In this document: positions 1-64,000 of the stretch, in pieces
Position numbering within the stretch: position 1 is the stretch's first letter
Layout of the letters: every line of letters begins with the position of its first letter
From: Mycobacteriales bacterium
GTDB lineage: Bacteria > Actinomycetota > Actinomycetes > Mycobacteriales > SCTD01
Direction: 5' to 3'
Length of the DNA: 64,000 bases
Assembly: GCA_035526225.1 (NCBI GenBank)
Contig: DATLCV010000001.1
Span: forward strand, 6,212-70,211
Made by a program: the position numbers and the translations under genes
Notes under the pieces: model-generated
What the model saw: only the letters and a program-made list of their open reading frames with translations
Told to the model about the DNA's origin: nothing
Database searches by the model: none

Positions 1-2
1 CC

Positions 3-773
3 TGCGGCAACGGTGACTGGCGCTCCCCCAGCACCTCGCCCTTCGGCCACGGCACGGCAGTCGCCGGGGTCGTCGCCGCAGGCGCGGGGAACGGCGGGAT
101 CGTCGGCGTCGCGCCCGAGGCGAAGGTCATGCCGGTGCGGATCGGCGGCGAAGGCATGTTCGACGACGGCGACATCGCCCGCGGCATCCGCTGGGCGGTC
201 ACGCACGGTGCCGACGTCATCAACCTCTCCCTCAACGCCGCAGACGACGGGACCGTGCGCGCCGCGGTCGCGTACGCCATCGCCCACGACGTGGTCGTCG
301 TGGCGGCGGCCGGGAACGGCTCGTTCCCGCTCTGCGCCCACCCCGGCGACATCGTCGGGGCGCTGTGCGTCACGGCCACCGGGCCGGACGGCCTGCCGTC
401 GGGGTACTCCTCAGCGGGGCTCGCGCCCGGGCTCGGGACGATCGCCGCACCGGGTGGCGCGGCCCCGCCCCGGGGCGTCCCGCTCGTGCTCTCGACCTGC
501 GGCGACTTCGTGATGTCCACCTGGCCCAAGCGGCACCCGGGCGGCTCCTGCACGCCGGGCCCGGGGTGGCGCGGGACCTACGGCACGTCACTCGCGGCCC
601 CGCACGTCGCGGGTGTCGCCGCGCTGCTGCGGTCTCAGGGCCGGTCCGCGGCCGAGACCGTCGAGATCCTGCTGGCCACCGCGAAGCACCCGGGCGGCGT
701 GATGGGCGGGTTCACGCCGTACTACGGCCACGGCGTCGTGGACGCCGCCGCCGCCGTGCGCGCCCCGCGCTAG
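3..773 (+). CDS. S8 subtilisin-like serine peptidase, 5' end cut by window edge
   Basis: The frame is open from the window start. His box FGHGTAVAGV and Ser box GTSLAAPHVAGVAALL are present. Stop at 771-773. Confidence 0.85.
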   Translation, partial: CGNGDWRSPSTSPFGHGTAVAGVVAAGAGNGGIVGVAPEAKVMPVRIGGEGMFDDGDIARGIRWAVTHGADVINLSLNAADDGTVRAAVAYAIAHDVVVVAAAGNGSFPLCAHPGDIVGALCVTATGPDGLPSGYSSAGLAPGLGTIAAPGGAAPPRGVPLVLSTCGDFVMSTWPKRHPGGSCTPGPGWRGTYGTSLAAPHVAGVAALLRSQGRSAAETVEILLATAKHPGGVMGGFTPYYGHGVVDAAAAVRAPR

Positions 774-870
774 GGGCCGTGACGCGCACCACAGGGACGG
801 AACCGGATTCGGGTGGCACCCTGAGGAGCAGTCCCGGGACACCTGCCTGGAGACCGCCTCGGAGGAACCG

Positions 871-1704
871 ATGTCTGACGCCCTGACGAGCCTGTACGGC
901 GGGGTCACCGCGCGCCGTGTCACCACCCGCGACCTGCAGCTGGCTAAGGACCGCGGCGAGAAGTGGGCGATGCTCACGAGCTACGACATGCTCACTGCCC
1001 AGCTCTTCGACGAGGTGGGCATCCCCGTGCTGCTCGTCGGCGACAGCGCCGGCAACATCGTCCTCGGCTACGAGAACACGGTCCCCGTGACGATGGAGGA
1101 CATGCTGCCGCTGGTGCGCGCGGTGGCCCGTTCGACGAAGCGACCTCTCGTCGTCGCCGACATGCCCTTCGGCAGCTACCAGGAGTCGCCGCAGCAGGCG
1201 CTGCACAACGCGGTGCGGTTCATGCAGGTGGGCGCCCAGGCGGTCAAGCTCGAGGGCGGCCGCCGCGTCCTCCCCCAGGCCGAGCTGCTCGTCGAGTCGG
1301 GCGTCCCGGTGATGGGCCACCTCGGGCTCACCCCGCAGAGCGTCAACACCCTCGGCGGCTACCGCGTGCAGGGCCGCGGCTCGGACGGCGACCAGCTGGT
1401 CGCCGATGCGCTCGCGCTGCAGGAGGCCGGTGCCTTCGCGATCGTGCTCGAGGTCGTCCCGGCCGACCTCGCCGAGCGGGTCTCCAAGGAGCTCGTCATC
1501 CCCACCATCGGCATCGGGGCCGGGGCGGGCACCGACGCGCAGGTCCTCGTCTGGACCGACATGGCCGGCCTCACGCCCGGTCCGGGCCCGAAGTTCCTCA
1601 AGAAGTACGCCGACCTGCGCACCGTCCTCGCCGACGCCGCCCGCGCCTACGCCGAGGAGGTCCGCTCCGGCGCGTACCCCACGGTGGACAACAGCTACAC
1701 CTGA
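871..1704 (+). CDS. panB: 3-methyl-2-oxobutanoate hydroxymethyltransferase (ketopantoate hydroxymethyltransferase)
   Basis: 277 aa with typical PanB segments: MLTSYD, LLVGDSAGNIVLGYENT, VVADMPFGSY, AVKLEGG, IGIGAG. Confidence 0.93.
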   Translation: MSDALTSLYGGVTARRVTTRDLQLAKDRGEKWAMLTSYDMLTAQLFDEVGIPVLLVGDSAGNIVLGYENTVPVTMEDMLPLVRAVARSTKRPLVVADMPFGSYQESPQQALHNAVRFMQVGAQAVKLEGGRRVLPQAELLVESGVPVMGHLGLTPQSVNTLGGYRVQGRGSDGDQLVADALALQEAGAFAIVLEVVPADLAERVSKELVIPTIGIGAGAGTDAQVLVWTDMAGLTPGPGPKFLKKYADLRTVLADAARAYAEEVRSGAYPTVDNSYT

Positions 1705-2507
1705 CGGCGCCGCGGCATGGGCGGGGGTGCGGGCCCGGCCTGGCACCGGGGGCACCAGTAGGTCAGCCGCTGCCTCGGCGGCACACCCTGCTCGGCGATG
1801 AGCACCCGTGAGCCGCAGCGGTGGCACGGCCGGCCCGCGCGCTCGAAGACCCAGTGGCTCTCGTCGTACCGGGTGTAGCCGGTGGTGCTCTGCGACCAGC
1901 GGCCCCGGTTGGCTCGCATGAGCCTCACGCACCGCGTGACGACCGCCGACAGGTCGACGTCAGAGACCCGGGTCCACGGGGTGACCCTCTCCATGAACAG
2001 CGCCTCGGCACGGTAGAGGTTGCCGACGCCCGCGAGGTGCCGCTGCTCGAGCAGCGCGGTGCCGATCTCCGCGTCCGGGTCTGCGCCCAACCGGCGCACC
2101 GCCTCCTCGAGGTCGAAGGCGTCGTCCATGACGTCGGGACCGAGGTGTCCGACCACGGTGGCCTCGTCGCGGACCAGCTCGACCACCGGCATCCGGTAGC
2201 CCACCGCCACGGCGTCGGTGTTGGCCAGCACGAGCCGCACCTGGTGATCGGGCCCGCCCTTCCAGCGCTGTCCTGGCCGGTAGACCCGCCACGTGCCGTC
2301 CATCCGGAAGTGCGTGTGCAGCGTCAGCCCCGACGACAGCCGCGTCAGCATGTGCTTGCCACGCGGCACGACCTCGAGCACGGTCTGGCCGACCAGCGAC
2401 GTCGTCGCGAGCTGCGGGACGCGGAAGTCGGTGCGCGTCAGCTCGCGCCCGGCCAGCGCCTCGTGCAGCTGCCGCGCAGACATCCAGACCGTGTCGCCCT
2501 CCGGCAC
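1695..2507 (-). CDS. nei: Fpg/Nei family DNA glycosylase (endonuclease VIII-like)
   Basis: N-terminal MPEGDTV (catalytic Pro2/Glu3) and a C-terminal zinc finger CHRCG...CPRCQ. The 3' end overlaps panB by 10 nt, convergently. Confidence 0.88.
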   Translation of the reverse strand: MPEGDTVWMSARQLHEALAGRELTRTDFRVPQLATTSLVGQTVLEVVPRGKHMLTRLSSGLTLHTHFRMDGTWRVYRPGQRWKGGPDHQVRLVLANTDAVAVGYRMPVVELVRDEATVVGHLGPDVMDDAFDLEEAVRRLGADPDAEIGTALLEQRHLAGVGNLYRAEALFMERVTPWTRVSDVDLSAVVTRCVRLMRANRGRWSQSTTGYTRYDESHWVFERAGRPCHRCGSRVLIAEQGVPPRQRLTYWCPRCQAGPAPPPMPRRRQV

Positions 2508-2566
2508 TCGCTCACCCTAGGTCGGGCGGACACTTGGATCAGCCGTGCGGCGGGTAGGAGCCCCTC

Positions 2567-2737
2567 ATGACAGAGCTGCCTGATCTCCCGGAGGACGTGG
2601 ACAGCGCGCTGGCCGAGCACGTGATAGCCATCCGCAACCGGTTCGGGCTGATCGGCCTCAAGCAGGCACAGCACCTCATCGCGCTGGAGATCACGATCTA
2701 CGAGGACAGCTACGCCAACCTCGACGACTCTCCCTAG
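2567..2737 (+). CDS. Small hypothetical protein (56 aa), not in the ORF track
   Basis: ATG at 2567 follows GGTAGGAG with good spacing. Third-position GC is high across the ORF. The TAG at 2735-2737 interlocks with the stop of the convergent gene at 2734-2736. No recognisable family. Confidence 0.4.
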   Translation: MTELPDLPEDVDSALAEHVIAIRNRFGLIGLKQAQHLIALEITIYEDSYANLDDSP

Positions 2738-3450
2738 ACCGCGAGCTGGCGCGCGAGGAGGTCGCGGGCCTCGACCAGGGACGGGCCGTACCACGTGAGG
2801 TGGCGGCCGCTCACGCACCTGCTCGGCGCCGCGAAGCACTCCGGCCCGTCGGTGGGCGAGAAGGCGTACGGCTCGTCCGGCAGGACCACCAGCCCGTACG
2901 GCGGGAGCTCGGCCAGCTCGACCTTCGGGTACCGCTCCGGGTGCCCGGCCAGGACGTTGTCGACGCCGAGCCGCGTGAGCACGTCCCCGGTGAACGTGCC
3001 CGACCCCAAGGCCATCCACGGCCGGCGCCAGATCGGGACCAGCGCGGTTCGACGTGGGCCGGTGAAGGGCTGCTCCCACGCGGCCGTGGCCTCCGCCAGC
3101 CAGCCCGGTCGTGGCAGCCCGCAGGCCGCGAGCATGCGTTCCAGCGACGCGAGGGCCTCGGGAACCGTCCGCGGGTAGGTCACCCACACCGCGAGCCCGG
3201 ACGCCCGCAGCGCATCGAGGTCCTCGAGGCGGTTCTCCTCGGCGTTGGCGAGCACGAGGTCAGGCCGCAGGCCGAGGACGGCGTCGAGCGCCGGGCTCTT
3301 CGTGCCCCGGACCCGGGTGACCTCCAGGTCCGGCGGGTGCGAGCACCAGTCGGTCGCGCCGACCAGGAGCTCGGGCGCCGTCACGGCCAGGGACTCGGTG
3401 AGCGAGGGCACGAGCGACACGACACGGCGCACCGTTGCGGGCACCGGCAC
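2734..3450 (-). CDS. BtuF/TroA-like cobalamin-binding (helical-backbone metal receptor) protein
   Basis: Segment RVVSLVPSLTESL...LVGATDWC...RPDLVLANAEEN is typical of BtuF-like binders. The long ORF (to 3660) overlaps npdG, so I chose a GTG at 3450 (3444 is also possible). No obvious signal peptide from that start. Confidence 0.7.
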   Translation of the reverse strand: MPVPATVRRVVSLVPSLTESLAVTAPELLVGATDWCSHPPDLEVTRVRGTKSPALDAVLGLRPDLVLANAEENRLEDLDALRASGLAVWVTYPRTVPEALASLERMLAACGLPRPGWLAEATAAWEQPFTGPRRTALVPIWRRPWMALGSGTFTGDVLTRLGVDNVLAGHPERYPKVELAELPPYGLVVLPDEPYAFSPTDGPECFAAPSRCVSGRHLTWYGPSLVEARDLLARQLAV

Positions 3451-3481
3451 GAGGGCGCCGGTGTCGTCGTACCAGCCGGTG

Positions 3482-4135
3482 TCAGACGTCGGTGACCCGG
3501 AGTCCGGCGTGCGCCTTGTAGCGGCGGTTGACCGAGATGAGGTTGGCCGTGAGGGCCTCGACCTGGTGGGCGTTGCGAAGACGGCCGGCGTAGACGCCGC
3601 GCATGCCGGGGATCCGCGCCACGAGGGCCTCGACGAGGTCCGTCGCCTCGCGGTCGTCACCGAGGACGAGGATGTCGGTCTCCAGGGCGGCCACGCTCTC
3701 GTCGAGCAGCAGCACCGCGCTCACGTGGTGGAAGGCGCCGACCACGCGGCTGTCGGGGAGCACGGCCGCCGCCTGCTCGGCCGCACTGCCCTCCGCGACG
3801 GCCAGGGCGTACGCGCCCTGCTTGTCGAAGCCCAGCGGGTTGACGCAGTCGATGACGACCTTGCCGGCAAGGACCGCTGCGAGCTCGGTGAGCAGCTCCT
3901 TGTGGCCGTCCCAGGGCACGGCGACGATCACCACGTCGGCACGCGCCGCGGCGTCGGCGTTCGCCGCCCCGCTGACGGTGGCGGGCAGCCCCTGGGCCGC
4001 CTCCTCGGCCCGCTCGGCGGAGCGTGAACCGATGATCACCTCGTGCCCCGCCAGGCCGAAGCGACGGGCCAGGCCGCGGCCCTGCTCCCCGGTGCCGCCG
4101 AGCACGGCGAGGACGAGTGAGGTGACGTCGGTCAT
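3482..4135 (-). CDS. npdG: NADPH-dependent F420 reductase (NpdG-like)
   Basis: Start MTDVTSLVLAVLGGTGEQGRGLA carries the dinucleotide fold GGTGxxG. The rest resembles F420:NADP oxidoreductases. The ORF-track entry (to 4780) has an implausible Arg/Gly-rich N-extension, so I chose the ATG at 4135. Confidence 0.75.
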   Translation of the reverse strand: MTDVTSLVLAVLGGTGEQGRGLARRFGLAGHEVIIGSRSAERAEEAAQGLPATVSGAANADAAARADVVIVAVPWDGHKELLTELAAVLAGKVVIDCVNPLGFDKQGAYALAVAEGSAAEQAAAVLPDSRVVGAFHHVSAVLLLDESVAALETDILVLGDDREATDLVEALVARIPGMRGVYAGRLRNAHQVEALTANLISVNRRYKAHAGLRVTDV

Positions 4136-4288
4136 GGGGCAGGATTCTGGCAGCCCGCCCACGCAGGCCCCGCACCGGTGCCCTGTCAGGAAACTGCCAG
4201 GCAACTCGAGCAGGAACCCCCCGCCGAACGTCGAAACCGGACAGCAGGGCAAGTTGGTCCCCATGACCGGGTCGAGCTGGAGGCAGCA

Positions 4289-5164
4289 ATGAGCAACGGG
4301 GAAGGCACGCCGGGTCGCCGGCTCCGCCTCGTCCCCGTGCGCCGCCCCTCCGAGCCGGACGTGCCGCCGAGGGTGGAGGCGCTGGACGCCCTGCTGCGCG
4401 AGGTCGACGACCTCCGGCTGACCCTGGAGACGGACCTCACCCTGGCCGCCTCCGCCGTCGAGTCGGGCAAGCCCGGCATCGCGGCCGAGATCCTCGGTGC
4501 CGACCGCGTTGCGCTGCACTCCTTCGAGGAGCGCGCCCTCGACCACCTCAGCGAGCTCGAGAGCCCCCGTCGCCACCGCCTCTGGGCGCAGGTCCACGCT
4601 GCGCCGATCGTCGCTGCCGCCGCTCTCGTCGGCGTGCTGGTCGGCGTCGTGCCCCAGGCCCTCGGGCCGCGCACGGACGGCGGGCAGAGCACGGTCGCGG
4701 CGGACAGCCTCTACCGGATCCAGGAGCTGGCCGAGAACGGCAGCACCGACGAGGTCCGCGCGGCCTCCGCGCAGCTGCACCGGCAGCTGGCGGGCGTGGT
4801 TGCCAACGCCGAGTCCGACCCCGCAGCCGCGCAGACCGCACTGCTGCTGCTGACCTACGAGCAGTCGGCCATCGTCCGCAGCGGTGACAGCCGGGCGCTG
4901 GCAGACGTGCTCCGCCAGTCGCAGGCGCTCGCGGCGGCGATCGTCGCCGCCCTGCCGAGCAAGCGCACCTCCGTGCCGCGTCTCGCTCCCGTCGTGACGG
5001 AGCCCACCTCGGCGCCCAGGCCCACGGCGAGCCCGACCGCCTCCCCGAAGGCGAAGCCCACGGCGAGCCCCACGGCCGCCCCCAGCGCCTCGCCGACGTC
5101 GTCCCCGACGGCCAGCAAGGACCCCGCGCCCAACCCGATCCCCAGCGCGCCCATCGCGCCGTAA
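4289..5164 (+). CDS. Hypothetical single-pass membrane protein with a Pro/Thr/Ser/Ala-rich tail
   Basis: GGAGG lies 6 nt before the ATG at 4289. One hydrophobic helix (AAPIVAAAALVGVLVGVV). The C-terminal tail repeats PTASPTASPKAKPTASPTAAPSASPTSSPTAS. Confidence 0.65.
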   Translation: MSNGEGTPGRRLRLVPVRRPSEPDVPPRVEALDALLREVDDLRLTLETDLTLAASAVESGKPGIAAEILGADRVALHSFEERALDHLSELESPRRHRLWAQVHAAPIVAAAALVGVLVGVVPQALGPRTDGGQSTVAADSLYRIQELAENGSTDEVRAASAQLHRQLAGVVANAESDPAAAQTALLLLTYEQSAIVRSGDSRALADVLRQSQALAAAIVAALPSKRTSVPRLAPVVTEPTSAPRPTASPTASPKAKPTASPTAAPSASPTSSPTASKDPAPNPIPSAPIAP

Positions 5165-5206
5165 CCGGCTGGACCGGGCACCCCCGGTCTGGGACGGTCA
5201 GGCCCC

Positions 5207-6487
5207 GTGAGGCACCTGCTCGTCGACCTGACGCCCCTGCGGCGGCACCGCGACTTCCGGCTGCTCTGGTGCGCGGTCGCGGTGACCTTCTTCGGCAGCA
5301 TGATCACCTACGTCGCCATCCCGTACCAGGTGTACCGGCTGACGGAGTCGACCCTGCTGGTCGGGCTGCTCGGCGCGGTGGAGTTCGTCGCGATCATGAC
5401 GATGGCGCTCGTCGGCGGAGCGCTCGCGGACGCGATCGACAGGCGGCGCATGGTGCGGGTCACCGAGGCGACCCTGCTGCTGCTGGTCAGCCTGCTGGCC
5501 CTCAACGCCCTGCGCGACGAGCCGTCAGTCGTGCTGCTGTTCGTGGTGGCCGGGCTCATGATGGCCGTCGACTCCCTGCAGCGACCGTCGCTGGACGCCC
5601 TGCTTCCCCGGCTCGTGCCCCGCGAGGACGTCCTGGCGGCTGGCGCGCTCAACGCCTTCCGCACCCAGATCGGCATGATCGCCGGGCCGGCGCTCGGGGG
5701 CGTCCTCATCGCGTGGATCGGGCTGACGGCGACGTACCTGGTCGACGTCGTGACCTTCGCGTTCAGCCTCGCCCTGCTGGCGCGGATGCGCGCCGTGCCC
5801 CCCTCCGCCGACGCGGCCCGGCCCTCGCTGCGCGGCGTCGCAGAGGGACTCCGGTATGCCCGGTCCCGCCCCGAGCTGATGGGCACCTACCTGGTCGACA
5901 TGAACGCGATGTTCTTCGGGATGCCCAACGCGCTGTTCCCCCAGCTCGCCACGGCGTACGGCGGCGCCTCCGTGCTCGGGTTGCTGTACGCCGCGCCGTC
6001 GGTGGGGTCGCTGCTCGCGACACTGACCAGCGGGTGGTCCAAGCGCGTGCGCCGGCAGGGGCTGGCCATCCTCTGGGCCGCCGCGCTGTGGGGCGTCGCG
6101 ATCCTGCTCTTCGCGCTGGCTCCCTGGCTGTGGCTGGCGCTGCTCATGCTGACGGCGGCCGGGGCGGCGGACATGATCAGCGGGCTCTTCCGCATGACGA
6201 TCTGGAACACCACCATCCCCGACCACCTGCGCGGCCGGCTGGCCGGCATCGAGCTCATCGGTTACGGCAGCGGGCCGACGCTGGGCAACGTCGAGGCGGG
6301 CGCCGTGGCTGCGCTCACCACGCCACGCATCTCGGCGGGGATCGGCGGGGTGCTGTGCGTGGCCGGGACGGCCGTCCTCGCCGTGGCGCTGCCGGAGTTC
6401 CGGCGGTACCGCTCAGCCGAGCCGGAAGGCGACCTTCCTGGTGCGGACGTCCGCGACGGCGAGCACGACCTCGACCCGGCGCCCTAG
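5207..6487 (+). CDS. MFS transporter (EntS/secretion-effector-like)
   Basis: About 12 hydrophobic helices, N-terminal RDFRLLW, and MFS motif A-like GGALADAIDRRRM. Confidence 0.85.
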   Translation: MRHLLVDLTPLRRHRDFRLLWCAVAVTFFGSMITYVAIPYQVYRLTESTLLVGLLGAVEFVAIMTMALVGGALADAIDRRRMVRVTEATLLLLVSLLALNALRDEPSVVLLFVVAGLMMAVDSLQRPSLDALLPRLVPREDVLAAGALNAFRTQIGMIAGPALGGVLIAWIGLTATYLVDVVTFAFSLALLARMRAVPPSADAARPSLRGVAEGLRYARSRPELMGTYLVDMNAMFFGMPNALFPQLATAYGGASVLGLLYAAPSVGSLLATLTSGWSKRVRRQGLAILWAAALWGVAILLFALAPWLWLALLMLTAAGAADMISGLFRMTIWNTTIPDHLRGRLAGIELIGYGSGPTLGNVEAGAVAALTTPRISAGIGGVLCVAGTAVLAVALPEFRRYRSAEPEGDLPGADVRDGEHDLDPAP

Positions 6488-7810
6488 CGGCGGCTCGGCC
6501 CCCTCCACCCGACCCCGTACGGCGGGCTCGGTGAGCTGGACCGTCCCGCCGGTGCCGTTGGTGTCCACGACGACGGCCTCGAACGACTCACCGACGCGGT
6601 GCTGGAGCACCCACGCCTCGGCGAGGTCCACGGCCGCCCGGTCCAGCTCGTGCGCCCGGCGGTCGGCCTGCGCCATCTCCCCCGGCAGGACGGGCAGGGC
6701 CTCGCGCGCCCACCCGGGCACGTCCACGCCGGCGCAGAGCGAGAGGCAGACCTCCCCGACGTACCGGTCGGCGAGGCGGCGCAGCGGTGCGGTGCAGTGG
6801 GCGTACGGCGCGGCGACGGCGGAGTGGGTGGTCAGGTCCGGCGGGCTCCCGTCGAAGGCGGTGTACCCCGCACCGCGGAGCAGCCGGGTGGCGAGCGTGA
6901 GCAGAGCCGCGTTGTGGGGGACCGCCGGGTCGAGGGCGCTGAGGACGTCGCCGTGCGCCGCGCCCTCGGGCCAGGCGACACCTAGTGCCAGCGCGCTGCG
7001 GCGCAGGGAGTCGACGGCCTCCTGCGGCGGGCGCGGCAGGGTCCGCAGCAGGCCGACGCTGCCCTCCAGCATGAGCGCTGCCGCCGCCATGCCGGTGAGC
7101 AGGCTGATCTCGGCGTTCCACTGCTCGGCGGGGAGCGGGGCGCGGTAGGTGAGCCGGCCGTCCGCGTCCACGACCTGCTCGGGCGTCGGCAGCTCAACGG
7201 CTCTCCGGGCCCGCGCTTGCTGCTGCCGCAGCCTGCCGACGGTCTCGAGCAGCGCCAGGTCCTCGGTGGCAGTGCCGTCGGCGAGAGCGCGCTGGACGGA
7301 CTCGTAGTCGAGCTGGCGGCGGCTGCGCACGACGGCCCGCTCGACGTGCGTGCGGGTGAGGGCGCCGTCCGCGTCGAGGGAGAGCTCCCAGACGAGCGCC
7401 GGGCGGTCCTGGTCCGGCAGCAGGCTGGCGGCGTCCTCGCTGAGCACGGTGGGGTGCAGCGGCGTACGCCGGTCAGGCGAGTACAGGGTCACGCCGCGCC
7501 GGTGCGCCTCGGCGTCGACCAGCCCACCTGGGCGCACGAACGCGGCGACGTCGGCGATGGCGTAGCGGACGAGGTAGCCCGTTGCGGTGCGGGACAGCGC
7601 CATCGCCTGGTCCAGGTCGACGGCGCCTGCCGGGTCGATCGTCAGGAACGGGACGTCGGTGAGGTCGCGCTCCGGCTTGTCGGGTTCGCGGGCCGACTGC
7701 GCGGCCTCCGCCTCGACGTCGGCTGGGAACGAGGTCGGCAGGTGCAGCTCGGCGCGCAGCGCGTCCCAGTCGTACGACGTGGGTGGCAGGCTCAGCCGCG
7801 GGCTCGGCAC
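6413..7810 (-). CDS. RNB-domain ribonuclease (RNase II/R family, short actinobacterial type)
   Basis: PFLTIDPAGAVDLDQA, YAIADVAAFV, TLYSPDRRTPLHP and APYAHCTAPLRRLADR are RNB catalytic-region motifs. Confidence 0.85.
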   Translation of the reverse strand: MPSPRLSLPPTSYDWDALRAELHLPTSFPADVEAEAAQSAREPDKPERDLTDVPFLTIDPAGAVDLDQAMALSRTATGYLVRYAIADVAAFVRPGGLVDAEAHRRGVTLYSPDRRTPLHPTVLSEDAASLLPDQDRPALVWELSLDADGALTRTHVERAVVRSRRQLDYESVQRALADGTATEDLALLETVGRLRQQQARARRAVELPTPEQVVDADGRLTYRAPLPAEQWNAEISLLTGMAAAALMLEGSVGLLRTLPRPPQEAVDSLRRSALALGVAWPEGAAHGDVLSALDPAVPHNAALLTLATRLLRGAGYTAFDGSPPDLTTHSAVAAPYAHCTAPLRRLADRYVGEVCLSLCAGVDVPGWAREALPVLPGEMAQADRRAHELDRAAVDLAEAWVLQHRVGESFEAVVVDTNGTGGTVQLTEPAVRGRVEGAEPPLGRRVEVVLAVADVRTRKVAFRLG

Positions 7811-7826
7811 TCCCCGACCCTAAGCC

Positions 7827-9050
7827 TCAGCCGTTGCCGCTCAAGAGGGCGTGCAGGGGCACCGCCGTGCTGTTCGGCGCGTACGTCGTCGTATCCGTGA
7901 TGAGGTCGTACGTCCCGTTGTTCGAGCCGTCGAACGCGAAGCCGATGATCCCCCACCTGGGGCTCTGCGCCTGCAGGTAGGCAATGGTCTCGCTGTAGAA
8001 GCTCGCACCCTCGGTGTAGTCGGTGCGGCTGCCGTCGCCGCTCGGGTAAGTCGGCCAGCCCACCTCGGTCACGAGCACCGGAGAGCTCCCGGCCAAGCCG
8101 CGCCAGCCGTCGAGGGCCGCCGTGTTGGCGTGCGCCTTCTCCGTGTGCGCGCAGTCGTGCTGCGTGTTGAGCGGGTCCGAGCACGTGTAGGGGTGCAAGG
8201 CGTAGACGAGGTTGCCCGAGGTCGCGTTGACGAGCTGGGTCGGCGGCGCGCCGGCGTAGCCGAGTCCATCAGCGAAGACGAGATGCCCGGGAGCCCGCGC
8301 GGTCACGCGGTCATAGAGCTCCTGCATGCCAACCGCCTCCCACTTCACGGCGAGGGGCTTGTTGATGCAGGCGGTGCGCTCCAGCTGCGCCTTGCGCAGC
8401 GCGACGGTGTCTGACGTCCAGACGACGTCCTTGCAGTCGGTCATGGTCTCCGCCCCCTGCGTGCCGTTGAGCCACACGCCGCCGTCGACGTAGTGCGGCT
8501 CGTTGTACAGCTCGAAGGCGACAAGGGGGTTGCCCGCGTAGTGCGCGGCAGCCGAGTCCCAGAAGGTCCTGACGTCAGGATCGGGCATCGTGTGCATGCC
8601 GAGCGCCTTGCACTTCGGCGCGATGGTGTGCAGGTCGAGCAGGGCGAGCATGCCCTGGCTGGTGATCTGCTGGATCACCGCGTCGACCTTGACGCGATAG
8701 CCGACGGGGTCGTTGGCGATGGTGGGGCACGAACCCGTCCAGTGGGGAGCGCTCACGGGAACGCGCACGACGTTCGCGTTCCAGGAACCGGTGTGGCCGC
8801 GACCGATCCAGCTGATCTCGTCTGCCGTCGGGAAGCGCTGTGCCGCTACCTGCGGGCCGTCGCGGTGGATGCCGTTGAGCACCACCGTCTGGTTGTTCAC
8901 GTCGACGATCCGGTTGCCGCTGACCGACAGCGGCAGCGCGAAGCGCGCCGACCCTGCCGCGTGGACAGCGGGCGCCGTCACACCCAGTCCCGCTGACACC
9001 AGTGCTGCCGCTGCCGTCGATGCCAGTGCTGCCTTGAGCCGTGCGCGCAT
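7827..9050 (-). CDS. Secreted glycoside hydrolase family 5 (cellulase/mannanase-like)
   Basis: Signal peptide MRARLKAALASTAAAALVSAGLGVTAPAVHA. Acid/base motif FELYNEPH and nucleophile motif LVTEVGWP. Confidence 0.8.
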   Translation of the reverse strand: MRARLKAALASTAAAALVSAGLGVTAPAVHAAGSARFALPLSVSGNRIVDVNNQTVVLNGIHRDGPQVAAQRFPTADEISWIGRGHTGSWNANVVRVPVSAPHWTGSCPTIANDPVGYRVKVDAVIQQITSQGMLALLDLHTIAPKCKALGMHTMPDPDVRTFWDSAAAHYAGNPLVAFELYNEPHYVDGGVWLNGTQGAETMTDCKDVVWTSDTVALRKAQLERTACINKPLAVKWEAVGMQELYDRVTARAPGHLVFADGLGYAGAPPTQLVNATSGNLVYALHPYTCSDPLNTQHDCAHTEKAHANTAALDGWRGLAGSSPVLVTEVGWPTYPSGDGSRTDYTEGASFYSETIAYLQAQSPRWGIIGFAFDGSNNGTYDLITDTTTYAPNSTAVPLHALLSGNG

Positions 9051-9136
9051 GTGCTCTCCCTGTTGACGACAACTCGGGCATGATCAACTGGGTGCACGTG
9101 ATGCTAGGGGTGCCGCCGCGATCTTCGCGCGGGAGG

Positions 9137-9550
9137 TCACTCAGGCAGGTGGTTCTGCAGTGCGGCGCGCTGGGGGTCGGTGAGAGCGACGCTCGTGCCG
9201 GCGGTGTAGTCGAACGCCACGAGGACGACCTCGGCCGTGGCGACCGGCTTGTCGTGCTGGGCCATAGCCAACCCGAGCCGGAACGAGGTGCGTCCGACCG
9301 AGACGACGACGACGTCGATGACCAGGTCACCGGCGCCGACCTCGCTCAGGTAGTCGATCTCCACACGCGGGCAGATGATCTCCACGCCGAACCCCCCGAG
9401 GTCACCCAGGAAGGCCATCCACGCCTCGCCGCAGCGCCCGAGGATGCGGTCGAAGGTGAGGTGCGCGCCGCGGCCAGGGGCAGTCGGGTCGAGGGTGCCG
9501 CCGATGACCGAGACGTGCTCGGGCAGGACCGGGCTGGTGTGCGTGAACAC
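9137..9550 (-). CDS. Hotdog-fold acyl-CoA thioesterase (4HBT-like)
   Basis: 137 aa with a typical thioesterase core (VEIDYLSEVGAGD...GRTSFRL...). The start abuts the thiC stop with no gap. Confidence 0.7.
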   Translation of the reverse strand: MFTHTSPVLPEHVSVIGGTLDPTAPGRGAHLTFDRILGRCGEAWMAFLGDLGGFGVEIICPRVEIDYLSEVGAGDLVIDVVVVSVGRTSFRLGLAMAQHDKPVATAEVVLVAFDYTAGTSVALTDPQRAALQNHLPE

Positions 9551-11402
<1,852 letters not shown>

Positions 11403-11659
11403 GTCCAGCCCACCGTAGTCGACCGTCCCTGCTCAGCGCTCCCGGCGGCGGTCGCGCGGAGGTACGGCGAACAGGATCCCGGACAACGATCGGGGGCGGG
11501 GGCGCACGGTCCTCCGAGCGTCAAGGCGCGCGAGGTCCGCGAGCAGCGACGCGCGTCGGCGCCACCAGGTCGCGTCCTGCTCGGGCCCCTGCATGGAAGG
11601 GAGTCTGAGTCGCGCCAAGCAGACCCAAACCTGGGAGGACGAGCCCCGCGGAAGGAGGC

Positions 11660-11881
11660 ATGAAAGCACGCCGGAGCGGACACCCTCAGGACATGGGACA
11701 CGTCGCGACGGTGGAGACCACGAACGTCGACCCGCGGCCGTTCATGCCGCCGGAGGAAGCGGGCATCCAGCACCAGGCCACCTGCTCCGAGTGCGACTGG
11801 AAGGGCCCGGTGCACGTCGACTCGGAGAACTCCGAGCACGACGCGACGAAGGACGCCGAGCAGCACGAGCTCGAGACCTAG
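11660..11881 (+). CDS. Small hypothetical acidic protein (62-73 aa)
   Basis: High GC3. Contains one CxxC (CSECDW). The start is ambiguous: ATG 11660 sits right after GGAAGGAGG, and ATG 11693 is the alternative. No family recognised. Confidence 0.45.
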   Translation: MKARRSGHPQDMGHVATVETTNVDPRPFMPPEEAGIQHQATCSECDWKGPVHVDSENSEHDATKDAEQHELET

Positions 11882-12342
11882 CCGCACTCCTCCAGCACGG
11901 TCATGTACCACCCCGACCGCCGGGCCGGGCCGACGGTGAACAGCGCTGTGCCGGGCTTGTCGGTCTGGCGGTAGCCGATCCCGTGGTCGCGTCCGCTGTA
12001 CCCCGAAGGGAAGTCGTGGGTGAACGAGCAGCCGTAGTCCTTGCGGTACTTGTTGTACTCGCAGTGGTCGAGCTGCAGGTTCACCGCCTCGACCCGCATC
12101 GACTCCAGCGCCTCCCGGGCACTCGGCGTGGTGACGCGCTTGAGGGACACCAGGTCGTGCCGGTTCCACGCGTCCGCGAGGTAGCTCATCGCCGCCTCGG
12201 GGGTCGTGAAGGACGGGATCGGGGCCGGCGTGGGTGAACCGGTCGGCGACACGGACGGGGTGGGCGCGGAGAGCGTTTCGGGCGAGCTCGAACCGCACGC
12301 GGCCGCGAGGGCCAAGACGACGAGGGCGAGCACGCGTCTCAC
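11878..12342 (-). CDS. Hypothetical lipoprotein
   Basis: Signal peptide with lipobox LAAAC, a Pro/Ser/Thr linker, then a ~100-aa globular part. Lies directly downstream of cobC on the same strand. Confidence 0.7.
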   Translation of the reverse strand: MRRVLALVVLALAAACGSSSPETLSAPTPSVSPTGSPTPAPIPSFTTPEAAMSYLADAWNRHDLVSLKRVTTPSAREALESMRVEAVNLQLDHCEYNKYRKDYGCSFTHDFPSGYSGRDHGIGYRQTDKPGTALFTVGPARRSGWYMTVLEECG

Positions 12343-12381
12343 GGGCGGTCCTTCCAGCAGGGTGTGCGCAGCATGCCAGCC

Positions 12382-13425
12382 CTAGGCGAGCACCGTGCGC
12401 AAGGCGTCGAGCAGCGTGTCGCTGGTATCCGCGGAACGAACCGCCGTGCGCCAGTGCTCAACCGTGAGCCCCGGGAACGTGTCACACCGGCGTACGGCGA
12501 TCCCCAGCTCCCGCAGGCGATCTCGTACGTCGGGCCGCCCCGGCACCCGACAGAGCAGGTAGGGCGCGACGCTGCCGGGCGAGACCTCCACTCCGAGCAC
12601 CGCCAACCCCTGCGCCAGGCGGTCGCGCTCCTCCGCGAGAGCTCCCGCCTCCCGCTCGGCCTGCTTCACCGGACCGCGGCCGAGGCACACGTCGAGAGCA
12701 GCGAGCGCGGGCGTCGACACCGACCACAGCGGCTGCGCCGCCCGCAGGACCGTGACGAGGTCCGGCGGCGCGAGCAGGTATCCCACCCGGAGCCCTGCCA
12801 GGGCCCACGTCTTGGTCAGCGACCGGACGACCACCAGCCCCGGGAGTGACTGCGACGCAAGGGATCCCGGCTCCCCGGGGATCGCGTCCATGAACGCCTC
12901 GTCGACCACCGTCACACGGCCAGGGCGGCACAGCTCTTCCAGCCGCTCGTGGAGGACCCCCGTCGGGTTGGTGGGGTTGCCGATGACGACCAGGTCGGCG
13001 TCGTCCGGCACCGCAGACGGGTCGAGCACGTACGGCGGCTCGAGCACGAGCCGCTCCACGGCGTGCCCCGCGGCCAGCAAGGCAGCCTCGGGCTCGGTGA
13101 ACGACGGGTGCACGCACACCGCCCGCAGCGGCCGCAGCGCCCGCGCGATGAGCACGAACGCCTCCGCCGCGCCGGCCGTGACGAGCACCTCCTCGGGCGC
13201 ACGCGCGTGTCGGCGGGCCACCGTCTCGGTGGCGAACCGCGGATCGGGGTAGGCCGCGAGCTGACGCAAGGACCGCTCCAGGCGGCTCACCAGCCAGGGC
13301 GGGGGCTCGGTGCCGCGCACGTTCACGGCGAGGTCGAGCAGCCCCGCATGCACCTCCGCGTCGCCGTGGTGCCGGAGCTCCGCGGGCACGGGCGGGCGCA
13401 GCGGGTCAGGGGCGCTCGTGCTCAT
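12382..13425 (-). CDS. cobC: PLP-dependent threonine-phosphate decarboxylase-like enzyme (CobC/CobD aminotransferase class I/II family)
   Basis: PLP-lysine context VVRSLTKTWALAGLRVGY and NPTNPTG are present, and the gene sits in the cob operon. I chose the ATG at 13425 (MSTSAPDP...). It overlaps the cbiX 3' end by 20 nt. Confidence 0.8.
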   Translation of the reverse strand: MSTSAPDPLRPPVPAELRHHGDAEVHAGLLDLAVNVRGTEPPPWLVSRLERSLRQLAAYPDPRFATETVARRHARAPEEVLVTAGAAEAFVLIARALRPLRAVCVHPSFTEPEAALLAAGHAVERLVLEPPYVLDPSAVPDDADLVVIGNPTNPTGVLHERLEELCRPGRVTVVDEAFMDAIPGEPGSLASQSLPGLVVVRSLTKTWALAGLRVGYLLAPPDLVTVLRAAQPLWSVSTPALAALDVCLGRGPVKQAEREAGALAEERDRLAQGLAVLGVEVSPGSVAPYLLCRVPGRPDVRDRLRELGIAVRRCDTFPGLTVEHWRTAVRSADTSDTLLDALRTVLA

Positions 13426-14296
13426 GCCCGTGATCGTGGCCGTGATCGTGAGTCGGGTCGTCCGGGTGGTGGTGCGGCCTCTGCGGCAGGCCGAGCTTGT
13501 CCTCGAAGCCGGGAAGCAGCACGCGGTAGGCACAGGTGTCGCAGTTCATCCGAAGGTCTTCTCCCGCCACCTCGGCCCAGCGCTCGATCACCAGGTCGGC
13601 CAGCCGGTCCGACGGCCCGATGAGCGCGGCCATCAGCACCTCGTGGTCGGGGTGGTCGCCTGCCCAGGCATGACCCTGAGCCACGATCCGGTCGGGCAGC
13701 ACCCCCGCGAACAGGAAGTACGGCAGCACGACGATCCGCTTGAACCCCAAGCGCTCTGCGCGGTCCAACCCGGCCGGTACGCCGGGCTGCGCCAGGCTGA
13801 CGAACGCGGTCTCCACCGTGCCCAGGCCGCGCCCCTCGAGCATCAGCCGGGCGACCTTGGCGACCTCGGCGTTGGCATCGGGGTCGGTGGCCCCACGGCC
13901 GACGAGGACGACGCCCGTGTCGGGCCACGCGTCCTGCGGCACCACATCCGTGAGCCGGTCGGCGAGCTCTTCGAGGAGCAGCGGGTGCGGTCCCAGGGGT
14001 CGGCCGTACCGGAAGGTCAGCCCTGGGTGCCGACGTCGCTCGCGCTCCAGCGCCGCGGGGATGTCGCCCTTGCTGTGCCCGGCCGCGACCAGCACGAGCG
14101 GCACGACGTCGACGGTGGTGTGCCCGGCCGCGACGAGGCGGGCCACGGCGTCCTGGATCGGCGGCGCGGCGAGCTCGAGAAAGCCGCCCTCCACGGCCGC
14201 GTCCGTGCGGCCCCGCACCAGGTCCACGAGCCGAGCGAACTCCGCCACACCGGCCTCGTCCGTCGTCCCGTGCCCGACGACCAGCAGCGCGCTCAT
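13406..14296 (-). CDS. cbiX: Sirohydrochlorin cobaltochelatase/ferrochelatase, long CbiX type
   Basis: Two CbiX repeats (LLVVGHGT..., VVLVGRGATD...). C-terminal MNCDTC (MxCxxC) and His-rich tail HHHPDDPTHDHGHDHGHEHE. Confidence 0.85.
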   Translation of the reverse strand: MSALLVVGHGTTDEAGVAEFARLVDLVRGRTDAAVEGGFLELAAPPIQDAVARLVAAGHTTVDVVPLVLVAAGHSKGDIPAALERERRRHPGLTFRYGRPLGPHPLLLEELADRLTDVVPQDAWPDTGVVLVGRGATDPDANAEVAKVARLMLEGRGLGTVETAFVSLAQPGVPAGLDRAERLGFKRIVVLPYFLFAGVLPDRIVAQGHAWAGDHPDHEVLMAALIGPSDRLADLVIERWAEVAGEDLRMNCDTCAYRVLLPGFEDKLGLPQRPHHHPDDPTHDHGHDHGHEHERP

Positions 14297-14874
14297 GGGA
14301 GGTCCGTGTAGAGCAGGGCGTTGAGCGCGGCCGCGGCGACGGCCGAGCCGCCCTTCTCGCTCACGTTGGACACCGCGGGCAGGCCCGACTCACGCAGCGC
14401 GGCCTTGGACTCCGCGGCTCCGACGAAGCCGACGGGCAGCCCGATGACGAGGGCCGGTTGGTACTCCCCCGCAACCAGCTCGAACAGCGCGGTCGGCGCG
14501 CAGCCGACGACCCACACCGCGCCCGGCCCGACCTCCTCGAACGCGAGCCTGATGGCGGCGGCCGAGCGGGTCAGGTCCTCGCGCGCGACCGCGGAGCGCA
14601 CGCGGCACACGACCTCGCGGGTCGTGATGCCGGCGGCGACCATCTGCACGTCGGCGACCACCGGGGCTCCGGCGCGCAGCGCCTCCCACCCCTGCACGAG
14701 TGACGGCTCCGACAGCACCAGGTCCGAGACGTAGTCGAGGTCGGCGCTGCTGTGCACCACCCGCTCCACCACGGCCCGGCTCAGCGTCGGCAGGTGCCCG
14801 AGGTCCACACGCGAGCGCAAGATCGCGAACGACTCCTGCTCGATCGGGTGCACCGCGTCTCTCACGAGAACCAC
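14293..14874 (-). CDS. cobH: Precorrin-8X methylmutase
   Basis: VHSSADLDY, VVGCAPTAL and GLPVGFVGAAESK are CobH/CbiC motifs. An alternative GTG start at 14865 gives a GTGA overlap with the cobA stop. Confidence 0.9.
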   Translation of the reverse strand: MVLVRDAVHPIEQESFAILRSRVDLGHLPTLSRAVVERVVHSSADLDYVSDLVLSEPSLVQGWEALRAGAPVVADVQMVAAGITTREVVCRVRSAVAREDLTRSAAAIRLAFEEVGPGAVWVVGCAPTALFELVAGEYQPALVIGLPVGFVGAAESKAALRESGLPAVSNVSEKGGSAVAAAALNALLYTDLP

Positions 14875-15611
14875 TGCAGCTTCTCCCTCAGGCGGACGAC
14901 CTCACCGACGACCGTGGCGACGGGTGCCTTGAGCCCGGCTGCGGCGACGTCGTCGGCCAGCGTCGCGAGGGTCCCGACGACCACGCGCTGGTCGGCGGTC
15001 GTACCGCGTTCGATGCAGGCGGCCGGGGTCTCCGCCGGCCGACCGTGGCGGATGAGGCCCTGGGTCAGCACCGGGAGCCGGTCGTGGCCCATCAGGATGA
15101 CGAGGGTCCCCGGACCGGTGGCGAGCGCCTGCCAGCGCACCTGGCTCGCCGGGTCGTCCGGGTCGAGGTGTCCGGTCACCACGCAGACGTCCTGGGTGTA
15201 GCCGCGCGCCGTGACCGGGATCCCGGCGTACGCCGGAGCAGCGACGGCACTGGAGACACCCGGGACGACCTCGAACGAGATGCCCTCTGCCACCAGGGCT
15301 TCAGCCTCCTCCGAGCCACGGCCGAACACGAACGGGTCCCCACCCTTGAGCCGCACGACGCGCTTTCCTGCCTGCGCGTGCTTCACGAGGAGCGCGCTGA
15401 TCTCCTCCTGCCGCGGGGCCGTGCCGGTCCAGCTGGTCTTGCCGACGTCGACCACCTCGGCACCGTCGCGGACGTGCCCGAGGATCGCGGGGTCGACCAG
15501 CCGGTCGACGAGCACGACGTCGGCCTCGCCGAGCAGCTGCGCTGCCTTCAGGGTGAGCAGCCCCGGGTCGCCAGGGCCCGCGCCCACCAGCGCCACCGTC
15601 CCCGGCCTCAT
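14862..15611 (-). CDS. cobA: Uroporphyrinogen-III C-methyltransferase (SUMT)
   Basis: VALVGAGPGDPGLLTLKA, RLKGGDPFVFGRG, VVPGVSSA. The ATG at 15611 forms an ATGA overlap with the ferredoxin stop. The longer ORF-track N-extension was rejected. Confidence 0.9.
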   Translation of the reverse strand: MRPGTVALVGAGPGDPGLLTLKAAQLLGEADVVLVDRLVDPAILGHVRDGAEVVDVGKTSWTGTAPRQEEISALLVKHAQAGKRVVRLKGGDPFVFGRGSEEAEALVAEGISFEVVPGVSSAVAAPAYAGIPVTARGYTQDVCVVTGHLDPDDPASQVRWQALATGPGTLVILMGHDRLPVLTQGLIRHGRPAETPAACIERGTTADQRVVVGTLATLADDVAAAGLKAPVATVVGEVVRLREKLQWFS

Positions 15612-15790
15612 GCGAGCACCCGGGTGATGGCGTCGGTCGGGCAGACCTCGACGCACTCGCCGCAGTCGGTGCAGCGGTCGGCGCGCACCACCAGCGGCAC
15701 GCCGGCCACGAACGCGTGGGCGGGGCAGGTCAGCAGGCAGGCTCCGCACGCCGTACAGGCCTCGGAGACCAGGTAGGTCACGGCATCCAC
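15608..15790 (-). CDS. 2x[4Fe-4S] ferredoxin
   Basis: Two CxxCxxCxxxCP motifs (CTACGACLLTCP and CTDCGECVEVCP) in 57-60 aa. An alternative GTG at 15781 gives a GTGA overlap with the upstream stop. Confidence 0.85.
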   Translation of the reverse strand: MDAVTYLVSEACTACGACLLTCPAHAFVAGVPLVVRADRCTDCGECVEVCPTDAITRVLA

Positions 15791-17412
15791 CGGTACCCCC
15801 GCGGGGTCACGAAGCGGCCGGCGACGACGGTGCTCTGCGACGAGCCGACGGTCACCAGGGAGTACATGCCGACGGTCTCCACGTCGAGCTCCGCGAGCGT
15901 GCTGAGCACCACCTGCTGGCCCTCTCGCGACGCGTGCGTCACGACACCCACCGGGGTCGTGGGCGGGCGGTGGTCCGACAGGATGGCGAGCGCCTTGGGC
16001 AGCTGCCAGTCACGTCCGCGGCTGCGGGGGTTGTAGAAGCTCACGACCAGGTCCCCCTCGGCGGCGGCCCGGACGCGCTGCTCGATCGCCTCCCACGGCG
16101 TGTGCAGGTCACTGAGGCTGATCGAGGCGTGGTCGTGGCCGAGCGGCGCGCCGAGCAGCGCACCCGCCGCGAGCGCCGCCGTGACGCCCGGCACGACCTC
16201 GACGTCGATGTCCTCCCCGGCCACCTCGAGCGCGGGCGAGGCCATCGCGTAGACCTGCGCGTCCCCGCTGCCGAGCAGCGCGACGGCGTGCCCCTCAGCC
16301 GCGAGGGCCACGGCCGAGTGCGCGCGCTCCTCCTCCTTGCCCAGCCCGGTCTCCACGAGGCGGGTGCCGGGTCGGGCCAGGTCGCGCACCTGGTCGACGT
16401 ACTGGTCGAGGCCGACCCACACCGAGCTGGAGCGCAGCGCCTCCACCGCCCGCGGTGTCAGCAGGTCACGCGCACCGGGCCCGAGACCGACCACGCTGAG
16501 CCGCCCCCGCGGCCGGATCCGCGACACCGCCAGGGTTGCCATCGGGCTCTTGGTCTTCTCCACCACGAGGTCGCCGTGCTGCAGCGCCGCCGCCTCGGCG
16601 ACGCTCGGCGTGCCCACCGCCTCCAGCGGGTGCGGCGAGGGGTTCGGCACCGGGGTCGCCGCCAGCAGCGATGCGGGGTGCGTCACGAGCGGCCACCCGG
16701 TCTTGGCGCACAGCCCGACGATGCCGCCCTCGTCGGCCTTCGCGTCGACCGTCGCGACGTGCGACACCGACATCGTGGAGAGCCTGTGCGCGGCCAGCGT
16801 CGTGACGACGAGCTCCTCGAGCTCCTCCACCTTCACGCCCTTGCTGGCGCCGATGCCGAGCACGAGCGACGGCGGGCGCAGCACCACGTCGGCGTCGACG
16901 ACCCGGTCGGTGACGGCGAGGACGAGCTCACCCTCGGTGCCGACGGGCAGCGGCGGGATCGGGTGGACCGGGTCCATCTCCAACCGCACCGCCTCGCCGT
17001 CGAGCAGCGCACGACTGACCCGGGCCACATCGCCCTCTGCCGGCCAGCTCCAGGTGTCCAGGCCGGGCAGCCCCATGGCGTCGGTCCCGGTCGTCACGAC
17101 CGGCTCGCAACCGAGCAGGTCCGCGACCTGCTGCGCGAGGTCGTTCGCGCCGCCGGCGTGACCGCCTACGAGCGCCACCGCGAAGCGGCGCCCCTCGTCG
17201 ACGCAGACGACGCCTGGGTCGGTGCGCTTGTCGCTCAGCAGGGGAGCCAGCAGCCGCACGGCGGCACCCGTGGCCAGGAACAGCACCAGCGCCTCGCACT
17301 CGGCCCAGGCCCGCGAGAGCTCGCGGACGTCGTACCGCTTGGTCTCCCCGAGACAGGAGATCTCGGTGGCGGCCCGGCGGCCCGCGGCGGTCGTGGTGAC
17401 GAGGCCGATCAT
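15778..17412 (-). CDS. cobJ: CbiG-like domain fused to precorrin-3B C17-methyltransferase (CobJ/CbiH)
   Basis: The N-terminal ~300 aa resemble CbiG (GGHAGGANDLA..., LGIGASKG). The C-terminal part is a tetrapyrrole methylase (LSVVGLGPGARDLLT, VVPGVTAA). The ATG at 17412 forms an ATGA overlap with the cobL stop. The 783-aa ORF-track version has an Arg/Gly-rich extension overlapping cobL and was rejected. Confidence 0.88.
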   Translation of the reverse strand: MIGLVTTTAAGRRAATEISCLGETKRYDVRELSRAWAECEALVLFLATGAAVRLLAPLLSDKRTDPGVVCVDEGRRFAVALVGGHAGGANDLAQQVADLLGCEPVVTTGTDAMGLPGLDTWSWPAEGDVARVSRALLDGEAVRLEMDPVHPIPPLPVGTEGELVLAVTDRVVDADVVLRPPSLVLGIGASKGVKVEELEELVVTTLAAHRLSTMSVSHVATVDAKADEGGIVGLCAKTGWPLVTHPASLLAATPVPNPSPHPLEAVGTPSVAEAAALQHGDLVVEKTKSPMATLAVSRIRPRGRLSVVGLGPGARDLLTPRAVEALRSSSVWVGLDQYVDQVRDLARPGTRLVETGLGKEEERAHSAVALAAEGHAVALLGSGDAQVYAMASPALEVAGEDIDVEVVPGVTAALAAGALLGAPLGHDHASISLSDLHTPWEAIEQRVRAAAEGDLVVSFYNPRSRGRDWQLPKALAILSDHRPPTTPVGVVTHASREGQQVVLSTLAELDVETVGMYSLVTVGSSQSTVVAGRFVTPRGYRWMP

Positions 17413-18581
17413 CTCGGAGTCCCCCACAGCACGAAGACGGGGTTGCTGGCGGCGAGCCCCGTGGCCTCGCCGAGCGCACGCAGCCGGCTGGCCTGCAGCT
17501 GCACCCCGTCCACCTGGTACGGCGAGAGCGCCCGCTGCACCTCGGCCACCCGGTCGAGAGCGGCCAGCGCCACCACGACGACGCGGGGCTTGCGCTCCAG
17601 TGCCGCGTGGACGATCTCGACGACCTGCTCGCCACCACCACCGACGAAGACGGCGTCCGGGTCGGGCAGGTCGTCCAGGGCGGCGGGTGCCGCGCCCTGC
17701 ACCACGAGCACGTCGACACCGAAGCGCGCGACGTTGGTGCTCAGGTGGTCCAGCGGTCCCTGCTCCACCGCGACCACCGCCGCGCCGAGACGTGCGCACT
17801 CCACGGCGACGGAGCCGCTGCCGGCGCCGACGTCCCACACCAGGTCGCCCAGGCGCGGACCGAGCCGTGCGAGGACGAGAGCGCGCACCTCGGCCTTGGT
17901 CACCATGGCGTCGCGGTGGCTGAAGGCCTCCTCGGGCAGCGCCCACTCCCCCGGCTGCTCCCGACCTGCGAGCCACCCCATGCCGGACCGCACCGACCGC
18001 GTGCGGTCGACGACGAGCACGACGTTGGGCTCCTCCCAGGACTGCGCGGCCGCGTCTTCGGGCGAGACCCAGCGGCAGCGCTCCTCCGGCGTGCCGAGAC
18101 GCTCTGCGACGAACAGCCCGCGCTCCCACCCGACCAGGCCCGCTCCGAGCACATCAGGCCCCGAGCCGGGCCCCGTGAGAACGGCGACCTTCGGGTGGGC
18201 GCGGCAGACGTTCAGCGCCGGGCGGGCGCTGCGGCCGTGCGCGCTGACGACGACCGCGTCGTCCCAGGGCAGACCGGCGCGGGCGAAGGCGACCTGCACG
18301 CTGGACAGCGCCAGCAGCACCTCGACCTCGTCGGTGAGCTCGCGGAGCCGGCGGACCGGGCCGAACAGCCCGGGGTCGCCGCTGGCGAGCACCACGCCGT
18401 CGCCGTCCAGGGCCAGCAGCGCCTGCAGGTCCTCGCTGATGCTCGACCAGGTGCGCGTGGGCGTCCCCTCGGGCAGCGTCGCGAGGTGCCGTGCGCCGCC
18501 GACCACCAGCTCGGCGCCCGCGACACGGTCGCGAGCCTCGCGAGACAGCTCGTTCCCGTCGTACCCGACGACGGTGATCAC
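17409..18581 (-). CDS. cobL: Precorrin-6Y C5,15-methyltransferase (decarboxylating), CbiE+CbiT fusion
   Basis: The CbiE-like N-terminal half begins ITVVGYDG.... The CbiT-like SAM motif is VWDVGAGSGSVAVE. The GTG at 18581 overlaps the cbiD stop (GTGA). Confidence 0.88.
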   Translation of the reverse strand: MITVVGYDGNELSREARDRVAGAELVVGGARHLATLPEGTPTRTWSSISEDLQALLALDGDGVVLASGDPGLFGPVRRLRELTDEVEVLLALSSVQVAFARAGLPWDDAVVVSAHGRSARPALNVCRAHPKVAVLTGPGSGPDVLGAGLVGWERGLFVAERLGTPEERCRWVSPEDAAAQSWEEPNVVLVVDRTRSVRSGMGWLAGREQPGEWALPEEAFSHRDAMVTKAEVRALVLARLGPRLGDLVWDVGAGSGSVAVECARLGAAVVAVEQGPLDHLSTNVARFGVDVLVVQGAAPAALDDLPDPDAVFVGGGGEQVVEIVHAALERKPRVVVVALAALDRVAEVQRALSPYQVDGVQLQASRLRALGEATGLAASNPVFVLWGTPR

Positions 18582-19681
18582 GCGGCCACCCACTCGGGCC
18601 GGGTCGCCGCGACGACCCGACGGCCGGTGAAGTCGACCATGGCGACCTCGGCGTCGACGGACCCCTCGGTGAACCGCTGCAGCACGTCCTTCACCTGCGC
18701 GCACAGCTGGTCACCCGAGGTCCGCAGCACCCCGGCGCTCTCCCAGATCTCGTAGGCATGCCGAGCTGTGTTCGCCTGGCGCACCAGGGATGCGGTGCCC
18801 TCGTCGTACGCCGCGAGGACGTCGAGGGGGACCTTGGACCGCGTGTAGTGCGTCATCAGCACCCCACCGGCGAGCTTGGTGAGCTTGCCGACCATGCCGA
18901 CGAAGACCACCCGCCGCAGACCCTCCTCGGTCGCCTTGCGGAGCGCGGCGCCGGTGAAGTCACCGACCTCGACGAAGCACGTCTCCGGCAGGTCCGGGAG
19001 CATGACCATGGCGCCCTTCTCGGTGCGGCCACCCGTGCACAGGACGAGGGTGTCGAGGCCCTGGGCAGCCATGACGCTCACGGCCTGCACCACGGACGCG
19101 CGCCAGGACTCGGTGGAGAACGGCCGGACGACGCCGGTGGTGCCGAGGATGGAGATGCCGCCGAGAATGCCCAGGCGCGCGTTCGTGGTCTTCTTCGCGC
19201 GCTTCTCGCCGTCGGGCACCGAGATGACGACCCGCAGCCCGCGGTCCGTCACCTCGCGCACGGCCTGCGTGATCATCTCTCGCGGCACGGGGTTGATCGC
19301 CGGCCCGCCGACCTCCAGGCCGAGGCCGGGCTTGGTGACGACGCCGACCCCCACCCCGCCCTCGAGGACCAGGTCGTCGGCCCACGAGACGGTGGCCGTC
19401 AGCTCGGCGCCGTGGGTCACGTCAGGGTCGTCGCCGGCGTCCTTGACGACCACGGCGGTGGCTCGACCCCGGTCCAGCTCGCACCGGTGCACCGCGAACG
19501 AGACCCGCTGCCCGCTCGGCAGCGCGACGTCGACGTCGGTGACGACCCGCTGGTCGCGCAGGGCCAGGGCCGCCGCCTTGGCCGCGGCGGAGGAGCAGGT
19601 GCCCGTGGTCCAGCCTGAGCGCAGGGGGCCCCTGCGCGTCTTCGCGGTGCGCGGCAGGTCGGGCTCACGCAGCTCGCTCAC
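18578..19681 (-). CDS. cbiD: Cobalt-precorrin-5B (C1)-methyltransferase
   Basis: LRSGWTTGTCSSAAAKAA and downstream CbiD-wide similarity. The GTG start overlaps the cobM stop. Confidence 0.9.
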   Translation of the reverse strand: MSELREPDLPRTAKTRRGPLRSGWTTGTCSSAAAKAAALALRDQRVVTDVDVALPSGQRVSFAVHRCELDRGRATAVVVKDAGDDPDVTHGAELTATVSWADDLVLEGGVGVGVVTKPGLGLEVGGPAINPVPREMITQAVREVTDRGLRVVISVPDGEKRAKKTTNARLGILGGISILGTTGVVRPFSTESWRASVVQAVSVMAAQGLDTLVLCTGGRTEKGAMVMLPDLPETCFVEVGDFTGAALRKATEEGLRRVVFVGMVGKLTKLAGGVLMTHYTRSKVPLDVLAAYDEGTASLVRQANTARHAYEIWESAGVLRTSGDQLCAQVKDVLQRFTEGSVDAEVAMVDFTGRRVVAATRPEWVAA

Positions 19682-20478
19682 CTCGCGGCCCTCAGTGCGG
19701 CGCGGGCCTCCTGCGACTCCACCTTGCGGTGCTCGTGGAAGTGCCCGGGGTGGTACAGGTGCGACCGTGTCCCCCCCGCGCCGAGCGCAGGGCCGACCAG
19801 GACCAGCGTGTGCTTGTAGAGCTTGTGCTCCTTGACGCGCTCGGCGAGCTCACCCAGCCGGCACTCGAAGACCAGCTCGTCGGGCCACGTGGCGGCGTAG
19901 GCGACCACGCAGGGGGTGTCCTCGTCGTACGCGCCGGCGAGGAGCTCGGCCTGCAGGTGCTTGGTGCGCGCTGCGGACAGGAACAGCGCCATCGTGGTCC
20001 CGTGCTGGGCGAACGCGCGCACGGTCTCCCGCGGCGGCATCGGGGTCTTGCCGCCCTCGAGCCGGGTGAGCACGACCGACTGGGCGACCTCGGGGATCGT
20101 GAGCTCACGCTGCACGAGGGCTGCGACGGCGCTGAAGCTGCTGACACCGGGGACGACCTCGGTCTCGAGCCCGAGCGCGTGGCACAGCTCCACCTGCTCC
20201 TGCGTGCCACCCCACAGCGCCGGGTCGCCGGAGTGCACCCGCGCGATCCGCAGCCCCTCACGCGCGGCCCGCTCGTAGTGCTCGGTGATGCCCTCGAGCG
20301 AGTGCTCCGCGCTGTTCACGACCACAGCGTCGGGCCGCGCGTGCTGCAGCACGTCCTCGTGCACCAGGGACGCTGCCCAGATGACGATGTCGGCCTCGGC
20401 GATGCGCTGCGCGCCGCGCAGGGTGATGAGGTCGGCAGCGCCAGGTCCGGCGCCGACGAACGTCACGAGGCCCGTCAC
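19678..20478 (-). CDS. cobM: Precorrin-4 C11-methyltransferase
   Basis: VTFVGAGPGAADLITLRG, VHSGDPALWG, VVPGVSSF. Confidence 0.9.
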   Translation of the reverse strand: MTGLVTFVGAGPGAADLITLRGAQRIAEADIVIWAASLVHEDVLQHARPDAVVVNSAEHSLEGITEHYERAAREGLRIARVHSGDPALWGGTQEQVELCHALGLETEVVPGVSSFSAVAALVQRELTIPEVAQSVVLTRLEGGKTPMPPRETVRAFAQHGTTMALFLSAARTKHLQAELLAGAYDEDTPCVVAYAATWPDELVFECRLGELAERVKEHKLYKHTLVLVGPALGAGGTRSHLYHPGHFHEHRKVESQEARAALRAAR

Positions 20479-21191
20479 AGCTTCGAGCCCCTGCCGGTCC
20501 GGTCCGCCGGCGCGATGACCGTCGACAGGTACGGCGCCGGCCCCTCGGGCAGCGGACCGATCTGCTCACCCTGGAGCCCCAGAGCGGCGCCGAAGACCGC
20601 GGTGTGCAGCCGGCCGTGCAGCGCCAGGACCCGGCGTACGTCCTGCATCTGCCGGCCGCCCTTGTACGCCACCACGGAGTCGAAGTGCGTGAGCGCCTCT
20701 TCGAACGCCTCGAGCCCCGCGGTGAGGGGCAGCAGGGCCAGCGACTCGGTGCCCTCGCAGAGCACCGTGCCGGACCGCGCCGCGAGGTCCTGCATCGCGG
20801 TGATGCCAGGAACCGTGTCGATCTCGACGTTGGGCAGCTGCTCACGGACGACGTCGGCGAGGTAGGTGAAGGTGCTGTAGACGTTGGGGTCACCGATGGT
20901 CGCGAAGGCCACAGTCCCCTTGTCCTGCAGGGCATCTGACACGACGTCCGCCGCCGCGACCCAGGCCTGCTCGCGCTCCGGCGTCACGCCGCCGCGGTCG
21001 TCGAGCGCGAAGACGAGCCGCTGCACGCGATCGTGCGTCACGTGGGCCCGCACCGTCGCCTCGGCTCGTCCCACCTCGTCGAGCGACATGACAGGTACGA
21101 CGACGAGCGCCGCCTCCTGCAGCACCCGCACCGCCTTGACGGTGACGAGCTCGGGGTCGCCCGGACCCATGCCGACGCCGGTGAGCCTCAT
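20475..21191 (-). CDS. cobI: Precorrin-2 C20-methyltransferase
   Basis: LTGVGMGPGDPELVTVKA, ATIGDPNVYSTF, VPGITA. The ATG at 21191 forms an ATGA overlap with the cobB stop. The upstream ORF extension was rejected. Confidence 0.88.
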   Translation of the reverse strand: MRLTGVGMGPGDPELVTVKAVRVLQEAALVVVPVMSLDEVGRAEATVRAHVTHDRVQRLVFALDDRGGVTPEREQAWVAAADVVSDALQDKGTVAFATIGDPNVYSTFTYLADVVREQLPNVEIDTVPGITAMQDLAARSGTVLCEGTESLALLPLTAGLEAFEEALTHFDSVVAYKGGRQMQDVRRVLALHGRLHTAVFGAALGLQGEQIGPLPEGPAPYLSTVIAPADRTGRGSKL

Positions 21192-22531
21192 GCCGCGACC
21201 ACCTGCCGAGCCGCCGCCGCGACCAGCCCGGTCGCGAGCGACGGCACCCCGGCCGGGTGCAGGTGCAGGTACGACGCGACGGTGCTGTCGGTCGCGAAGC
21301 CCTCGGGCTCGCCGTCGAGGAGCCAGGCTGCGCGCGACCCCGCGCGCGGCTCCACCGTCGTGCGGTGGAACTCGTGTCCGTGCACCCGGGTGCCCACTGG
21401 GGCCACGAGGGTGTCCTGCGGCGCGACCGCCTCGCGGTAGCCCAGGGTCAGCCGTTCGGTCATCCGGGCCGACGCAGGCACCTGGCCCGCCATGGCGTGA
21501 CCGTCGAGGGTGGCGCAGAGCACGAGCAGCCCGGCGCACTCGGCGTACGTGGGCAGGCCCGCACCCACGCTCGACCGCAGGTTCGCGAGCAGGGGGGTGT
21601 TCGCGGAGAGCTGGTGGGCGAAGACCTCGGGGAAGCCGCCGGGGAGCACCACAGCGCCGGTGCCGGCGGGCAGGGCCTCGTCGCGGAGCGGGTCGAAGAC
21701 GGCCACCTCGGCGCCGGCAGCGACGAGGCACTCCGACAGCTCGCTGTAGGCGAAGGTGAAGGCCGGCCCGCCTGCAACGGCGACCACCGGACGGGCAGTG
21801 GTCTCGGCTCGTGACGGCGCCCACGGAGCAGCACCGAGATCCCCTGCGGTACGGGCGATCTCGAGGATGGCGTCCAGGTCGCAGGACGCTGCGACGAGCT
21901 GGCCGAGCCGCTCCACGGTGGCGACAGCCTCAGCCGCGCGCTCGGCCACGGGCACGAGCCCTAGGTGCCGCGAGGGCGCCTCGACCGAGGCGTCGCGCCG
22001 GATCGCGCCGAGCACCCGGAAGCGCGGTGCGAGGGCCTCCCGCAGCACCTGCTCGTGCCGGTCGCTCGCCACACGGTTCAGCACCACCCCCGCCACCCGG
22101 ACGGCGGGGTCGAAGCTGTCGAAGCCCTGCACGAGAGCTGCCACAGACCTCGACTGCGAGGAGGCGTCGACGACGAGCACCACCGGTGCGCCTACCAGGG
22201 TGGCCACGTGGGCGGTGGACCCGAACGACGTGCTGCCCTTTCCGTCGTACAGGCCCATGACGCCCTCGATCACCGCGACGTCCGCACCAGCAGCGCCGTG
22301 CAGCAGCAGCGGCGCGATGCGCGGGACGCCGACGAGCACCGGGTCCAGGTTGCGGCCGGGACGGCCGGTCGCCAGCGCGTGGTAGCCGGGGTCGATGTAG
22401 TCGGGCCCGACCTTGTGCGGCGACACGACGAGGCCGCGGGCGCGCAGTGCGGCCATCAGGCCGGTGGCGACCGTCGTCTTGCCTGCGCCGCTGGACGGCG
22501 CGGCGACCACGAGCCGCGGCAGGCTCACCAC
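21188..22531 (-). CDS. cobB: Cobyrinic acid a,c-diamide synthase
   Basis: P-loop APSSGAGKTTVATGL, KVGPDYIDP, and GATase Cys context YAECAGLLVL. Confidence 0.92.
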   Translation of the reverse strand: MVSLPRLVVAAPSSGAGKTTVATGLMAALRARGLVVSPHKVGPDYIDPGYHALATGRPGRNLDPVLVGVPRIAPLLLHGAAGADVAVIEGVMGLYDGKGSTSFGSTAHVATLVGAPVVLVVDASSQSRSVAALVQGFDSFDPAVRVAGVVLNRVASDRHEQVLREALAPRFRVLGAIRRDASVEAPSRHLGLVPVAERAAEAVATVERLGQLVAASCDLDAILEIARTAGDLGAAPWAPSRAETTARPVVAVAGGPAFTFAYSELSECLVAAGAEVAVFDPLRDEALPAGTGAVVLPGGFPEVFAHQLSANTPLLANLRSSVGAGLPTYAECAGLLVLCATLDGHAMAGQVPASARMTERLTLGYREAVAPQDTLVAPVGTRVHGHEFHRTTVEPRAGSRAAWLLDGEPEGFATDSTVASYLHLHPAGVPSLATGLVAAAARQVVAA

Positions 22532-22589
22532 GACATCGTTCGCTTCGGCTCTCGCTCGCTCCGCAGGCCCCGCGAGCTCGCTTCTACGC

Positions 22590-23195
22590 TCACCACTCGA
22601 TCCCCCGCTGGCCCTTCTGCCCCGCGTCCATGGGGTGCTTGACCTTGCGGGTCTCCATGACGAGGTCGGCGACCTCGACGAGCCGCGGGTCCGCGTCGCG
22701 GCCGGTGATGACGACGTGCTGCGTGCCGGGCCGGTCCAGCAGCGTCTGCACCACGTCGTCGACCGGCACCCAGCCCCACTTCATGGGGTAGGTGAACTCG
22801 TCGAGCACGTAGAAGTCGTAGGTCTGCGCCGCGAGGTCGCGCTTGACCTGGTCCCAGCCCTCGAGGGCGTTCGCGGCGTGGTCCTCGTCGGTGCCCTGCT
22901 TGCGGGTCCAGGACCACCCCTCGCCCATCTTGTGCCAGGTCACGCTGCCGCCCTCAGCGCTCTCACCCAGGACGCGCAGGGCCTGCTCCTCGCCGACCCT
23001 CCACTTGGCGCTCTTGACGAACTGGAAGACCCCGATCGACCAGCCCTGGTTCCACGCCCGCAGCGCCAACCCGAAGGCCGCGGTCGACTTGCCCTTCATC
23101 TCGCCCGTGTGCACGACGACCAGCGGCCGGTTGCGCCGCTGCCGCGTCGTCAGCCCGTCGTCCGGTATGGCGGACGGCTGGCCCTGGGGCGCCAT
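22590..23195 (-). CDS. cobO: Cob(I)yrinic acid a,c-diamide adenosyltransferase
   Basis: VVVHTGEMKGKSTAAFGLALRA, LDEFTY, ITGR. The ATG at 23195 lies one nt after the upstream stop. Confidence 0.9.
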   Translation of the reverse strand: MAPQGQPSAIPDDGLTTRQRRNRPLVVVHTGEMKGKSTAAFGLALRAWNQGWSIGVFQFVKSAKWRVGEEQALRVLGESAEGGSVTWHKMGEGWSWTRKQGTDEDHAANALEGWDQVKRDLAAQTYDFYVLDEFTYPMKWGWVPVDDVVQTLLDRPGTQHVVITGRDADPRLVEVADLVMETRKVKHPMDAGQKGQRGIEW

Positions 23196-23196
23196 C

Positions 23197-25194
23197 TCAG
23201 GCCGCCTTCGCGATGGAGGTGAGAGCCTCGACGGAGAGCTCCTGCAGACGCAGCACGAGCGCACCCAGGTGCTCGCCGAGCTCGGCGGCGAGCCCGAGTC
23301 GCACAGGCCCGCTCTCGCAGTCGACGACGACGAACGCGGCACTGCCGGCCAGGTAGCGCGCGGCGAGCTCGGGCGCCGGCCCGCTGGTGTGACGCCCGTC
23401 GGTGACGACCACGACCAGTGCGCGGCGGTCGGGGTCGCGCACTGCCTCGACCCGCAGCACCTCTGCGGTGCGCAGAAGCCCTGCGGTCAAAGGCGTCCGC
23501 CCCCCTGTGGGCAGAGCCCGGAGGCGCTGCGCAGCGGCCTCGACGCTGCTCGTCGGAGGGAGGTCGAGCGACGCGCCGTCACCACGGAAGGTCACCAGAG
23601 CCACCTTGTCACGGCGCTGGTAGGCGTCGGTCAGCAGTGAGAGCACAGCGCCCTTCACCGCGCTCATCCGCTGCCGGGCGGCCATCGAACCGCTGGCGTC
23701 GACGAGGAAGAGCACGAGGTTGCCCTCACGGCCCTCCCGCACCGCCTCGCGCAGGTCGTCGCGGCGCAGCCGCAGCGCGGCGCTGTCCCGCCCGCGGGCG
23801 AGCTGGTGCGGCGCGGCAGCGCGCAGGGTGGCCGTGAGGTGCAGGTGGGCCAGCTGGCCCCGCGGGGTGCGTGACCCGGTGAGCCGGCCGCTGCCTCCCT
23901 CGGCCCGGGACCGCCGACCCGCGGCGCCACCGCGCTGGTTGACGCCCGGCACCGACAGCTGCACGGGGCGGAACGTCTCCCCCACCCCCTGCGACGTGTC
24001 AGGCCGTGAGCCGGTCCCAACTCGCTCAGGACCTGACAGGCCGGGGGCGCCCCCCTGCTCCCGCGAGCTGTCAGGCTCTGCGCGAGTCCCAGCCTCCTCA
24101 GGACCTGACAACTCGGAAGAGGAGGGTGGGGGAGGGCCGCCGCCGCCCGGGGGCTCGGGGTCGTCGTCGGGCGCGGCGTCGGGACCGTCGGTCACCGAGT
24201 CCAGGGCCTCCTCGAGGCGGTCCTCGTCCAGGCCAGGCGCCTCGAAGGGCGTTCGCCGGCGCCGGTGCGGCAGCGCGAGGCGCGCGGCGGTGCGCACGTC
24301 CTCGGTCGTGACGTCGTCACGACCGGCCCAGGCGGCCAGCGCCATGGCCGCCTTCGCTGTGACCAGGTCGGCGCGCAGGCCGTCCACGCCAAAGGCTGCG
24401 CACACGGTCGTGATCTCACGCAGGGCCCGGTCACCCAGCACGACGTGCGGCAACCGCTCACGCGCGGCGGCGATCTGCTTCGCGAGGTCGGCGTCCGCTG
24501 CCGCCCACTCGGCCGCGAAGGCCTCGGGCGCGGCCTCGTAGGCCAGCCTGCGTCGTACGACGTCTGCTCGCTCCGACGGGTCCCGCGTCGCTGTCACCTC
24601 GACCGTGAGGCCGAACCGGTCGAGCAGCTGCGGACGCAGCTCGCCCTCCTCGGGGTTCATCGTGCCCACGAGCAGGAAGCGCGCGGCGTGCCGCACCGAG
24701 ACGCCCTCGCGCTCGACGTACGACGTGCCGAGGGCGGCGGCGTCGAGCAGCAGGTCCACGAGGTGGTCGTGCAGCAAGTTGACCTCGTCGACGTAGAGCA
24801 CACCGCGGTGCGCGGCTGCGAGCAGCCCGGGCTCGTACGCCGAGACACCCGTCGTGAGGGCCCGCTCGAGGTCGAGGGACCCGACCAGGCGGTCCTCCGA
24901 GGCACCCACGGGCAGCTCGACGAGCCGCGCGGGACGGGTGTCGGCCGCGCCGTGCTGCGCGACGTCGGGGCAGGACGGATCAGGCGAGGCGGGGTCACAG
25001 GAGAACCGGCAGCTCTCCAGCACGTCGACCCCGGGCAGCAGTGCTGCAAGAGCGCGCACGACGGTCGACTTGGCGGTGCCCTTCTCGCCTCGCACGAGCA
25101 CCCCGCCGACGGCGGGCGAGACCGCGTTCACCACGAGGGCGAGGCGCAGGTCGTCGAGGCCGACGACGGCGCTGAAGGGGTACCCGCTGCTCAC
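23197..25194 (-). CDS. ChlI/ChlD-type AAA+ - VWA fusion, putative ATPase partner of CobN cobaltochelatase
   Basis: N-terminal AAA+ (RGEKGTAKST, Walker B LYVDEVNLL), a Pro/Gly-rich linker, and a C-terminal VWA domain with MIDAS VDASGSM. Sits in the cob operon. Confidence 0.88.
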   Translation of the reverse strand: MSSGYPFSAVVGLDDLRLALVVNAVSPAVGGVLVRGEKGTAKSTVVRALAALLPGVDVLESCRFSCDPASPDPSCPDVAQHGAADTRPARLVELPVGASEDRLVGSLDLERALTTGVSAYEPGLLAAAHRGVLYVDEVNLLHDHLVDLLLDAAALGTSYVEREGVSVRHAARFLLVGTMNPEEGELRPQLLDRFGLTVEVTATRDPSERADVVRRRLAYEAAPEAFAAEWAAADADLAKQIAAARERLPHVVLGDRALREITTVCAAFGVDGLRADLVTAKAAMALAAWAGRDDVTTEDVRTAARLALPHRRRRTPFEAPGLDEDRLEEALDSVTDGPDAAPDDDPEPPGGGGPPPPSSSELSGPEEAGTRAEPDSSREQGGAPGLSGPERVGTGSRPDTSQGVGETFRPVQLSVPGVNQRGGAAGRRSRAEGGSGRLTGSRTPRGQLAHLHLTATLRAAAPHQLARGRDSAALRLRRDDLREAVREGREGNLVLFLVDASGSMAARQRMSAVKGAVLSLLTDAYQRRDKVALVTFRGDGASLDLPPTSSVEAAAQRLRALPTGGRTPLTAGLLRTAEVLRVEAVRDPDRRALVVVVTDGRHTSGPAPELAARYLAGSAAFVVVDCESGPVRLGLAAELGEHLGALVLRLQELSVEALTSIAKAA
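23987..24110. repeat. In-frame double-hairpin element, copy 1 (four alternating TGTCAGG/CCTGACA heptamers)
   Basis: TGTCAGG 23997-24003, CCTGACA 24032-24038, TGTCAGG 24069-24075, CCTGACA 24104-24110, preceded by the left flank CCCCCTGCGA. The geometry matches the copy at 41285-41408. Confidence 0.75.
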
Positions 25195-25268
25195 GAGACG
25201 GTGCCTTCCTCAGGGTCCGCGCCGGCTTCCCCTGCGCCCATCGCTTGCGGGCCCACTCTACTGAGCCC

Positions 25269-26135
25269 TCAGGTGAAGACCACCGTGCGGGAGCCGTTGC
25301 GCAGCACGCGGTGCTCCAGGTGCCAGCGGACCGCCCTCGCCAGGCACACGGTCTCGAGGTCGGCGCCCGTCGCCGCCAGCTGCTCGGGGGTGTGCGCGTG
25401 GGTGACGCGCGCCACCTCCTGCTCGATGATCGGCCCCTCGTCGAGCTCGGCCGTGACGTAGTGCGCCGTGGCGCCGATGAGCTTCACGCCCCGGTCGTGC
25501 GCCTGGTGGTAGGGCCGAGCGCCCTTGAAGCTCGGCAGGAAGCTGTGGTGGATGTTGATCGTGTCCGGGAGCCGCTGGACGAGGGCGTCGCTGAGGACCT
25601 GCATGTACCTCGCCAGCACCACGAGGTCCGTGCCGGCGGCCAGCTCGGCGATGCGGTCCTCGTCCTTGTTCGCGACCTGGTGGAAGGGCAGCCCGTACCC
25701 CTCGACCAGCCCGCGGAAGTCCTCGTGGTTGCTCACCACACCGACGATGTCCGCGGGCAGGGTCCCCGCCGTACGGCGGTAGAGCAGGTCGTGCAGGCAG
25801 TGGCCTTGCCGGCTCACCAGCACGAGCACCTTCTCCTTGACGGCGAGGTCGTGCAGCTGCCAGTCCATGGCGAACTCCGTCGCGAGGGCCGGGAAGGACT
25901 CCCGCAGCCCGGCGCCGCCCTCCACGTGCACCCGCATGAAGAACCGGCCGGTGTCGTGGTCGCCGTACTGCTGGCTGTCCACGATGTTGGCGCCGTGCGC
26001 CACGAGCAGGCCGGTGACCGCGTGCACGATCCCCACGCGGTCCGGGCACGAGAGCGTCAGGACAAGATCCACGACCGACACGGTACGGCGAGTGGCGTGC
26101 GGCACAGGTTTGCTCCGCGTGGGGAAGCGCATCAT
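25269..26135 (-). CDS. purU: Formyltetrahydrofolate deformylase
   Basis: ACT-like N-terminus (LVLTLSCPDRVGIVHAV) plus formyltransferase core INIHHSFLPSFKGARPYHQA. The start is ambiguous: ATG 26135/26132 or GTG 26081. The 738-aa ORF-track version was rejected. Confidence 0.88.
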   Translation of the reverse strand: MMRFPTRSKPVPHATRRTVSVVDLVLTLSCPDRVGIVHAVTGLLVAHGANIVDSQQYGDHDTGRFFMRVHVEGGAGLRESFPALATEFAMDWQLHDLAVKEKVLVLVSRQGHCLHDLLYRRTAGTLPADIVGVVSNHEDFRGLVEGYGLPFHQVANKDEDRIAELAAGTDLVVLARYMQVLSDALVQRLPDTINIHHSFLPSFKGARPYHQAHDRGVKLIGATAHYVTAELDEGPIIEQEVARVTHAHTPEQLAATGADLETVCLARAVRWHLEHRVLRNGSRTVVFT

Positions 26136-26141
26136 CCGCGC

Positions 26142-27128
26142 GTGCGTACTGCTGTCGTCCTGGGTGCTGGTGGCTTCACCGGGCAGGCCTTCCACGCCGG
26201 GGCGCTCTGCGCCCTGGAGGAGGTCGCCGGCTTCGACGCGCGCGAGGCGCACGTGCTCGTCGGCACCTCGGCCGGCTCCCTTGTCGCCGCCGGGCTCGCG
26301 GGCGGGCTCGCAGCGAGCGACCTGACGGCCGAGCTGCTCGGCGACCCGTTGAGCGAGGAGGGGCAGCTTCGGCGCACCGCGGCGCGCGGGCAGGTCGAGG
26401 CGGCGAGCGCGATCCCCGAGCCCGGCTCCGCCGGCCGTTGGCCGCTGGACCCGCTCGTGCTGCTCCGCGTGGCGCGTCGCCCGTTCCGCAGCCGGCCGGC
26501 CGCCGTCGTGTCCAGCCTGCTGCCTCCCGGGAGGGTCGACACCGCGCCCCTGGCCCGCAGCGTGCGCTACCTGCACGGGAACACGTGGCCCGACCGCGAC
26601 CTGCGCATCTGCGCCGTGCGGGCCCGCGACGCGCGCCGGGTCGTGTTCGGCACCCCCCGCGCCCCCCGCACCGATGTCGGCACCGCCGTCGCCGCGAGCT
26701 GCGCCATCCCGGCGTACTTCGCCCCGGTGCGCATCGACGGCCACTCCTACGTCGACGGCGGGATGCACTCCCCCACGAACGCCGACGTGGTGCTGAGGGA
26801 CGCACCGGACCTGGTCGTGGTGCTCTCCCCCATGTCGGTCGGCAGCGGCGTCGGGCTGCGCCCGGACCTCGGGGTCCGGCTCGCGATGAAGCGGCGCCTC
26901 AACGGCGAGCTGCGCCGGCTGCGCCGGGCCGGCATGCGCACGCTCGTGATCGAGCCGGGGCGCGACGACCTCGCTGTCATGGGCTTCAACCCCATGCACG
27001 GCGGGCGCATCGACGAGGTCGTGGAAACGGTCGCGGCGTCCGTGCGTGCCCACCTCGAACGCCACCCCGACGTCCTCGAGCTGCTGGCTGCGGCCGGCCC
27101 CGCCGGGCGCTTGGAGACCGCGCGGTAG
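26142..27128 (+). CDS. Patatin-like phospholipase
   Basis: Oxyanion GAGGFTG, nucleophile GTSAGS and catalytic Asp in VDGG. The GTG at 26142 is the closest in-frame start upstream of the GxGxxG motif. Confidence 0.8.
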   Translation: MRTAVVLGAGGFTGQAFHAGALCALEEVAGFDAREAHVLVGTSAGSLVAAGLAGGLAASDLTAELLGDPLSEEGQLRRTAARGQVEAASAIPEPGSAGRWPLDPLVLLRVARRPFRSRPAAVVSSLLPPGRVDTAPLARSVRYLHGNTWPDRDLRICAVRARDARRVVFGTPRAPRTDVGTAVAASCAIPAYFAPVRIDGHSYVDGGMHSPTNADVVLRDAPDLVVVLSPMSVGSGVGLRPDLGVRLAMKRRLNGELRRLRRAGMRTLVIEPGRDDLAVMGFNPMHGGRIDEVVETVAASVRAHLERHPDVLELLAAAGPAGRLETAR

Positions 27129-27177
27129 GACGGGTTCGTCACCCGTCACAGGTACGGTCCCTCCCCAGGAGGTGACC

Positions 27178-28134
27178 GTGGACCACGTCATCGAGGCGCG
27201 CGGCCTCGTCAAGAGGTACGCCGGGCGCAAGCGCACGGTCGTCGCGCTCGACGGGCTCGACCTGTCGGTGCCCCAGGGACGGGTGCTGGGTCTGCTGGGT
27301 CCGAACGGCGCCGGCAAGACCACCGCGGTCCGCATCCTCTGCACGCTGCTCGAGCCCGACGAGGGCACCGCCCGCGTCGCCGGCATCGATGTCGTGAAGG
27401 ACCCGCGGGAGGCGCGGCGGCGCATCGGGCTGTCGGGCCAGAGCGCTGCGGTCGACGAGTACCTCACAGGCCGCGAGAACCTCACGATGGTCGGACGCCT
27501 CTACAAGCTCGGTGCTCCCCGGTCCAGGGAACGGGCTGCCTCGCTCCTCGCGTCCTTCGACCTCGAGGACGCGGCCGACCGTCCGGTGAAGACGTACTCA
27601 GGCGGCATGCGGCGCCGCCTCGACCTCGCCGCCGCGCTGGTGGCGGAACCGCCCGTGCTGTTCCTCGACGAGCCGACGACCGGGCTCGACCCGCGCAGCC
27701 GCCAGGACCTGTGGGACGTCATCCGCGAGCTCGTCCGGGGCGGCACCACCCTGCTGCTCACGACGCAGTACCTGGAGGAGGCGGACCGCCTCTGCGACGA
27801 CATCGTGGTCGTCGACCGCGGCAGCGCGATCGCGCAGGGCACCCCCGACGAGCTCAAGGCCAAGGTCGGCGGCGAGCGCGTCGAGGTGGTCGTCGCCGAT
27901 CCCGCGGACGTCCCGGTCGCCCACGCCGCACTGGCCCGGCTGGCGGTCGGGGAGGTCGCCAGCGACGTCGCGGAGCGACGCGTCACCGCCCCGGTCGCGG
28001 ACGGGCAGGCGGACCTCGCGCGTGCCCTGCGCGCCCTGAAGGGGGTGCGCGTCACCGAGATCGGGCTGCGCCGCCCCACGCTCGACGACGTGTTCCTGTC
28101 CCTCACCGGGCACGCCAGCAAGGAGCGGTCGTGA
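27178..28134 (+). CDS. ABC transporter ATP-binding protein (DrrA/ABC-2 type)
   Basis: AGGAGG lies 5 nt before the GTG at 27178. Walker A GPNGAGKTT, signature YSGGMRRRL, Walker B LFLDEPT. Confidence 0.9.
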   Translation: MDHVIEARGLVKRYAGRKRTVVALDGLDLSVPQGRVLGLLGPNGAGKTTAVRILCTLLEPDEGTARVAGIDVVKDPREARRRIGLSGQSAAVDEYLTGRENLTMVGRLYKLGAPRSRERAASLLASFDLEDAADRPVKTYSGGMRRRLDLAAALVAEPPVLFLDEPTTGLDPRSRQDLWDVIRELVRGGTTLLLTTQYLEEADRLCDDIVVVDRGSAIAQGTPDELKAKVGGERVEVVVADPADVPVAHAALARLAVGEVASDVAERRVTAPVADGQADLARALRALKGVRVTEIGLRRPTLDDVFLSLTGHASKERS

Positions 28135-28934
28135 ACACCCTGGTCGAGGCCTTCGCGGATGGCGCCGTCATCGTGCGGCGCAACCTCATCAAGATCTACC
28201 GCGTCCCGGAGATCCTGCTGTTCACCTTGGTCTCGCCGATCATGTTCGTGCTGCTTTTCGCCTACGTCTTCGGCAGCGCCATCGAGCTCGAGGGCACCAG
28301 CTACCGCGAGTTCCTCATCGCCGGGATCTTCGCCCAGACGGTGATCTTCGGCTCGACCTGGACCGGCGCCTCCCTCGCGGAGGACATGCAGAAGGGCGTC
28401 ATCGACCGCTTCCGCTCGCTGCCGATGTCACGATCGGCGCTGCTCGTCGGCCGCACCGCGAGTGACGTCTTCATCAACCTCATCAGCATCGTGGTGATGG
28501 CGTCCACCGGGCTGCTGGTCGGCTGGCGCATCCGGACGTCGTGGTGGGAGGCACTCGCCGGGTTCGCGCTGCTGCTGCTGTTCGCGTACGCGTTCTCCTG
28601 GGTGATGGCCTGGGTCGGGCTGCTCGTGCCCGGCCCCGAGGTGGTCAACAACGCGAGCTTCGTCGTCATCTTCCCGCTCACCTTCGTCGCCAACACCTTC
28701 GTCCCTCTCGAGACCCTCCCGCCGGTCCTCAAGGTGTTCGCAGAGTGGAACCCGGTGTCGTCGGTCACCCAGGCCACCCGGGACCTGTTCGGGAACGGCG
28801 CCGGGGTGCCCGCCCTTTCCGACGCCTGGCCGATCAGCCACCCGGTCCTCTACACGCTCCTGTGGTGCCTGCTCATCCTGGCCGTCTTCGTGCCGCTCTC
28901 GGTCCGCACGTACAAGACCGCCTCCGCCCGCTGA
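28131..28934 (+). CDS. ABC-2 type transporter permease
   Basis: GTGA overlap with the ATPase stop. Six hydrophobic helices and ABC-2 family features (FRSLPMSRSALLVGR). Confidence 0.88.
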   Translation: MNTLVEAFADGAVIVRRNLIKIYRVPEILLFTLVSPIMFVLLFAYVFGSAIELEGTSYREFLIAGIFAQTVIFGSTWTGASLAEDMQKGVIDRFRSLPMSRSALLVGRTASDVFINLISIVVMASTGLLVGWRIRTSWWEALAGFALLLLFAYAFSWVMAWVGLLVPGPEVVNNASFVVIFPLTFVANTFVPLETLPPVLKVFAEWNPVSSVTQATRDLFGNGAGVPALSDAWPISHPVLYTLLWCLLILAVFVPLSVRTYKTASAR

Positions 28935-29030
28935 GGCAAGCCCAGGAGGGATGACAACCTCCCGGACCTGCTGCGCGTCTCCTGGTGTGCGCCCTCCATC
29001 GAGGGGGGCGACCAGCTTGGGGAGCACGCC

Positions 29031-29924
29031 ATGACCGCAACCACCCGCTCGGGCCGTCACCTCGGACTGCTCGGCCTCGCCGTAGCCCTCGGCGTGGCCG
29101 GGTGCGGTGGCGGCTCCGACGACCTGTCCACGGATGGCACGCCCAGCGCGACCACCTCGCCGACGGCGACAGCGACCGTCTCCACCCCGACGACGCTCAA
29201 GGGCGTCCCGGTGTACTGGGTCGCGGAGTCGCGCGGGTCGTTCGCGCTCTACCGGGAGCTCCGGGACGTGCCGGACACCGGCGGCCCTGTCGCCTCGGCG
29301 GTCGCTGCCATGACGCGGATGCGGCCGCTCGACCCGGACTACACGACACCGTGGCGGCCGGCGTCACGGGTGACCGCTGCGCAGAGCGGTGAGGCGATCA
29401 CGGTCGACCTGTCCGCGGACGCGCTCAGCAGCACGCAGGTGGGCAGCGAGCTCGCCGAACGAGCGGTGCAGCAGCTGGTCTACACAGCCACGGCAGCCGC
29501 CGCGAAAGCAGGCACCCCCGCCACCACGGTGACCATCACCGTCGACGGAGGGCCACGGGACGCCTGGGGCGCCGTGCGCCTCGGTGAGCCCACCCGCCGA
29601 GCCGCGCTGTCCGCCGTACAGGCGCAGGCGTGGGTGACGAGCCCGCAGGAGGGTCAGGTCGTGCCCGCGGGCACCGTGACGTTCACGGGGTTCGGGACGT
29701 CGCCCGAGGCGACGTTCGGCTGGAAGGTCGTGTCGAGCACGGGCGCCACCGTGGCGCACGGCTCCGTCATGGGCGGCACCGGTGACGGCGGGTACGGCGA
29801 GGTCACCTTCCGTGCGACGCTCGCCGCCGGCGCCTACACCGTGGAGCTGTCGACCGACGACCCGTCGGGCGGGGCCGAGGGCAACGGCCCCGCCACGGAC
29901 GACAAGTCCTTCGCCGTCCGCTGA
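29031..29924 (+). CDS. Lipoprotein with GerMN-like and Gmad2/Ig-like domains
   Basis: Lipobox LGVAGC and a Ser/Thr linker. VYWV...LYRE resembles the GerMN type. The C-terminal beta-rich segment is WVTSPQEGQVV...TFTGFG. The domain call is tentative. Confidence 0.65.
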   Translation: MTATTRSGRHLGLLGLAVALGVAGCGGGSDDLSTDGTPSATTSPTATATVSTPTTLKGVPVYWVAESRGSFALYRELRDVPDTGGPVASAVAAMTRMRPLDPDYTTPWRPASRVTAAQSGEAITVDLSADALSSTQVGSELAERAVQQLVYTATAAAAKAGTPATTVTITVDGGPRDAWGAVRLGEPTRRAALSAVQAQAWVTSPQEGQVVPAGTVTFTGFGTSPEATFGWKVVSSTGATVAHGSVMGGTGDGGYGEVTFRATLAAGAYTVELSTDDPSGGAEGNGPATDDKSFAVR

Positions 29925-29929
29925 CCGCC

Positions 29930-30190
29930 CTACTCAGGGATGCAGGCCTGCAGGTCACCACTGTGCTCCTGCGCCAGGGGCGACAGCAGGGCGCCGACGG
30001 TGGTGTCGAGCTGGTCGGCGACCGGCCGCACCAGCACCTCCAGGATGAAGGCGTAGTTCGGGTTGGCGTACGACGCCAGGAAGCCCTGGCAGCTGGCCGG
30101 ACCGGGCGCCGGCCGGGCCTCGGCCGGTGAGGCGCCGAGCGCGAGGGTGGTGCCGGCGGTGAGAGCGAGTGCTGCGAGCGTGCGCTTCAT
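29930..30190 (-). CDS. Small secreted hypothetical protein
   Basis: Signal peptide MKRTLAALALTAGTTLALGASPAEA. The mature part is ~60 aa with two Cys. Confidence 0.55.
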   Translation of the reverse strand: MKRTLAALALTAGTTLALGASPAEARPAPGPASCQGFLASYANPNYAFILEVLVRPVADQLDTTVGALLSPLAQEHSGDLQACIPE

Positions 30191-30281
30191 GATGGGTTCC
30201 TCTCGGGTTGGTGGTGCGAGCGCAACGTAGGTCGCGCGCCACCCGGCGCGGATGAGGGAAAACCCTGGACTTGCCGGGCTC

Positions 30282-31712
30282 TCACGAGGGGCGGCGGCGG
30301 CCCGCCAGAGCGGCGAGCAGCTGGCCGCGAGACCGGACGCCGAGCTTGTCGTAGACCGAGGTGAGGTGCCCCTCGACCGTCTTCACGCTCAGGAACAGCT
30401 GGCCCGCGATCTCCCGGTTGCTCAGGCCCGATCCGACCAGCTCGACGACGGCGGCCTCTTGCTGCGTGAGGCTCGCCGGACCCGCTGAGGGCGTCGCGAC
30501 CGCGGCGCTCCGGTCCCCGGCAGCGCGCAGCTCTGCAACCGCTCGGTCGGCCCAGGACATCGCTCCCGTGCTCTCGAAGCGCTGAAGGGCTGCGCGCAGC
30601 GCTTGGCGCGCCGCCTCCCGCTGCTTGCGCCGCCGGAGCAGCTCTCCCTCTGCGAGGTAGGTGCGCCCCTGCTCGAACAAGTTCGTCCACTGCGCGTGCC
30701 ACCGGTGTGCTTCCGCGAAGGCCTCCAGGTCGTCGTGGGCCACGCCCTTCGCGCGTAGGGCAGGTGCAGCGATGCGCGGCTGCCCGGTGGCGACGGCGGC
30801 GTCGACGAACTCGGCGGCGAGCGCGGCGGCCTGCGCCTTGCGGCCCGTGCGGGCGTACGCCTCGACGAGCGACGGCACGAAGGGCCGGGCACCGCAGGCC
30901 TGCGCGAGCGGTGACAGGGCGACCTCGGACAGCTTGGTCTCGAAGGCCTCGGCTGCCACGTCGAGCTGCCCCAGCCCCAGGGCGAGCATGCCCGCCGCGA
31001 ACCCGCCCGGAGCGGTCATCGGCAGCTCCGCGCCGACCTCCTTGGCCGTCGCGAGCACACCGCGGCAGCGCTCGACGTCCCCGAGCAGGGCCGTCACCCA
31101 CGCGAGGATGCCGAGCGCGTCGAGGAAGGGCAGGCCCTTGTCGACACTGGTCGCAGCGACGGCCTGCTCGGCGCACAGCAGTGCCTCACGCAGCCGTCCG
31201 CTGTGGATCTCGGCCATGCAGGCGAGGTCGAGGGCGTCGAGCAGGTCCACCCGGCTCCCCGACGCCCGCGCGTGCACGACTGCCTCGTAGGCCGCCTCCC
31301 GCGCGGGCTTCAGCGCGCCGGTGCGGAGCAGCGCGTCAGCCCGTTCGCAGAGGACAGATGCGTCCAGGGGTGCCTCGACGCGCCCCGCGGACTGCCACGC
31401 GGCCCGGGCCTCGTCGTACCGGCCGGCCCACAGCAGGGCGTCCCCGAGGCGCGTGACCGCCCGCACCTCCACTGCCCCGCCGGTGCCCCGAGCCAGCTCC
31501 ACGGCGTCGCGCGCGATCTCCAGGGAGCGCTGCGGGCCGTAGACGAGCAGGGCGAGCGAGACGCACTCGACCAGCAGCGTCGCGGCACCGGCGGGTGACG
31601 GGTGCTCGCGGGCGGCGGTGACGAGGTAGGCCACGGCCTCGGCCTTGTGCGCCGCCGCCGCGAGCGCCCGGCCGTGCGCGAGCTGCTCCTCGACCGACAG
31701 CGCCCCCCTCAC
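30282..31712 (-). CDS. LuxR-family regulator with TPR-like helical region and no N-terminal ATPase
   Basis: C-terminal HTH LTQQEAAVVELVGSGLSNREIAGQLFLSVKTVEGHLTSVYDKLGV. The upstream part is Ala/Leu-rich helical repeats. Begins 32 nt downstream of cobN. Confidence 0.8.
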   Translation of the reverse strand: MRGALSVEEQLAHGRALAAAAHKAEAVAYLVTAAREHPSPAGAATLLVECVSLALLVYGPQRSLEIARDAVELARGTGGAVEVRAVTRLGDALLWAGRYDEARAAWQSAGRVEAPLDASVLCERADALLRTGALKPAREAAYEAVVHARASGSRVDLLDALDLACMAEIHSGRLREALLCAEQAVAATSVDKGLPFLDALGILAWVTALLGDVERCRGVLATAKEVGAELPMTAPGGFAAGMLALGLGQLDVAAEAFETKLSEVALSPLAQACGARPFVPSLVEAYARTGRKAQAAALAAEFVDAAVATGQPRIAAPALRAKGVAHDDLEAFAEAHRWHAQWTNLFEQGRTYLAEGELLRRRKQREAARQALRAALQRFESTGAMSWADRAVAELRAAGDRSAAVATPSAGPASLTQQEAAVVELVGSGLSNREIAGQLFLSVKTVEGHLTSVYDKLGVRSRGQLLAALAGRRRPS

Positions 31713-31744
31713 CTGCCAAGGATCACACGGGCCGGGCCGTGTTC

Positions 31745-34700
31745 CTACCCCTCGAGGTCGCCCTCGAGCTCGAGGTAGGTCGCCCGCAGACCGTGCAGGG
31801 TGGCGTCCTCAGGTGCCGCCCACAGGCCGCGGTCGGCCGCCTCGAGCAGCCGCTCCGCGACACCGCGCAGCGCCCACGGGTTGCTCTTGGTCATGAAGGC
31901 GCGGTTCGTCTCGTCGAACACGTACGACGAGGCCAGCTTCTCGTACATCCAGTCGTCGACGACGCCGGCCGTCGCGTCGTACCCGAACAGGTAGTCGACC
32001 GTCGCGGCCATCTCGAACGCGCCCTTGTACCCGTGCCGCTGCATCGCCGCGATCCACCGTGGGTTGACGACCCGGGCGCGGAACACCCGGTGCGTCTCCT
32101 CCTGCAGGGTGCGGGTCCTGACGGCGTCCGGGATCGCGCTGTCCCCGACGTAGGCCGCTGGGCTCTCACCGGTGAGCGCACGGATCGCCGCGACCATGCC
32201 GCCGTGGTACTGGAAGTAGTCGTCGGAGTCGACGATGTCGTGCTCGCGGGTGTCCTGGTTCTTCGCAGCGACCCGGACCCGCGTGTACACGCGCTCCATG
32301 TCCTTGCGGGCCGGGGCGCCTTCCAGTCCGGTGCCGTAGGCGTAACCGCCCCACACGGCATACACCTCGGCGAGGTCGGCGTCGGTCTTCCAGTCGCGCG
32401 AGTCGATGAGCGGCAGCAGTCCCGCGCCGTACGCGCCTGGCTTGGAGCCGAAGACGCGCGCCGTCGCCCGCCGCTCGTCGACGCCGTCGGCGAGGTCGGC
32501 GGCCACGTGCCGGTGCACGAAGTTGTCCGGCTCGTCGAGCCCCGCGACGAGCAGCACGGCGTCGTCGAGCAGCGTCACCACGTGCGGGAACGCGTCACGG
32601 AAGAACCCGCTGATCCGCAGCGTCACGTCCACGCGCGGCCGCCCCAGCTCCGAGGCGGGTACGACGGACAGCCCCGTGACGCGCCGGCTGGCCTGGTCCC
32701 AGACAGGCTGGACCCCCAGCAGCCACAGCGCTTCGGCGATGTCGTCGCCGGCGGTGCGCATCGCCGAGGTGCCCCACACCACGAGGCCGACAGAGGCCGG
32801 GTACTCCCCGTGGTCGGCGAGGTAGCGCGACAGGAGCGAGTCGGCCAACGCCTTGCCGGTGTCCCAGGCGTTCTTCGACGGGATAGCCTTGGGGTCCACG
32901 GAGTAGAAGTTCCGACCGGTCGGCAGCACGCCCACCAGGCCACGGGTCGGCGAGCCCGAGGGCCCGGCAGGGACGAAGCCGCCGGACAAGCCGTGCAGCA
33001 GGTTGTCGATCTCGTCCGTGGTGCGTCGCAGCCTCGGCACGACCTCGGCGCACGCGAACTCCAGCGATGCCACCGCACCCGGCACGTCACGGTCGAGCAG
33101 CTCGGCGCACACCTCGACCGCTCCGGTCCAGCCGCGGTGCGCCACCGCCTCGACGAGCGACCGCGCCATCGCCTCGAGGGCATCGGCGTCCGTCCGCTCG
33201 TCCTCCACGAGGCCGTACGCCTCGCCGAGGACCCGGCGCAGCCCGGGTACCGCGCCGGTGGTGCCGCCCCACGTCTGCTGCGCCCGCAGCACGCCGAGCA
33301 CCAGGTTGACGAGCGCCTCGTCGAGCGGCGGCTGCCCGAGCACGTGCAGCCCGTCACGGATGAGGACGTCCTTGACCTCGCACAGGTAGCCGTCGACGTG
33401 CAGCACGAAGTCGTCGAACGCCTCCTGGTCCGGCTGGTCCGCGACGTGCAGGTCGTGGTGGAGCTGGGCCGCCGTCACGACCTCCCAGATCTGCGCCTGC
33501 AGCACCGGCACCTTGGCCGGGTCGAGGGCCACCACGGTCGCGTACTCGTCGAGCAGGTGCTCCAACCGGGCCATCTCGTCGTACGTCTCGGCGCGGGCCA
33601 TCGGCGGTACGAGGTGGTCGACGACGGTGGCGTGCCCCCGGCGCTTGGCCTGCGTGCCCTCGCCGGGGTCGTTCACGATGAAGGGGTAGAACAGCGGCAG
33701 GTCGGTGAGCACCGCGTCGGAGGCACAGCTCGCGGACAGCCCGAGCCCCTTGCCGGGCAGCCACTCCAGGGTGCCGTGCTTGCCGAGGTGCACGACGGCG
33801 TGGGCGCCGAAGTCCTGCGCGAGCCACCTGTAGGCCGCGAGGTAGTGGTGCGAGGGCGGCAGGTCCGGGTCGTGGTAGATCGCGATCGGGTTCTCCCCGA
33901 AGCCCCGCGGCGGCTGGATCGCGAGCACCACGTTGCCGTACTGCAGGGCCGCCAGCACGATGTCGGTGCCATCCACGTACAGGCCGCCGGGCGGCGGGCC
34001 CCAGTGCTCGACCATCCGCTCCCGCAGCCCGGTCGGCAGCTGCGCGAACCACCGCTCGTAGTCCGCCAAGGGCACCCGCGCGACAGCGGCCGAGAGCTGC
34101 TCCTCGGTGAGCCACTCCACGTCGTGACCGCCCGCGGCGATGAGGGTGTGGACCAGCTCGTCGCCGTCCTCGGGAAACCGCCCCACGTCGTACCCCGCCT
34201 CGCGCATCGCCCTCAGCAGCAGCACCGCGGAAGCGGGCGTGTCGAGCCCGACCGCGTTGCCGACCCGGGAGTGCTTGGTGGGGTAGGAGCTCAGGACCAG
34301 GGCGATCTTCTTGGCGGCGTTGGGCACGTGGCGCAGCCGCGCGTGGCTGACCGCCACGCCCGCGACCCGGTCTGCCCGCTCGGCGTCCGCGACGTACACC
34401 GGCACGCCGTCAGGACCGTTCTCCTTGAAGGAGAAGGGAACGGTGATGAGCCGGCCGTCGAACTCGGGGATGGCGACCTGCATCGCCGCGTCGATCGGAG
34501 CGAGGCCGGCGTCGCTCGCCTCCCACTCCGCGCGGCTGCTCGTCACGCACAGCCCCTGCAGGACGGGCACGTCGAGCGCCTGGAGCGCACGGGCATCCCA
34601 GGCCTCGGCGTCGGCAGCGTTGGAACCGCCGCCGGCGAGCACCGTGACCACGAGCGCGTCGACGCACCCGGCAAGCAGCTCCTCCACCGCGGCGATGCGG

Positions 34701-35278
34701 CCCTCGGCATCCGGCCGCAGCGACGCGACGTAGACCGGCAGCGCGTTGGCGCCCTGCCCCTCGAGGGCGTCGCAGAGGACCTCGACGAAGGCGGTGTTCC
34801 CGGACAGCTCGTGGGCCCGGTAGTAGACGACGCCGACCGTCGGCCGCGCCGGGTCGAGCGCACGCGCCCCGTGCACGCCGTACGACGGGACCTGGGCCGG
34901 GGGCGCGAAGCCGTGCCCGGTCATCAGCACCGTGTCCGACAGGAAGGCAACGAGCTCGCGCAGGTTGTCCACCCCACCCTCGCGGAAGTAGCCCGCCGCG
35001 TCCGCCACCACCCCCGGCGGCACCGTGGACAGCGCGGTCAGCTCGGCGTCGAGCCCCTCGCCGCCGAGCAGCACCACCGGCACTGAGGTCGCTGCCAGGA
35101 AGTCGTCGAGGCCCTCCCAGGCACGGCGACCGCCGAGCAGACGCACCACCACGAGCGAGGCACCCGCGGCGTCGACGGTGTCCCGCACCGGGTTGGCGAC
35201 CCGCACCGGCAGCGCGGGGTCGGGGACCGCACGGGCGGCGAGCAGGTCGGTGTCGGCGGTGGAGAGCAGCAGCAGCAC
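31745..35278 (-). CDS. cobN: Cobaltochelatase large subunit
   Basis: 1177 aa of CobN/Mg-chelatase H family. N-terminal LLLSTADTDL and conserved HLGKHGTLEWLPGKG. Confidence 0.95.
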   Translation of the reverse strand: MLLLLSTADTDLLAARAVPDPALPVRVANPVRDTVDAAGASLVVVRLLGGRRAWEGLDDFLAATSVPVVLLGGEGLDAELTALSTVPPGVVADAAGYFREGGVDNLRELVAFLSDTVLMTGHGFAPPAQVPSYGVHGARALDPARPTVGVVYYRAHELSGNTAFVEVLCDALEGQGANALPVYVASLRPDAEGRIAAVEELLAGCVDALVVTVLAGGGSNAADAEAWDARALQALDVPVLQGLCVTSSRAEWEASDAGLAPIDAAMQVAIPEFDGRLITVPFSFKENGPDGVPVYVADAERADRVAGVAVSHARLRHVPNAAKKIALVLSSYPTKHSRVGNAVGLDTPASAVLLLRAMREAGYDVGRFPEDGDELVHTLIAAGGHDVEWLTEEQLSAAVARVPLADYERWFAQLPTGLRERMVEHWGPPPGGLYVDGTDIVLAALQYGNVVLAIQPPRGFGENPIAIYHDPDLPPSHHYLAAYRWLAQDFGAHAVVHLGKHGTLEWLPGKGLGLSASCASDAVLTDLPLFYPFIVNDPGEGTQAKRRGHATVVDHLVPPMARAETYDEMARLEHLLDEYATVVALDPAKVPVLQAQIWEVVTAAQLHHDLHVADQPDQEAFDDFVLHVDGYLCEVKDVLIRDGLHVLGQPPLDEALVNLVLGVLRAQQTWGGTTGAVPGLRRVLGEAYGLVEDERTDADALEAMARSLVEAVAHRGWTGAVEVCAELLDRDVPGAVASLEFACAEVVPRLRRTTDEIDNLLHGLSGGFVPAGPSGSPTRGLVGVLPTGRNFYSVDPKAIPSKNAWDTGKALADSLLSRYLADHGEYPASVGLVVWGTSAMRTAGDDIAEALWLLGVQPVWDQASRRVTGLSVVPASELGRPRVDVTLRISGFFRDAFPHVVTLLDDAVLLVAGLDEPDNFVHRHVAADLADGVDERRATARVFGSKPGAYGAGLLPLIDSRDWKTDADLAEVYAVWGGYAYGTGLEGAPARKDMERVYTRVRVAAKNQDTREHDIVDSDDYFQYHGGMVAAIRALTGESPAAYVGDSAIPDAVRTRTLQEETHRVFRARVVNPRWIAAMQRHGYKGAFEMAATVDYLFGYDATAGVVDDWMYEKLASSYVFDETNRAFMTKSNPWALRGVAERLLEAADRGLWAAPEDATLHGLRATYLELEGDLEG

Positions 35279-35303
35279 CGGGACAGTCTGCCGGGTGCGG
35301 CGC

Positions 35304-35930
35304 TCAGGCCTCCGGGGACGGGTCGACGAGCGCCTTGAGCACGGGCTGGAGCACCCGCTCGATGTCCTCCGGGGAGGCCTGCGCCACGGCGGGGATCTCG
35401 AGCAGGTAGCGGGCGATCGTCGTACCGATCATGACCGCGCCGAGCAGTCCGGCGCGCAGCTCGGCGTCGGGGCCACCGATGGTTGCCGCCACGGTCGCGT
35501 GCCGGTCCTTCATCACCTGGTCGCGCATCACGGTGCGGGCGCTCTCGTTCGTCAGGCAGCTGCGCAGCACGGCAGTGGCCGCGCAGCGCAGCTCGGGGTC
35601 CTCCATGCCGGCCAGCAGGTCGCTCAGCGCCACGGCCGGGAGGTCGGCGAGCGTCGCGGACGCCACGCCCTTTCGGTCGGCGAACCACTGCGCGGACGCC
35701 GCGAACAGCCCGTCCTTGCTCCCGTAGTACTGCATCACCAGGGCTGGGTCGACGCCGGCGCGGCTCGCGACGCCACGGATGGTCGTGCGCTCGAAGCCCA
35801 CCTCCGCGAACAGGGCACGCGCGGCGTCCAGGATCGACGCCTCGGTGCGGCGACGCCGCTCCTCGCGGGTCGGCCGGCCCTCGGGACTGTCGGACCCCGC
35901 AGGCATGCTCGTGGGTGTCACGCACATCAC
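35304..35930 (-). CDS. TetR family transcriptional regulator
   Basis: N-terminal HTH ILDAARALFAEVGFERTTIRGVASRAGVDPALVMQYYGSKDGLF. Alternative ATG start at 35906. Divergent from the MFS gene. Confidence 0.88.
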   Translation of the reverse strand: MMCVTPTSMPAGSDSPEGRPTREERRRRTEASILDAARALFAEVGFERTTIRGVASRAGVDPALVMQYYGSKDGLFAASAQWFADRKGVASATLADLPAVALSDLLAGMEDPELRCAATAVLRSCLTNESARTVMRDQVMKDRHATVAATIGGPDAELRAGLLGAVMIGTTIARYLLEIPAVAQASPEDIERVLQPVLKALVDPSPEA

Positions 35931-35940
35931 TCTACAGGCG

Positions 35941-35970
35941 TTGACCGTTCACTGCGCAAGGGTCTACGTT
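35941..35970 (+). promoter_or_regulatory. Candidate sigma-70-type promoter for the MFS gene, in the TetR/MFS divergent region
   Basis: TTGACC (35941-35946), an 18-nt spacer, then TACGTT (35965-35970), about 50 nt before the ATG at 36022. Pattern match by eye only. Confidence 0.25.
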
Positions 35971-36021
35971 CGTTGAGCGATTGCCCCTCGCACCTCGTCC
36001 CATCACTCCCGAAGGACCTCC

Positions 36022-37581
36022 ATGACCGCGCTCGCCGACGCCCCGGCCGTCTCCCACCTGACCCGCTCCGGGCGTCCGATCCACAAGAACCTGGTGCTCG
36101 TCACCGTCGCCATCGCGCAGCTCATGGTGGTCCTCGACGCGACGATCGTGAACGTCGCCATCCCCGCCATCTCCGACGCGCTCAAGGTGAAGAACGCCGC
36201 TGACCTGTCGTGGGTCGTGACGGGCTACACCCTGACGTTCGGCGGCTTCCTGCTGCTCGGCGGCAAGCTCGCCGACAAGCTGGGCCGGCGCGCCGTCTTC
36301 ATCGCCGGTGCCGCGCTGTTCGCGGTGGCGTCCCTCGTCGGAGGCCTGTCGCAGGACCTCACGACGCTCGTCGCGATGCGCACGATCCAGGGCGTCGGCG
36401 GTGCGCTCATGTCGCCGGCGGCGCTGTCGATCATCACGGTCGTGTTCGAGGAGGGCAAGGAGCGCAACAAGGCGCTCGGCATCTGGGCTGCGATCACGGC
36501 AGGCGGTGCCGCCCTCGGCCTCATCCTCGGCGGCGTCCTCACCGAGTACGCCTCGTGGCGCTGGGTGCTGTTCGTGAACGTGCCGATCGCCGTCATCGCG
36601 ATCGTCGGTGCGCTGCGCTTCGTGCCGGAGAGCCGTGACGAGCGCACCTCCGGCTTCGACATCCCCGGCGCGATCCTCGTGACCGGCGGCCTCATGGCCC
36701 TGGTCTTCGCCCTCGTCAAGGGCAACGAGTACGGCTGGGGCGACATGAGGACGATCCGCATGCTCGCGCTCGCGACGGTGCTGCTCGTCGCGTTCCTCCA
36801 GGTCCAGATCGTCTCCGAGCACCCGCTGGTACCGACCCGGCTGTTCAGGTCACACTCGGTCGCCGGCGCCGACATCGGCGCGCTGTTCCTCGGCGCCGGG
36901 GTCTTCGCGATGTTCTTCTTCCTCATCCTCTGGATGCAGCAGGTCAACGGCTACAGCCCCATCAAGGCCGGGGTGGCGTTCCTCCCGATGACGCTGATGA
37001 TCGGCGCCGCGGCGGGGATCTCCTCGAACCTGCTGGGCAAGATCGGCCCGCGGCCGCTGTTGCTGGTCGGCCCGCTGCTGGCGGCGTTCGGGATGTTCCA
37101 GCTGGGCTTCCGGCTCGAGGTGGACTCCTCCTACACGACGGTCATCCTGCCCGCGCTCGCGTGCGTCGCCCTCGGCATGGGCACCACCTTCGTGGCGCTG
37201 ACCAGCTCGGCGGTGGCAGGGGTCCCGCACGAGGACGCGGGCATGGCCTCCGCGCTCCTCAACGCGGGCCAGCAGGTCGGCGGCGCGCTGGGGCTCGCGA
37301 TCCTCACGGCCGTCAGCGCGACCCGCACCGAGCAGCTGTTCCCCGGCCACCAGGCGGCGCAGGACCAGATCCAGCACGCCCAGCAGAACGGTGAGCCGCT
37401 GAGCGCGGAGCTGAGCAGCGTCTTCGCCAAGCTCACCCACGACACGGTCGCGGGGTGGAGCGCCGGGTTCCTGCTCGCTGCTGCGCTGCTCGCGATGTCC
37501 GCCCTCGTCTTCCAGCTGATGGTGCGGGTCAGCAAGGAGGACGCGGCCGCCGCCCTCAAGGACGCCATGGCCGCCGGCTGA
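36022..37581 (+). CDS. MFS drug:H+ antiporter, 14-TMS DHA2 (EmrB/QacA) type
   Basis: 519 aa with about 14 helices. Motif A GKLADKLGRR and LDATIVNVAIP. Confidence 0.9.
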   Translation: MTALADAPAVSHLTRSGRPIHKNLVLVTVAIAQLMVVLDATIVNVAIPAISDALKVKNAADLSWVVTGYTLTFGGFLLLGGKLADKLGRRAVFIAGAALFAVASLVGGLSQDLTTLVAMRTIQGVGGALMSPAALSIITVVFEEGKERNKALGIWAAITAGGAALGLILGGVLTEYASWRWVLFVNVPIAVIAIVGALRFVPESRDERTSGFDIPGAILVTGGLMALVFALVKGNEYGWGDMRTIRMLALATVLLVAFLQVQIVSEHPLVPTRLFRSHSVAGADIGALFLGAGVFAMFFFLILWMQQVNGYSPIKAGVAFLPMTLMIGAAAGISSNLLGKIGPRPLLLVGPLLAAFGMFQLGFRLEVDSSYTTVILPALACVALGMGTTFVALTSSAVAGVPHEDAGMASALLNAGQQVGGALGLAILTAVSATRTEQLFPGHQAAQDQIQHAQQNGEPLSAELSSVFAKLTHDTVAGWSAGFLLAAALLAMSALVFQLMVRVSKEDAAAALKDAMAAG

Positions 37582-37597
37582 GCGACCCGCCCCCCCC

Positions 37598-37651
37598 GTG
37601 ATCATGGGGGAGCTGGACACCCCAGGGGGTGTTCGGCTCCCCCACGATCAT
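37598..37651. repeat. 54-bp palindromic repeat, copy A
   Basis: GTGATCATGGGGGAGCTGGACACCCCAGGGGGTGTTCGGCTCCCCCACGATCAT forms an imperfect ~26-bp-arm hairpin. It is 50/54 identical to copy B. It lies between the MFS stop and the DUF559 stop. Confidence 0.9.
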
Positions 37652-38595
37652 CAGGCAGCACGGCGCAGCAGCCGGGCCGCCACCGCCTCGATCTCGGCGA
37701 CGACCCCCCTGGCGTCACGGAGCACCCTCGACGCCGGGTACCTCAGCACGGTCCACCCAGCTGCCTCGAGCCTGGTGTGCCGCTCGACGTCTGCCACCCA
37801 CCGCTCTGCCGACAGGTGCCAGCGCGCGCCGTCGGTCTCGACGAGCAACCGGAGCTCCTCGATCACCACGTCACCACGCGCCAACCAGGTGCCGTCGTCG
37901 TAGACGTCCGCGTTGAGCCGGTACGCCGGTAACGACGCCCCGCGGAGGGCGCGGGCGAGCCCAGCCTCAGGCGCCGAGCGCGCTCCCTCGGCCACCTCGT
38001 CCAGCGCGCGTCGCACATGCCCACTCCCGCGCTGTGGGGCAGCGCCCAGCTCCGCCACCAGCTTCTCGACCGTCGTCCGCCGTCGCTGCACGGCGTTGCT
38101 GACCGTCGCCCGCACGTCATCGAGCGAGGTGAGCCCTAGGCAGGCGTCGATGACGCAACGCTCTACGGGCAGCGTCGGCAGCAATCGCCGGCTGCTCAGG
38201 GAGCGGGTGGTTCGGTGCAGCACGAGACGCCCGCCACCTGCCAGGAACTCCACTGCCGCCAGCTGCCGGGAGTGGGGCAGGGCCACGTGCACTTCCCGGC
38301 CTGGCTCCGCCAGACCCCACGCGGCCAGCCCGGACCACGAGGTGAGCGCGGCTCGCTCGCCGGCCAGCAGCACTCCCGCCCACGCCTTCTGCTCCCAGGT
38401 GGGGGAACCCGTGGCCGCGAGGTACACCGCCGGGAGCAGGCGCTGCCACGAGCGGGCGAGCCGGTGCTCGATCGCGGCCCGGTGCCATCCGTGGTCCAGT
38501 GCCTGGGCGCGGGTCACCACGCCCTCCTGCTCGGCCAGGAGCTGCTGCCAGAGCGCATCGTCGATCACCATTCCCCGAGGAGAGCCCCTGGCCAC
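37651..38595 (-). CDS. DUF559/Vsr-like endonuclease-domain protein with an N-terminal AbiEi-like wHTH
   Basis: The C-terminus LLVETDGARWH...RLEAAGWTVLRY is typical of DUF559 (restriction-endonuclease-like). The N-terminus GVVTRAQAL resembles AbiEi_4. The start is uncertain (GTG 38595 or ATG 38571). Confidence 0.75.
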   Translation of the reverse strand: MARGSPRGMVIDDALWQQLLAEQEGVVTRAQALDHGWHRAAIEHRLARSWQRLLPAVYLAATGSPTWEQKAWAGVLLAGERAALTSWSGLAAWGLAEPGREVHVALPHSRQLAAVEFLAGGGRLVLHRTTRSLSSRRLLPTLPVERCVIDACLGLTSLDDVRATVSNAVQRRRTTVEKLVAELGAAPQRGSGHVRRALDEVAEGARSAPEAGLARALRGASLPAYRLNADVYDDGTWLARGDVVIEELRLLVETDGARWHLSAERWVADVERHTRLEAAGWTVLRYPASRVLRDARGVVAEIEAVAARLLRRAA

Positions 38596-38638
38596 GGATC
38601 ACGCCGCGGGCATCGGGCGACCTGTGGGTCGGCTGCTC

Positions 38639-38692
38639 GTGATCATGGGGGAGCCGGACACCCCAGGGGGTGTTCGGCTCCACCATGATCAC
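38639..38692. repeat. 54-bp palindromic repeat, copy B
   Basis: GTGATCATGGGGGAGCCGGACACCCCAGGGGGTGTTCGGCTCCACCATGATCAC. Same orientation as copy A. Its right end contains the cobQ stop codon. Confidence 0.9.
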
Positions 38693-40173
38693 GGGAGGGG
38701 GGCGCCAGGGGGGATGAAGGGCAGGCCGTCGGCGACACCCTCCGCCAGCAGCCGGGCGACCGCCTCGGTGTCGAGGTGGTCGGCCACAAGGTCGCCCAGG
38801 ACGTCGAGCCGGGCCTGCCGCACCTCCTCGAAGGCGCGCGTGCCTGGCTCCCACTCCCGGCCGGTCACCTTGGCGACCTCCGCCAGCAGCGCCCGGCGGA
38901 AGCCGTCGCTCTCCAGGGCCCCGTGCCAGACGGTCCCGAAGACCGGACCCACCTGGACGCCGTCGAGGAACGGCTCCCCCGCGGAGGCGGTGATCAGCCC
39001 GTGGTGCACCTCGTACGCCGTGTCGACCCGCTCGCTGCGCCACTCCCCCACCGGACGCGCGAGCACCTTCTCCCGAGCGAACACCGTGCGCACCGGCAGC
39101 AGGCCGAGACCGTCCACCGCACCTGCACCTGACTCGACGTCGTCCTCGATGCGCGCGCCGAGCATCTGGTAGCCGCCGCAGATCCCGAGAAGAGGCCCCT
39201 CCCGTCGTGCGAGGGCGTCGGCGAGGCCGCGGGAACGCAACCACGCGAGGTCGGCGACGGTCTGCCGGGTGCCGGGCAGCACCACGAGGTCGGCGTCGGC
39301 CAGCTCCTCGGGCGTCGTGACGAACCGCACCAGCACCCCCGGCTCGGAGCGCAGCGCGTCGACGTCGGTCCAGTTGGACAGCCGCGGCAGGCGGATGACG
39401 CTGACACGGAGCACATCACGCCCGACCGCAGGCAGGGGTGCCACCGGCGCGGCCAGTCCCAGCGAGTCCTCCACGTCCAGCTCCAGCCCGTCGGCCCAGG
39501 GCAGCACGCCGTACGTCGGACGGCCGGTGAGCCGGGTGAGCATCGCGAGGCCGGGCTCGAGCAGCGCCGGGTCGCCGCGGAACTTGTTCACCACGAACCC
39601 TGCGACCAGGGCCTGGTCCTCCCGCGACAGCAGCGCGAGGGTGCCGAACAGGCCGGCGAAGACGCCACCGGGGTTGATGTCCCCGACCACGAGCACGGGC
39701 AGGTCCGCGGCCCGGGCGAGGCCCATGTTCGCGATGTCGGTGGCGCGCAGGTTGATCTCCGCGGGCGAGCCGGCACCCTCGCAGATGACGACGTCGAAGC
39801 GGCTGCGCAGCTCCGCGAGCGAGGCGAGGGCGACCTCGAGCAGGGCCGCCTTGTGCTCGCGGTACGACGTGGCGCTGACCTCGGCGTACGGCCGGCCGAG
39901 CACCACGACCTGTGAGGTGCGGTCGCTGCCGGGCTTGAGGAGCACCGGGTTCATCAGGGCCTCTGGCTCGATCCCGGCCGCGGCCGCCTGCATCGCCTGG
40001 GCCCGCCCGATCTCCGCGCCGTCGGCGGTCACGGCGGAGTTCAGCGACATGTTCTGCGCCTTGAAGGGCGCGACCTTCACGCCCTGCCGGGCCAGCCACC
40101 GGCACAGCCCCGCGGTCAGCACCGACTTGCCGGCGTCGGACGTGGTGCCCGCGACGAGCAGCGCCCCTCTCAC
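38689..40173 (-). CDS. cobQ: Cobyric acid synthase
   Basis: [26 protein letters not shown], and GATase [10 protein letters not shown]. The GTG at 40173 overlaps the cobD stop (GTGA). The 653-aa ORF-track extension was rejected. Confidence 0.92.
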
Positions 40174-41120
40174 CGCCGCGAACGCCGTACGACCAGGCCG
40201 CGAACGCCGACCGCGAGCACACCTGCGGCGAGCCCGACCCCCGTGGAGAGCCGGGCGGCACGCGGGATGTCCGCCACGTCGGGGGCCGGTCCGTTGCCGA
40301 GCAGCGGCCGGTCCTCGACGCGACCGGCGTAGGAGAGCCGGCCGCCGAGCGTCCGGCCGAGCGCCCCCGCGAACGCCGCCTCGACGGGGCCGGCGTTGGG
40401 CGAGGGGTGCTTGTACCCGTCCCGCACCCACACCCGACGGGCCTCCTCGGGGCGCCCGCCGACGAGCGGCGCGAGCACGGTGGCCAGCCCTGCCGTGATC
40501 CGCGCGGGGGCGAGGTTCGCGGCGTCGTCGAGCCGGGCCGACGCCCAGCCGAACCGCGCGTACCGGGGGCTGCGGTGCCCGACCATCGCGTCGAGGGTGT
40601 TCACCGCGCGGTACCCGACGAGGCCGGGCACACCCGCTACCGCACCCCACAGCAGCGGGCCGACGACGGCGTCTGAGGTGTTCTCCGCCACCGACTCGAC
40701 GGTCGCGCGGGCGAGGTCAGCGGGTCCGAGCCCGGCTGGGTCCCGGCCGCACAGGTGCGGCAGGCGCGCGCGAGCGCCCTCGACGTCACCGTCACGCAGC
40801 AGCGCGTGCATCGCCAGCGCCTCGCGGCGCAGCGACGTGCCGCCCACGACCGACCAGGTGGCCGCGGCCGTGAGCGCCACGCGCACGACGGGGTGCTGAG
40901 CCCGGCGGGCGACCACCGTCCCGAGCAGGGCAGTCCCCCCGCCGAGCAGCGCGGTGTACGCCGCGCCGGCCGCCCGGGAGTCGCGGTGCAGCACCCGCTC
41001 GGTGCGAGCGGCGACGGTGCCGAACGCGGCAACCGGGTGGCCCCGCCGGGGATCTCCCAGCAGGGCGTCGAGGCCGAGCCCGCCGGCGATCCCGGCCGCG
41101 CTGGGCCAGCTACTCCGCAA
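40170..41120 (-). CDS. cobD: Adenosylcobinamide-phosphate synthase (CobD/CbiB)
   Basis: [32 protein letters not shown], and several TM helices. The only plausible start is a TTG at 41120, overlapping the upstream gene by 11 nt. Confidence 0.85.
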
Positions 41121-41940
41121 CCGGCGCCTCCGGCGCACGGGGGGCCTCAGGTCCAGGTGCGGGAGCCGCCGGAGCCTCGGGGGCCGGGGCCGGGGCCGGG
41201 GCCGCGGGGGCCGGAGCCTCGGGGGCCGGGGCCGGGGCCTCGGGGGCCGGAGCCGGGGCCTCGGGGGCCGGAGCCGCAGGCGCCCCCTGCGAGTTGTCAG
41301 GCTGTGGGGCGGTCGGGGCGCTCTCAGCACCTGACACGTCCGGGGAGGACGTGGTGGCTCCAGAGTTGTCAGGCTGTGGGGCGGTCGGGGCGCTCTGGGC
41401 ACCTGACAGGTCGGGGGCAGCGGCGGGGGCCGACGGAGTCTCGAGGGCCTCTCCGGCAGCGGCAGCCTCGGGACGGGGGCCGCGCTCACCACGCTCACCT
41501 GGGCCGCGCTCACCACGCTCACCTGGGCCGCGCTCCCCACGCTCACCTGGGCCGCGCTCACCCGGGCCGCGCTCCCCGGGGGCGCGCGGCCCCTCGGGGC
41601 GCCCGTCACGACCGCGGCCGCGGTTGCGGGTCTTCGGCGGACGCGGGGTCCGGTCACCCGCGAGGTCGCGCAGCGGGACGGTCATGTCCATCGCGCCGGC
41701 GAGGGCGTACTCCTGCACGAGCAGCTCGATCGCGGGCACGTCCTCGGCAGAGGCGGTCGGCAGCTTGCCCTCCGCCATGGCCCGCAGCTCGGAGAGCCGG
41801 CCCAGTCGGCGCTGGGGGGTGTCCGTCGGGTGGGTGAGCAGGACCGCGTGCGCGACGCAGGCCGCCGTACCGGACACGGACGTGACGGCCTCGCGCACCA
41901 GGGCGAGGTCGGCGAGGCAGGGCGCGCAGTAGGTGGTCAT
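41110..41940 (-). CDS. Hypothetical protein: ~100-aa Cys-containing N-domain plus a ~175-aa low-complexity repeat tail
   Basis: The N-terminus MTTYCAPC...ACVAH has CxxC...CxxH spacing. The tail carries (PGERG/PGERGERG)n, two 24-aa repeats (..LSG..APTAPQPDNS..) and (APEAPAP)n. It sits between the VOC gene and cobD on the same strand. Confidence 0.6.
   Translation of the reverse strand: MTTYCAPCLADLALVREAVTSVSGTAACVAHAVLLTHPTDTPQRRLGRLSELRAMAEGKLPTASAEDVPAIELLVQEYALAGAMDMTVPLRDLAGDRTPRPPKTRNRGRGRDGRPEGPRAPGERGPGERGPGERGERGPGERGERGPGERGERGPRPEAAAAGEALETPSAPAAAPDLSGAQSAPTAPQPDNSGATTSSPDVSGAESAPTAPQPDNSQGAPAAPAPEAPAPAPEAPAPAPEAPAPAAPAPAPAPEAPAAPAPGPEAPRAPEAPVAE
41113..41285 (-). repeat. Degenerate tandem DNA repeat encoding (A/P)PEAPAPAP units
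   Basis: Reiterated GGGGCCTCGGGGGCCGGAGCC-like units on the plus strand. Confidence 0.8.
41285..41408. repeat. In-frame double-hairpin element, copy 2 (four alternating TGTCAGG/CCTGACA heptamers; internal 72-nt direct repeat)
   Basis: TGTCAGG 41295-41301, CCTGACA 41330-41336, TGTCAGG 41367-41373, CCTGACA 41402-41408, with the left flank CCCCCTGCGA. The two 50-nt halves (41291-41340 and 41363-41412) are nearly identical. Confidence 0.8.
41476..41583 (-). repeat. Tandem 24-nt/15-nt repeat encoding PGERGERG / PGERG units
   Basis: GGCCGCGCTCACCACGCTCACCTG occurs three times, followed by shorter units. Confidence 0.8.
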
Positions 41941-41951
41941 GGCGCTGGAGG

Positions 41952-42662
41952 CTAGTCGTCAGCCGGGTCGGAGGTGAACGCGCAGAACTCGTTGCCCTCC
42001 GGATCGGCCAGCACCGTCCACTCGTTCTCCTCGTCCGGCCCGCGCAGGACCGTGGCGCCGGCGGCGACGAGGTCCTCGACCGAGGAGTCCTGCAGCAGGA
42101 CGTCCCAGTGGACGCGGTTCTTCACCGTCTTGCGCTCCGGGACGGGGTTGAAGACCCAGTACTGGTACGGCGAGCCGGGTACCCCCTCGAGCCACACCCA
42201 GGGCGTGCCCTCCTCGCGGCAGAGGTCCACGCCGTACCGCTGCGCCCACCAGGACCCGATCGCCTCCGGGTCAGCGCTGTCGACGACCAGCTCGTACGGC
42301 CCGGGCGGCGCCCCCTCACGGGGGCCCATGGCGCAGAACAGCAGCCCGTCCGGGTCGGCAAGGACCCGCCAGTGGTCCTCGCCAGAGGGCTCGCGCACGG
42401 CGGTGGCACCGAGCACCACCGTCGGGTCCTCGAAGCGGACGTCGAGGTGGACGCGGTTCTTCACGTCCTGGGCCTCGGGCACCCCGCACACCCAGACGCC
42501 GTGCTGCGGGGTTGCCCCGCTCAGGCGGGCGTTGCCGTTGTCCTGGAGCTCCAGCTGCAGACCCAGCACCCGCGCCCAGAACTCACCCACCACCTCAGGG
42601 CGCACGGCGTCGACGCACAGGTCCTTGAAGCTCACGTCAGCCACGGTTCGACCGTACGTCAC
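41952..42662 (-). CDS. VOC (glyoxalase/bleomycin-resistance fold) family protein, two-domain
   Basis: Two internal repeats, each with KNRVH(L/W)DV and LADPDG/LADPEGNEFC. Confidence 0.75.
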   Translation of the reverse strand: MTYGRTVADVSFKDLCVDAVRPEVVGEFWARVLGLQLELQDNGNARLSGATPQHGVWVCGVPEAQDVKNRVHLDVRFEDPTVVLGATAVREPSGEDHWRVLADPDGLLFCAMGPREGAPPGPYELVVDSADPEAIGSWWAQRYGVDLCREEGTPWVWLEGVPGSPYQYWVFNPVPERKTVKNRVHWDVLLQDSSVEDLVAAGATVLRGPDEENEWTVLADPEGNEFCAFTSDPADD

Positions 42663-42733
42663 CCGCTCGGCGGCTCACGCGTCGATCCCGCGGGACCGAG
42701 GGTAGACACAGAGGGGAACGAAGGAGGCTCCGC

Positions 42734-43009
42734 ATGACCGGGTCCCATGAGGGCGAGCTGCACGACGCGATCTGGGCGCTGCACGACGCGCTGCAGCGTC
42801 GCGACGGCATCGAGCAGCGGCTGCGCAACGGCGACAACGACGCGCTGCTGTTCGACCGGGGCCTCGCCGCCAGCGAGGCGGTGGTCCACGCCCGGCTGGC
42901 GCTCTACCGCGTGCTCATCGAGCAGGGCTGGACGCCCCCTCCGAGCGTGGCGAACCAGCTCCACCTGGACGCGCGCCTGATGACGGAGGTCAGCGAGAAC
43001 CTGATCTGA
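42734..43009 (+). CDS. Small hypothetical protein (91 aa)
   Basis: GAAGGAGG lies 6 nt before the ATG. High GC3. Followed by a stem-loop terminator. Confidence 0.6.
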   Translation: MTGSHEGELHDAIWALHDALQRRDGIEQRLRNGDNDALLFDRGLAASEAVVHARLALYRVLIEQGWTPPPSVANQLHLDARLMTEVSENLI

Positions 43010-43016
43010 CCCAGCT

Positions 43017-43057
43017 GGGCAAGGCGACTGCCACCTCGCCGTTGCCCTTCGGTGCTT
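43017..43057 (+). terminator. Candidate intrinsic terminator
   Basis: GGGCAAGGCGA - CTGCCACC - TCGCC(G)TTGCCC gives an 11-bp stem with one bulge. It is followed by TTCGGTGCTT, 8 nt after the stop. Confidence 0.5.
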
Positions 43058-43085
43058 GACCTGGTGATCACGACCCCGCTACGCA
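43056..43085 (+). promoter_or_regulatory. Candidate promoter for the membrane-protein/multicopper-oxidase pair
   Basis: TTGACC (43056-43061), an 18-nt spacer, then TACGCA (43080-43085). Same -35 hexamer and spacing as the candidate at 35941. By eye only. Confidence 0.2.
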
Positions 43086-43119
43086 TGTGGCCGAGGACAC
43101 ACCGTCACAAGGGGGATCC

Positions 43120-43572
43120 ATGCGCAAGGCACACCAGGTCCTGGCCTACCTTCTCGCCGCCGAGGTGGTCATCCAGGCGATGGCGATCGCATACGCGCTC
43201 GCCGGCCTCGGGTACTGGGTCATGGAGGAGGGCGGCGTCCTCACCAAGCAGCTGATCGACGACGAGGACCTCACGTTCCAGGGCGTCGGCGGCTTCGCGA
43301 TCCACGGCATGAACGGGATGATGATCATCCCGCTCCTCGGGATCGTGTTCCTCGTGGTGTCGCTGCTGGCCAACAAGCAGGTCCCGGGCGCCGCCAAGCG
43401 CGGCGGGATCATCTTCGGCTTGCTCGCGCTCCAGGTCTTCCTGGGCCTGACCTCGCACAGCGCGGTCCTGCTCGCACCCCTGCACGCGCTCAACGGCTTC
43501 GGCATCTTCACCATGTGCGTCGTCGCGGCGCGCAAGGCAGCGGCACAGGACGGCGAGCCGGCGCTCGTCTGA
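43120..43572 (+). CDS. Hypothetical 4-helix membrane protein
   Basis: AAGGGGGA precedes the ATG at 43120. Four hydrophobic helices. Lies immediately upstream of the multicopper oxidase. Confidence 0.65.
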   Translation: MRKAHQVLAYLLAAEVVIQAMAIAYALAGLGYWVMEEGGVLTKQLIDDEDLTFQGVGGFAIHGMNGMMIIPLLGIVFLVVSLLANKQVPGAAKRGGIIFGLLALQVFLGLTSHSAVLLAPLHALNGFGIFTMCVVAARKAAAQDGEPALV

Positions 43573-43593
43573 CCTGGCAGCATCACGCGGGTC

Positions 43594-45021
43594 ATGAGAG
43601 ACCGCCTGCGCGTCGTCCTGCCCGTGGTCGCCGCGCTCGCCATCGTCCTCGGCCTGGGCTGGTCGTGGTGGCAGAGCCTGGTGCCCGGCTCGTACTCGGT
43701 CATGGACATGGGCTACGAGGATCTCGGCGGCGGTCCCTCCATGGGCGGGATGCACCACGAGGGCGTCAGCGTCACTTCCCTCGTCGCTGACCCGGCTCGC
43801 GCCGCGGACGTCCGCGTCGCGCTCACGGCCCGCAAGGAGAGCTTCCGCCTGCCCACCGGCGAGCAGGTCGACGGCTACACCGTCAACGGCACCTCCCCCG
43901 GCCCGGTGATCCGGGCGGTCGAGGGCCAGCTCGTCGAGGTGGCTCTCACGAACGCCAACGTGACCGACGGCGTCACCTTGCACTGGCACGGGGTAGAGGT
44001 CCCCAACGCCGAGGACGGCGTGGCCGGTGTGACGCAGGACGCGGTCGCGCCGGGCAAGACCTACACCTACCGGTTCGTCGCGAGTCGCGCCGGCACGTTC
44101 TGGTACCACTCCCACCAGGTCTCGCACACGCAGGTGCGTCGCGGCCTCCTCGGGGCGCTGGTGGTCACGCCACGCGCCAGGTCACCGCTGCGCGACGTGC
44201 TCGCCCTCTCCCACGTGTACGGCGGGAAGGCGACCGTGAACGGCCACGTCGGCGCCGACGAGGTCCCGGCCCGACCCGGCGAGAAGGTGCGGGTGCGCCT
44301 GCTGAACACCGACAACGCCGCGGTGCGCGTATGGGTCAGCGGCTCGGCGTACCGGCTGCTGGCGGTGGACGGGTACGACCTGCACGGACCGACCGCGGTG
44401 ACCGACCGCGCCGTGCTCGTGACGGCCGGTGGCCGGGCCGACCTGGAGGTCACGGCGCCGGCGCGCGTGGAGCTCGGCGCGGCCGCGCTCGTCGTCGGCA
44501 CCGACGTGCCGAAGGGCACCCAGCCGACCAGCACGCTGGACCTGCTTGCCTACGGCACGCCCGCGCCCCTCGGGTTCGACCCGGACGACGCCGACCGGCG
44601 CTTCCGCTACTCCATCGGGCGCCGGCCGGGGTTCCTCGACGGCAAGCCCGGCCTGTGGTGGTCGATCAACGGCCACCTGTTCCCCGACGTGCCGATGTTC
44701 GTGGTGGCCGAGGGCGAGGTGGTGCGCATGACGATCAGCAACCACAGCGGCGCCGCCCACCCGATGCACCTGCACGGCCACCACGCCGTCGTGCTGTCCC
44801 GCGACGGCGAGCGTGCGACCGGGAGCCCCTGGTGGTCGGACTCGATCGAGGTCGGCTCCGGTCAGACCTACGAGATCGCTTTCGTGGCCGACAACCCGGG
44901 CGTCTGGATGGACCACTGCCACAACCTGCCGCACGCGGCGCAGGGCCTCGTTGCGCACCTGATGTACGAGGGCGTGACGACGCCCTTCCGCATCGGCCAC
45001 GAGGGCAACGAGCCCGAGTGA
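43594..45021 (+). CDS. Multicopper oxidase family protein
   Basis: All four copper-ligand motifs are present: HWHG, WYHSH, HPMHLHGH, HCHNLPHAAQG. There is an N-terminal membrane/signal helix. Confidence 0.9.
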   Translation: MRDRLRVVLPVVAALAIVLGLGWSWWQSLVPGSYSVMDMGYEDLGGGPSMGGMHHEGVSVTSLVADPARAADVRVALTARKESFRLPTGEQVDGYTVNGTSPGPVIRAVEGQLVEVALTNANVTDGVTLHWHGVEVPNAEDGVAGVTQDAVAPGKTYTYRFVASRAGTFWYHSHQVSHTQVRRGLLGALVVTPRARSPLRDVLALSHVYGGKATVNGHVGADEVPARPGEKVRVRLLNTDNAAVRVWVSGSAYRLLAVDGYDLHGPTAVTDRAVLVTAGGRADLEVTAPARVELGAAALVVGTDVPKGTQPTSTLDLLAYGTPAPLGFDPDDADRRFRYSIGRRPGFLDGKPGLWWSINGHLFPDVPMFVVAEGEVVRMTISNHSGAAHPMHLHGHHAVVLSRDGERATGSPWWSDSIEVGSGQTYEIAFVADNPGVWMDHCHNLPHAAQGLVAHLMYEGVTTPFRIGHEGNEPE

Positions 45022-45028
45022 CGGTGCC

Positions 45029-47125
45029 CTACGCGTACGGCGTGACCACCGGCAGCAGCGGCGTGACGACGTTGGGCGCGTACGCCGTGAGGACGTTCGT
45101 CGGGGCGCGCATCGGCACGGCGTAGCGCCACTGCTGGCCGTCGACCTCGTCCACCGGCACGCCGAGCGTGGCGTTGTCGCTGTCGTGGGTGACGAGGAAG
45201 TGCAGCCCGTGGCTGGCGTACGCCCCCTGGAACGGCGTCTTGCCGTGCGCCGGGTCGCACACGAGGGACGCGTACGGCGCGCCGTTGGCGGCGGCGTACC
45301 CGGCCTTGACCCGGTCGTCGGTGGAGGCCTCACCCGGCCACGGGCGCGCCACGGGGTCGTCGCCGGTGCCGTCGTCGAGGCAGGCGTCGTCGCGGTAGTA
45401 CGGCACCACGGCGGGGTTGGCCGCCGACGTGGCGCCCTTGAACTCGAAGACGTAGACGAGCCCGCCCGCGCGGCCCCTGCCCGCGATCTCCTCGGGCCGG
45501 TCGACCGCTGACGGCAGGTCGAACGACGGGTCGGGCAGGTCGAAGAAGGCGGGGTCGCCGTTGGGCAGCTCGTCGACCTGGCCGACGTCGTCGTTGAGGC
45601 CGTCGATGGGCACGCCCTCGGGCTTGGCGAGGTTGTAGTAGGTCGACGCGACCCGCTTGTTGTAGTCCCACGACGTGTAGAGCCCGTCGCTGGGGATCGG
45701 GTGCACACGCACGCGGTACCGGTAGGTGTCTGCGTCGCGGTAGTAGGTCTCGGTCTTCGTCACGTTGGTGCCGGAATCGCCGCCCCAGACCTCGCGGATG
45801 GCCCGGACCGGTCCCTGCCGCCAGCCGAGCAGCGCGGAGTTCGCCTCCCAGTTGACCTGCTCGTCCTCGAACCCGACGAGGGAGACGGTGGAGTCGGGGT
45901 TCTGCTGGAACGCACGGCCCTTCCAGCGGTCGATGAGGTCGGGGCCGTAGCGCGTGCCTGCGGGGGTGCAGTCCTTGACGTGCCCTGTCTTCTTGCCCTT
46001 CCCCTTGCCCTCGCTCCGGCCCCGCTCACGGCAGGCGACCTCGCGGGACGCCGCGTCGCGGACCTGGAAGCCCCGGACCATCCAGCGACCGGTGGCCGTG
46101 ACCTTGTACGTCGGGGTGGTGACCGTCATCGCATCGCGCGGGAAGCGGTCGGTGCTCGGCCGCGCGGCACCCGTCACCGGGTCGCACACCGTGCCCGGCA
46201 GGTTGGGGCCGTAGCCGGAGTTGCTGGTGCTCAGCGCCTCGGTGGACCCCACCGGGAACGAGCTGCGGTCCAGCCACCGGTCGGCGTCCGCGGCGCGCGT
46301 CATCTGCACGGCCGCGCTGCGGGCCGTGTACGACGACCCGCCGGCCTTCCGGAACAGGTAGAGGTAGCGGGTGGCTGCGGGGTCGAGCGGGTCCGCGACC
46401 GCGACGGTCTGGCCGTCGCTGGCCCCGGCCGGCGCAGGGGCTCCCGACGGAGCCTGCTTGCCCGCGTCACGAGCCTGCAGGGCGATCTCGTCGTCCTCGT
46501 CGACGCCGGCCACCGGGTCGGCCATCGCGTGCCGGTAGTCCGACAGCGACTCCTGAGGCCCGAGCGTGACGACTCCCGAGGCGATCGCGGCCCTCACCTC
46601 GGCGTCGCTCAGGGCGTAGCGCGCCTTGCAGGTGCCGAAGACCTTCTTCCAGGCCTCCTCACCGGCGGTGTGCCGGGTGGGGCCCCAGGCGTAGGTGAGC
46701 TCCTGGTCGGTGCCGCTGTAGAAGGCGAAGTCGCTGCGGGCGTTGGCGAGGAAGTGCGGGAACCGCTCGTCGACCTGGACGGGCACCTCGCGCCACGACG
46801 AGCCGGTCCACGCGTAGGCCGCGACCTCGTCCACGGGCACGCCCGACAGGGGGGCCGGCGCCAGGGTCCCGTTGTGCGCGGTCCGGATGGCCAGCTTCGG
46901 GTCGAGCTGGTCGCCGTACTCGGCCGTGATCCCGCTGGGGTACGGCTGCGCGACGCCCTGTACCGCCGGGACGCTCCAGCCGGCGAGCTGGGCGCCGGTG
47001 AGGACGACCGGGGCGGCGTCGCGGTCCACGCTCAGCACCGGGCCCGCGCCGCGGGGGGCGGCGAGGGCGGTGCCCGCCAGCAAGCCGCACAGGACGGGCA
47101 GGACGAGGTACCGGGGGGAGGTCAC
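45029..47125 (-). CDS. Large secreted hypothetical protein (698 aa)
   Basis: Signal peptide MTSPRYLVLPVLCGLLAGTALAAP. High GC3 throughout. No family recognised by eye. Confidence 0.7.
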   Translation of the reverse strand: MTSPRYLVLPVLCGLLAGTALAAPRGAGPVLSVDRDAAPVVLTGAQLAGWSVPAVQGVAQPYPSGITAEYGDQLDPKLAIRTAHNGTLAPAPLSGVPVDEVAAYAWTGSSWREVPVQVDERFPHFLANARSDFAFYSGTDQELTYAWGPTRHTAGEEAWKKVFGTCKARYALSDAEVRAAIASGVVTLGPQESLSDYRHAMADPVAGVDEDDEIALQARDAGKQAPSGAPAPAGASDGQTVAVADPLDPAATRYLYLFRKAGGSSYTARSAAVQMTRAADADRWLDRSSFPVGSTEALSTSNSGYGPNLPGTVCDPVTGAARPSTDRFPRDAMTVTTPTYKVTATGRWMVRGFQVRDAASREVACRERGRSEGKGKGKKTGHVKDCTPAGTRYGPDLIDRWKGRAFQQNPDSTVSLVGFEDEQVNWEANSALLGWRQGPVRAIREVWGGDSGTNVTKTETYYRDADTYRYRVRVHPIPSDGLYTSWDYNKRVASTYYNLAKPEGVPIDGLNDDVGQVDELPNGDPAFFDLPDPSFDLPSAVDRPEEIAGRGRAGGLVYVFEFKGATSAANPAVVPYYRDDACLDDGTGDDPVARPWPGEASTDDRVKAGYAAANGAPYASLVCDPAHGKTPFQGAYASHGLHFLVTHDSDNATLGVPVDEVDGQQWRYAVPMRAPTNVLTAYAPNVVTPLLPVVTPYA

Positions 47126-47292
47126 GCGTTACCCCTTCGACACCTGCCGTGACTGTTCCTGCTCACCGTCCGGGAGCGTGTCCGTCACCTCCCGGTGTGC
47201 CCGGTTGGTCCGTTCGGCTCAGCAGGAACACGTTCCACCTCCCGACGCAAGGTTCGTCCAGCCGGCCCAGCCGCAGAGGGAGCGCACACGCC

Positions 47293-49227
47293 TTGTCGAC
47301 GACAGAGGGCATCAGCCGCAGGCAGGTGCTGAAGGGCACCGCCGCAACCGCCGTCGGCATCGGGCTCGCCAAGGCCGCCGTTGGCAGCACCGGCCCGGCG
47401 TACGCCGCGACCGACCTGGTCTACGACGTGGTCGTCGTGGGCGCCGGCGCGGCAGGCTTCTCCGCAGCGCTCGGGGTGGTCCGGCAGGACCCGAGGGCCC
47501 GGGTCGTCATCGTCGACGCCCGACCGACGTACGGCGGGACGACGTACCGCTCCGGCGGTCGGCTGTGGGTCCCGAACAACGCGGACATGCGCGCCGCCGG
47601 GCTCAAGGACCCGCGCGAGGAGGCCATCGCGTACATGGCGCGGCTGGCGCACCCCGAGGCCTACAAGCCGCGTGCCACGCGGTTCGGCCTCCAGCGCCGG
47701 CACTACGCCCAGCTGGGGGCCTACTACGACTTCGGCGCCGACATGCTGGACTACTACCGCCGGACCAAGATCATGCCGTGGCACGCCGAGACGGGCGTCT
47801 TCCTGCCCGGCGTCGCGGACCCGCTCGGGCTGGCCGGCAAGTTCGCTCCCGACTACCACCCGGAGCTCGAGGAGAACGTGCCCAAGGCGGGGCGCAGCAT
47901 CATGCCCGAGCTGTTCGACCCCACGGGCACCATGGCCAGCGACCTCGGCCGCACCACGACGGTGGGCAACTTCGGCTCCTCCGTCTACGGCCCCGATGTC
48001 ATCGAGTGGCTGAACCTCGCCGCACGGCAGGCCGGGATCGACGTCCACCTGGGGACCCGCATGGTGGACCTGGTCATGACGAAGACCCTCACCGGCTCCG
48101 CGGTCACCGGGATCAAGACCATGACGGTGGTGGACGGCGGCACAACCCTCAGCGAGCCCGTCGGCTATCTCGAGGTGCCGATCGGCCGCACCTACGCCGC
48201 CCGTCGAGGCGTCATCGTCACCGCGGGCGGCTTCTCCAAGAACAACGCGAAGCTCGCTGCCAGCTTCACCGGCTCCAAGGCCCTCACCGGTGGCGGCTGC
48301 GCGGTCGTCAGCGCCGTGGGGGACCTCACGGACATGGCCGCGAAGTACGGGTTCATGACCGAGCACATGGACCAGGCGTGGTTCGTGCAGAACATCTACG
48401 AGCAGTACAAGAGCGACCCGAACAGCACCCTGTCGCCCAACTACCTGCTGTTCCAGGCCTACTGGCTCGCCGGCGACTCGATGATCGTGGTGAACCGCCG
48501 CGGCCAGCGCGTGACGAACGAGAAGGCCAACTACAACGACCGCACGCGCGCGCACTTCAGCGCCGAGAACCGGTTCCTGTTCAGCGTGTTCGACAAGCAC
48601 TCCTACGACAGCTTCGTCGGCCTCGGGGGCCAGATCCTGCCCATCGGGTCCTCGGTGATCGGCCCGGCGAAGAGCCTGCCGGAGCTCGCCGGCCTGCTCG
48701 CGGAGCGGCTCAAGCAGTACCCGGAGACCGGGGGCCTGGCGTCCGACTTCACCGCCGGGCTGGCCGCGACGGTGCAGCGGTTCAACGGGTTCGCGCGCAC
48801 CGGCGTCGATGAGGACTTCCACCGCGGCGAGTCCTCCATCGACGTGTGGTGGCACGCCTTCTGCCTCGCCTTCCACGGCTACGACAGCTCGGCCGCGCCG
48901 GGCGTGGGCAGCAAGGACTGCATCAGCTCCAACACCGACGAGAACGGCACGCCGTACCCGAACGTCACCATGCGACCGCTCGCCGGCGAGTACTACGCGG
49001 TGATCCTCAGCTCCGGGCTGCAGGACACCAAGGGCGGGCCGGCGATCGACGAGCTCGGGCGCATCCTGGACACCAACGGGGTGCCCGTGGCCGGCCTGTA
49101 CGGCGCAGGCAACTGCATCGCGTCGCCTGCCGGCCAGGGCTACTGGGGCGCGGGCGGCACGCTGGGTCCGGCGACCGTCTTCGGCCACATCGCCGGCCGG
49201 CACGCCGCCAGGAGGCTCTCGCTCTAG
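47293..49227 (+). CDS. Tat-exported FAD-binding dehydrogenase (FAD_binding_2, fumarate reductase/KstD-like)
   Basis: Twin-arginine signal SRRQVLKGTAATAVGIGLA, dinucleotide fold VVVVGAGAAGFSAAL, and C-terminal GLYGAGN. The chosen start is a TTG at 47293 after AGAGGGAG; the start is uncertain. Confidence 0.75.
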   Translation: MSTTEGISRRQVLKGTAATAVGIGLAKAAVGSTGPAYAATDLVYDVVVVGAGAAGFSAALGVVRQDPRARVVIVDARPTYGGTTYRSGGRLWVPNNADMRAAGLKDPREEAIAYMARLAHPEAYKPRATRFGLQRRHYAQLGAYYDFGADMLDYYRRTKIMPWHAETGVFLPGVADPLGLAGKFAPDYHPELEENVPKAGRSIMPELFDPTGTMASDLGRTTTVGNFGSSVYGPDVIEWLNLAARQAGIDVHLGTRMVDLVMTKTLTGSAVTGIKTMTVVDGGTTLSEPVGYLEVPIGRTYAARRGVIVTAGGFSKNNAKLAASFTGSKALTGGGCAVVSAVGDLTDMAAKYGFMTEHMDQAWFVQNIYEQYKSDPNSTLSPNYLLFQAYWLAGDSMIVVNRRGQRVTNEKANYNDRTRAHFSAENRFLFSVFDKHSYDSFVGLGGQILPIGSSVIGPAKSLPELAGLLAERLKQYPETGGLASDFTAGLAATVQRFNGFARTGVDEDFHRGESSIDVWWHAFCLAFHGYDSSAAPGVGSKDCISSNTDENGTPYPNVTMRPLAGEYYAVILSSGLQDTKGGPAIDELGRILDTNGVPVAGLYGAGNCIASPAGQGYWGAGGTLGPATVFGHIAGRHAARRLSL

Positions 49228-49254
49228 CAGCCGGGTCATCCGTGGCAAAATCCT

Positions 49255-51381
49255 GTGGTGTCCGCGACCGACGTGCTGCTCGAGGGCCGAGCCCCCGCGC
49301 CGGATCCCGCGTCGGCCTCACCAGGGCGGGGCTTTCGCCCTGACGTCGAGGGGCTGCGCGCCGTCGCTGTGCTGCTCGTCGTCGCGTTCCACGCCGGCAT
49401 CGGGGTCGTCAGCGGCGGCTTCGTGGGCGTGGACGTCTTCTTCGTCATCTCGGGCTTCCTCATCACCGGCCTGCTCGTGGAGGAGCAGCGCCGCAGCGGC
49501 ACCGTCTCCCTCCGGGGCTTCTACGCCCGTCGCATCCGCCGCCTGCTGCCGCTGGGCACCGTCGTCCTGCTCGCGACCACGGTCGCCACGGCACTCGCCC
49601 TGCCCGCGATCGACCAGCCGAAGGTCGGTGGTGAGGCGACCGCCGCGGCGCTGTGGTGGGCCAACTGGCACTTCGCCGGCTCGGCGACGCAGTACATGGC
49701 CGACGTCGACCTCAGCCCGGTCCTGCACTACTGGTCGCTGAGCGTCGAAGAGCAGTTCTACGTCGTCTGGCCGCTGCTCATCCTGCTGGTCACCGCAGGT
49801 CGACGCGGCCTGTCCTTCCGCGTACGGCGAGCACGGCTCGCGCTGGCCCTCCTCGTGCTCGGCGCCGCGTCCTTCGTCCTCTCCGCGACCACGACGGCCA
49901 GCGCCGGGCCCTGGGCCTACTTCGGACTGCACACCCGCGCCTGGGAGCTCGCCGCGGGTGGCCTGCTGGCACTCGGCCTGCCGCTGGTGACGAGGGTGCC
50001 GCGGGCTGCGGCGGCGCTGGCGGGCTGGATCGGCCTGACCCTCGTCGCCGGTTCGGCGGTGCTGCTCGACCGGGCGACGGTGTTCCCGGGCACGGCTGCG
50101 GCCCTGCCGGTCGGCGGGACCGTGCTGCTGCTCGCCGCCGGGGCGGTCACGACCGGCGGTGTGTCCCGGCTCATGAGCACGCCCTGGCTCACCTACGTCG
50201 GGCGGATCTCCTACGGGTGGTACCTGTGGCACTGGCCGTGCCTGGTGATCACCCGTGCCGTCTGGGGTCACAGCTCGGCGGATCCCGAGCTGGGCTCCGC
50301 GTCCGGGCCCGGGCCGTTGCGCACCACCGCCGCCGTCGGGGTCTCGTTCCTGCTCGCTGCCGTGACCTACCGGCTCGTCGAGCGGCCGGTGCGCGAGTCG
50401 CGCACGCTGGCGCGGTCCCGCAACCTCTCGCTGGCCATGGGTGCCCTGCTGGTCGCCGTCTCGGTCACGGGCGCCCAGCTGCTCCTCGGCTCGCCCTCGA
50501 AGGACTCCGGGCTGGCGGTGAGCGCCGTCCCGACCGCTCCCGGGCAGACGGCGCCGGTGAAGGTGTCGCTGCAGACGCCTGAGCAGGCGCGCAAGGACAC
50601 CGGCATCGACGCCCGGTGCTTCGTCGACTTCGCGACGCGCTCGCCTGACCCGGCTTGCCGCTTCGGGGACCGGCAGGGCAGCAAGGTGATCGTGCTCATC
50701 GGCGACTCGCACGCGAACTCGTGGTTCCCGGCGGTGCGGCGCGTCGCGGAGCAGCAGCACTGGCAGCTCTACTACTGGGCGAAGGCCGCGTGCGCGTACG
50801 CCGATGTCCGGCAGTTCACGACGATCTTCAACCGCGAGTACACCGAGTGCAACGACTACCGCGCAGCGGTCCTGGAGCGGATCCGGGCACTCCCCCGTGT
50901 CGACGCGGTGCTCGTCGGGCGCAACTACTCCTTCCCCCGGATCCTCATGGACGATCAGGGCGAGACCCCCGGTGGGGCCGCCGCGCTGCGGTTGTGGCGC
51001 GAGGGGGCGCGGCGCTCCTTCGCCTCGCTCGCGACGCTGACCCCGCGCGTGGTGGTCCTGCGCGACACCCCGCGGCCCGGTGGCGACGTCCCCGGCTGCC
51101 TGTCGAAGAACACCGCCCACCCGCAGAGCTGCGCCTTTCCGCAGAACGGGCACACCCACCTCGACCACAGCCTGGTCGACGAGGAGGAGCAGGCCCTGCC
51201 GCCGGGCGACACCGTGCGCTACATCGACCTCACGGAGACGATCTGCCCGGCCGACCCCTGCTCGGTCCTGAGCCCGACCGGCGCGATCCTGTACCGCGAC
51301 CTGCACCACCTGACCGCCCGCTTCTCCCGTGAGCTCGCCCCGGCGCTCACGGCCGCGCTGCTGCCCATCGTGCGGCGCTAG
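49255..51381 (+). CDS. Acyltransferase-3 membrane domain fused to an SGNH domain (OafA/OatA-like O-acyltransferase)
   Basis: N-terminal LRAVAVLLVVAFH...VDVFFVISGFLIT followed by ~10 TM helices. The C-terminal SGNH domain has VLIGDSHA. Confidence 0.85.
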   Translation: MVSATDVLLEGRAPAPDPASASPGRGFRPDVEGLRAVAVLLVVAFHAGIGVVSGGFVGVDVFFVISGFLITGLLVEEQRRSGTVSLRGFYARRIRRLLPLGTVVLLATTVATALALPAIDQPKVGGEATAAALWWANWHFAGSATQYMADVDLSPVLHYWSLSVEEQFYVVWPLLILLVTAGRRGLSFRVRRARLALALLVLGAASFVLSATTTASAGPWAYFGLHTRAWELAAGGLLALGLPLVTRVPRAAAALAGWIGLTLVAGSAVLLDRATVFPGTAAALPVGGTVLLLAAGAVTTGGVSRLMSTPWLTYVGRISYGWYLWHWPCLVITRAVWGHSSADPELGSASGPGPLRTTAAVGVSFLLAAVTYRLVERPVRESRTLARSRNLSLAMGALLVAVSVTGAQLLLGSPSKDSGLAVSAVPTAPGQTAPVKVSLQTPEQARKDTGIDARCFVDFATRSPDPACRFGDRQGSKVIVLIGDSHANSWFPAVRRVAEQQHWQLYYWAKAACAYADVRQFTTIFNREYTECNDYRAAVLERIRALPRVDAVLVGRNYSFPRILMDDQGETPGGAAALRLWREGARRSFASLATLTPRVVVLRDTPRPGGDVPGCLSKNTAHPQSCAFPQNGHTHLDHSLVDEEEQALPPGDTVRYIDLTETICPADPCSVLSPTGAILYRDLHHLTARFSRELAPALTAALLPIVRR

Positions 51382-51385
51382 CCCC

Positions 51386-53044
51386 GTGCCGCACCGGCCG
51401 GACCCGGCTCCTCCCGCCCTGGTCGAGCTGCGCCTGCTCGACGGGCCCAACCTGTACTTCGCCCGGGCGGCCTGCAAGGTGGTGCTCGACGTGTCAGGGC
51501 TCCTCCTGCTGCCGGAGGAGGAGCTGCGCGACCGCGCCGCCGCCTGGGGCACCTCGCTGGGTCGCGGCGGCACTGCCGGCTCCGAGGTCCGGGCCCGGGC
51601 GGTCTCCCGGGTGCTCGCCGCGGTCACCCGGCGACTCGCGGCGACCGCCGGAGTCGCCCGGCTCGCGGTCCGCAGCCGCCCGGGACCCGAGCCGGCGCAG
51701 CTGACGATCGCCTTTCCCTGGCGACGGCGCGAGCTCGCCCGGGCGCTCGGGGTGGCTCTCGCCGAGGCCGTCGACGGGACCGTCGGCGACCTGTCACAAG
51801 CCCCACACGGCACCGGCCCCACGACACCGCGCCCGCGCATCCCCGTGGTCGCGGTGACTGGCACCAACGGCAAGACGACCACGACCCGGCTCATCGCCCA
51901 CATGTCGCGCTGCGCCGGCAACGTCACCGGCTGGACCTCCACCGACGGCGTCTACGTCGACGGCGTGGCCGTCGAAGAGGGCGACTGGAGCGGGTACGGC
52001 GGAGCCGGTCGCGTCCTCGGGGACCGCCGGGTGCAGCTCGCGGTGCTCGAGACCGCGCGCGGCGGGCTGCTGCTGCGCGGCGCGGGCACGCGGCACAACG
52101 ACGTCTCCGTCGTCACCAACGTCGGGGCCGACCACCTGGGGCTGCAGGGCATCCACACCGTCGACGACCTCGCAGAGGTGAAGGCCGTCGTGCCGCGCCT
52201 GACCCGCGAGGGCGGTTGGTGCGTCGTCAACGCCCAGGACCCCCGGGTGCTCGCCATGCGATCCGCGTCGAAGGGCCGCCCCTGGGCCTTCTCGCTCGAC
52301 CCCGACGCACCCGGGGTGCGCGCGGTCCTCGCGGAAGGGGGTCGCGCCACGAGCGTGCTCGACGAGCAGGTCGTGCTGCTGGACGGCGAGGGTGGCGTCG
52401 ACCCGCTGGTCCCGCTCGCCGACGTGCCCATGACGCTGGCGGGGCTGTCACGCCACGACGTCGCCAACGCCCTCGCTGCCGCGTCCGCCGGGCTCGCCGT
52501 CGGCCTGCCCCGCCACGCGGTGGTGCAGGGCTTGCGCACGTTCACCGCTGAGCAGAACCCCGGGCGGATGAACCTCTGGGACGTGCGTGGGTGCGTGGTC
52601 GTGCTCGACCTGGCGCACAACGAGGACAGCCTGCAGGCGCTGCTCGCCGTCGTCCGCGGGCTGCGTGTACCGGGTGGGCGGGTGGTGACCGTGCTCGGCA
52701 CCGGTGGGGACCGCCTCGACGAGCAGCTGCGCGAGCTCGGGCACCTCGCCCGCCACGGGTCGGACGAGGTCGTGCTCGCGCTGAAGAGCCGCTACCTGCG
52801 CGGGCGATCACCCGAGGACATGCTGGCGCAGCTCCGCGCGGGCGCCGGAGACGCGCCTGCGCACGACGACGAGGTCACCGCCCTGCGCTCGGTGCTGCTC
52901 GACCGGCGTCCCGAGGACGCCGTGGCCTTCCTGTGCCACCAGGACAGGCCCGCCTGCGAGCAGGTGCTGCGAGAAGCGGGCGGCCACCCGATGTCCGTCG
53001 AGGAGGTCCGGGCGCGGGTCCTCAGAGGTCGGGGTCGCCCGTAG
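51386..53044 (+). CDS. Cyanophycin-synthetase-like protein with an M (Mur-ligase-like) domain only and no ATP-grasp domain
   Basis: IPVVAVTGTNGKTTTT, LETARGG, NVGADHLG and DLAHNEDS align closely with the CphA M domain encoded opposite. The N-terminal ~150 aa weakly resemble the CphA N domain (LLDGPNLYF). The GTG at 51386 lies 4 nt after the acyltransferase stop. Confidence 0.8.
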   Translation: MPHRPDPAPPALVELRLLDGPNLYFARAACKVVLDVSGLLLLPEEELRDRAAAWGTSLGRGGTAGSEVRARAVSRVLAAVTRRLAATAGVARLAVRSRPGPEPAQLTIAFPWRRRELARALGVALAEAVDGTVGDLSQAPHGTGPTTPRPRIPVVAVTGTNGKTTTTRLIAHMSRCAGNVTGWTSTDGVYVDGVAVEEGDWSGYGGAGRVLGDRRVQLAVLETARGGLLLRGAGTRHNDVSVVTNVGADHLGLQGIHTVDDLAEVKAVVPRLTREGGWCVVNAQDPRVLAMRSASKGRPWAFSLDPDAPGVRAVLAEGGRATSVLDEQVVLLDGEGGVDPLVPLADVPMTLAGLSRHDVANALAAASAGLAVGLPRHAVVQGLRTFTAEQNPGRMNLWDVRGCVVVLDLAHNEDSLQALLAVVRGLRVPGGRVVTVLGTGGDRLDEQLRELGHLARHGSDEVVLALKSRYLRGRSPEDMLAQLRAGAGDAPAHDDEVTALRSVLLDRRPEDAVAFLCHQDRPACEQVLREAGGHPMSVEEVRARVLRGRGRP

Positions 53045-55739
53045 CGGTGTCCGCGCGCGTGCCGGCCTGCGCTCTGTGGGACCGCTCCTGGATCTCCGAC
53101 CAGACCGCCGCGTGGCTGTCCGCGCACAGCACGACCAGGTCTCCCGGGCCCGCCAGGTCGAGCGCCCGGCGGGTCGCCTCGATCTCGTCCAGCACCACCT
53201 CGACCGACTGCACCCGCCCCCCCGAGCGAGCACCCTCGGCCACCAGCCCCGCCGTCTCGCCCGCCGGCCGTCCGCGCAGCCGCTTGTCCTCGCGCACCAC
53301 GATGATGTCGAAGTGCTCGGAGGCCACCTCGCCCAGCTCGCGCATGTCCTCGTCCCGGCGGTCACCGGCCGTGCTCACCACACCGATGCGGCGGTGCCGC
53401 AGCAGGTCGTCCGGTGCGTTGTCGGCGATCCGGTCGACGAAGTCGCCCAGAAGGCGCATGCCGGCAGCGTTGTGGCAGTAGTCGACGACGACGGTGATGC
53501 CGTCGATCTCGGTGACGTTGAGACGGCCGGGCGCGAGGTAGTAGGAGGTCGTGAACGTCCGCAGGCCCTGCCGGATGTCGTGCAGCGGCGCACCTGCCGC
53601 GAAGGCTGCCGCGGCGGCGGCGAGAGCGTTCTGCACGTTCATCAGCGCCTTGCCGCCGAAGGTCGCCGGCAGCAGGTGCGTCCAGGCGAGCTGCATCGAC
53701 CGGCGGCCGTGCCGGATCACGATCATGTCCCCGAGCTCGCCGCGCTCGAGCACCACCGCGCGTCCGCCGCGGCGGCAGTGGTCGTCGACGCGCGTCCACT
53801 CCGGGCTGCCGGGCAGGCTCGTCGTGAACCACACCACCTGCCCGCTGCACGCCCGTGACATCCGCGCCACCAGCGGGTCATCGGCGTTGAGCACCGCGAA
53901 GCCGTCGCGCGGCACCGCTTCGACGACGACCTGCTTCACCGCAGCCAGCTGCTCGACGGTGTCGATGCCCGCCATGCCGAGGTGGTCGGCAGCGACGTTG
54001 AGGACGACACCGACGTCGTTGCGCTCGTAGCCCAGCCCCTCACGCAGCAGTCCCCCGCGCGCCACCTCGAAGACCGCGAAGTCGACCCGCGGGTTCTGCA
54101 GCACCATGCGCGCGCTCTTCGGCCCGCTGGCGTCGGCGCGGATGACGAGCCGCTCGTCGATGACGATGCCGTCGGTGGAGGTCATGCCGACCTTGCGCCC
54201 GAGTCCCTTGAAGATGTGGGAGATCATCCGCGAGGTCGTGGTCTTCCCGTTGGTGCCGGTCACGGCGACGATCGGGATGCGGCTCGGCGCGCCGGGTGGG
54301 AACAGCAGGTCGATGACGGGCTTCGCGACGAACTGCGGCTCCCCCACCGTCGGGTGGGTGTGCATGCGGAAACCGGGGGCGGCGTTGACCTCGACGATCC
54401 CGCCGCCGGCCTCGCGCACGGGGTCGGTGATGTCGACGGCCATGAAGTCGATGCCGGCGACGTCGAGCCCGACGACCCGGGCGGCCTCCTCGGCGATCTC
54501 GACGTTGTCGGGGTGAGCCTCGTAGGTCCGGTCGATGGAGATGCCGCCGGTGCTCATGTTCGCCGTGAGCGTCAGCATGACCGTCGTACCGGGGGGCGGG
54601 ACGGTGTCGCGGGCGAGGCCCTGCGTCGCGAGGAGCTCGTCGGCCGCGTCGTCGAGCGCGATCCGGGTGAGCACCTTCTCGTGACCGACCCCGCGACGCG
54701 GGTCGGCGTTGGTGATCTCGACGAGCTCGGCAACGGTGTGCCCGCCGTCGCCGACGACGTGCGCGGGGACGCGCTCCGCGACGGCCACCATCCGCCCGCC
54801 GACGACGAGGAAGCGGTAGTCGCTTCCCAACAGGTAGCTCTCGACCACGACCCAGCCCCGCCGCGACTCGCTCTTGGCGACGTCGAACGCCCGCGTCAGG
54901 GCGTCGGCGTCGGCGAGGTTCAGCCCGACGCCACGGCCGTGGTTGCCGTCGGCAGGCTTGACGACGACGGGGTAGCCGATGCGGGCTGCGACCTCGAGCG
55001 CCCCGTCGAGGGTCCGCACCGCCTTCGACTGCGGCACCGGCAGACCGGCGGCTCCCAGCAGCTGGAGGGTCATCTCCTTGTCGCCCGCGATGTCGACCGC
55101 CAGCGAGGAGGTCTGCGAGGTCATGGTGGCGCGGATGCGCTTGGCGTGGACGCCCTGGCCGAGCTGCACGAGGGACGCGGAGTTCAAGCGCATCCAGGGG
55201 ATGTCACGGCTCACCGCCTCGTCCACCAGTGCCTGCGTGGACGGGCCGAACGCCGCGCGCTGGGCCAGCAGCACGATCTCCTCGATGGCCACCCGGGGGT
55301 CGAAGTCCTCCTCGGCCTGCACGAGGTGGTTGACCAGCCGCACCGCGAGCGTGCCCGCCGCGGCGCCGACGGTCTCGTCCGCGTAGGCGTAGATGACGTC
55401 GTACACGCCGGGGCGACCAGGGGTGCCACGGGTCTTGCCCCTGCTGACGTACGCGCCGGTGAGCCGCTGCAGCTCGAGCGCGACGTGCTCGGAGACGTGC
55501 CCTAGCCATGTCCCCTCCTGGAGCCGCTCCGCGAAACCCCCCGCCTTGCGGCGCGAGCAGCTGTGCTCACCGACGCCGGGCAGCAGCGCGAGCAGCGCCT
55601 CGGTGAAGCCCGGGATGCGGTCGGTGGGGAACTCCTCGAGCGAGCCCAGGTCGACCTGCAAGTGGATCGCCGGCCCGTAGGACCAGGTGTTGGGCCCGCG
55701 GTACACCCGGGTCTGCAACACCTTCAGGTCAGGCTTCAC
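53022..55739 (-). CDS. cphA: Cyanophycin synthetase (N, ATP-grasp and Mur-ligase-like domains)
   Basis: 905 aa. N-terminus VYRGPNTWS. ATP-grasp region (YPVVVKPADGNHGRGV...). M domain IPIVAVTGTNGKTTTS, NVAADHLG, DYCHNAAG. Confidence 0.95.
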   Translation of the reverse strand: MKPDLKVLQTRVYRGPNTWSYGPAIHLQVDLGSLEEFPTDRIPGFTEALLALLPGVGEHSCSRRKAGGFAERLQEGTWLGHVSEHVALELQRLTGAYVSRGKTRGTPGRPGVYDVIYAYADETVGAAAGTLAVRLVNHLVQAEEDFDPRVAIEEIVLLAQRAAFGPSTQALVDEAVSRDIPWMRLNSASLVQLGQGVHAKRIRATMTSQTSSLAVDIAGDKEMTLQLLGAAGLPVPQSKAVRTLDGALEVAARIGYPVVVKPADGNHGRGVGLNLADADALTRAFDVAKSESRRGWVVVESYLLGSDYRFLVVGGRMVAVAERVPAHVVGDGGHTVAELVEITNADPRRGVGHEKVLTRIALDDAADELLATQGLARDTVPPPGTTVMLTLTANMSTGGISIDRTYEAHPDNVEIAEEAARVVGLDVAGIDFMAVDITDPVREAGGGIVEVNAAPGFRMHTHPTVGEPQFVAKPVIDLLFPPGAPSRIPIVAVTGTNGKTTTSRMISHIFKGLGRKVGMTSTDGIVIDERLVIRADASGPKSARMVLQNPRVDFAVFEVARGGLLREGLGYERNDVGVVLNVAADHLGMAGIDTVEQLAAVKQVVVEAVPRDGFAVLNADDPLVARMSRACSGQVVWFTTSLPGSPEWTRVDDHCRRGGRAVVLERGELGDMIVIRHGRRSMQLAWTHLLPATFGGKALMNVQNALAAAAAAFAAGAPLHDIRQGLRTFTTSYYLAPGRLNVTEIDGITVVVDYCHNAAGMRLLGDFVDRIADNAPDDLLRHRRIGVVSTAGDRRDEDMRELGEVASEHFDIIVVREDKRLRGRPAGETAGLVAEGARSGGRVQSVEVVLDEIEATRRALDLAGPGDLVVLCADSHAAVWSEIQERSHRAQAGTRADTATGDPDL

Positions 55740-56650
55740 GACGTCCTCCGGGTGCGCCGCGCGGGCACGTCACCGAGCGCTCCCTCGACCGCGATGAGCC
55801 GGTCCAGCGGTACGTCGGGCTGCTGGCCCTTCTCCTTCAGCTGGTCCGGGCGGCCGCCGGCCCCGGGCAGCAGAACGCGGTCCGCGAGGTCGAAGCGGGC
55901 GCCGGCAGGCAGGGAGTGCAGCACGACGCCACTGACCAGCAGCGGTGCGGTCCCGGCCGCGGTGTCGACGTTCGAGGTCATGCCACTGCCGTCGAACAGC
56001 GTGACGGCACCCTTGCCGACAACCTCCAGGACGTCGCCGGTCACGACGGCGGCGGTGTCCTCGTCGACACCGAGCCCCAGCAGGTGCGGGGCGTGGGAGA
56101 CGAGCGTGAGCAACCGGCCGTACCGGCCGCGCTCGTCGAAGTGCTGATCGATGACCAGGCCGGGCAGCAGCCCGAGGCCGGCGGACATCTGCGCCATCCG
56201 CATCCGCGGGGTCGAGCCGACGCGGCCGAAGGCGACCATGTGCTCGCTCTGCACGCTCGCACCGGCGCTCGTCCCGCCGACGACGGCTCCGCGCTCGTGG
56301 GCGGCACGGATGGCGCGGCCGAAGGGCGTGCCCGCGACGACGCCGCTCAGGGTCGACTGGTTTCCGCCCGTCATGAAGACGCCCGTCACGTCCTCGAGCT
56401 GGGAGACGAAGGCCGGGGCGGCGGCGTCCTTGCGCGTGCGCGGCCGAGGCGCGCGCAGGTCCTTCACACCCAGCCCGGTGAAGGCGGCCCGGTAGGCCTC
56501 GACGATCTCGTCACCGAGCGAGCTGGCCGTGGGGATGACCGCGATGCGCGCCTGAGGGCCGCCGGCGAGTCGCACGAACCGGCTCAGGACCTGCCGGGCA
56601 CCCGTCCTGTCCTCGGCCCCGCCGATGATCATGAGTGGGCCGCCCGTCAT
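55736..56650 (-). CDS. cphB: Cyanophycinase (peptidase S51)
   Basis: MIIGGAEDR, FMTGGNQ, nucleophile GGTSAGAS, IDQHF. 4-nt overlap with the cphA start. There is a ~40-aa C-terminal extension. Confidence 0.92.
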   Translation of the reverse strand: MTGGPLMIIGGAEDRTGARQVLSRFVRLAGGPQARIAVIPTASSLGDEIVEAYRAAFTGLGVKDLRAPRPRTRKDAAAPAFVSQLEDVTGVFMTGGNQSTLSGVVAGTPFGRAIRAAHERGAVVGGTSAGASVQSEHMVAFGRVGSTPRMRMAQMSAGLGLLPGLVIDQHFDERGRYGRLLTLVSHAPHLLGLGVDEDTAAVVTGDVLEVVGKGAVTLFDGSGMTSNVDTAAGTAPLLVSGVVLHSLPAGARFDLADRVLLPGAGGRPDQLKEKGQQPDVPLDRLIAVEGALGDVPARRTRRTS

Positions 56651-56674
56651 CGGGCCAACCTACCGGCGCAGCGA

Positions 56675-58189
56675 TCAGGCGTCGTGCGGCTCCAACGGGT
56701 GGACGGCCGGGCCGTTCAGCACCTCACCGGTGAAGGCGAACCGCGAGCCGTGGCACGGGCAGTCCCAGCTGCGCTCGCCGTCGTTCCACCGCACGGTGCA
56801 GCCCAGGTGGGTGCAACGCGCCGAGACGCAGTGCAGGGTCCCCTCCTCGTCACGGAAGGCGGCGGTCCGCCCCTCCGCACGCAGGAAGACTCCCGCCTCT
56901 CCCGGCAGCAGCTCGTGCATCCCGGTCAGGCCAGGCCGGAGCATCCCGCCGACGAGCTCACGCGCGACGTCGGCGTTCTCCTTCACCGCTTTCGAGGCCG
57001 AGGCGCGCAGCGTGCTGCGGTCCGGCGCGTACAGCTCTGCGTACGGGTTCGCCCGGCCCAGCACCAGGTCGGCGAGCACGAGCCCCGACAGCGTGCCGTT
57101 CGTCATGCCCCAGGCGTTGAAGCCGGTCGCGACCCAGGTGTGCTCGCCCGCCAGCGGGAGCTGTCCGATGTAGGGCAGTCGGTCGACGCTGGAGGTGTCC
57201 TGCGTGGACCAGCGGTGCACCTGGTCCGCACCGGGGAACCGCTCCTGCGTCCAGGCCGCGAGCCCGTCGTACCGCTCCTCGACCGAGACGTCCTTGCCGG
57301 TCTTGTACTGGCCGCCGGTGACGATGAGGAGCCGCTTGCCGTCGCGGTAGGGCGCGGTGCGAACCGAGTGCGTGCCACCCTCCTCCGAGCCGGTGCTGAT
57401 GGCCATCACGCCCGGGTCGCGGTCTGCGTCGATCGTCGCGGCGACGACCACGTCCCGGTACGCCGAGAGCCGGGCGAACAGCAGCCCCCGGTCGAGGAAC
57501 GGGTAGTGCGTCGCCACGACGACGTCCTCACAGGACAGGTCACCGTGGTCGGTCTGGACGACGAGCCCGTCTTCCGCGTCCGACACGTCCAGGGCACGGG
57601 TCTGCTCCACGACCTCACCGCCGGCAGCGACGAACGCGTCCGCGAGGGCGAGCAGGTACTGGCGGGGGTGGAACTGGAGCTGGTCCGGCAGCAGCGCGCC
57701 TGCCCTGATGCCCCACGGCAGTCCGCTGGAGGTGACGTGCTCCATCGGGAGGCCGGCGCGGCGGGCCGCCTCAACCTCCTCGTTCACCGTCTCGGTGTCG
57801 TCGAGGCTCTCGGTGTAGACCAGCGACGGCACCGGCTCCAGCTCGCAGCTCGCGGCACCGGCGGTGTCTCGCAGCCAGTCGAGCGCGCGGCACTGCGACT
57901 CGGCGTACAGGCGTGCCGCATCCGCGCCGTGCCGCTTGGCGAGGTCGGCGTACACCAGGTTGTGCTGCACCGTGACCTTCGCCGTCGTGTAGCCGCTGAC
58001 ACCACGGGCAAGGCGGTCCGCCTCCACGAGGGTCACCTGCCGGCCCGCGCGGGCGAGCAGCAGCGCTGTGGTCAGCCCGGCGATGCCACCGCCCAGCACG
58101 GCGACGCCTGTGCGGGCGTCTCCGGCGAGGGCGGGAAAGTCGGTGTCGGGGGTGGAGGCCACCCACCAGGACGTGTTGTCGGAGGTCAT
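56675..58189 (-). CDS. FAD-dependent (DAO-family) oxidoreductase fused to a C-terminal Rieske [2Fe-2S] domain
   Basis: VAVLGGGIAGLTTA dinucleotide fold and Rieske motifs CTHLGC...CPCHGS. Ends 24 nt upstream of cphB. Confidence 0.85.
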   Translation of the reverse strand: MTSDNTSWWVASTPDTDFPALAGDARTGVAVLGGGIAGLTTALLLARAGRQVTLVEADRLARGVSGYTTAKVTVQHNLVYADLAKRHGADAARLYAESQCRALDWLRDTAGAASCELEPVPSLVYTESLDDTETVNEEVEAARRAGLPMEHVTSSGLPWGIRAGALLPDQLQFHPRQYLLALADAFVAAGGEVVEQTRALDVSDAEDGLVVQTDHGDLSCEDVVVATHYPFLDRGLLFARLSAYRDVVVAATIDADRDPGVMAISTGSEEGGTHSVRTAPYRDGKRLLIVTGGQYKTGKDVSVEERYDGLAAWTQERFPGADQVHRWSTQDTSSVDRLPYIGQLPLAGEHTWVATGFNAWGMTNGTLSGLVLADLVLGRANPYAELYAPDRSTLRASASKAVKENADVARELVGGMLRPGLTGMHELLPGEAGVFLRAEGRTAAFRDEEGTLHCVSARCTHLGCTVRWNDGERSWDCPCHGSRFAFTGEVLNGPAVHPLEPHDA

Positions 58190-58340
58190 GCCGCGCTCCT
58201 ACCCCGCGTGACCCCTTCCGATCACAGACCTCGTGCCCAGTCCGGCACGGAGCACTGTCGGGCAGCTCGCAGGCTTGGCGTGCCCGCCCGGGAGGCGGTT
58301 GCCCCTCAAGGTGCCGAACGGAGGCGTCGACGACGGCAGC

Positions 58341-58796
58341 GTGAGAAGTCGTCCCGCGGTGTTCCTCGTTCCCCTGCTCATCGCTGCCTGCGGACAGACA
58401 TCACCGCGGTCGTCTGACGAGGACTACCAGCGCCTGCGATCCTCATTCGTCGTTCCTGCCGGCTTCACCCCCGCGGCTCCCGAAGGTCCGTGCCAGACGG
58501 ACCCGCACATGCAGTGCTGGACCACCGATGCACTTCCCACACAGGCAGCTCACACGGCGGTCAAGGGGCTTCGCGGCGACTACCTGACGACCGACACCTC
58601 CTGGTGCGGCCCGGGCCACTGGGCCGCGCAGCGAAAGGCCTGGGGCGAGGCGCATGCTCCGTGCACGTTGCGCGGCACCTCGCATCGGCTTGAGGTGGTC
58701 GTCGCGGCCATTGCCTTTCCGGACCGCACGGCGAGCACGCCTGCGCACGTGGTCTTCCCTCCGACCCTGGTGAGCATCACGGCGACTGCGCGGTAG
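58341..58796 (+). CDS. Hypothetical lipoprotein
   Basis: VRSRPAVFLVPLLIAAC lipobox and several Cys in the mature part. The start (GTG 58341) is uncertain. Confidence 0.5.
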   Translation: MRSRPAVFLVPLLIAACGQTSPRSSDEDYQRLRSSFVVPAGFTPAAPEGPCQTDPHMQCWTTDALPTQAAHTAVKGLRGDYLTTDTSWCGPGHWAAQRKAWGEAHAPCTLRGTSHRLEVVVAAIAFPDRTASTPAHVVFPPTLVSITATAR

Positions 58797-58831
58797 CGCT
58801 GCCGTCGCGTCGTGTGAATGACCCGTTGCGT

Positions 58832-59449
58832 CTACGCGCAGTTGTACGGATCGGGCGTGCCGTCCCACAGCGTGAAGGTCAGGGTTGCTCCCTTGTCATC
58901 AGAGAAGAGCAATGCCTCGCCCCGACGCGCGAAGGAGCCGAACCCGCTGAACGTGTCAGGGGCGTTCGTGCCGTCGAAGGGGGCATCCTCGACCTCCCAC
59001 TCCTGGCCCTCGAACTGAACGTTCACGACCCCACAGTGGTACAGCGCCACTTGTTGCCCGGGCAGTAGGCCGCCCTCGTCCGCCACGTACGGAGTTACCG
59101 CGGCCCCTCGCACCGAGCTGATGCACGCCTCGAACGTCCCTGTTGCCGATGCCGTGAGCGAGACGATGTAACGCGCGGGCGCCCTCGCCTCACGCCTGCT
59201 GTTCACGCCAGGCGGGGCGAGGCACGCTTCTATCGCCTCATTCGTCTGCGCGCGGGCAGCCGCGTTCCCTTCGGGCACGGTGTTCGAGATCGCGTACACA
59301 TCGGTCGCGAAGTACTCGGGGGGCGAAGGGGACGTGGGCTGACTCAGAAGGTCTGTGCTGTCGACGTGGCCGCACGCTGCAACAGTCATCGTCAAGAGGA
59401 CGTATGCAGCGAGTCTTCTCACCCTCATGAGACGCAGCATCCTCCGCAC
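58832..59449 (-). CDS. Hypothetical lipoprotein
   Basis: Lipobox MTVAAC. The local DNA is visibly less GC-rich. Several in-frame Met starts are possible. Confidence 0.6.
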   Translation of the reverse strand: MRRMLRLMRVRRLAAYVLLTMTVAACGHVDSTDLLSQPTSPSPPEYFATDVYAISNTVPEGNAAARAQTNEAIEACLAPPGVNSRREARAPARYIVSLTASATGTFEACISSVRGAAVTPYVADEGGLLPGQQVALYHCGVVNVQFEGQEWEVEDAPFDGTNAPDTFSGFGSFARRGEALLFSDDKGATLTFTLWDGTPDPYNCA

Positions 59450-59491
59450 CGGTTTCTCGCGCAGGTGGAGCCGGCTTCTTGGCTCGGAGAG

Positions 59492-60865
59492 TCATGGGGT
59501 GGGCGCGACGTTCTGGTTCAGGCGGAAGACGTTGTCCGGGTCGTACTTCGCCTTGAGCGAACGAAGCCTGGACACGCGGTCCCGGTAGACGCCGGGCACG
59601 TGCGCCCCGTCCGCATCGGGCTCGTAGTTGACGTAGCCCCCGCGCGAGTACGGCTCGAGCGCGGCAGCGGTCTCGCGCGCCCATGCGACGCATCGGTCCT
59701 CGTCCGCAGGGTCGGTCCAGTTCGCCGCGATGAGCACGTCGTACCTCGCGTCACGATGAGCGAAGGCGCCCTCGCCGGCCGCGATCGCACCCCCCATGTG
59801 CTCGACGATGAGCTCGAGGACCGGCGGTGCCTGGCTGTCGCTCGCGCGCTCGACCAGGACCTCGATGACGTCGTCGGTCAGGTCGTCGAGGAAGCACGAG
59901 CGCCAGTAGTGGTACTCCCCGGACGGGTACCCGGCGTCCATGCGGGTCTGCTGCTCGGTGTAGGGCAGCGGGCCCAGCGCGTCGAGCAGCGGCTCCCCGA
60001 GAGCCGCCCGGGTGGGTTCGAGCAGCCTTGCGCCGTCAGCCAGGTCGCCGGCGTAGCAGGCGGCCAGCGCCGCCACCGGGGAGCCGTCGGGGCTCGAGGT
60101 CATCGCCGCGTACGTGGTCAGCTCGTCCGGGGCCTTCCACGTGAGCTCGCGGTAGGCCTCCAGCAACGCCCGCCGGAGCTCCGGTCGGAAGGCGACGCTC
60201 CCGCCGTACACCAGGGGGCCCACGGGGTGCAGGCGGTAGTCGAACGACGTGACGATGCCGAAGTTGCCCCCGCCGCCCTTCAAGCCCCACAGCAGGTCCG
60301 GGTTCTCCTCCGCACTGGCCGTGACCTGCCGGCCGTCGGCGGTCACCAGGTCGACCGACAGCAGGTTGTCGCACGCGAGCCCGTGCTTGCGCATCAGCCA
60401 GCCGATGCCGCCACCCAGCGTCAGGCCGGCGATCCCGGTGGTGCTCACCACCCCGAGCGTGGTGGCGAGGCCGTACTCCTGGGAGGCGCGGTCGAAGTCC
60501 CTCACGGTCGAACCCGCCTGCGCCCGCGCGACCCGCGCCTCCCCGTCCACGCGCACCGCGCGCATCGGGCCGAGATCGAGGAGCACCCCACCGTCGCAGG
60601 TCGAGAACCCGGCCACGCTGTGCCCGCCACCCCGCACGGCGACCGGGAGGCCCGCCTCCACCGCGAAGCCGAGGGCACGTTGAACGTCCGCTGCGCCGGC
60701 GCAGCGCGCTATGACGGCGGGACACCGGTCGGCCGTGGCGTTCCAGACCCGCCGCACCTCGTCGTACGCCGGGTCGCCCGGCAGCACGACCTGGCCACTC
60801 ATTCCGTTCCGCAGCGCCGAGACGCCCGCGGTGTCCCCGATCGCGTTCCCCGTCATGACCCTCAT
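59492..60865 (-). CDS. FAD-linked oxidase (VAO/PCMH fold with BBE-like C-terminus)
   Basis: FAD_binding_4 segments VAVRGGGHS and GGGIGW, and a C-terminal YVNY...DPDNVFRLNQNV BBE motif. Confidence 0.85.
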   Translation of the reverse strand: MRVMTGNAIGDTAGVSALRNGMSGQVVLPGDPAYDEVRRVWNATADRCPAVIARCAGAADVQRALGFAVEAGLPVAVRGGGHSVAGFSTCDGGVLLDLGPMRAVRVDGEARVARAQAGSTVRDFDRASQEYGLATTLGVVSTTGIAGLTLGGGIGWLMRKHGLACDNLLSVDLVTADGRQVTASAEENPDLLWGLKGGGGNFGIVTSFDYRLHPVGPLVYGGSVAFRPELRRALLEAYRELTWKAPDELTTYAAMTSSPDGSPVAALAACYAGDLADGARLLEPTRAALGEPLLDALGPLPYTEQQTRMDAGYPSGEYHYWRSCFLDDLTDDVIEVLVERASDSQAPPVLELIVEHMGGAIAAGEGAFAHRDARYDVLIAANWTDPADEDRCVAWARETAAALEPYSRGGYVNYEPDADGAHVPGVYRDRVSRLRSLKAKYDPDNVFRLNQNVAPTP

Positions 60866-60943
60866 CTGGACCTCCCGCAGCTCGTGCCCGGCATGAACGT
60901 ATGTCGATGCCGAACCCTCGTAATCGGGGAACTCCCTCGACTG

Positions 60944-63679
60944 TCAGGCCTGCGCGACCGACAGCTTCGCCACGAGCTCCGCACGGGATCGGACGCCCAT
61001 CTTCCGGTACGAGCGCGACAGGTTGGCCTCGACGGTCTTGCGGCTGAGGGAGAGCGTCGCGGCGATCTCGGCGTTCGTGCAGCCCTGAGCCACCAGGGCT
61101 GCCATCCGTCGCTCCACGGGAGTCAGGTCGGCCTGAGCACCCGAGCGCACGCCGAGGCGAGCGATCTCCGAGCGCGCCCGCTCGGCCCACAACGTCGCAC
61201 CGCGTCCCTCGAAGACGGTGAGCGCGTGCTCCAGCGTCTCGCGGGCAACCGCACGACGCTTCATCCTGCGCTGGACGATGCCCTCGGCCAGCAGCGTCCG
61301 GCCGAGCTCCAGGGGCATGGGCAGGCGCACGTGGGCCGCGCGTGCCCGCTCGAGGCTCGCCTCTGCACCAGCAAGGTCTCCTCTGGCCGCCTGCAGCAGT
61401 GCCCTGGAGCGCGCGGCGGTCGCGGTCGTCCAGGCCCGCCTCCTGGCTAGCGCGACCTCGTCCATCCAGTCGACCAGGTCCTGCGCTCGAGTCAGGTCCC
61501 CGAGCACGACGAGGGCCTCGATCTCGTCGGGGACCACGTGACAGTCGCCGAACTCGCGGTTCCAGCGCGGGCGCATGAGATCGGTGGCCTCGCCAAGGAG
61601 GGCTCGGGCCGCTTCGTGGTTGCCCAGCGACAGCTCCAGGAAGCCCAGCACGTTCAGGTTCTGCATGGTGAAGACGACGTCCTCGACCCGGCGTGCCTCC
61701 GCGAGGCCGCTCTCGGCCAGGCGTCGTGCCTCGGAGGCATCGCCCAGCCACGCACGCGCCATGCCCTCGACGTACAGGGGCGCGCCCGACTGATCGACGT
61801 GCTGCCGCAGCTGCAGGCTCTCCTCGGCGCGCTCGATCGCGAGCTGCAGTTCCGCGGCCCACAGGTCGAGCTCTGCCAGGTGAAACAGGTGGGTCGAGGC
61901 CGAGTGCAGGTCACCGGTCTCCAGGGTCTGCTGCAGCAGCAGGGTGAGCAGCTCACGGGCCTCGTCGTGCCCGTCGTCGTCCATCACGACCTTGGCCAGG
62001 TGGCTGCGCGGGGACGACGCGGCTGGCGAGGAGTCGAGTGCGATCGCCCGTTCGAAGAGGTCGCGTCGTACCCCTCCGCCGCCGCAGTAGGTCCAGTGCG
62101 CCAGCTCGGCGAGGGCAGCGCCCAGCCCGGTGTCGTCGCCGCTTCGCTCGGCCAGCTCAACGCCGAGCTGGGCGTCGTGCTCCGCGGCAGGTACGTCGCC
62201 GAGGGAGTAGGCGATCGCGCCGCGGGTCCGGTGGATCCGGCTGGCGACGGTTGAGTCCGTCCCCACGTCGAGGAGTGCCCGGTCGCACAGGGCGACGCCG
62301 TGGCGGAGCGGGGTCGAAAGCTCGGCCAGGCCCCGGAGGGCCTCGGCCCGCCCCGGGCCAGGTCCCGCGTCGGCGAGGGCGCGCTCGAGGAGGGCCCGGG
62401 CCGCGGAGCGGTCGCCTGCGGCCCGGGCGTGCTCGGCGGCCCTCGTGGCTCGCGCGAAGATCGCCGCGCCGTCGTCCGGCGGCGTGAGGTCCAGCGCCCG
62501 TTGCGCGTAGGTCGCCGCCACGTCCGTCGCGCCACGGCGGGCCGCGCGGGCGGACGCCTCGTCGAGCGCCACGGCGAGGGCCTCGTCGGGGTCGGGTGAG
62601 GTGAGCGAGAGGTGCCTCGCCCTCTCCTCGGGATCCCGCACGGTGTCAGCCAGCTGTCGGTGGAGCACCCGCCGCTCGGACGAGGTCGCCGTGTCGTAGA
62701 CCGTGGCGCCGATCAGCGGATGGGTGAACCGCACCGTCCCGTCGCTGGAGTCGAGGACCCCGGCCTTCTCCGCACGAGCCACGTCGGGCTCGATCGGCCG
62801 GCCGGCCGCCCGCTGCAGCTCCTGCACGGTCGGTGCCCTCATCGCGGCCACCAGCAGCAGCACTCGTCGGGTGCGCTCTGGGAGCTCGAGGAGGCGCCGG
62901 CGCAGCAGGTCGCCGAGCCGCTCCGGCACGGGAAGGTGCTCGGCGTCCGAGGGTCCGCCCCGCTCCGCCCACGCGCGCGCGAGCTCGAGGGCGAAGAACG
63001 GGTTGCCGCCGGACGCCGCGTGCACGCGCACGAGCGCTGGTCGAGCGAGGGCGACCCCAAGGCCTGCGTGCACGACGTCGTACGTCGCTGCCAGCGACAG
63101 CGGCGGGACTGCCAGCCGCACGACCGGCACGTGCTGTGGCAGCAGGTCGAGCCGCGAGTCCGGGCGCCGGGTGAGGACGACGGCGACCCGCTCGACATCG
63201 AGGCGCCTCAGGGCGAAGGCCAGCACCTGCCTGGACGGTGCGTCGAGCCAGTGAGGGTCGTCGACGGCAACAAGCGTCGGTGCCTCGCGGGCCAGCGTCC
63301 GCATGACGTTGCACAGCGCGACCGCCACGGTGCCCTGGCTCACAGCGGTGTCCGAGGCGCGGCGCATCAGGGCGGCGTCGAGGGCGCGACGCTGCGGCTC
63401 GGGGAGGTCGGACAGCGCGTGGTCCACGTCCGGGCCCAAGAGGTCGATCAGGCCGGCGAAGCCGATCTCGGCCTCGCTCTCGGTTGGCCGGCAGGCGAGC
63501 ACGCGGAACCCGCGCTGCTCGGCGGCACGAACGGCCTGGAGCCACAGCCACGACTTCCCGATGCCGGCCTCCCCCTCGACGAGCAGGGCGGCCGTGCGCT
63601 CACGCGCCGTGTCCAGGAAGCTCCCGATCGACACGAGCTCCTGGTCGCGCGCAGTCGTGCGCTGCGCGGAGGAGTCCAT
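60944..63679 (-). CDS. LAL-type (large ATP-binding LuxR family) transcriptional regulator
   Basis: Walker A GEAGIGKSWLW, a long TPR-like middle, and C-terminal HTH LTPVERRMAALVAQGCTNAEIAATLSLSRKTVEANLSRSYRKMGV. I prefer the ATG at 63679 over the ORF-track TTG at 63715. Confidence 0.88.
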   Translation of the reverse strand: MDSSAQRTTARDQELVSIGSFLDTARERTAALLVEGEAGIGKSWLWLQAVRAAEQRGFRVLACRPTESEAEIGFAGLIDLLGPDVDHALSDLPEPQRRALDAALMRRASDTAVSQGTVAVALCNVMRTLAREAPTLVAVDDPHWLDAPSRQVLAFALRRLDVERVAVVLTRRPDSRLDLLPQHVPVVRLAVPPLSLAATYDVVHAGLGVALARPALVRVHAASGGNPFFALELARAWAERGGPSDAEHLPVPERLGDLLRRRLLELPERTRRVLLLVAAMRAPTVQELQRAAGRPIEPDVARAEKAGVLDSSDGTVRFTHPLIGATVYDTATSSERRVLHRQLADTVRDPEERARHLSLTSPDPDEALAVALDEASARAARRGATDVAATYAQRALDLTPPDDGAAIFARATRAAEHARAAGDRSAARALLERALADAGPGPGRAEALRGLAELSTPLRHGVALCDRALLDVGTDSTVASRIHRTRGAIAYSLGDVPAAEHDAQLGVELAERSGDDTGLGAALAELAHWTYCGGGGVRRDLFERAIALDSSPAASSPRSHLAKVVMDDDGHDEARELLTLLLQQTLETGDLHSASTHLFHLAELDLWAAELQLAIERAEESLQLRQHVDQSGAPLYVEGMARAWLGDASEARRLAESGLAEARRVEDVVFTMQNLNVLGFLELSLGNHEAARALLGEATDLMRPRWNREFGDCHVVPDEIEALVVLGDLTRAQDLVDWMDEVALARRRAWTTATAARSRALLQAARGDLAGAEASLERARAAHVRLPMPLELGRTLLAEGIVQRRMKRRAVARETLEHALTVFEGRGATLWAERARSEIARLGVRSGAQADLTPVERRMAALVAQGCTNAEIAATLSLSRKTVEANLSRSYRKMGVRSRAELVAKLSVAQA

Positions 63680-63769
63680 GCCTGAAGTGTGTTGGCCCCC
63701 AAGGGAGGGAGGCAACCGATCAAGACTGCAAGCGAACGACGGTCTGCCTCGATCTGAGCCTGAGTCCAG

Positions 63770-64000
63770 AGTTGGTGGGACGAGCCGGGCTGTAAGCCGG
63801 GTTCTGTACCTGCGAGCAGGTGACGGTCATCCATCTGGGACCACTGTTGCCAGTGGCCTCGTGCGGTCTACCCGCAGGCTCGGGCGGGCCGCCCTCGAAC
63901 GCCTGCGCAGGAGCGCTCTCGCCGAAGCGAAGGAGCTCCCTCTTGACCTTGCTCCGGGTGGGGTTTGCCGAGCCGGCCGGGTCACCCCGGCCGCTGGTGG
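63770..64000 (-). ncRNA. rnpB: RNase P RNA (bacterial type A), 3' portion; the 5' part lies beyond the window
   Basis: The minus strand reads ...GCAAACCCCACCCGGAGCAAGGUCAAGAGGGA...GGGUAGACCGCACGAGGCCACUGGCAACAGUGGUCCCAGAUGGAUGACCGUCACC...GGUACAGAACCCGGCUUACAGCCCGG. This matches the conserved P4/P15-P18 region and the ACAGAACCCGGCUUA 3' core of M1-type RNAs. Confidence 0.85.

Follow-up and report, generated by a model that had tools for sequence, protein, structure and literature searches.

In-frame tandem copies of a dispersed hairpin-forming DNA palindrome in two genes of an actinobacterial cobalamin region

Introduction

Sequence-conserved hairpins at the ends of genes are a long-standing puzzle in high-G+C Actinobacteria. 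Among the palindromic repeats of other bacteria, Rickettsia palindromic elements (RPEs), found in obligate intracellular alpha-proteobacteria, are AT-rich, and many of their copies are genic. These repeats of ~100–150 bp are inserted in frame in unrelated protein-coding genes, to which they add a tolerated peptide (PMC3733652), and Proteobacteria also contain REP elements and REPtrons, the latter joining a REP to a RAYT transposase (Nunvar, 2010, PMC2817692; Di Nocera, 2013, PMC3733652). The hairpin known as TRIT, for 'Tuberculosis Rho-independent terminator', was described in 2011 as a terminator and, according to that report, is confined to Mycobacterium (Gardner et al., 2011, PMC3152330); termination is a role for which later 3'-end mapping provided no support (bioRxiv 10.1101/2022.06.01.494293).

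The hairpins described here occur as two tandem pairs, copies A and B, within genes of the cob region in the 64,000-nt stretch of Mycobacteriales DNA that was analysed (the window). They are members of a family that resembles TRIT in its palindromic, bidirectional form, its length (~55–65 nt), its strong conservation of sequence and structure, its extrapolated abundance (on the order of one copy per 30 kb) and its plan of conserved base, variable top and short loop, with the outermost base CGAG...CTCG shared. TRIT and the family also keep to a very narrow range at stop codons, which they adjoin or overlap, in many cases between convergent genes; the two window copies are exceptions to this. 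However, the M. tuberculosis arm CGAGCAGACGCAAAATCGCCC and the family arm CGAGTTGTCAGG have only CGAG/CTCG in common, the present family is carried outside Mycobacterium, by Frankiales/'Mycobacteriales' MAGs such as GCA_025966135.1, Nocardioidaceae, Microlunatus and many soil contigs, and neither in-frame genic copies nor a nuclease partner has been reported for TRIT.

REP elements are likewise short dispersed palindromes that lie 3' of genes, where the neighbouring ORFs are unidirectional or convergent, commonly as dimers; their termini can supply a stop codon, some copies lie in frame within genes, and repeat copies flank the cognate gene on both sides, the repeat differing from clade to clade. 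Unlike them, the present hairpin exceeds them in length (23-bp stem), has a variable core fixed at 28 nt and no GTAG or CGTC tag in the flanks examined, and brackets a gene for a predicted wHTH + Vsr-like PD-(D/E)xK nuclease, whereas a RAYT (Y1 HUH) was not found between paired copies. The analogy that the earlier note drew with the Rickettsia RPE is borne out by an in-frame palindrome in five unrelated host genes that is lineage-specific, being absent from most orthologues of ChlD and of gene 2 (Table 1). In contrast to RPEs, genic copies are a rare exception in this family (~3–4% among the matches listed), which normally occupies the space that follows stop codons, and homology between the two is implausible given its composition (~70% G+C) and host phylum.

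Results

Two doublets in unrelated genes

The heptamers TGTCAGG and CCTGACA, which the earlier note placed in alternation at two sites with a spacing of 35/37/35 nt, lie exactly there, starting at 23997, 24032, 24069 and 24104 in copy A and at 41295, 41330, 41367 and 41402 in copy B; in all, the 64-kb window holds four matches to TGTCAGG-N20-40-CCTGACA where 0.01 are expected. The hand-made estimate that about two-thirds of the ~124 nt agree was also accurate: a gapless alignment of the copies has 81 of 124 positions identical (65%), and 53 of 96 (55%) with the heptamers excluded, against a background of 30 ± 5%; only ~1 in 20,000 random pairs matched the observed 55%. The minus strand carries both host genes, in correction of the earlier description, and both copies are read in the same frame, (L/V)SG...PDxS. 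The product of host gene 1 is 100% identical to P0001, 'putative cobaltochelatase [Mycobacteriales bacterium]', and copy A occupies its linker between AAA_lid_2 (residues 260–329) and VWA (494–600). That of host gene 2 has no match in Pfam; it consists of a conserved ~100-aa N-domain, a hypervariable tail rich in Pro, Ala and Glu, and a conserved C-terminal ...EAPVAE.

Table 1. Positions of the doublets, their units and neighbouring features in the window (R1, covariance model described in the text)
Feature	Position	Strand	Description
Host gene 1	23197..25194	-	ChlI/ChlD-type putative cobaltochelatase, 665 aa; Pfam: AAA+ module, AAA_lid_2, linker, VWA
Copy A doublet	23988-24122	-	tandem pair of hairpin units
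Unit A1	24057..24122	-	first unit on coding strand of cobaltochelatase gene; CGAGTTGTCAGG-N28-CCTGACAGCTCG; peptide ELSGPEEAGTRAEPDSS; R1 42.5 bits, E 2.5e-9
Unit A2	23988..24050	-	CGGCCTGTCAGG-N28-CCTGACACGTCG; peptide GLSGPERVGTGSRPDTS, then flank CAGGGGG (QG); R1 35 bits, E 2.4e-7
Second-type hairpin	37598..37652	.	TGATCATGGGGGAGCTGGACACCCC / GGGGTGTTCGGCTCCCCCACGATCA; at stop codon of DUF559 gene
wHTH (AbiEi-like) + DUF559/Vsr-like nuclease gene	37651..38595	-	314 aa; outside doublet coordinates
Second-type hairpin	38636..38695	.	upstream of DUF559 gene
Host gene 2	41110..41940	-	hypothetical protein, 276 aa; directly upstream of CobD/CbiB
Copy B doublet	41283-41420	-	tandem pair of hairpin units
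Unit B1	41355..41420	-	disordered tail of 276-aa ORF; peptide DLSGAQSAPTAPQPDNS; R1 25.6 bits, E 9e-5
Unit B2	41283..41348	-	peptide DVSGAESAPTAPQPDNS; R1 30.2 bits, E 5e-6

The palindromic arms are real, but the anatomy first given for them, a 7-bp stem closing a 28-nt loop, is not: the base is 11–12 bp, and the supposed loop is itself a 12-bp stem with a 4-nt loop. Each copy does contain two hairpins, as had been described, and the basic unit is the single hairpin, as single units elsewhere make clear. All eight arms in the window keep TGTCAGG/CCTGACA, with the outer 4–5 nt partly diverged, and all four units keep a core of exactly 28 nt, with the inner pairing partly decayed (in A2, as read from the sequence, 8 Watson-Crick pairs and 1 wobble are left). 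In the minimum-free-energy fold, each ~134-nt doublet forms a single long hairpin, heptamer 1 pairing with 4 and 2 with 3. The loops of B1 and B2 are identical at 26 of 28 positions, which is consistent with recent duplication or homogenisation, and the flank after B2, TCGCAGGGGG, is also the flank after copy A and recurs on a metagenome copy (L043).

A family of hairpins located mainly after stop codons

Searches for further copies, as the earlier note had advised, found large numbers, mostly outside genes. The family unit is a ~52-nt hairpin with an 11–12-bp base (CGAGTTGTCAGG/CCTGACAACTCG), a 12-bp top and a 4-nt loop; the base is conserved in sequence, and the top is free in sequence with its pairing kept. 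An exact scan for GAGTTGTCAGG-N24-32-CCTGACAACTC returned at least 120 metagenome contigs with perfect arms and none among viral contigs. Among the matches listed, 109 of 116 non-redundant copies have a 28-nt loop, the distance from stop codon to element clusters at −2 to +12 nt (116 copies), TGA overlaps the element in 15 cases, and 4 of 116 copies lie truly within coding sequence; the copy at L009 is upstream of a gene and not in coding sequence. Elements often sit between convergent genes, singly or as doublets with a period of 60–72 nt, and their neighbours include genes for a methyltransferase, glyoxalase, GNAT, epoxide hydrolase, histidine ammonia-lyase, ABC transporter and upp. The copy number per genome, by extrapolation, comes to about one extra copy for every 28 kb of the loci sampled. 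A search of 185k species genomes for TGTCAGGC-N9-GTC-N14-ACCTGACA yielded four matches, about the chance level, two of which, both actinobacterial, are real and were the source of the extended arm.

A covariance model built from the metagenome copies alone, with the window copies left out (R1), recovers all four window units (25.6–42.5 bits, E 9e-5 to 2.5e-9) and no further full-length significant match over the 64 kb; a sub-threshold match at 31114–31177 was inspected and rejected as an element. The window copies are thus members of a family whose home is extragenic. Rfam 15, at gathering and E-value thresholds, contains no such family and gave only spurious matches to miRNA-type hairpins, and a literature search with the strings of this arm and of the M. 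tuberculosis arm found only unrelated primers. The family is a widespread, apparently undescribed DNA palindrome of soil Actinobacteria. For comparison with TRIT, M. tuberculosis loci were reached through IS6110 copies; two hairpins in them (L142 2067–2124 and L143 2658–2723), which show the plan of base, top and loop compared above and were assigned to TRIT by its published description, score 18–22 bits with R1 as against 25–78 for family members. Mycolicibacterium loci fetched through IS copies are IS-rich and contained no such hairpin.

Constraint on the nucleotide palindrome

In the family 85.8% of cells are paired, compared with 30–42% when partners are slid, double-sided changes number 382 against 164 ± 11 in shuffles (0/500), and covariation is present at 12 of 12 inner pairs. 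The in-gene units behave in the same way: 74.7% are paired versus 28–41% with slid partners, and 34 cells are double-sided versus 19.8 ± 3.1. Their inner stem is paired at 61%, that of extragenic copies at 76%, over a baseline of ~35%. While TGTCAG/CTGACA is invariant in 15 of 15 in-gene units, the pair adjoining it is G.C (7), C.G (4) or A.U (3), and these swaps change Gly to Glu, Asp or Ala and Pro to Ser or Ala. Codon usage in 34 confident window ORFs confirms the rarity that had been suspected for the arm codons: TCA makes up 4.3% of Ser, CCT 4.3% of Pro, GGT 11% of Gly and TTG 2.2% of Leu codons, the 12 arm codons having a joint probability of 1.8e-15, and the GC3 peak of 0.88 in the host gene drops to 0.67–0.74 within the elements. 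Together with the changes that preserve pairing, such rare codons place the constraint at the level of nucleotides rather than of the peptide. Every test that the earlier note proposed, pairing covariation across the family and among orthologous in-gene copies included, upholds its view of an in-frame nucleotide palindrome, and not a peptide motif, in two unrelated genes.

Five independent host genes carry the hairpin, all in frame 0 (ELSG-x10-PDNS), and encode unrelated proteins: a cobaltochelatase, a hypothetical protein, a molybdoenzyme, a helicase and a CobQ-aminotransferase. Four of the sites are domain junctions or a disordered tail (ChlD linker, gene 2 tail, Molybdopterin/Molydop_binding, GATase_3/aminotransferase), and the fifth is an insertion within Helicase_C. 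In both window genes the block is a lineage-specific insertion. The strict LSG..PDxS motif is found in only 7 of 119 other ChlD orthologues, distant ones having no recognisable units, and among the 84 homologues of gene 2 only some carry the hairpin, in variable number (0, 1 or 2 units) and at variable spacing; all cases of presence and absence are between diverged genomes. Cobaltochelatase orthologues that carry the doublet have it at a constant linker site, where it has persisted with complementary arm substitutions (GG/CC, GA/TC, GC/GC) that alter amino acids.

A hairpin-bracketed nuclease gene

Just two hairpins in the window have 22 or more paired bases; they are of a second type and bracket the DUF559 gene (Table 1). 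The terminal TGATCA of the upstream one supplies the TGA stop of cobQ (38689–38691), and in L128 the site orthologous to it is occupied by one solo hairpin, which shares its outer arm, and not by a bracketed gene. The product of the bracketed gene (PF04480, 35.5 bits, cut-off 20.6) is a distant homologue of a protein encoded beside GAGTTGTCAGG hairpins in metagenome loci (tblastn E 1e-7); these homologues fall below Pfam thresholds, and their aligned catalytic motif, E-x-D-G...H, is invariant. On the basis of an AF2 model (pLDDT 95) and Foldseek matches to 3r3p (TM 0.74), 1vsr, 3hrl, 6y8q and 1zel, the predicted fold is an AbiEi/Rv2827c-like wHTH followed by a Vsr/I-Bth0305I-like nuclease, with nuclease activity as the predicted function. 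By its model, the protein would combine the folds of EDxHD/Vsr-like homing endonucleases (I-Bth0305I) and of the AbiEi/Rv2827c wHTH, but its gene lies in neither an intron nor an intein, and in the loci seen it does not adjoin the AbiEii toxin partner of AbiEi.

By tblastn, one ~300-aa protein family occurs beside hairpins in 11 loci, in ~4 independent contexts, the loci having been chosen for having a hairpin. Five of the genes between 14 hairpin pairs belong to this wHTH + DUF559 family, which has about 1,600 representatives at E <= 1e-10; other gene types are bracketed by two hairpins as well, and the Pfam and NCBIfam scan of bracketed genes was confined to the DUF559-type protein. Inspection of translated ORFs found no Y1 transposase between the 14 pairs, and a RAYT was rejected as the partner. 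A CCACA(GGT) box was also dismissed as part of the solo element (7 of 223 flanks, ~5 expected); it is instead a feature of the nuclease gene's 5' region.

Discussion

We consider it very probable that copies A and B are tandem units of a dispersed palindrome family of high-G+C soil Actinobacteria, carried in frame within linkers. The usual place of the element is directly after stop codons, often between convergent genes and often supplying the TGA itself. One of its reading frames is open on both strands and encodes a small, polar, flexible peptide, E-L-S-G-x10-P-D-N-S, so that copies which landed or were captured in frame within disordered linkers would be tolerated; the copies in the AAA+/VWA linker of the cobaltochelatase and in the tail of the gene upstream of cobD are very probably of this kind. 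The element presumably acts as a DNA hairpin or cruciform and not in mRNA, and the in-gene copies are probably passengers for the host protein. Its palindromy may be kept by selection for a DNA structure that a protein recognises, or by template switching or gene conversion within the palindrome, and a partner protein may spread or maintain the family, the best candidate being the wHTH + Vsr-like (DUF559) nuclease.

An action in RNA is an alternative reading: the element could be a TRIT-like terminator, a 3'-end stabiliser or a processing site, with the in-gene doublets modulating cob-operon expression, for instance through ribosome pausing between the AAA+ and VWA modules or through segmental mRNA stability. 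Placement after stops and between convergent genes is typical of terminators and 3' stabilisers, for TRIT itself the role suggested was that of a terminator working with a dsRNA-binding factor (PMC3152330), the units have stable RNA folds (−16 to −36 kcal/mol each, z-scores of −2 to −4 for the doublets), and the structure has long persisted within the ChlD gene. However, G.U mismatches do not exceed A.C mismatches on the transcribed strand, either in copies oriented by the upstream gene (27:29) or on the coding strand of in-gene copies (20:29), which argues for DNA rather than RNA; no T/U tract follows the hairpin in the flanks of the metagenome copies, which are G/C-rich (...CC before GAGTT, GG... 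after AACTC); and for copy B the antisense strand gives much the more stable fold (−73.8 versus −48.2 kcal/mol). A terminator in the linker of an essential domain would, moreover, truncate the protein, and TRIT predictions overlap only 2–4% of mapped M. tuberculosis 3' ends (bioRxiv 10.1101/2022.06.01.494293). We therefore regard an RNA-level element as unlikely.

Two other readings are far less probable still. If (L/V)SG-x10-PDxS were a selected short linear motif or structural repeat and the palindrome incidental, one could understand why the frame is constant over all in-gene copies and why the peptide recurs in two cob-region proteins and their orthologues, but this is largely refuted: family members are mostly outside genes, the host proteins are unrelated, orthologues have 0 to 2 units, the x10 part has no peptide conservation, arm codons are rare (P about 2e-15), and residues at the arm ends change (G to E, D or A; P to S or A) so as to keep base-pairing. 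The palindrome could instead be an operator for a regulator of cobalamin synthesis, common to two genes of the cluster, and the earlier note had indeed allowed for a regulatory site or mRNA structure shared by these two genes. Both window copies are within the cob region, an in-gene copy from a metagenome links a CobQ-like part to an aminotransferase part, and the second hairpin type abuts cobQ. Yet the family adjoins unrelated genes in many contigs and shows no RNA-strand asymmetry, its inner 28 nt are free in sequence and still self-complementary, which a dimeric operator does not need, and cob genes fill so large a share of the window that two matches there are unsurprising. An operator of this kind is as improbable as the peptide motif.

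Within the preferred reading, that of a dispersed DNA palindrome, it is possible, though on balance doubtful, that the hairpins are the repeat part of an actinobacterial selfish element of a new kind, with a core consisting of a nuclease gene bracketed by its own hairpin. This would be a REPtron-like unit in which a PD-(D/E)xK nuclease replaces the RAYT. Solo hairpins would have dispersed to gene ends, perhaps left behind by recombination between flanking copies; nuclease clades would be matched to hairpin types (GAGTTGTCAGG, GATCATGG... and possibly TRIT); and the nuclease, or the repair it provokes, would keep even century-old in-gene copies palindromic. If this is true, TRIT would be a repeat of the hairpin/nuclease class rather than a terminator.

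A second hairpin family of the TRIT build is thus widespread in soil Actinobacteria outside Mycobacterium. It behaves as a palindrome at the DNA level and can live for long in frame within essential-pathway genes with its arms co-evolving, and the wHTH + Vsr-like nuclease, with its hairpin-bracketed gene, is a concrete candidate for the missing partner. The elements create lineage-specific peptide inserts in linkers and can fuse neighbouring ORFs or supply their stops, and they will mislead gene callers and motif hunters alike.

The 64-kb window holds neither an extragenic GAGTTGTCAGG copy nor a cognate gene of that type, and the in-gene copies here may therefore be relics. Given their long persistence with complementary changes, the in-gene hairpins could also have a function of their own. 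A genome-wide shift of the arm consensus is an unlikely cause of these changes: P0027, a ChlD with another arm type, and P0139, a gene 2 product with TCAGA/TCTGA units, are apparently encoded on one 64,966-nt contig. A second arm type also occurs in the linker (CGTCCTCA/TGAGGACG in L129, GCGTCCGC/GCGGACGC in L149), with its 3' arm in a different register and frame from that of type 1.

Paired hairpin units inside two unrelated genes

Copies A and B, the two repeat regions of the window, are tandem pairs of units of a dispersed palindrome, each lodged in a disordered segment of a different, unrelated gene. The heptamer positions and common 35/37/35 spacing described in the earlier note were reproduced, as were the common reading frame, the location of both host genes on one strand, and the TCGCAGGGGG flank next to each doublet. 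In the window, which comes from a MAG labelled 'Mycobacteriales bacterium' and has a G+C content of 72.8%, there are four matches to TGTCAGG-N20-40-CCTGACA, where 0.01 would be expected. The two ~124-nt regions, said to be roughly two-thirds identical, align without gaps at 65% identity, and at 55% when the heptamers are left out (background 30 +/- 5%). As proposed, copy A sits in the linker between the AAA+ and VWA halves of its host, at residues ~361-402, between AAA_lid_2 and VWA; no Pfam domain was found in host 2. Both copies have a 72-nt period, and their flank is also present on metagenome copy L043, which suggests that the doublet was copied together with its flank as one block. The two units of copy B are nearly identical (26/28), and thus result from recent duplication or homogenisation.

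A (P)GERG/ERGPGERG repeat run, encoded by GC-rich short tandem repeats, is present in host 2 upstream of copy B; an overlapping long ORF over-extends CobD/CbiB into it.

Features of the window and of the DNA loci fetched for comparison (L numbers)
Feature	Location	Strand	Remarks
Host 1	window 23197..25194	minus	ChlI/ChlD-type cobaltochelatase, 665 aa
Host 2	window 41110..41940	minus	hypothetical protein, 276 aa, directly upstream of CobD/CbiB
GERG repeat run	window 41440-41660	minus	host 2 residues ~100-165
Overlapping long ORF	window 40170..41657		
Nuclease gene	window 37651..38595	minus	
Hairpins around nuclease gene	window 37598-37652 and 38636-38695		52-60 nt, TGATCATGGGGGAGC.GGACACCCC + complement
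(T)CCACAGGT box	window ~38615-38625		
TPP riboswitch	window 11298-11409	minus	54.6 bits
RNase P RNA class A, 3' part	window 63777-64000	minus	cut by window end
ChlD arms TGTCAGG/CCTGACA	window, L125, L126		
ChlD arms TGTCAGA/TCTGACA	L127, L130		
ChlD arms TGTCAGC/GCTGACA	L128, L150		
Other arm at ChlD linker site	L129, within gene 6659-8665		CGTCCTCA-N28-TGAGGACG, read TSSEV..VRTQ
Other arm at ChlD linker site	L149, within gene 849-2816		GCGTCCGC/GCGGACGC; doublet also written TGCGTCCGC-N28/30-GCGGACGCA, read ASAEV..ERTQ
In-gene doublet	L032, L122 (two related genomes)		between Molybdopterin and Molydop_binding domains of oxidoreductase
In-gene single unit	L074		between CobQ/CobB-type GATase_3 and aminotransferase domains
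In-gene insertion	L071		inside Helicase_C of Lhr-type helicase
Joined ORF	L074 1-3180		
Solo hairpin	L128 3045-3110		
M. tuberculosis hairpin	L142 2067-2124, L143 2658-2723		CGAGCAGACGCAAAATCGCCC...GGGCGATTTTGCGTCTGCTCG
M. tuberculosis hairpin	L131 1314-1376		CCGAGACTGACGTTTTGCAG-N19-CTGCAAAACGTCAATCTCGG
LexA/SOS-box-like palindrome	L001 1255-1275		TCGAACttgtGTTCGA

A long-stemmed hairpin family placed at stop codons

Of the four matches from an initial exact search of species genomes, two were informative: those from Nocardioidaceae and Microlunatus MAGs are longer-armed copies of this hairpin (CCGAGTTGTCAGG-N28-CCTGACAACTCGG), extragenic and directly after a stop codon. The wider search for copies that the earlier note had called for found GAGTTGTCAGG-N24-32-CCTGACAACTC in at least 120 metagenome contigs, with zero matches in a scan of viral contigs. 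The core is exactly 28 nt long in 109 of 116 non-redundant copies among the metagenome matches listed; it consists of a 12-bp stem with a 4-nt loop, such as TATA, CCTG, CATG or CATA, and varies in sequence among copies. When 101 copies are aligned, pairing is seen in 85.8% of cells (30-42% with slid partners), double-sided changes number 382 as against 164 +/- 11 in shuffles, and covariation, which it had been proposed to check, is seen at all 12 inner pairs. Because the core is itself a stem and loop whose inner pairs covary, the unit, at first described as a 7-bp stem with a 28-nt loop, is actually a hairpin with a stem of ~23 bp, conserved at its base and variable at its top.

The covariance model R1, made from metagenome copies alone, recovered precisely the window's four units (25.6-42.5 bits) and no further full-length significant match within the 64 kb. 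It also recovered ~20 additional, unforced copies in 563 kb of metagenome loci, often as 60-66-nt doublets or at a distance of 0.5-2 kb from the first copy. No family in Rfam 15 matches this hairpin, here termed type 1, and no literature match to its sequence strings was found. In one Microlunatus MAG, a LexA/SOS-box-like palindrome lies ~35 nt upstream of a hairpin copy.

A coding-signal test flagged five of the 116 copies as intragenic, one of which (L009) turned out to lie upstream of a gene. The remaining copies concentrate -2 to +12 nt from the nearest stop codon, often with convergent genes ending on either side, and in 15 cases a TGA stop is formed with the element's first two bases. 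Frame 0 (GAG TTG TCA GG.) and frame 1 are open and frame 2 has a TGA within CC-TGA-CA; the arms being palindromes, this applies to either strand. In-gene copies use the one open frame whose peptide is flexible and polar: frame 0, read E-L-S-G-x10-P-D-N-S, is used in all five independent host genes, including the two in the window. In L074, a single ORF joins CbiA+GATase_3 to Aminotran_1_2 via one in-frame unit (ELSGAHVAPTTSPPDNS), where a hairpin of the post-stop-codon type may have fused two neighbouring cob genes.

An old element in the cobaltochelatase linker

The element at the ChlD site is old and has been evolving under base-pairing constraint. Comparison with ChlD orthologues, as advised in the earlier note, found the strict LSG..PDxS motif in 7 of the 119 other orthologues listed. 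In the closest clade, this linker position holds a single unit of ~24 codons or two of them, and the linkers of more distant orthologues are unrelated. In the DNA of eight orthologous ChlD loci, a constant 5-7 codons separate the end of the second unit from a conserved TF(K/R)PV motif, and differences between the arms are complementary, changing the encoded Gly to Glu, Asp or Ala and Pro to Ser or Ala. Pairing holds in 74.7% of cells across 15 in-gene units of type 1 (28-41% when slid), and 34 changes are double-sided, against 19.8 +/- 3.1; TGTCAG/CTGACA is invariant, and the adjoining pair is G.C, C.G or A.U. The outer 12 bp of these units are 89% paired and the inner 12 bp 61%, compared with 76% in extragenic copies. 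L129 and L149 have another arm at this site, with a 28-30-nt core, a 72-nt doublet and the 3' arm in a different reading frame; it may have diverged from type 1 or been inserted independently.

Orthologues of host 2 conserve an N-domain of ~100 aa and a C-terminal ...EAPVAE around a hypervariable tail. They contain 0, 1 or 2 units at varying spacing, in which LSG..PD and LSE..SD pairs recur; no unit was found in the part of the L128 orthologue covered by its locus. Precomputed Pfam lists for ChlD proteins P0001-P0120 and the gene tables of L125-L130 annotate PF26791 ('AAPxQ') between AAA_lid_2 and VWA; the window protein has no match to it at E <= 0.01 (Pfam-A).

Peptide, RNA or DNA

The claim that the arm codons are rare held up: TCA makes up 4.3% of Ser, CCT 4.3% of Pro and GGT 11% of Gly codons, to which TTG (2.2% of Leu) can be added, and their joint probability in the window copies is 1.8e-15. 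The codon-position G+C profile is flat within the elements. A purely peptide-level motif is excluded by these codons and this profile combined with the extragenic home of the family, its in-gene copies and the complementary arm changes in the orthologues. Since those changes alter the encoded residues, they bear out, together with the rare codons, the suggestion that the nucleotide palindrome and not the peptide alone is constrained.

A structure selected in the transcript is expected to tolerate G.U but not A.C. In 43 extragenic copies oriented by a single upstream gene, wobble pairs and A.C mismatches number 27 to 29, and in the in-gene units, read on the coding strand, 20 to 29; this symmetry is evidence for a palindrome at the level of DNA. 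The hairpins are not followed by a T-tract, and the antisense strand of copy B folds much better. The element thus characterised probably works as DNA, in the form of a hairpin or cruciform, and its in-gene copies are likely to be tolerated passengers, not functional parts of the proteins. Pairing would be kept by protein recognition, by template switching or conversion inside the palindrome, or by both.

A Vsr-like nuclease gene bracketed by hairpins

Judged from their translated ORFs, none of 14 genes bracketed by nearby hairpin pairs resembles a RAYT, and five encode a single ~300-aa protein family, in loci that had been selected for hairpin presence and where other genes are bracketed too. 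In 11 loci, tblastn places a member of this family next to hairpins; given the neighbours they share, these loci amount to ~4 independent contexts. The window has a distant homologue (27.5% identity, E 1e-7), whose two bracketing hairpins, the only ones in the window with at least 22 paired bases, differ from the GAGTTGTCAGG hairpins bracketing the metagenome homologues. Their terminal TGATCA provides the TGA stops of the nuclease gene and of cobQ. At the cobQ/MFS junction of a Frankiales MAG (GCA_025966135.1; L128), orthologous to window 37582-38688, the nuclease gene is absent and there is a single, solo hairpin, whose outer arm (GATCATGG/CCATGATC) is that of the window hairpins. This presence/absence polymorphism at a hairpin site could reflect gene gain at the hairpin, or loss through recombination between flanking hairpins.

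In the window protein, a DUF559 domain scores above threshold and AbiEi_4 is matched weakly, and the family, large and diverse (1,612 representatives at E <= 1e-10), has an invariant E-x-D-G...H motif. In a confident structure model (pLDDT 95), the N-terminal part resembles AbiEi and Rv2827c, and the ~95 residues at the C-terminus are similar to the catalytic domain of I-Bth0305I (a homing endonuclease), Vsr and a structure of DUF559. A conserved box, (T)CCACAGGT, with variants CCACAGCT, CCACAACT and CCACAAAT, is located between the hairpin on the upstream side and the nuclease start codon in the window and in L100, L109, L015, L099, L087, L022, L058 and L047, also at loci whose hairpin is of another type; solo hairpins lack this box, which may be a promoter or operator. 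We regard this putative wHTH and Vsr-like nuclease as a possible, rather doubtful, partner of the hairpins.

Relation to known elements

In M. tuberculosis, 147 palindromic, bidirectional and sequence-conserved hairpins known as TRIT have been described, restricted to Mycobacterium and very narrowly positioned at stop codons, for which recognition of the motif by a protein factor was proposed (RNIE paper, PMC3152330). Such predictions overlap 3' ends mapped by Term-seq by only 2-4% (bioRxiv 10.1101/2022.06.01.494293). Examining M. tuberculosis DNA around IS6110 copies, we found one hairpin at convergent gene ends of two unrelated loci (L142, L143), laid out as arm, variable 6-8 bp, 2-4-nt loop and complement, which we take to be TRIT from its match to the published description, and a different hairpin at a third locus (L131). 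All three share the base CGAG...CTCG with type 1, and nothing else of the L142/L143 arm is common; R1 gives the L142 and L143 hairpins 18-22 bits. Because build and placement match but arm sequence differs, the type 1 family is treated here as a TRIT-like sibling and not as TRIT itself.

Stop-codon hairpins with sequence conservation were thus already known from TRIT, and in-frame palindromic repeats (RPE; REPs in genes) and repeat-bracketed cognate genes (REPtrons) from other phyla. Apparently new, relative to Rfam 15 and the searchable literature, are the type 1 family and how widely it occurs among soil Actinobacteria, the evidence for its DNA-level nature, the in-gene doublets that have persisted for long while their arms changed in a complementary way, and the hairpins' association with a Vsr-like nuclease, of which we found no report; in REPtrons the cognate gene is a RAYT, whereas the candidate here is that nuclease.

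No cobalamin riboswitch was found at gathering score in the cob-rich window, which does contain a TPP riboswitch and part of an RNase P RNA.

Follow-up and report, generated by a model that had tools for sequence, protein, structure and literature searches.

Gene organization at the locus

In the window (the whole 64,000-nucleotide stretch of DNA that was analysed), the gene for an N-M-only paralogue of cyanophycin synthetase (CphA), hereafter the N-M protein, converges on a cphA1-cphB gene pair:

51386..53044, + strand: gene for the N-M-only CphA paralogue (ORF list; full-length homologues at 53-88% identity)
51413..51781, + strand: diverged CphA-type N domain, aa ~10-132 (by hhalign, AF2, and Foldseek)
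51833..52540, + strand: Mcore, aa ~150-385 (Pfam Mur_ligase_M; alignment to SuCphA1 482-812)
52541..53041, + strand: Mlid, aa ~386-552 (Pfam Mur_ligase_C; mapping to TeCphA1 R731/H748/A755)
53022..55739, - strand: cphA1, full-length cyanophycin synthetase 1 (TIGR02068, 1154 bits; Pfam domains)
55736..56650, - strand: cphB, cyanophycinase (TIGR02069, E=1e-70; Pfam Peptidase_S51)
53022..53044, no strand: 3'-end overlap of 23 nt between the N-M gene and cphA1 (ORF coordinates)

The ORF list offers two candidate starts for the N-M gene (frame 51329/51386..53044 on the + strand). Because the aligned homologues have MPHRPD as their N-terminus, we place the start at the GTG at 51386, 4 nt past the TAG of the upstream gene, and the stop at 53042-53044; the product is then 552 aa long, as given in the first-pass annotation of this DNA. 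The 905-aa cphA1 product has an N domain with an intact Cx19HxxEH motif (at aa 61), an ATP-grasp G domain, and a complete M domain (Pfam Cyanophycin_syn, ATP-grasp families, Mur_ligase_M, and Mur_ligase_C), while cphB, encoding 304 aa, lies upstream of cphA1, shares its strand, and overlaps it by 4 nt. The first-pass annotation had also pointed out the convergent 23-nt overlap of the N-M gene with cphA1; its coordinates hold, but the overlap is peculiar to the genome in the window, and in 74 loci the N-M gene and cphA lie between -16 and 7193 bp apart.

A complete M domain without an ATP-grasp G domain

The N-M protein had been described as a CphA paralogue that keeps the M domain, which is Mur-ligase-like, but has no ATP-grasp (G) domain, and profile searches bear this out: an N domain is fused directly to a complete M domain (Mcore + Mlid). 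The only Pfam matches are Mur_ligase_M (PF08245, aa 157-368, 62.6 bits against a cutoff of 24) and Mur_ligase_C (PF02875, aa 393-514, 54.0 bits against a cutoff of 28.4); no ATP-grasp Pfam family matches at E<=0.01, and the first 174 aa have zero Pfam matches of any kind, even at E<=10, whereas the same scan finds 7 ATP-grasp families in the neighbouring CphA1. The cyanophycin synthetase model TIGR02068 reaches E=1e-103, yet the match spans only positions 476-858 of the 862 in the model, and the protein falls short of the curated cutoffs of both TIGR02068 (348 bits versus 850) and NF010623 (323 versus 877). In the AF2 model, which is compact (pLDDT 93.8, pTM 0.92), the N domain extends to about aa 130 and is followed directly, at aa 154, by the strand of the P-loop. 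Since the G domain is missing, we do not expect the N-M protein to elongate an Asp backbone.

Both Pfam domains score above the gathering threshold and the P-loop and Mg-binding residues are present, as in members of the Mur ligase superfamily. Profile and structure searches agree that, within this superfamily, the N-M protein belongs with CphA M domains and not with MurC-F or FolC. Specifically, i) BLASTP aligns aa 170-493 with aa 487-824 of the neighbouring CphA1 at 42% identity (E=4e-55), and every motif pair quoted in the first-pass annotation as a sign of close alignment is seen; ii) a PDB sequence search finds CphA1 at 7e-67 versus MurE-like proteins at 2e-22; iii) Foldseek with the N-M model finds CphA1 at ~1e-36 versus MurE at ~1e-20; and iv) although MurE models in NCBIfam reach ~1e-29, the best specific Mur-type model (MurE TIGR01085) scores 100 bits against a cutoff of 257, others score lower, and the MurC/D/E/F, Mpl, MurT, and FolC equivalog models all stay well under their own cutoffs. 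The Mur ligases (MurE, MurC-F, Mpl, MurT, FolC/FPGS, CapB) share the Mur_ligase_M + Mur_ligase_C core and the P-loop, Mg, and DH motifs, but they are far weaker matches (E ~1e-20 to 1e-32, versus 1e-67 to 1e-103 for CphA), and their nucleotide-sugar-binding N-terminal domain is absent from the N-M protein, which has a CphA-type N domain instead.

The ATP and catalytic motifs of the M domain, which had looked intact by eye, are invariant across 78 family sequences at 53-88% overall identity, and this extends to every ATP/Mg/catalytic residue of the CphA1 M site whose role has been published (PMC9427784, PMC9262961). Residues N497, K499, T500, T522, and E558 of Te/SuCphA1 correspond to N161, K163, T164, T186, and E222 of the N-M protein, and D585, H586, R731, H748, and A755 to D249, H250, R394, H411, and A418. 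Mcore has the P-loop GTNGKTT at aa 159-165 and, by mapping to CphA1, the Mg ligands T186 and E222 and the catalytic D249-H250 in ADHLG; Mlid has the ATP-contacting R394 and H411, plus A418. The alignment of the 78 sequences contains 60-plus invariant columns in all. The M domain is apparently active. The M site of the partner CphA1 is intact as well (113 identically conserved columns), so that the N-M protein would be an additional activity and not a replacement; a role in standing in for a dead M domain of the partner is thereby ruled out.

A diverged CphA N domain

The ~150 aa ahead of the M domain had been said to resemble the CphA N domain weakly, and we find both the resemblance and its weakness. 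Neither Pfam PF18921 nor phmmer detects a CphA N domain in the N-M protein, and the N domain alone, searched against 1.84 billion representatives, returned 182 matches, all to the N-M family and none to CphA1, so that its kinship with CphA N domains shows up by profile and fold only. By profile, hhalign of the family N domain with that of CphA1 gives a probability of 79% (E=1.6e-5) over 45 columns. By fold, AF2 models covering the domain (pLDDT 90-94, or 90 for the domain modelled alone) have the secondary structure beta-beta-alpha-alpha-alpha-beta-beta-alpha, and a Foldseek search of the PDB with the isolated domain puts CphA1 or CphA2 in all of the top 13 places (TM 0.47-0.57), the next match having a probability of 0.14. 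On the predicted fold, we take the first ~135 aa to be a CphA N domain that has diverged. A cryptic ATP-grasp fold in the N-terminal 150 aa, a danger raised by the first-pass annotation, is ruled out by the lack of any Pfam match there at E<=10 and by fold matches to the CphA N domain only.

The Cx19HxxEH peptidase motif is missing from the N domain in 81/81 family members. The domain is otherwise well conserved within the family, including a stretch that packs against the M domain, and it is basic, with a family median net charge of +6.

Distribution and synteny

Full-length relatives of the N-M protein occur in at least 563 species genomes (Nocardioides, Kribbella, and Mycobacteriales and Frankiales MAGs) and form more than 100 protein clusters with the same 520-585-aa architecture; the taxonomic range of the family is Actinomycetota. 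The initial look of a "truncated" cphA, and nothing else, would suggest an artefact or a decaying pseudogene, left either by an assembly deletion or as a remnant of a second cphA without its G domain. Recurrence on this scale refutes that reading, as do the 60-plus invariant columns, the confident AF2 model, and the recovery of 93% of sampled words of the sequence in the contigs of an independent run, and we give it practically no chance of being correct. The sequencing runs that contain the sequence are DNA runs from soil metagenome only, and no RNA runs containing it were found.

The M domains of the N-M family are 41-42% identical to those of CphA1, and CphA1 M domains are 51% identical among themselves. 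Because of this identity triangle (41/42/51%), a recent tandem duplication of the neighbouring cphA1 is ruled out; on sequence identity, the N-M family is an old branch.

Where at least 6 kb of downstream flank was available (67 loci), cphA1 lies downstream of the N-M gene on the opposite strand in 66 loci, and cphB is present in 65. The linkage to cphA1-cphB is kept across lineages down to 50% identity while other neighbours change, and no other neighbour is conserved across loci. The N-M gene and cphA can be as much as 7 kb apart, with unrelated genes between them; what is inserted differs from locus to locus (membrane protein, cupin-like, Dyp-type-peroxidase-like, MFS; none in more than 8/80 loci). 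One locus (L056) has an N-M gene with no cphA within 10 kb. Since the N-M gene is convergent with cphB-cphA and not co-transcribed, the linkage is positional, not operonic. All-vs-all ORF clustering of 80 loci found no separate ATP-grasp partner gene, ruling out a split CphA whose ATP-grasp half is encoded elsewhere at the locus, and the family has no informative domain fusions beyond a TPR tail in one protein and gene-call artefacts.

Family-specific changes in pocket and charge

Twenty fixed differences part the N-M family from actinobacterial and Synechocystis CphA1, among them E529->G, E800->K, L623->R, and L681->D (CphA1 -> N-M family); two acidic residues conserved in CphA1 are lost, and K467 is family-specific, the corresponding residue being Glu (E817/E800) in all CphA1s compared. 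Compared with CphA1 from the same genomes, the domain charges have the opposite sign (N domain +6 versus -4, Mcore -4 versus +4). With the ATP site conserved but the pocket and surface charge remodelled, we infer that acceptor preference and/or the incoming amino acid differ; going by the positions of the changes in the sequence, the N-M family would thus have a specificity other than that of the CphA1 M domain.

Such changes could go further. The 20 fixed, pocket-remodelling substitutions and the loss of two acidic residues would also suit a CphA-derived Mur-type ligase that adds an amino acid to some other acceptor (a cell-wall, capsule, or small-molecule carboxylate) and whose cphA neighbourhood is merely historical, as would the position of the gene outside the cphB-cphA transcription unit, the up to 7 kb that may lie between, and the L056 locus. 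We consider this unlikely, given that cphA1-cphB linkage persists in 66/67 loci and in diverged lineages whose other neighbours have changed; that a CphA-type N domain, the part of CphA1 that walls the cyanophycin groove on one side, has been kept and is conserved; and that there is no Mur-type N-terminal nucleotide-sugar domain.

The inverted charge pattern, together with the conserved N-domain stretch packing against the M domain, could alternatively mark a non-catalytic or regulatory partner that binds to CphA1 or to cyanophycin granules and tunes synthesis, chain length, or CphB access, ATP binding being a switch instead of a step in ligation. Docking would pair the basic N domain of the N-M protein either with CphA1, whose N and G domains are acidic, or with the polymer. 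There is precedent in CphA2, where structural reasons account for the retention of an inactive M domain and a non-catalytic N domain (PMC10273328). Relatives that are inactive, however, have usually lost catalytic residues, and the CphA2 M domain is both truncated and inactive, whereas the ATP, Mg, and acyl-phosphate residues of the N-M family, including D249/H250, are invariant over the whole 53-88% range of identity; we therefore regard a purely regulatory partner as quite improbable.

Proposed function

The N-M protein is probably a helper enzyme of cyanophycin, the nitrogen-storage polymer. The reading we favour, with a probability of about one in two, is that of an active, stand-alone side-chain ligase that would act in trans on chains made by CphA1, either completing their ends or diversifying their side chains. 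The protein would then be an ATP-dependent Mur-type ligase (N + Mcore + Mlid), the side-chain module of cyanophycin synthetase on its own; unable to extend the Asp backbone, it would act on chains supplied by the neighbouring CphA1, phosphorylating a beta-carboxylate with ATP and then joining an amino acid to it via an isopeptide bond, so that a side chain would be added at cyanophycin chain ends, possibly with altered specificity. Two considerations count against a trans-acting ligase: an enzyme working at chain ends, once for each G-domain step, would have to compete with the M domain that CphA1 carries in cis, and the benefit is not obvious; and at the L056 locus no cphA lies nearby, the N-M gene being in general convergent and not co-transcribed.

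An intact catalytic set and tight linkage with cphA1 would also fit a dipeptide or primer synthetase, which would run M-type chemistry with free Asp or with very short substrates, either joining two amino acids (Asp + Arg -> beta-Asp-Arg) or decorating Asp-Asp, and would feed the slow first steps of de novo synthesis by CphA1. Several points speak against this: the complete Cx19HxxEH N-domain peptidase motif, which gives CphA1 primer independence (PMC9262961), is present in all 68 partner CphA1s; free beta-Asp-Arg is not a primer for CphA1 (PMC9262961, supplement); and the conserved basic N domain suggests that the ligand is a polymer, not a single amino acid. We accordingly place long odds on a primer synthetase.

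Relationship to CphA1 and CphA2

The best sequence and structure matches of the N-M protein are CphA1 enzymes (SuCphA1 of Synechocystis sp. UTEX2470, PDB 7LG5/7LGQ; Trichodesmium TeCphA1, PDB 7WAC-7WAF). The two have in common the N-domain fold, Mcore + Mlid, and all published ATP/Mg/catalytic residues of the M site, but the N-M protein entirely lacks the ~325-aa ATP-grasp G domain of CphA1, and its strongly diverged N domain lacks the Cx19HxxEH peptidase site. The first-pass annotation had contrasted the N-M protein with CphA2, the described reduced form, as having the opposite architecture, and the comparison is apt: CphA2 consists of N, an active G domain that is its sole catalytic site, and a truncated, inactive M, and polymerises beta-Asp-Arg (PMC10273328). 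Both are reduced members of the CphA family that accompany CphA1, and both have N domains that match each other structurally and lack the peptidase motif (CphA2 of Stanieria/Gloeothece, PDB 8FXH/8FXI), yet the N-M protein is the mirror image of CphA2, with a complete M domain, all catalytic residues in place, and no G domain. CphA2 is cyanobacterial, whereas the N-M family is found in Actinomycetota.

Implications

To our knowledge, current accounts of cyanophycin biosynthesis recognise two types of enzyme, CphA1 (N-G-M) and CphA2 (N-G-truncated M). We found no description of a G-less CphA in full-text literature searches, and an earlier mention is possible. Many databases name N-M proteins "cyanophycin synthetase", and the capacity to make the polymer is therefore over-predicted.

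With a conserved and apparently active N-M paralogue next to cphA1-cphB in hundreds of soil Actinomycetota, a third participant would join these two. The paralogue would also offer a natural experiment with the side-chain-adding module alone, making it possible to ask whether the M reaction can be uncoupled from backbone growth, what determines side-chain specificity, and whether actinobacterial polymers differ in composition; for bioengineers, it would be a soluble, single-activity ligase, ready to use, with which poly-Asp or cyanophycin could be decorated with amino acids of choice. More tentatively, and with the balance of probability still against it, the N-M-only proteins may constitute a third class of cyanophycin-synthetase-family enzymes ("CphA3"), ATP-dependent side-chain ligases that would act in trans and occur across Actinomycetota, and whose specificity would be unlike that of the CphA1 M domain: the amino acid they add would be another one, and/or their acceptor would be more anionic and under-decorated. 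Were this so, two enzymes would build actinobacterial "cyanophycin", whose chemistry might depart from that of the textbook Asp-Arg polymer.

Domain architecture and relation to known enzymes

Analysis of the 552-aa N-M protein (51386-53044, plus strand) upholds the proposal of the first-pass annotation that it has a CphA-type M domain but no ATP-grasp (G) domain: in a Pfam scan, Mur_ligase_M (aa 157-368) and Mur_ligase_C (aa 393-514) are the sole matches, and the match to the CphA equivalog model TIGR02068 (E=1e-103) is restricted to model positions 476-858 of 862, corresponding to the M domain; the runner-up families are MurE models at about 1e-29 to 1e-32. BLASTP aligns aa 170-493 with aa 487-824 of the window CphA1 (42% identity, E=4e-55), recovering each of the motif pairs quoted earlier between the two proteins. 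Among solved structures, the closest in sequence are CphA1 of Synechocystis UTEX2470 (SuCphA1; E=7e-67, residues 482-812), Trichodesmium, Acinetobacter, and Tatumella, with MurE-like proteins next (2e-22). An AlphaFold2 model computed from a 78-sequence alignment of the N-M protein and its relatives (the family) is very confident (pLDDT 93.8, pTM 0.92), and a Foldseek search of the PDB with it ranks CphA1 structures first (E~1e-36) and MurE after them (E~1e-20), so that domain HMMs and predicted structure both place the M domain with CphA.

The N-M protein nonetheless differs from each known enzyme: i) it falls below the CphA1 equivalog cutoff (348 vs 850 bits) and lacks the CphA1 G domain; ii) it is the mirror image of CphA2, whose published architecture, G retained with a truncated, inactive M (PMC10273328), is indeed the opposite reduction, as first noted; and iii) it falls below every model cutoff for MurC-F, Mpl, MurT, and FolC, in keeping with its placement among CphA M domains. 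It belongs to the Mur ligase superfamily as well as to the wider CphA family, and its architecture is N-M. We found no description of such a G-less enzyme in the full-text literature searched, which leaves out most subscription journals, so an earlier mention is possible.

Locus and gene calls

The window derives from a soil metagenome and has a G+C content of about 73% throughout. The plus-strand ORF ending at 53044 could start at 51329 (GTG) or 51386; homologues from other genomes begin with MPHRPD, and a GTG codon stands at 51386, 4 nt past the TAG of the upstream gene, so the product is 552 aa long, as originally called. The surrounding features are:

45029-47125, minus strand: ORF of 698 aa without a Pfam match at E<=1e-5
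49255-51381, plus strand: AT3-SGNH acyltransferase (Acyl_transf_3 + SGNH), 708 aa, ending 4 nt before the N-M start
53022-55739, minus strand: cphA1, 905 aa, complete cyanophycin synthetase 1 convergent on the N-M gene (TIGR02068, 1154 bits)
upstream of cphA1, minus strand: cyanophycinase gene cphB (TIGR02069, E=1e-70)
56675-58189, minus strand, directly past cphB: FAD-dependent oxidoreductase (DAO) fused to a C-terminal Rieske [2Fe-2S] domain, 504 aa

The window CphA1 contains Cyanophycin_syn, several ATP-grasp families, Mur_ligase_M, and Mur_ligase_C, and the ORF coordinates confirm that its gene overlaps the convergent N-M gene by 23 nt. The 4-nt spacing suggests that the AT3-SGNH and N-M genes could be co-transcribed in this genome; the pairing is absent from other lineages, and the DAO-Rieske gene is not kept next to cphB in other loci examined. 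The 698-aa ORF is flanked by genes for a multicopper oxidase (43594-45021) and an FAD-binding oxidoreductase (47149-49227).

Distribution and synteny

A search across 5.8 billion protein clusters brought up more than 100 full-length relatives, each 520-585 aa long and carrying the same pair of Pfam domains; at source they are annotated as "Mur ligase family protein" or, which is misleading, as "cyanophycin synthetase". One longer family member, P0163 (745 aa, from the search of representative proteins), has an added C-terminal TPR_5 domain (aa 622-740), which may reflect either a true fusion or read-through into an adjacent gene. With one genome per GTDB species, at least 563 genomes encode a relative; together with the clusters, this rules out an assembly artefact. 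The best 80 of these loci, used for synteny, come from Nocardioides, Kribbella, Marmoricola, Jiangellales, Propionibacteriales, and Mycobacteriales/Frankiales-type MAGs.

These 80 loci were searched with the N, G, and M domains of the window CphA1 and with CphB. Among the 67 whose downstream flank is 6 kb or longer, a G-containing cphA1 lies downstream on the opposite strand in 66 and cphB in 65, and cphA is upstream in none. The 3′ ends of the N-M gene and cphA1 lie anywhere from -16 to 7193 bp apart, with a median of ~900; the 23-nt overlap in the window is therefore incidental. At some loci other genes precede cphA; these vary, and none of them encodes an ATP-grasp protein. All-vs-all ORF clustering found no other gene near the locus that is conserved from lineage to lineage. 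In Nocardioidaceae the genes upstream, judged from translations alone, presumably encode FabI/FabG-like reductases and a MoaA-like protein; those in the window (the acyltransferase) and at loci L081 and L082 differ.

Of the loci whose downstream flank spans the full 10 kb, L056 (9992-11686) alone encodes an intact family member (564 aa) without cphA1 or cphB nearby. On two long MAG contigs from nanopore reads, gene calling breaks cphA downstream of the N-M gene into fragments (L081, 13241-14140, 299 aa; L082, 11692-13563, 623 aa), which are probably frameshift errors rather than real truncations. L076 (CALRVO020000040.1) is labelled a Sphingomonas paucimobilis MAG, yet carries a typical actinobacterial N-M/cphA1/cphB locus at ~50% identity, and the contig is probably mis-binned.

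The M site

In the Trichodesmium enzyme, the M-site residues found to matter by experiment or structure are the adenine-stacking N497, P-loop residues K499 and T500, and Mg-chelating T522 and E558, with R731 and H748 of the Mlid touching the phosphates and A755 gating Mlid closure (PMC9427784); in SuCphA1, mutating the D585/H586 pair inactivates the M domain (PMC9262961). Alignment to SuCphA1 maps these residues to N161, K163, T164, T186, E222, R394, H411, A418, and D249/H250 of the N-M protein, all invariant in 78/78 family members (53-88% identical to the window protein); the counterpart of F692 is an aromatic or His position. The catalytic and ATP motifs, by this conservation, thus appear as intact as first supposed, and a role as a non-catalytic partner or regulator is weakened because every catalytic residue is invariant. 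The partner CphA1s encoded beside N-M genes share the same M-site residues (113 identically conserved columns); the N-M protein is therefore an extra M site, and a stand-in for a dead partner M domain is ruled out.

The N-terminal domain

Strong conservation marks the first ~135 aa across the family (ELRxLxGPNxYF, RLAVRxRP, AxPW). No Pfam model matches the first 174 aa, even at E<=10. In a profile-profile comparison, CphA1 N domains from these genomes align with part of the region (family aa 10-54 vs CphA1 aa 5-49; 79% probability, E=1.6e-5). The predicted fold is beta-beta-alpha-alpha-alpha-beta-beta-alpha; modelled alone (pLDDT 90.2), the domain has as its top 13 PDB matches exclusively CphA1 and CphA2 chains (123-154 aligned columns, TM 0.47-0.57), with probability 1.00 in the first eight, 0.80-0.99 in the other five, and 0.14 in the next hit. 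The profile match and these fold matches bear out the distant resemblance first seen by eye and identify the region, as modelled, as a diverged CphA N domain; a hidden ATP-grasp is ruled out by the fold matches and the Pfam result. The sequence-similar stretch includes the counterpart of the SuCphA1 loop that packs against a hydrophobic M-domain patch (supplement of PMC9262961).

A phmmer search of 1.84 billion representative proteins with the 150-aa N domain gave only 182 hits, most of them short (probably partial gene calls) and the full-length ones ~550-585 aa; none was a ~900-aa CphA1, and by this search the N-domain sequence is family-specific.

CphA1 N domains can generate primers through a Cx19HxxEH metallopeptidase motif (PMC9262961), which is linked to primer independence and complete in a published 83% of non-redundant CphA1s in general. 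It is complete in 68/68 partner CphA1s examined (loci L001-L080 and the window) and was found in 0/81 family members; in the window CphA1 it is:

55481-55557, minus strand: Cx19HxxEH motif, aa 61-85, CSRRKAGGFAERLQEGTWLGHVSEH

The N-M protein might instead synthesize beta-Asp-Arg or short primers, a reading weakened because the partners all carry this peptidase motif and beta-Asp-Arg does not serve as a primer.

Divergence and proposed function

M-domain identity is 41% between the N-M protein and SuCphA1, 42% between the N-M protein and its neighbour, and 51% between the neighbour and SuCphA1; thus the family is not a recent tandem duplicate of cphA1, and on these sequences is a branch, either old or evolving fast, that lies outside the set of CphA1 M domains compared. 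The family and actinobacterial CphA1s are fixed differently at 52 columns, in 20 of which SuCphA1 sides with the actinobacterial CphA1s; these family-specific changes include E529->G193, L623->R287, M640->R304, L681->D346, Y746->L409 (two residues ahead of the Mlid His), and E800->K467, where CphA1 E-D-x-x-x-RGR in the Mlid becomes K-S-R-Y-L-RGR. We take the K467 segment to be a candidate counterpart of the region of the MurE DNPR motif, which recognises the incoming amino acid. Compared with CphA1 from these genomes, the domains show an inverted pattern of net charge (N +6 vs -4, Mcore -4 vs +4, Mlid -11 vs -4).

One alternative is a Mur-type ligase that has departed from cyanophycin metabolism; it is weakened because linkage to cphA1-cphB is exceptionally stable and the CphA N domain is kept. 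The parts retained are exactly those that form the CphA1 M site, and the reading we favour, at roughly even odds, is that the N-M protein works as an ATP-dependent beta-aspartyl side-chain ligase, which would be active on its own and attach a side chain in trans to chains made by the adjacent CphA1; its acceptor preference and/or incoming amino acid may differ, as suggested by the remodelled pocket and electrostatics.
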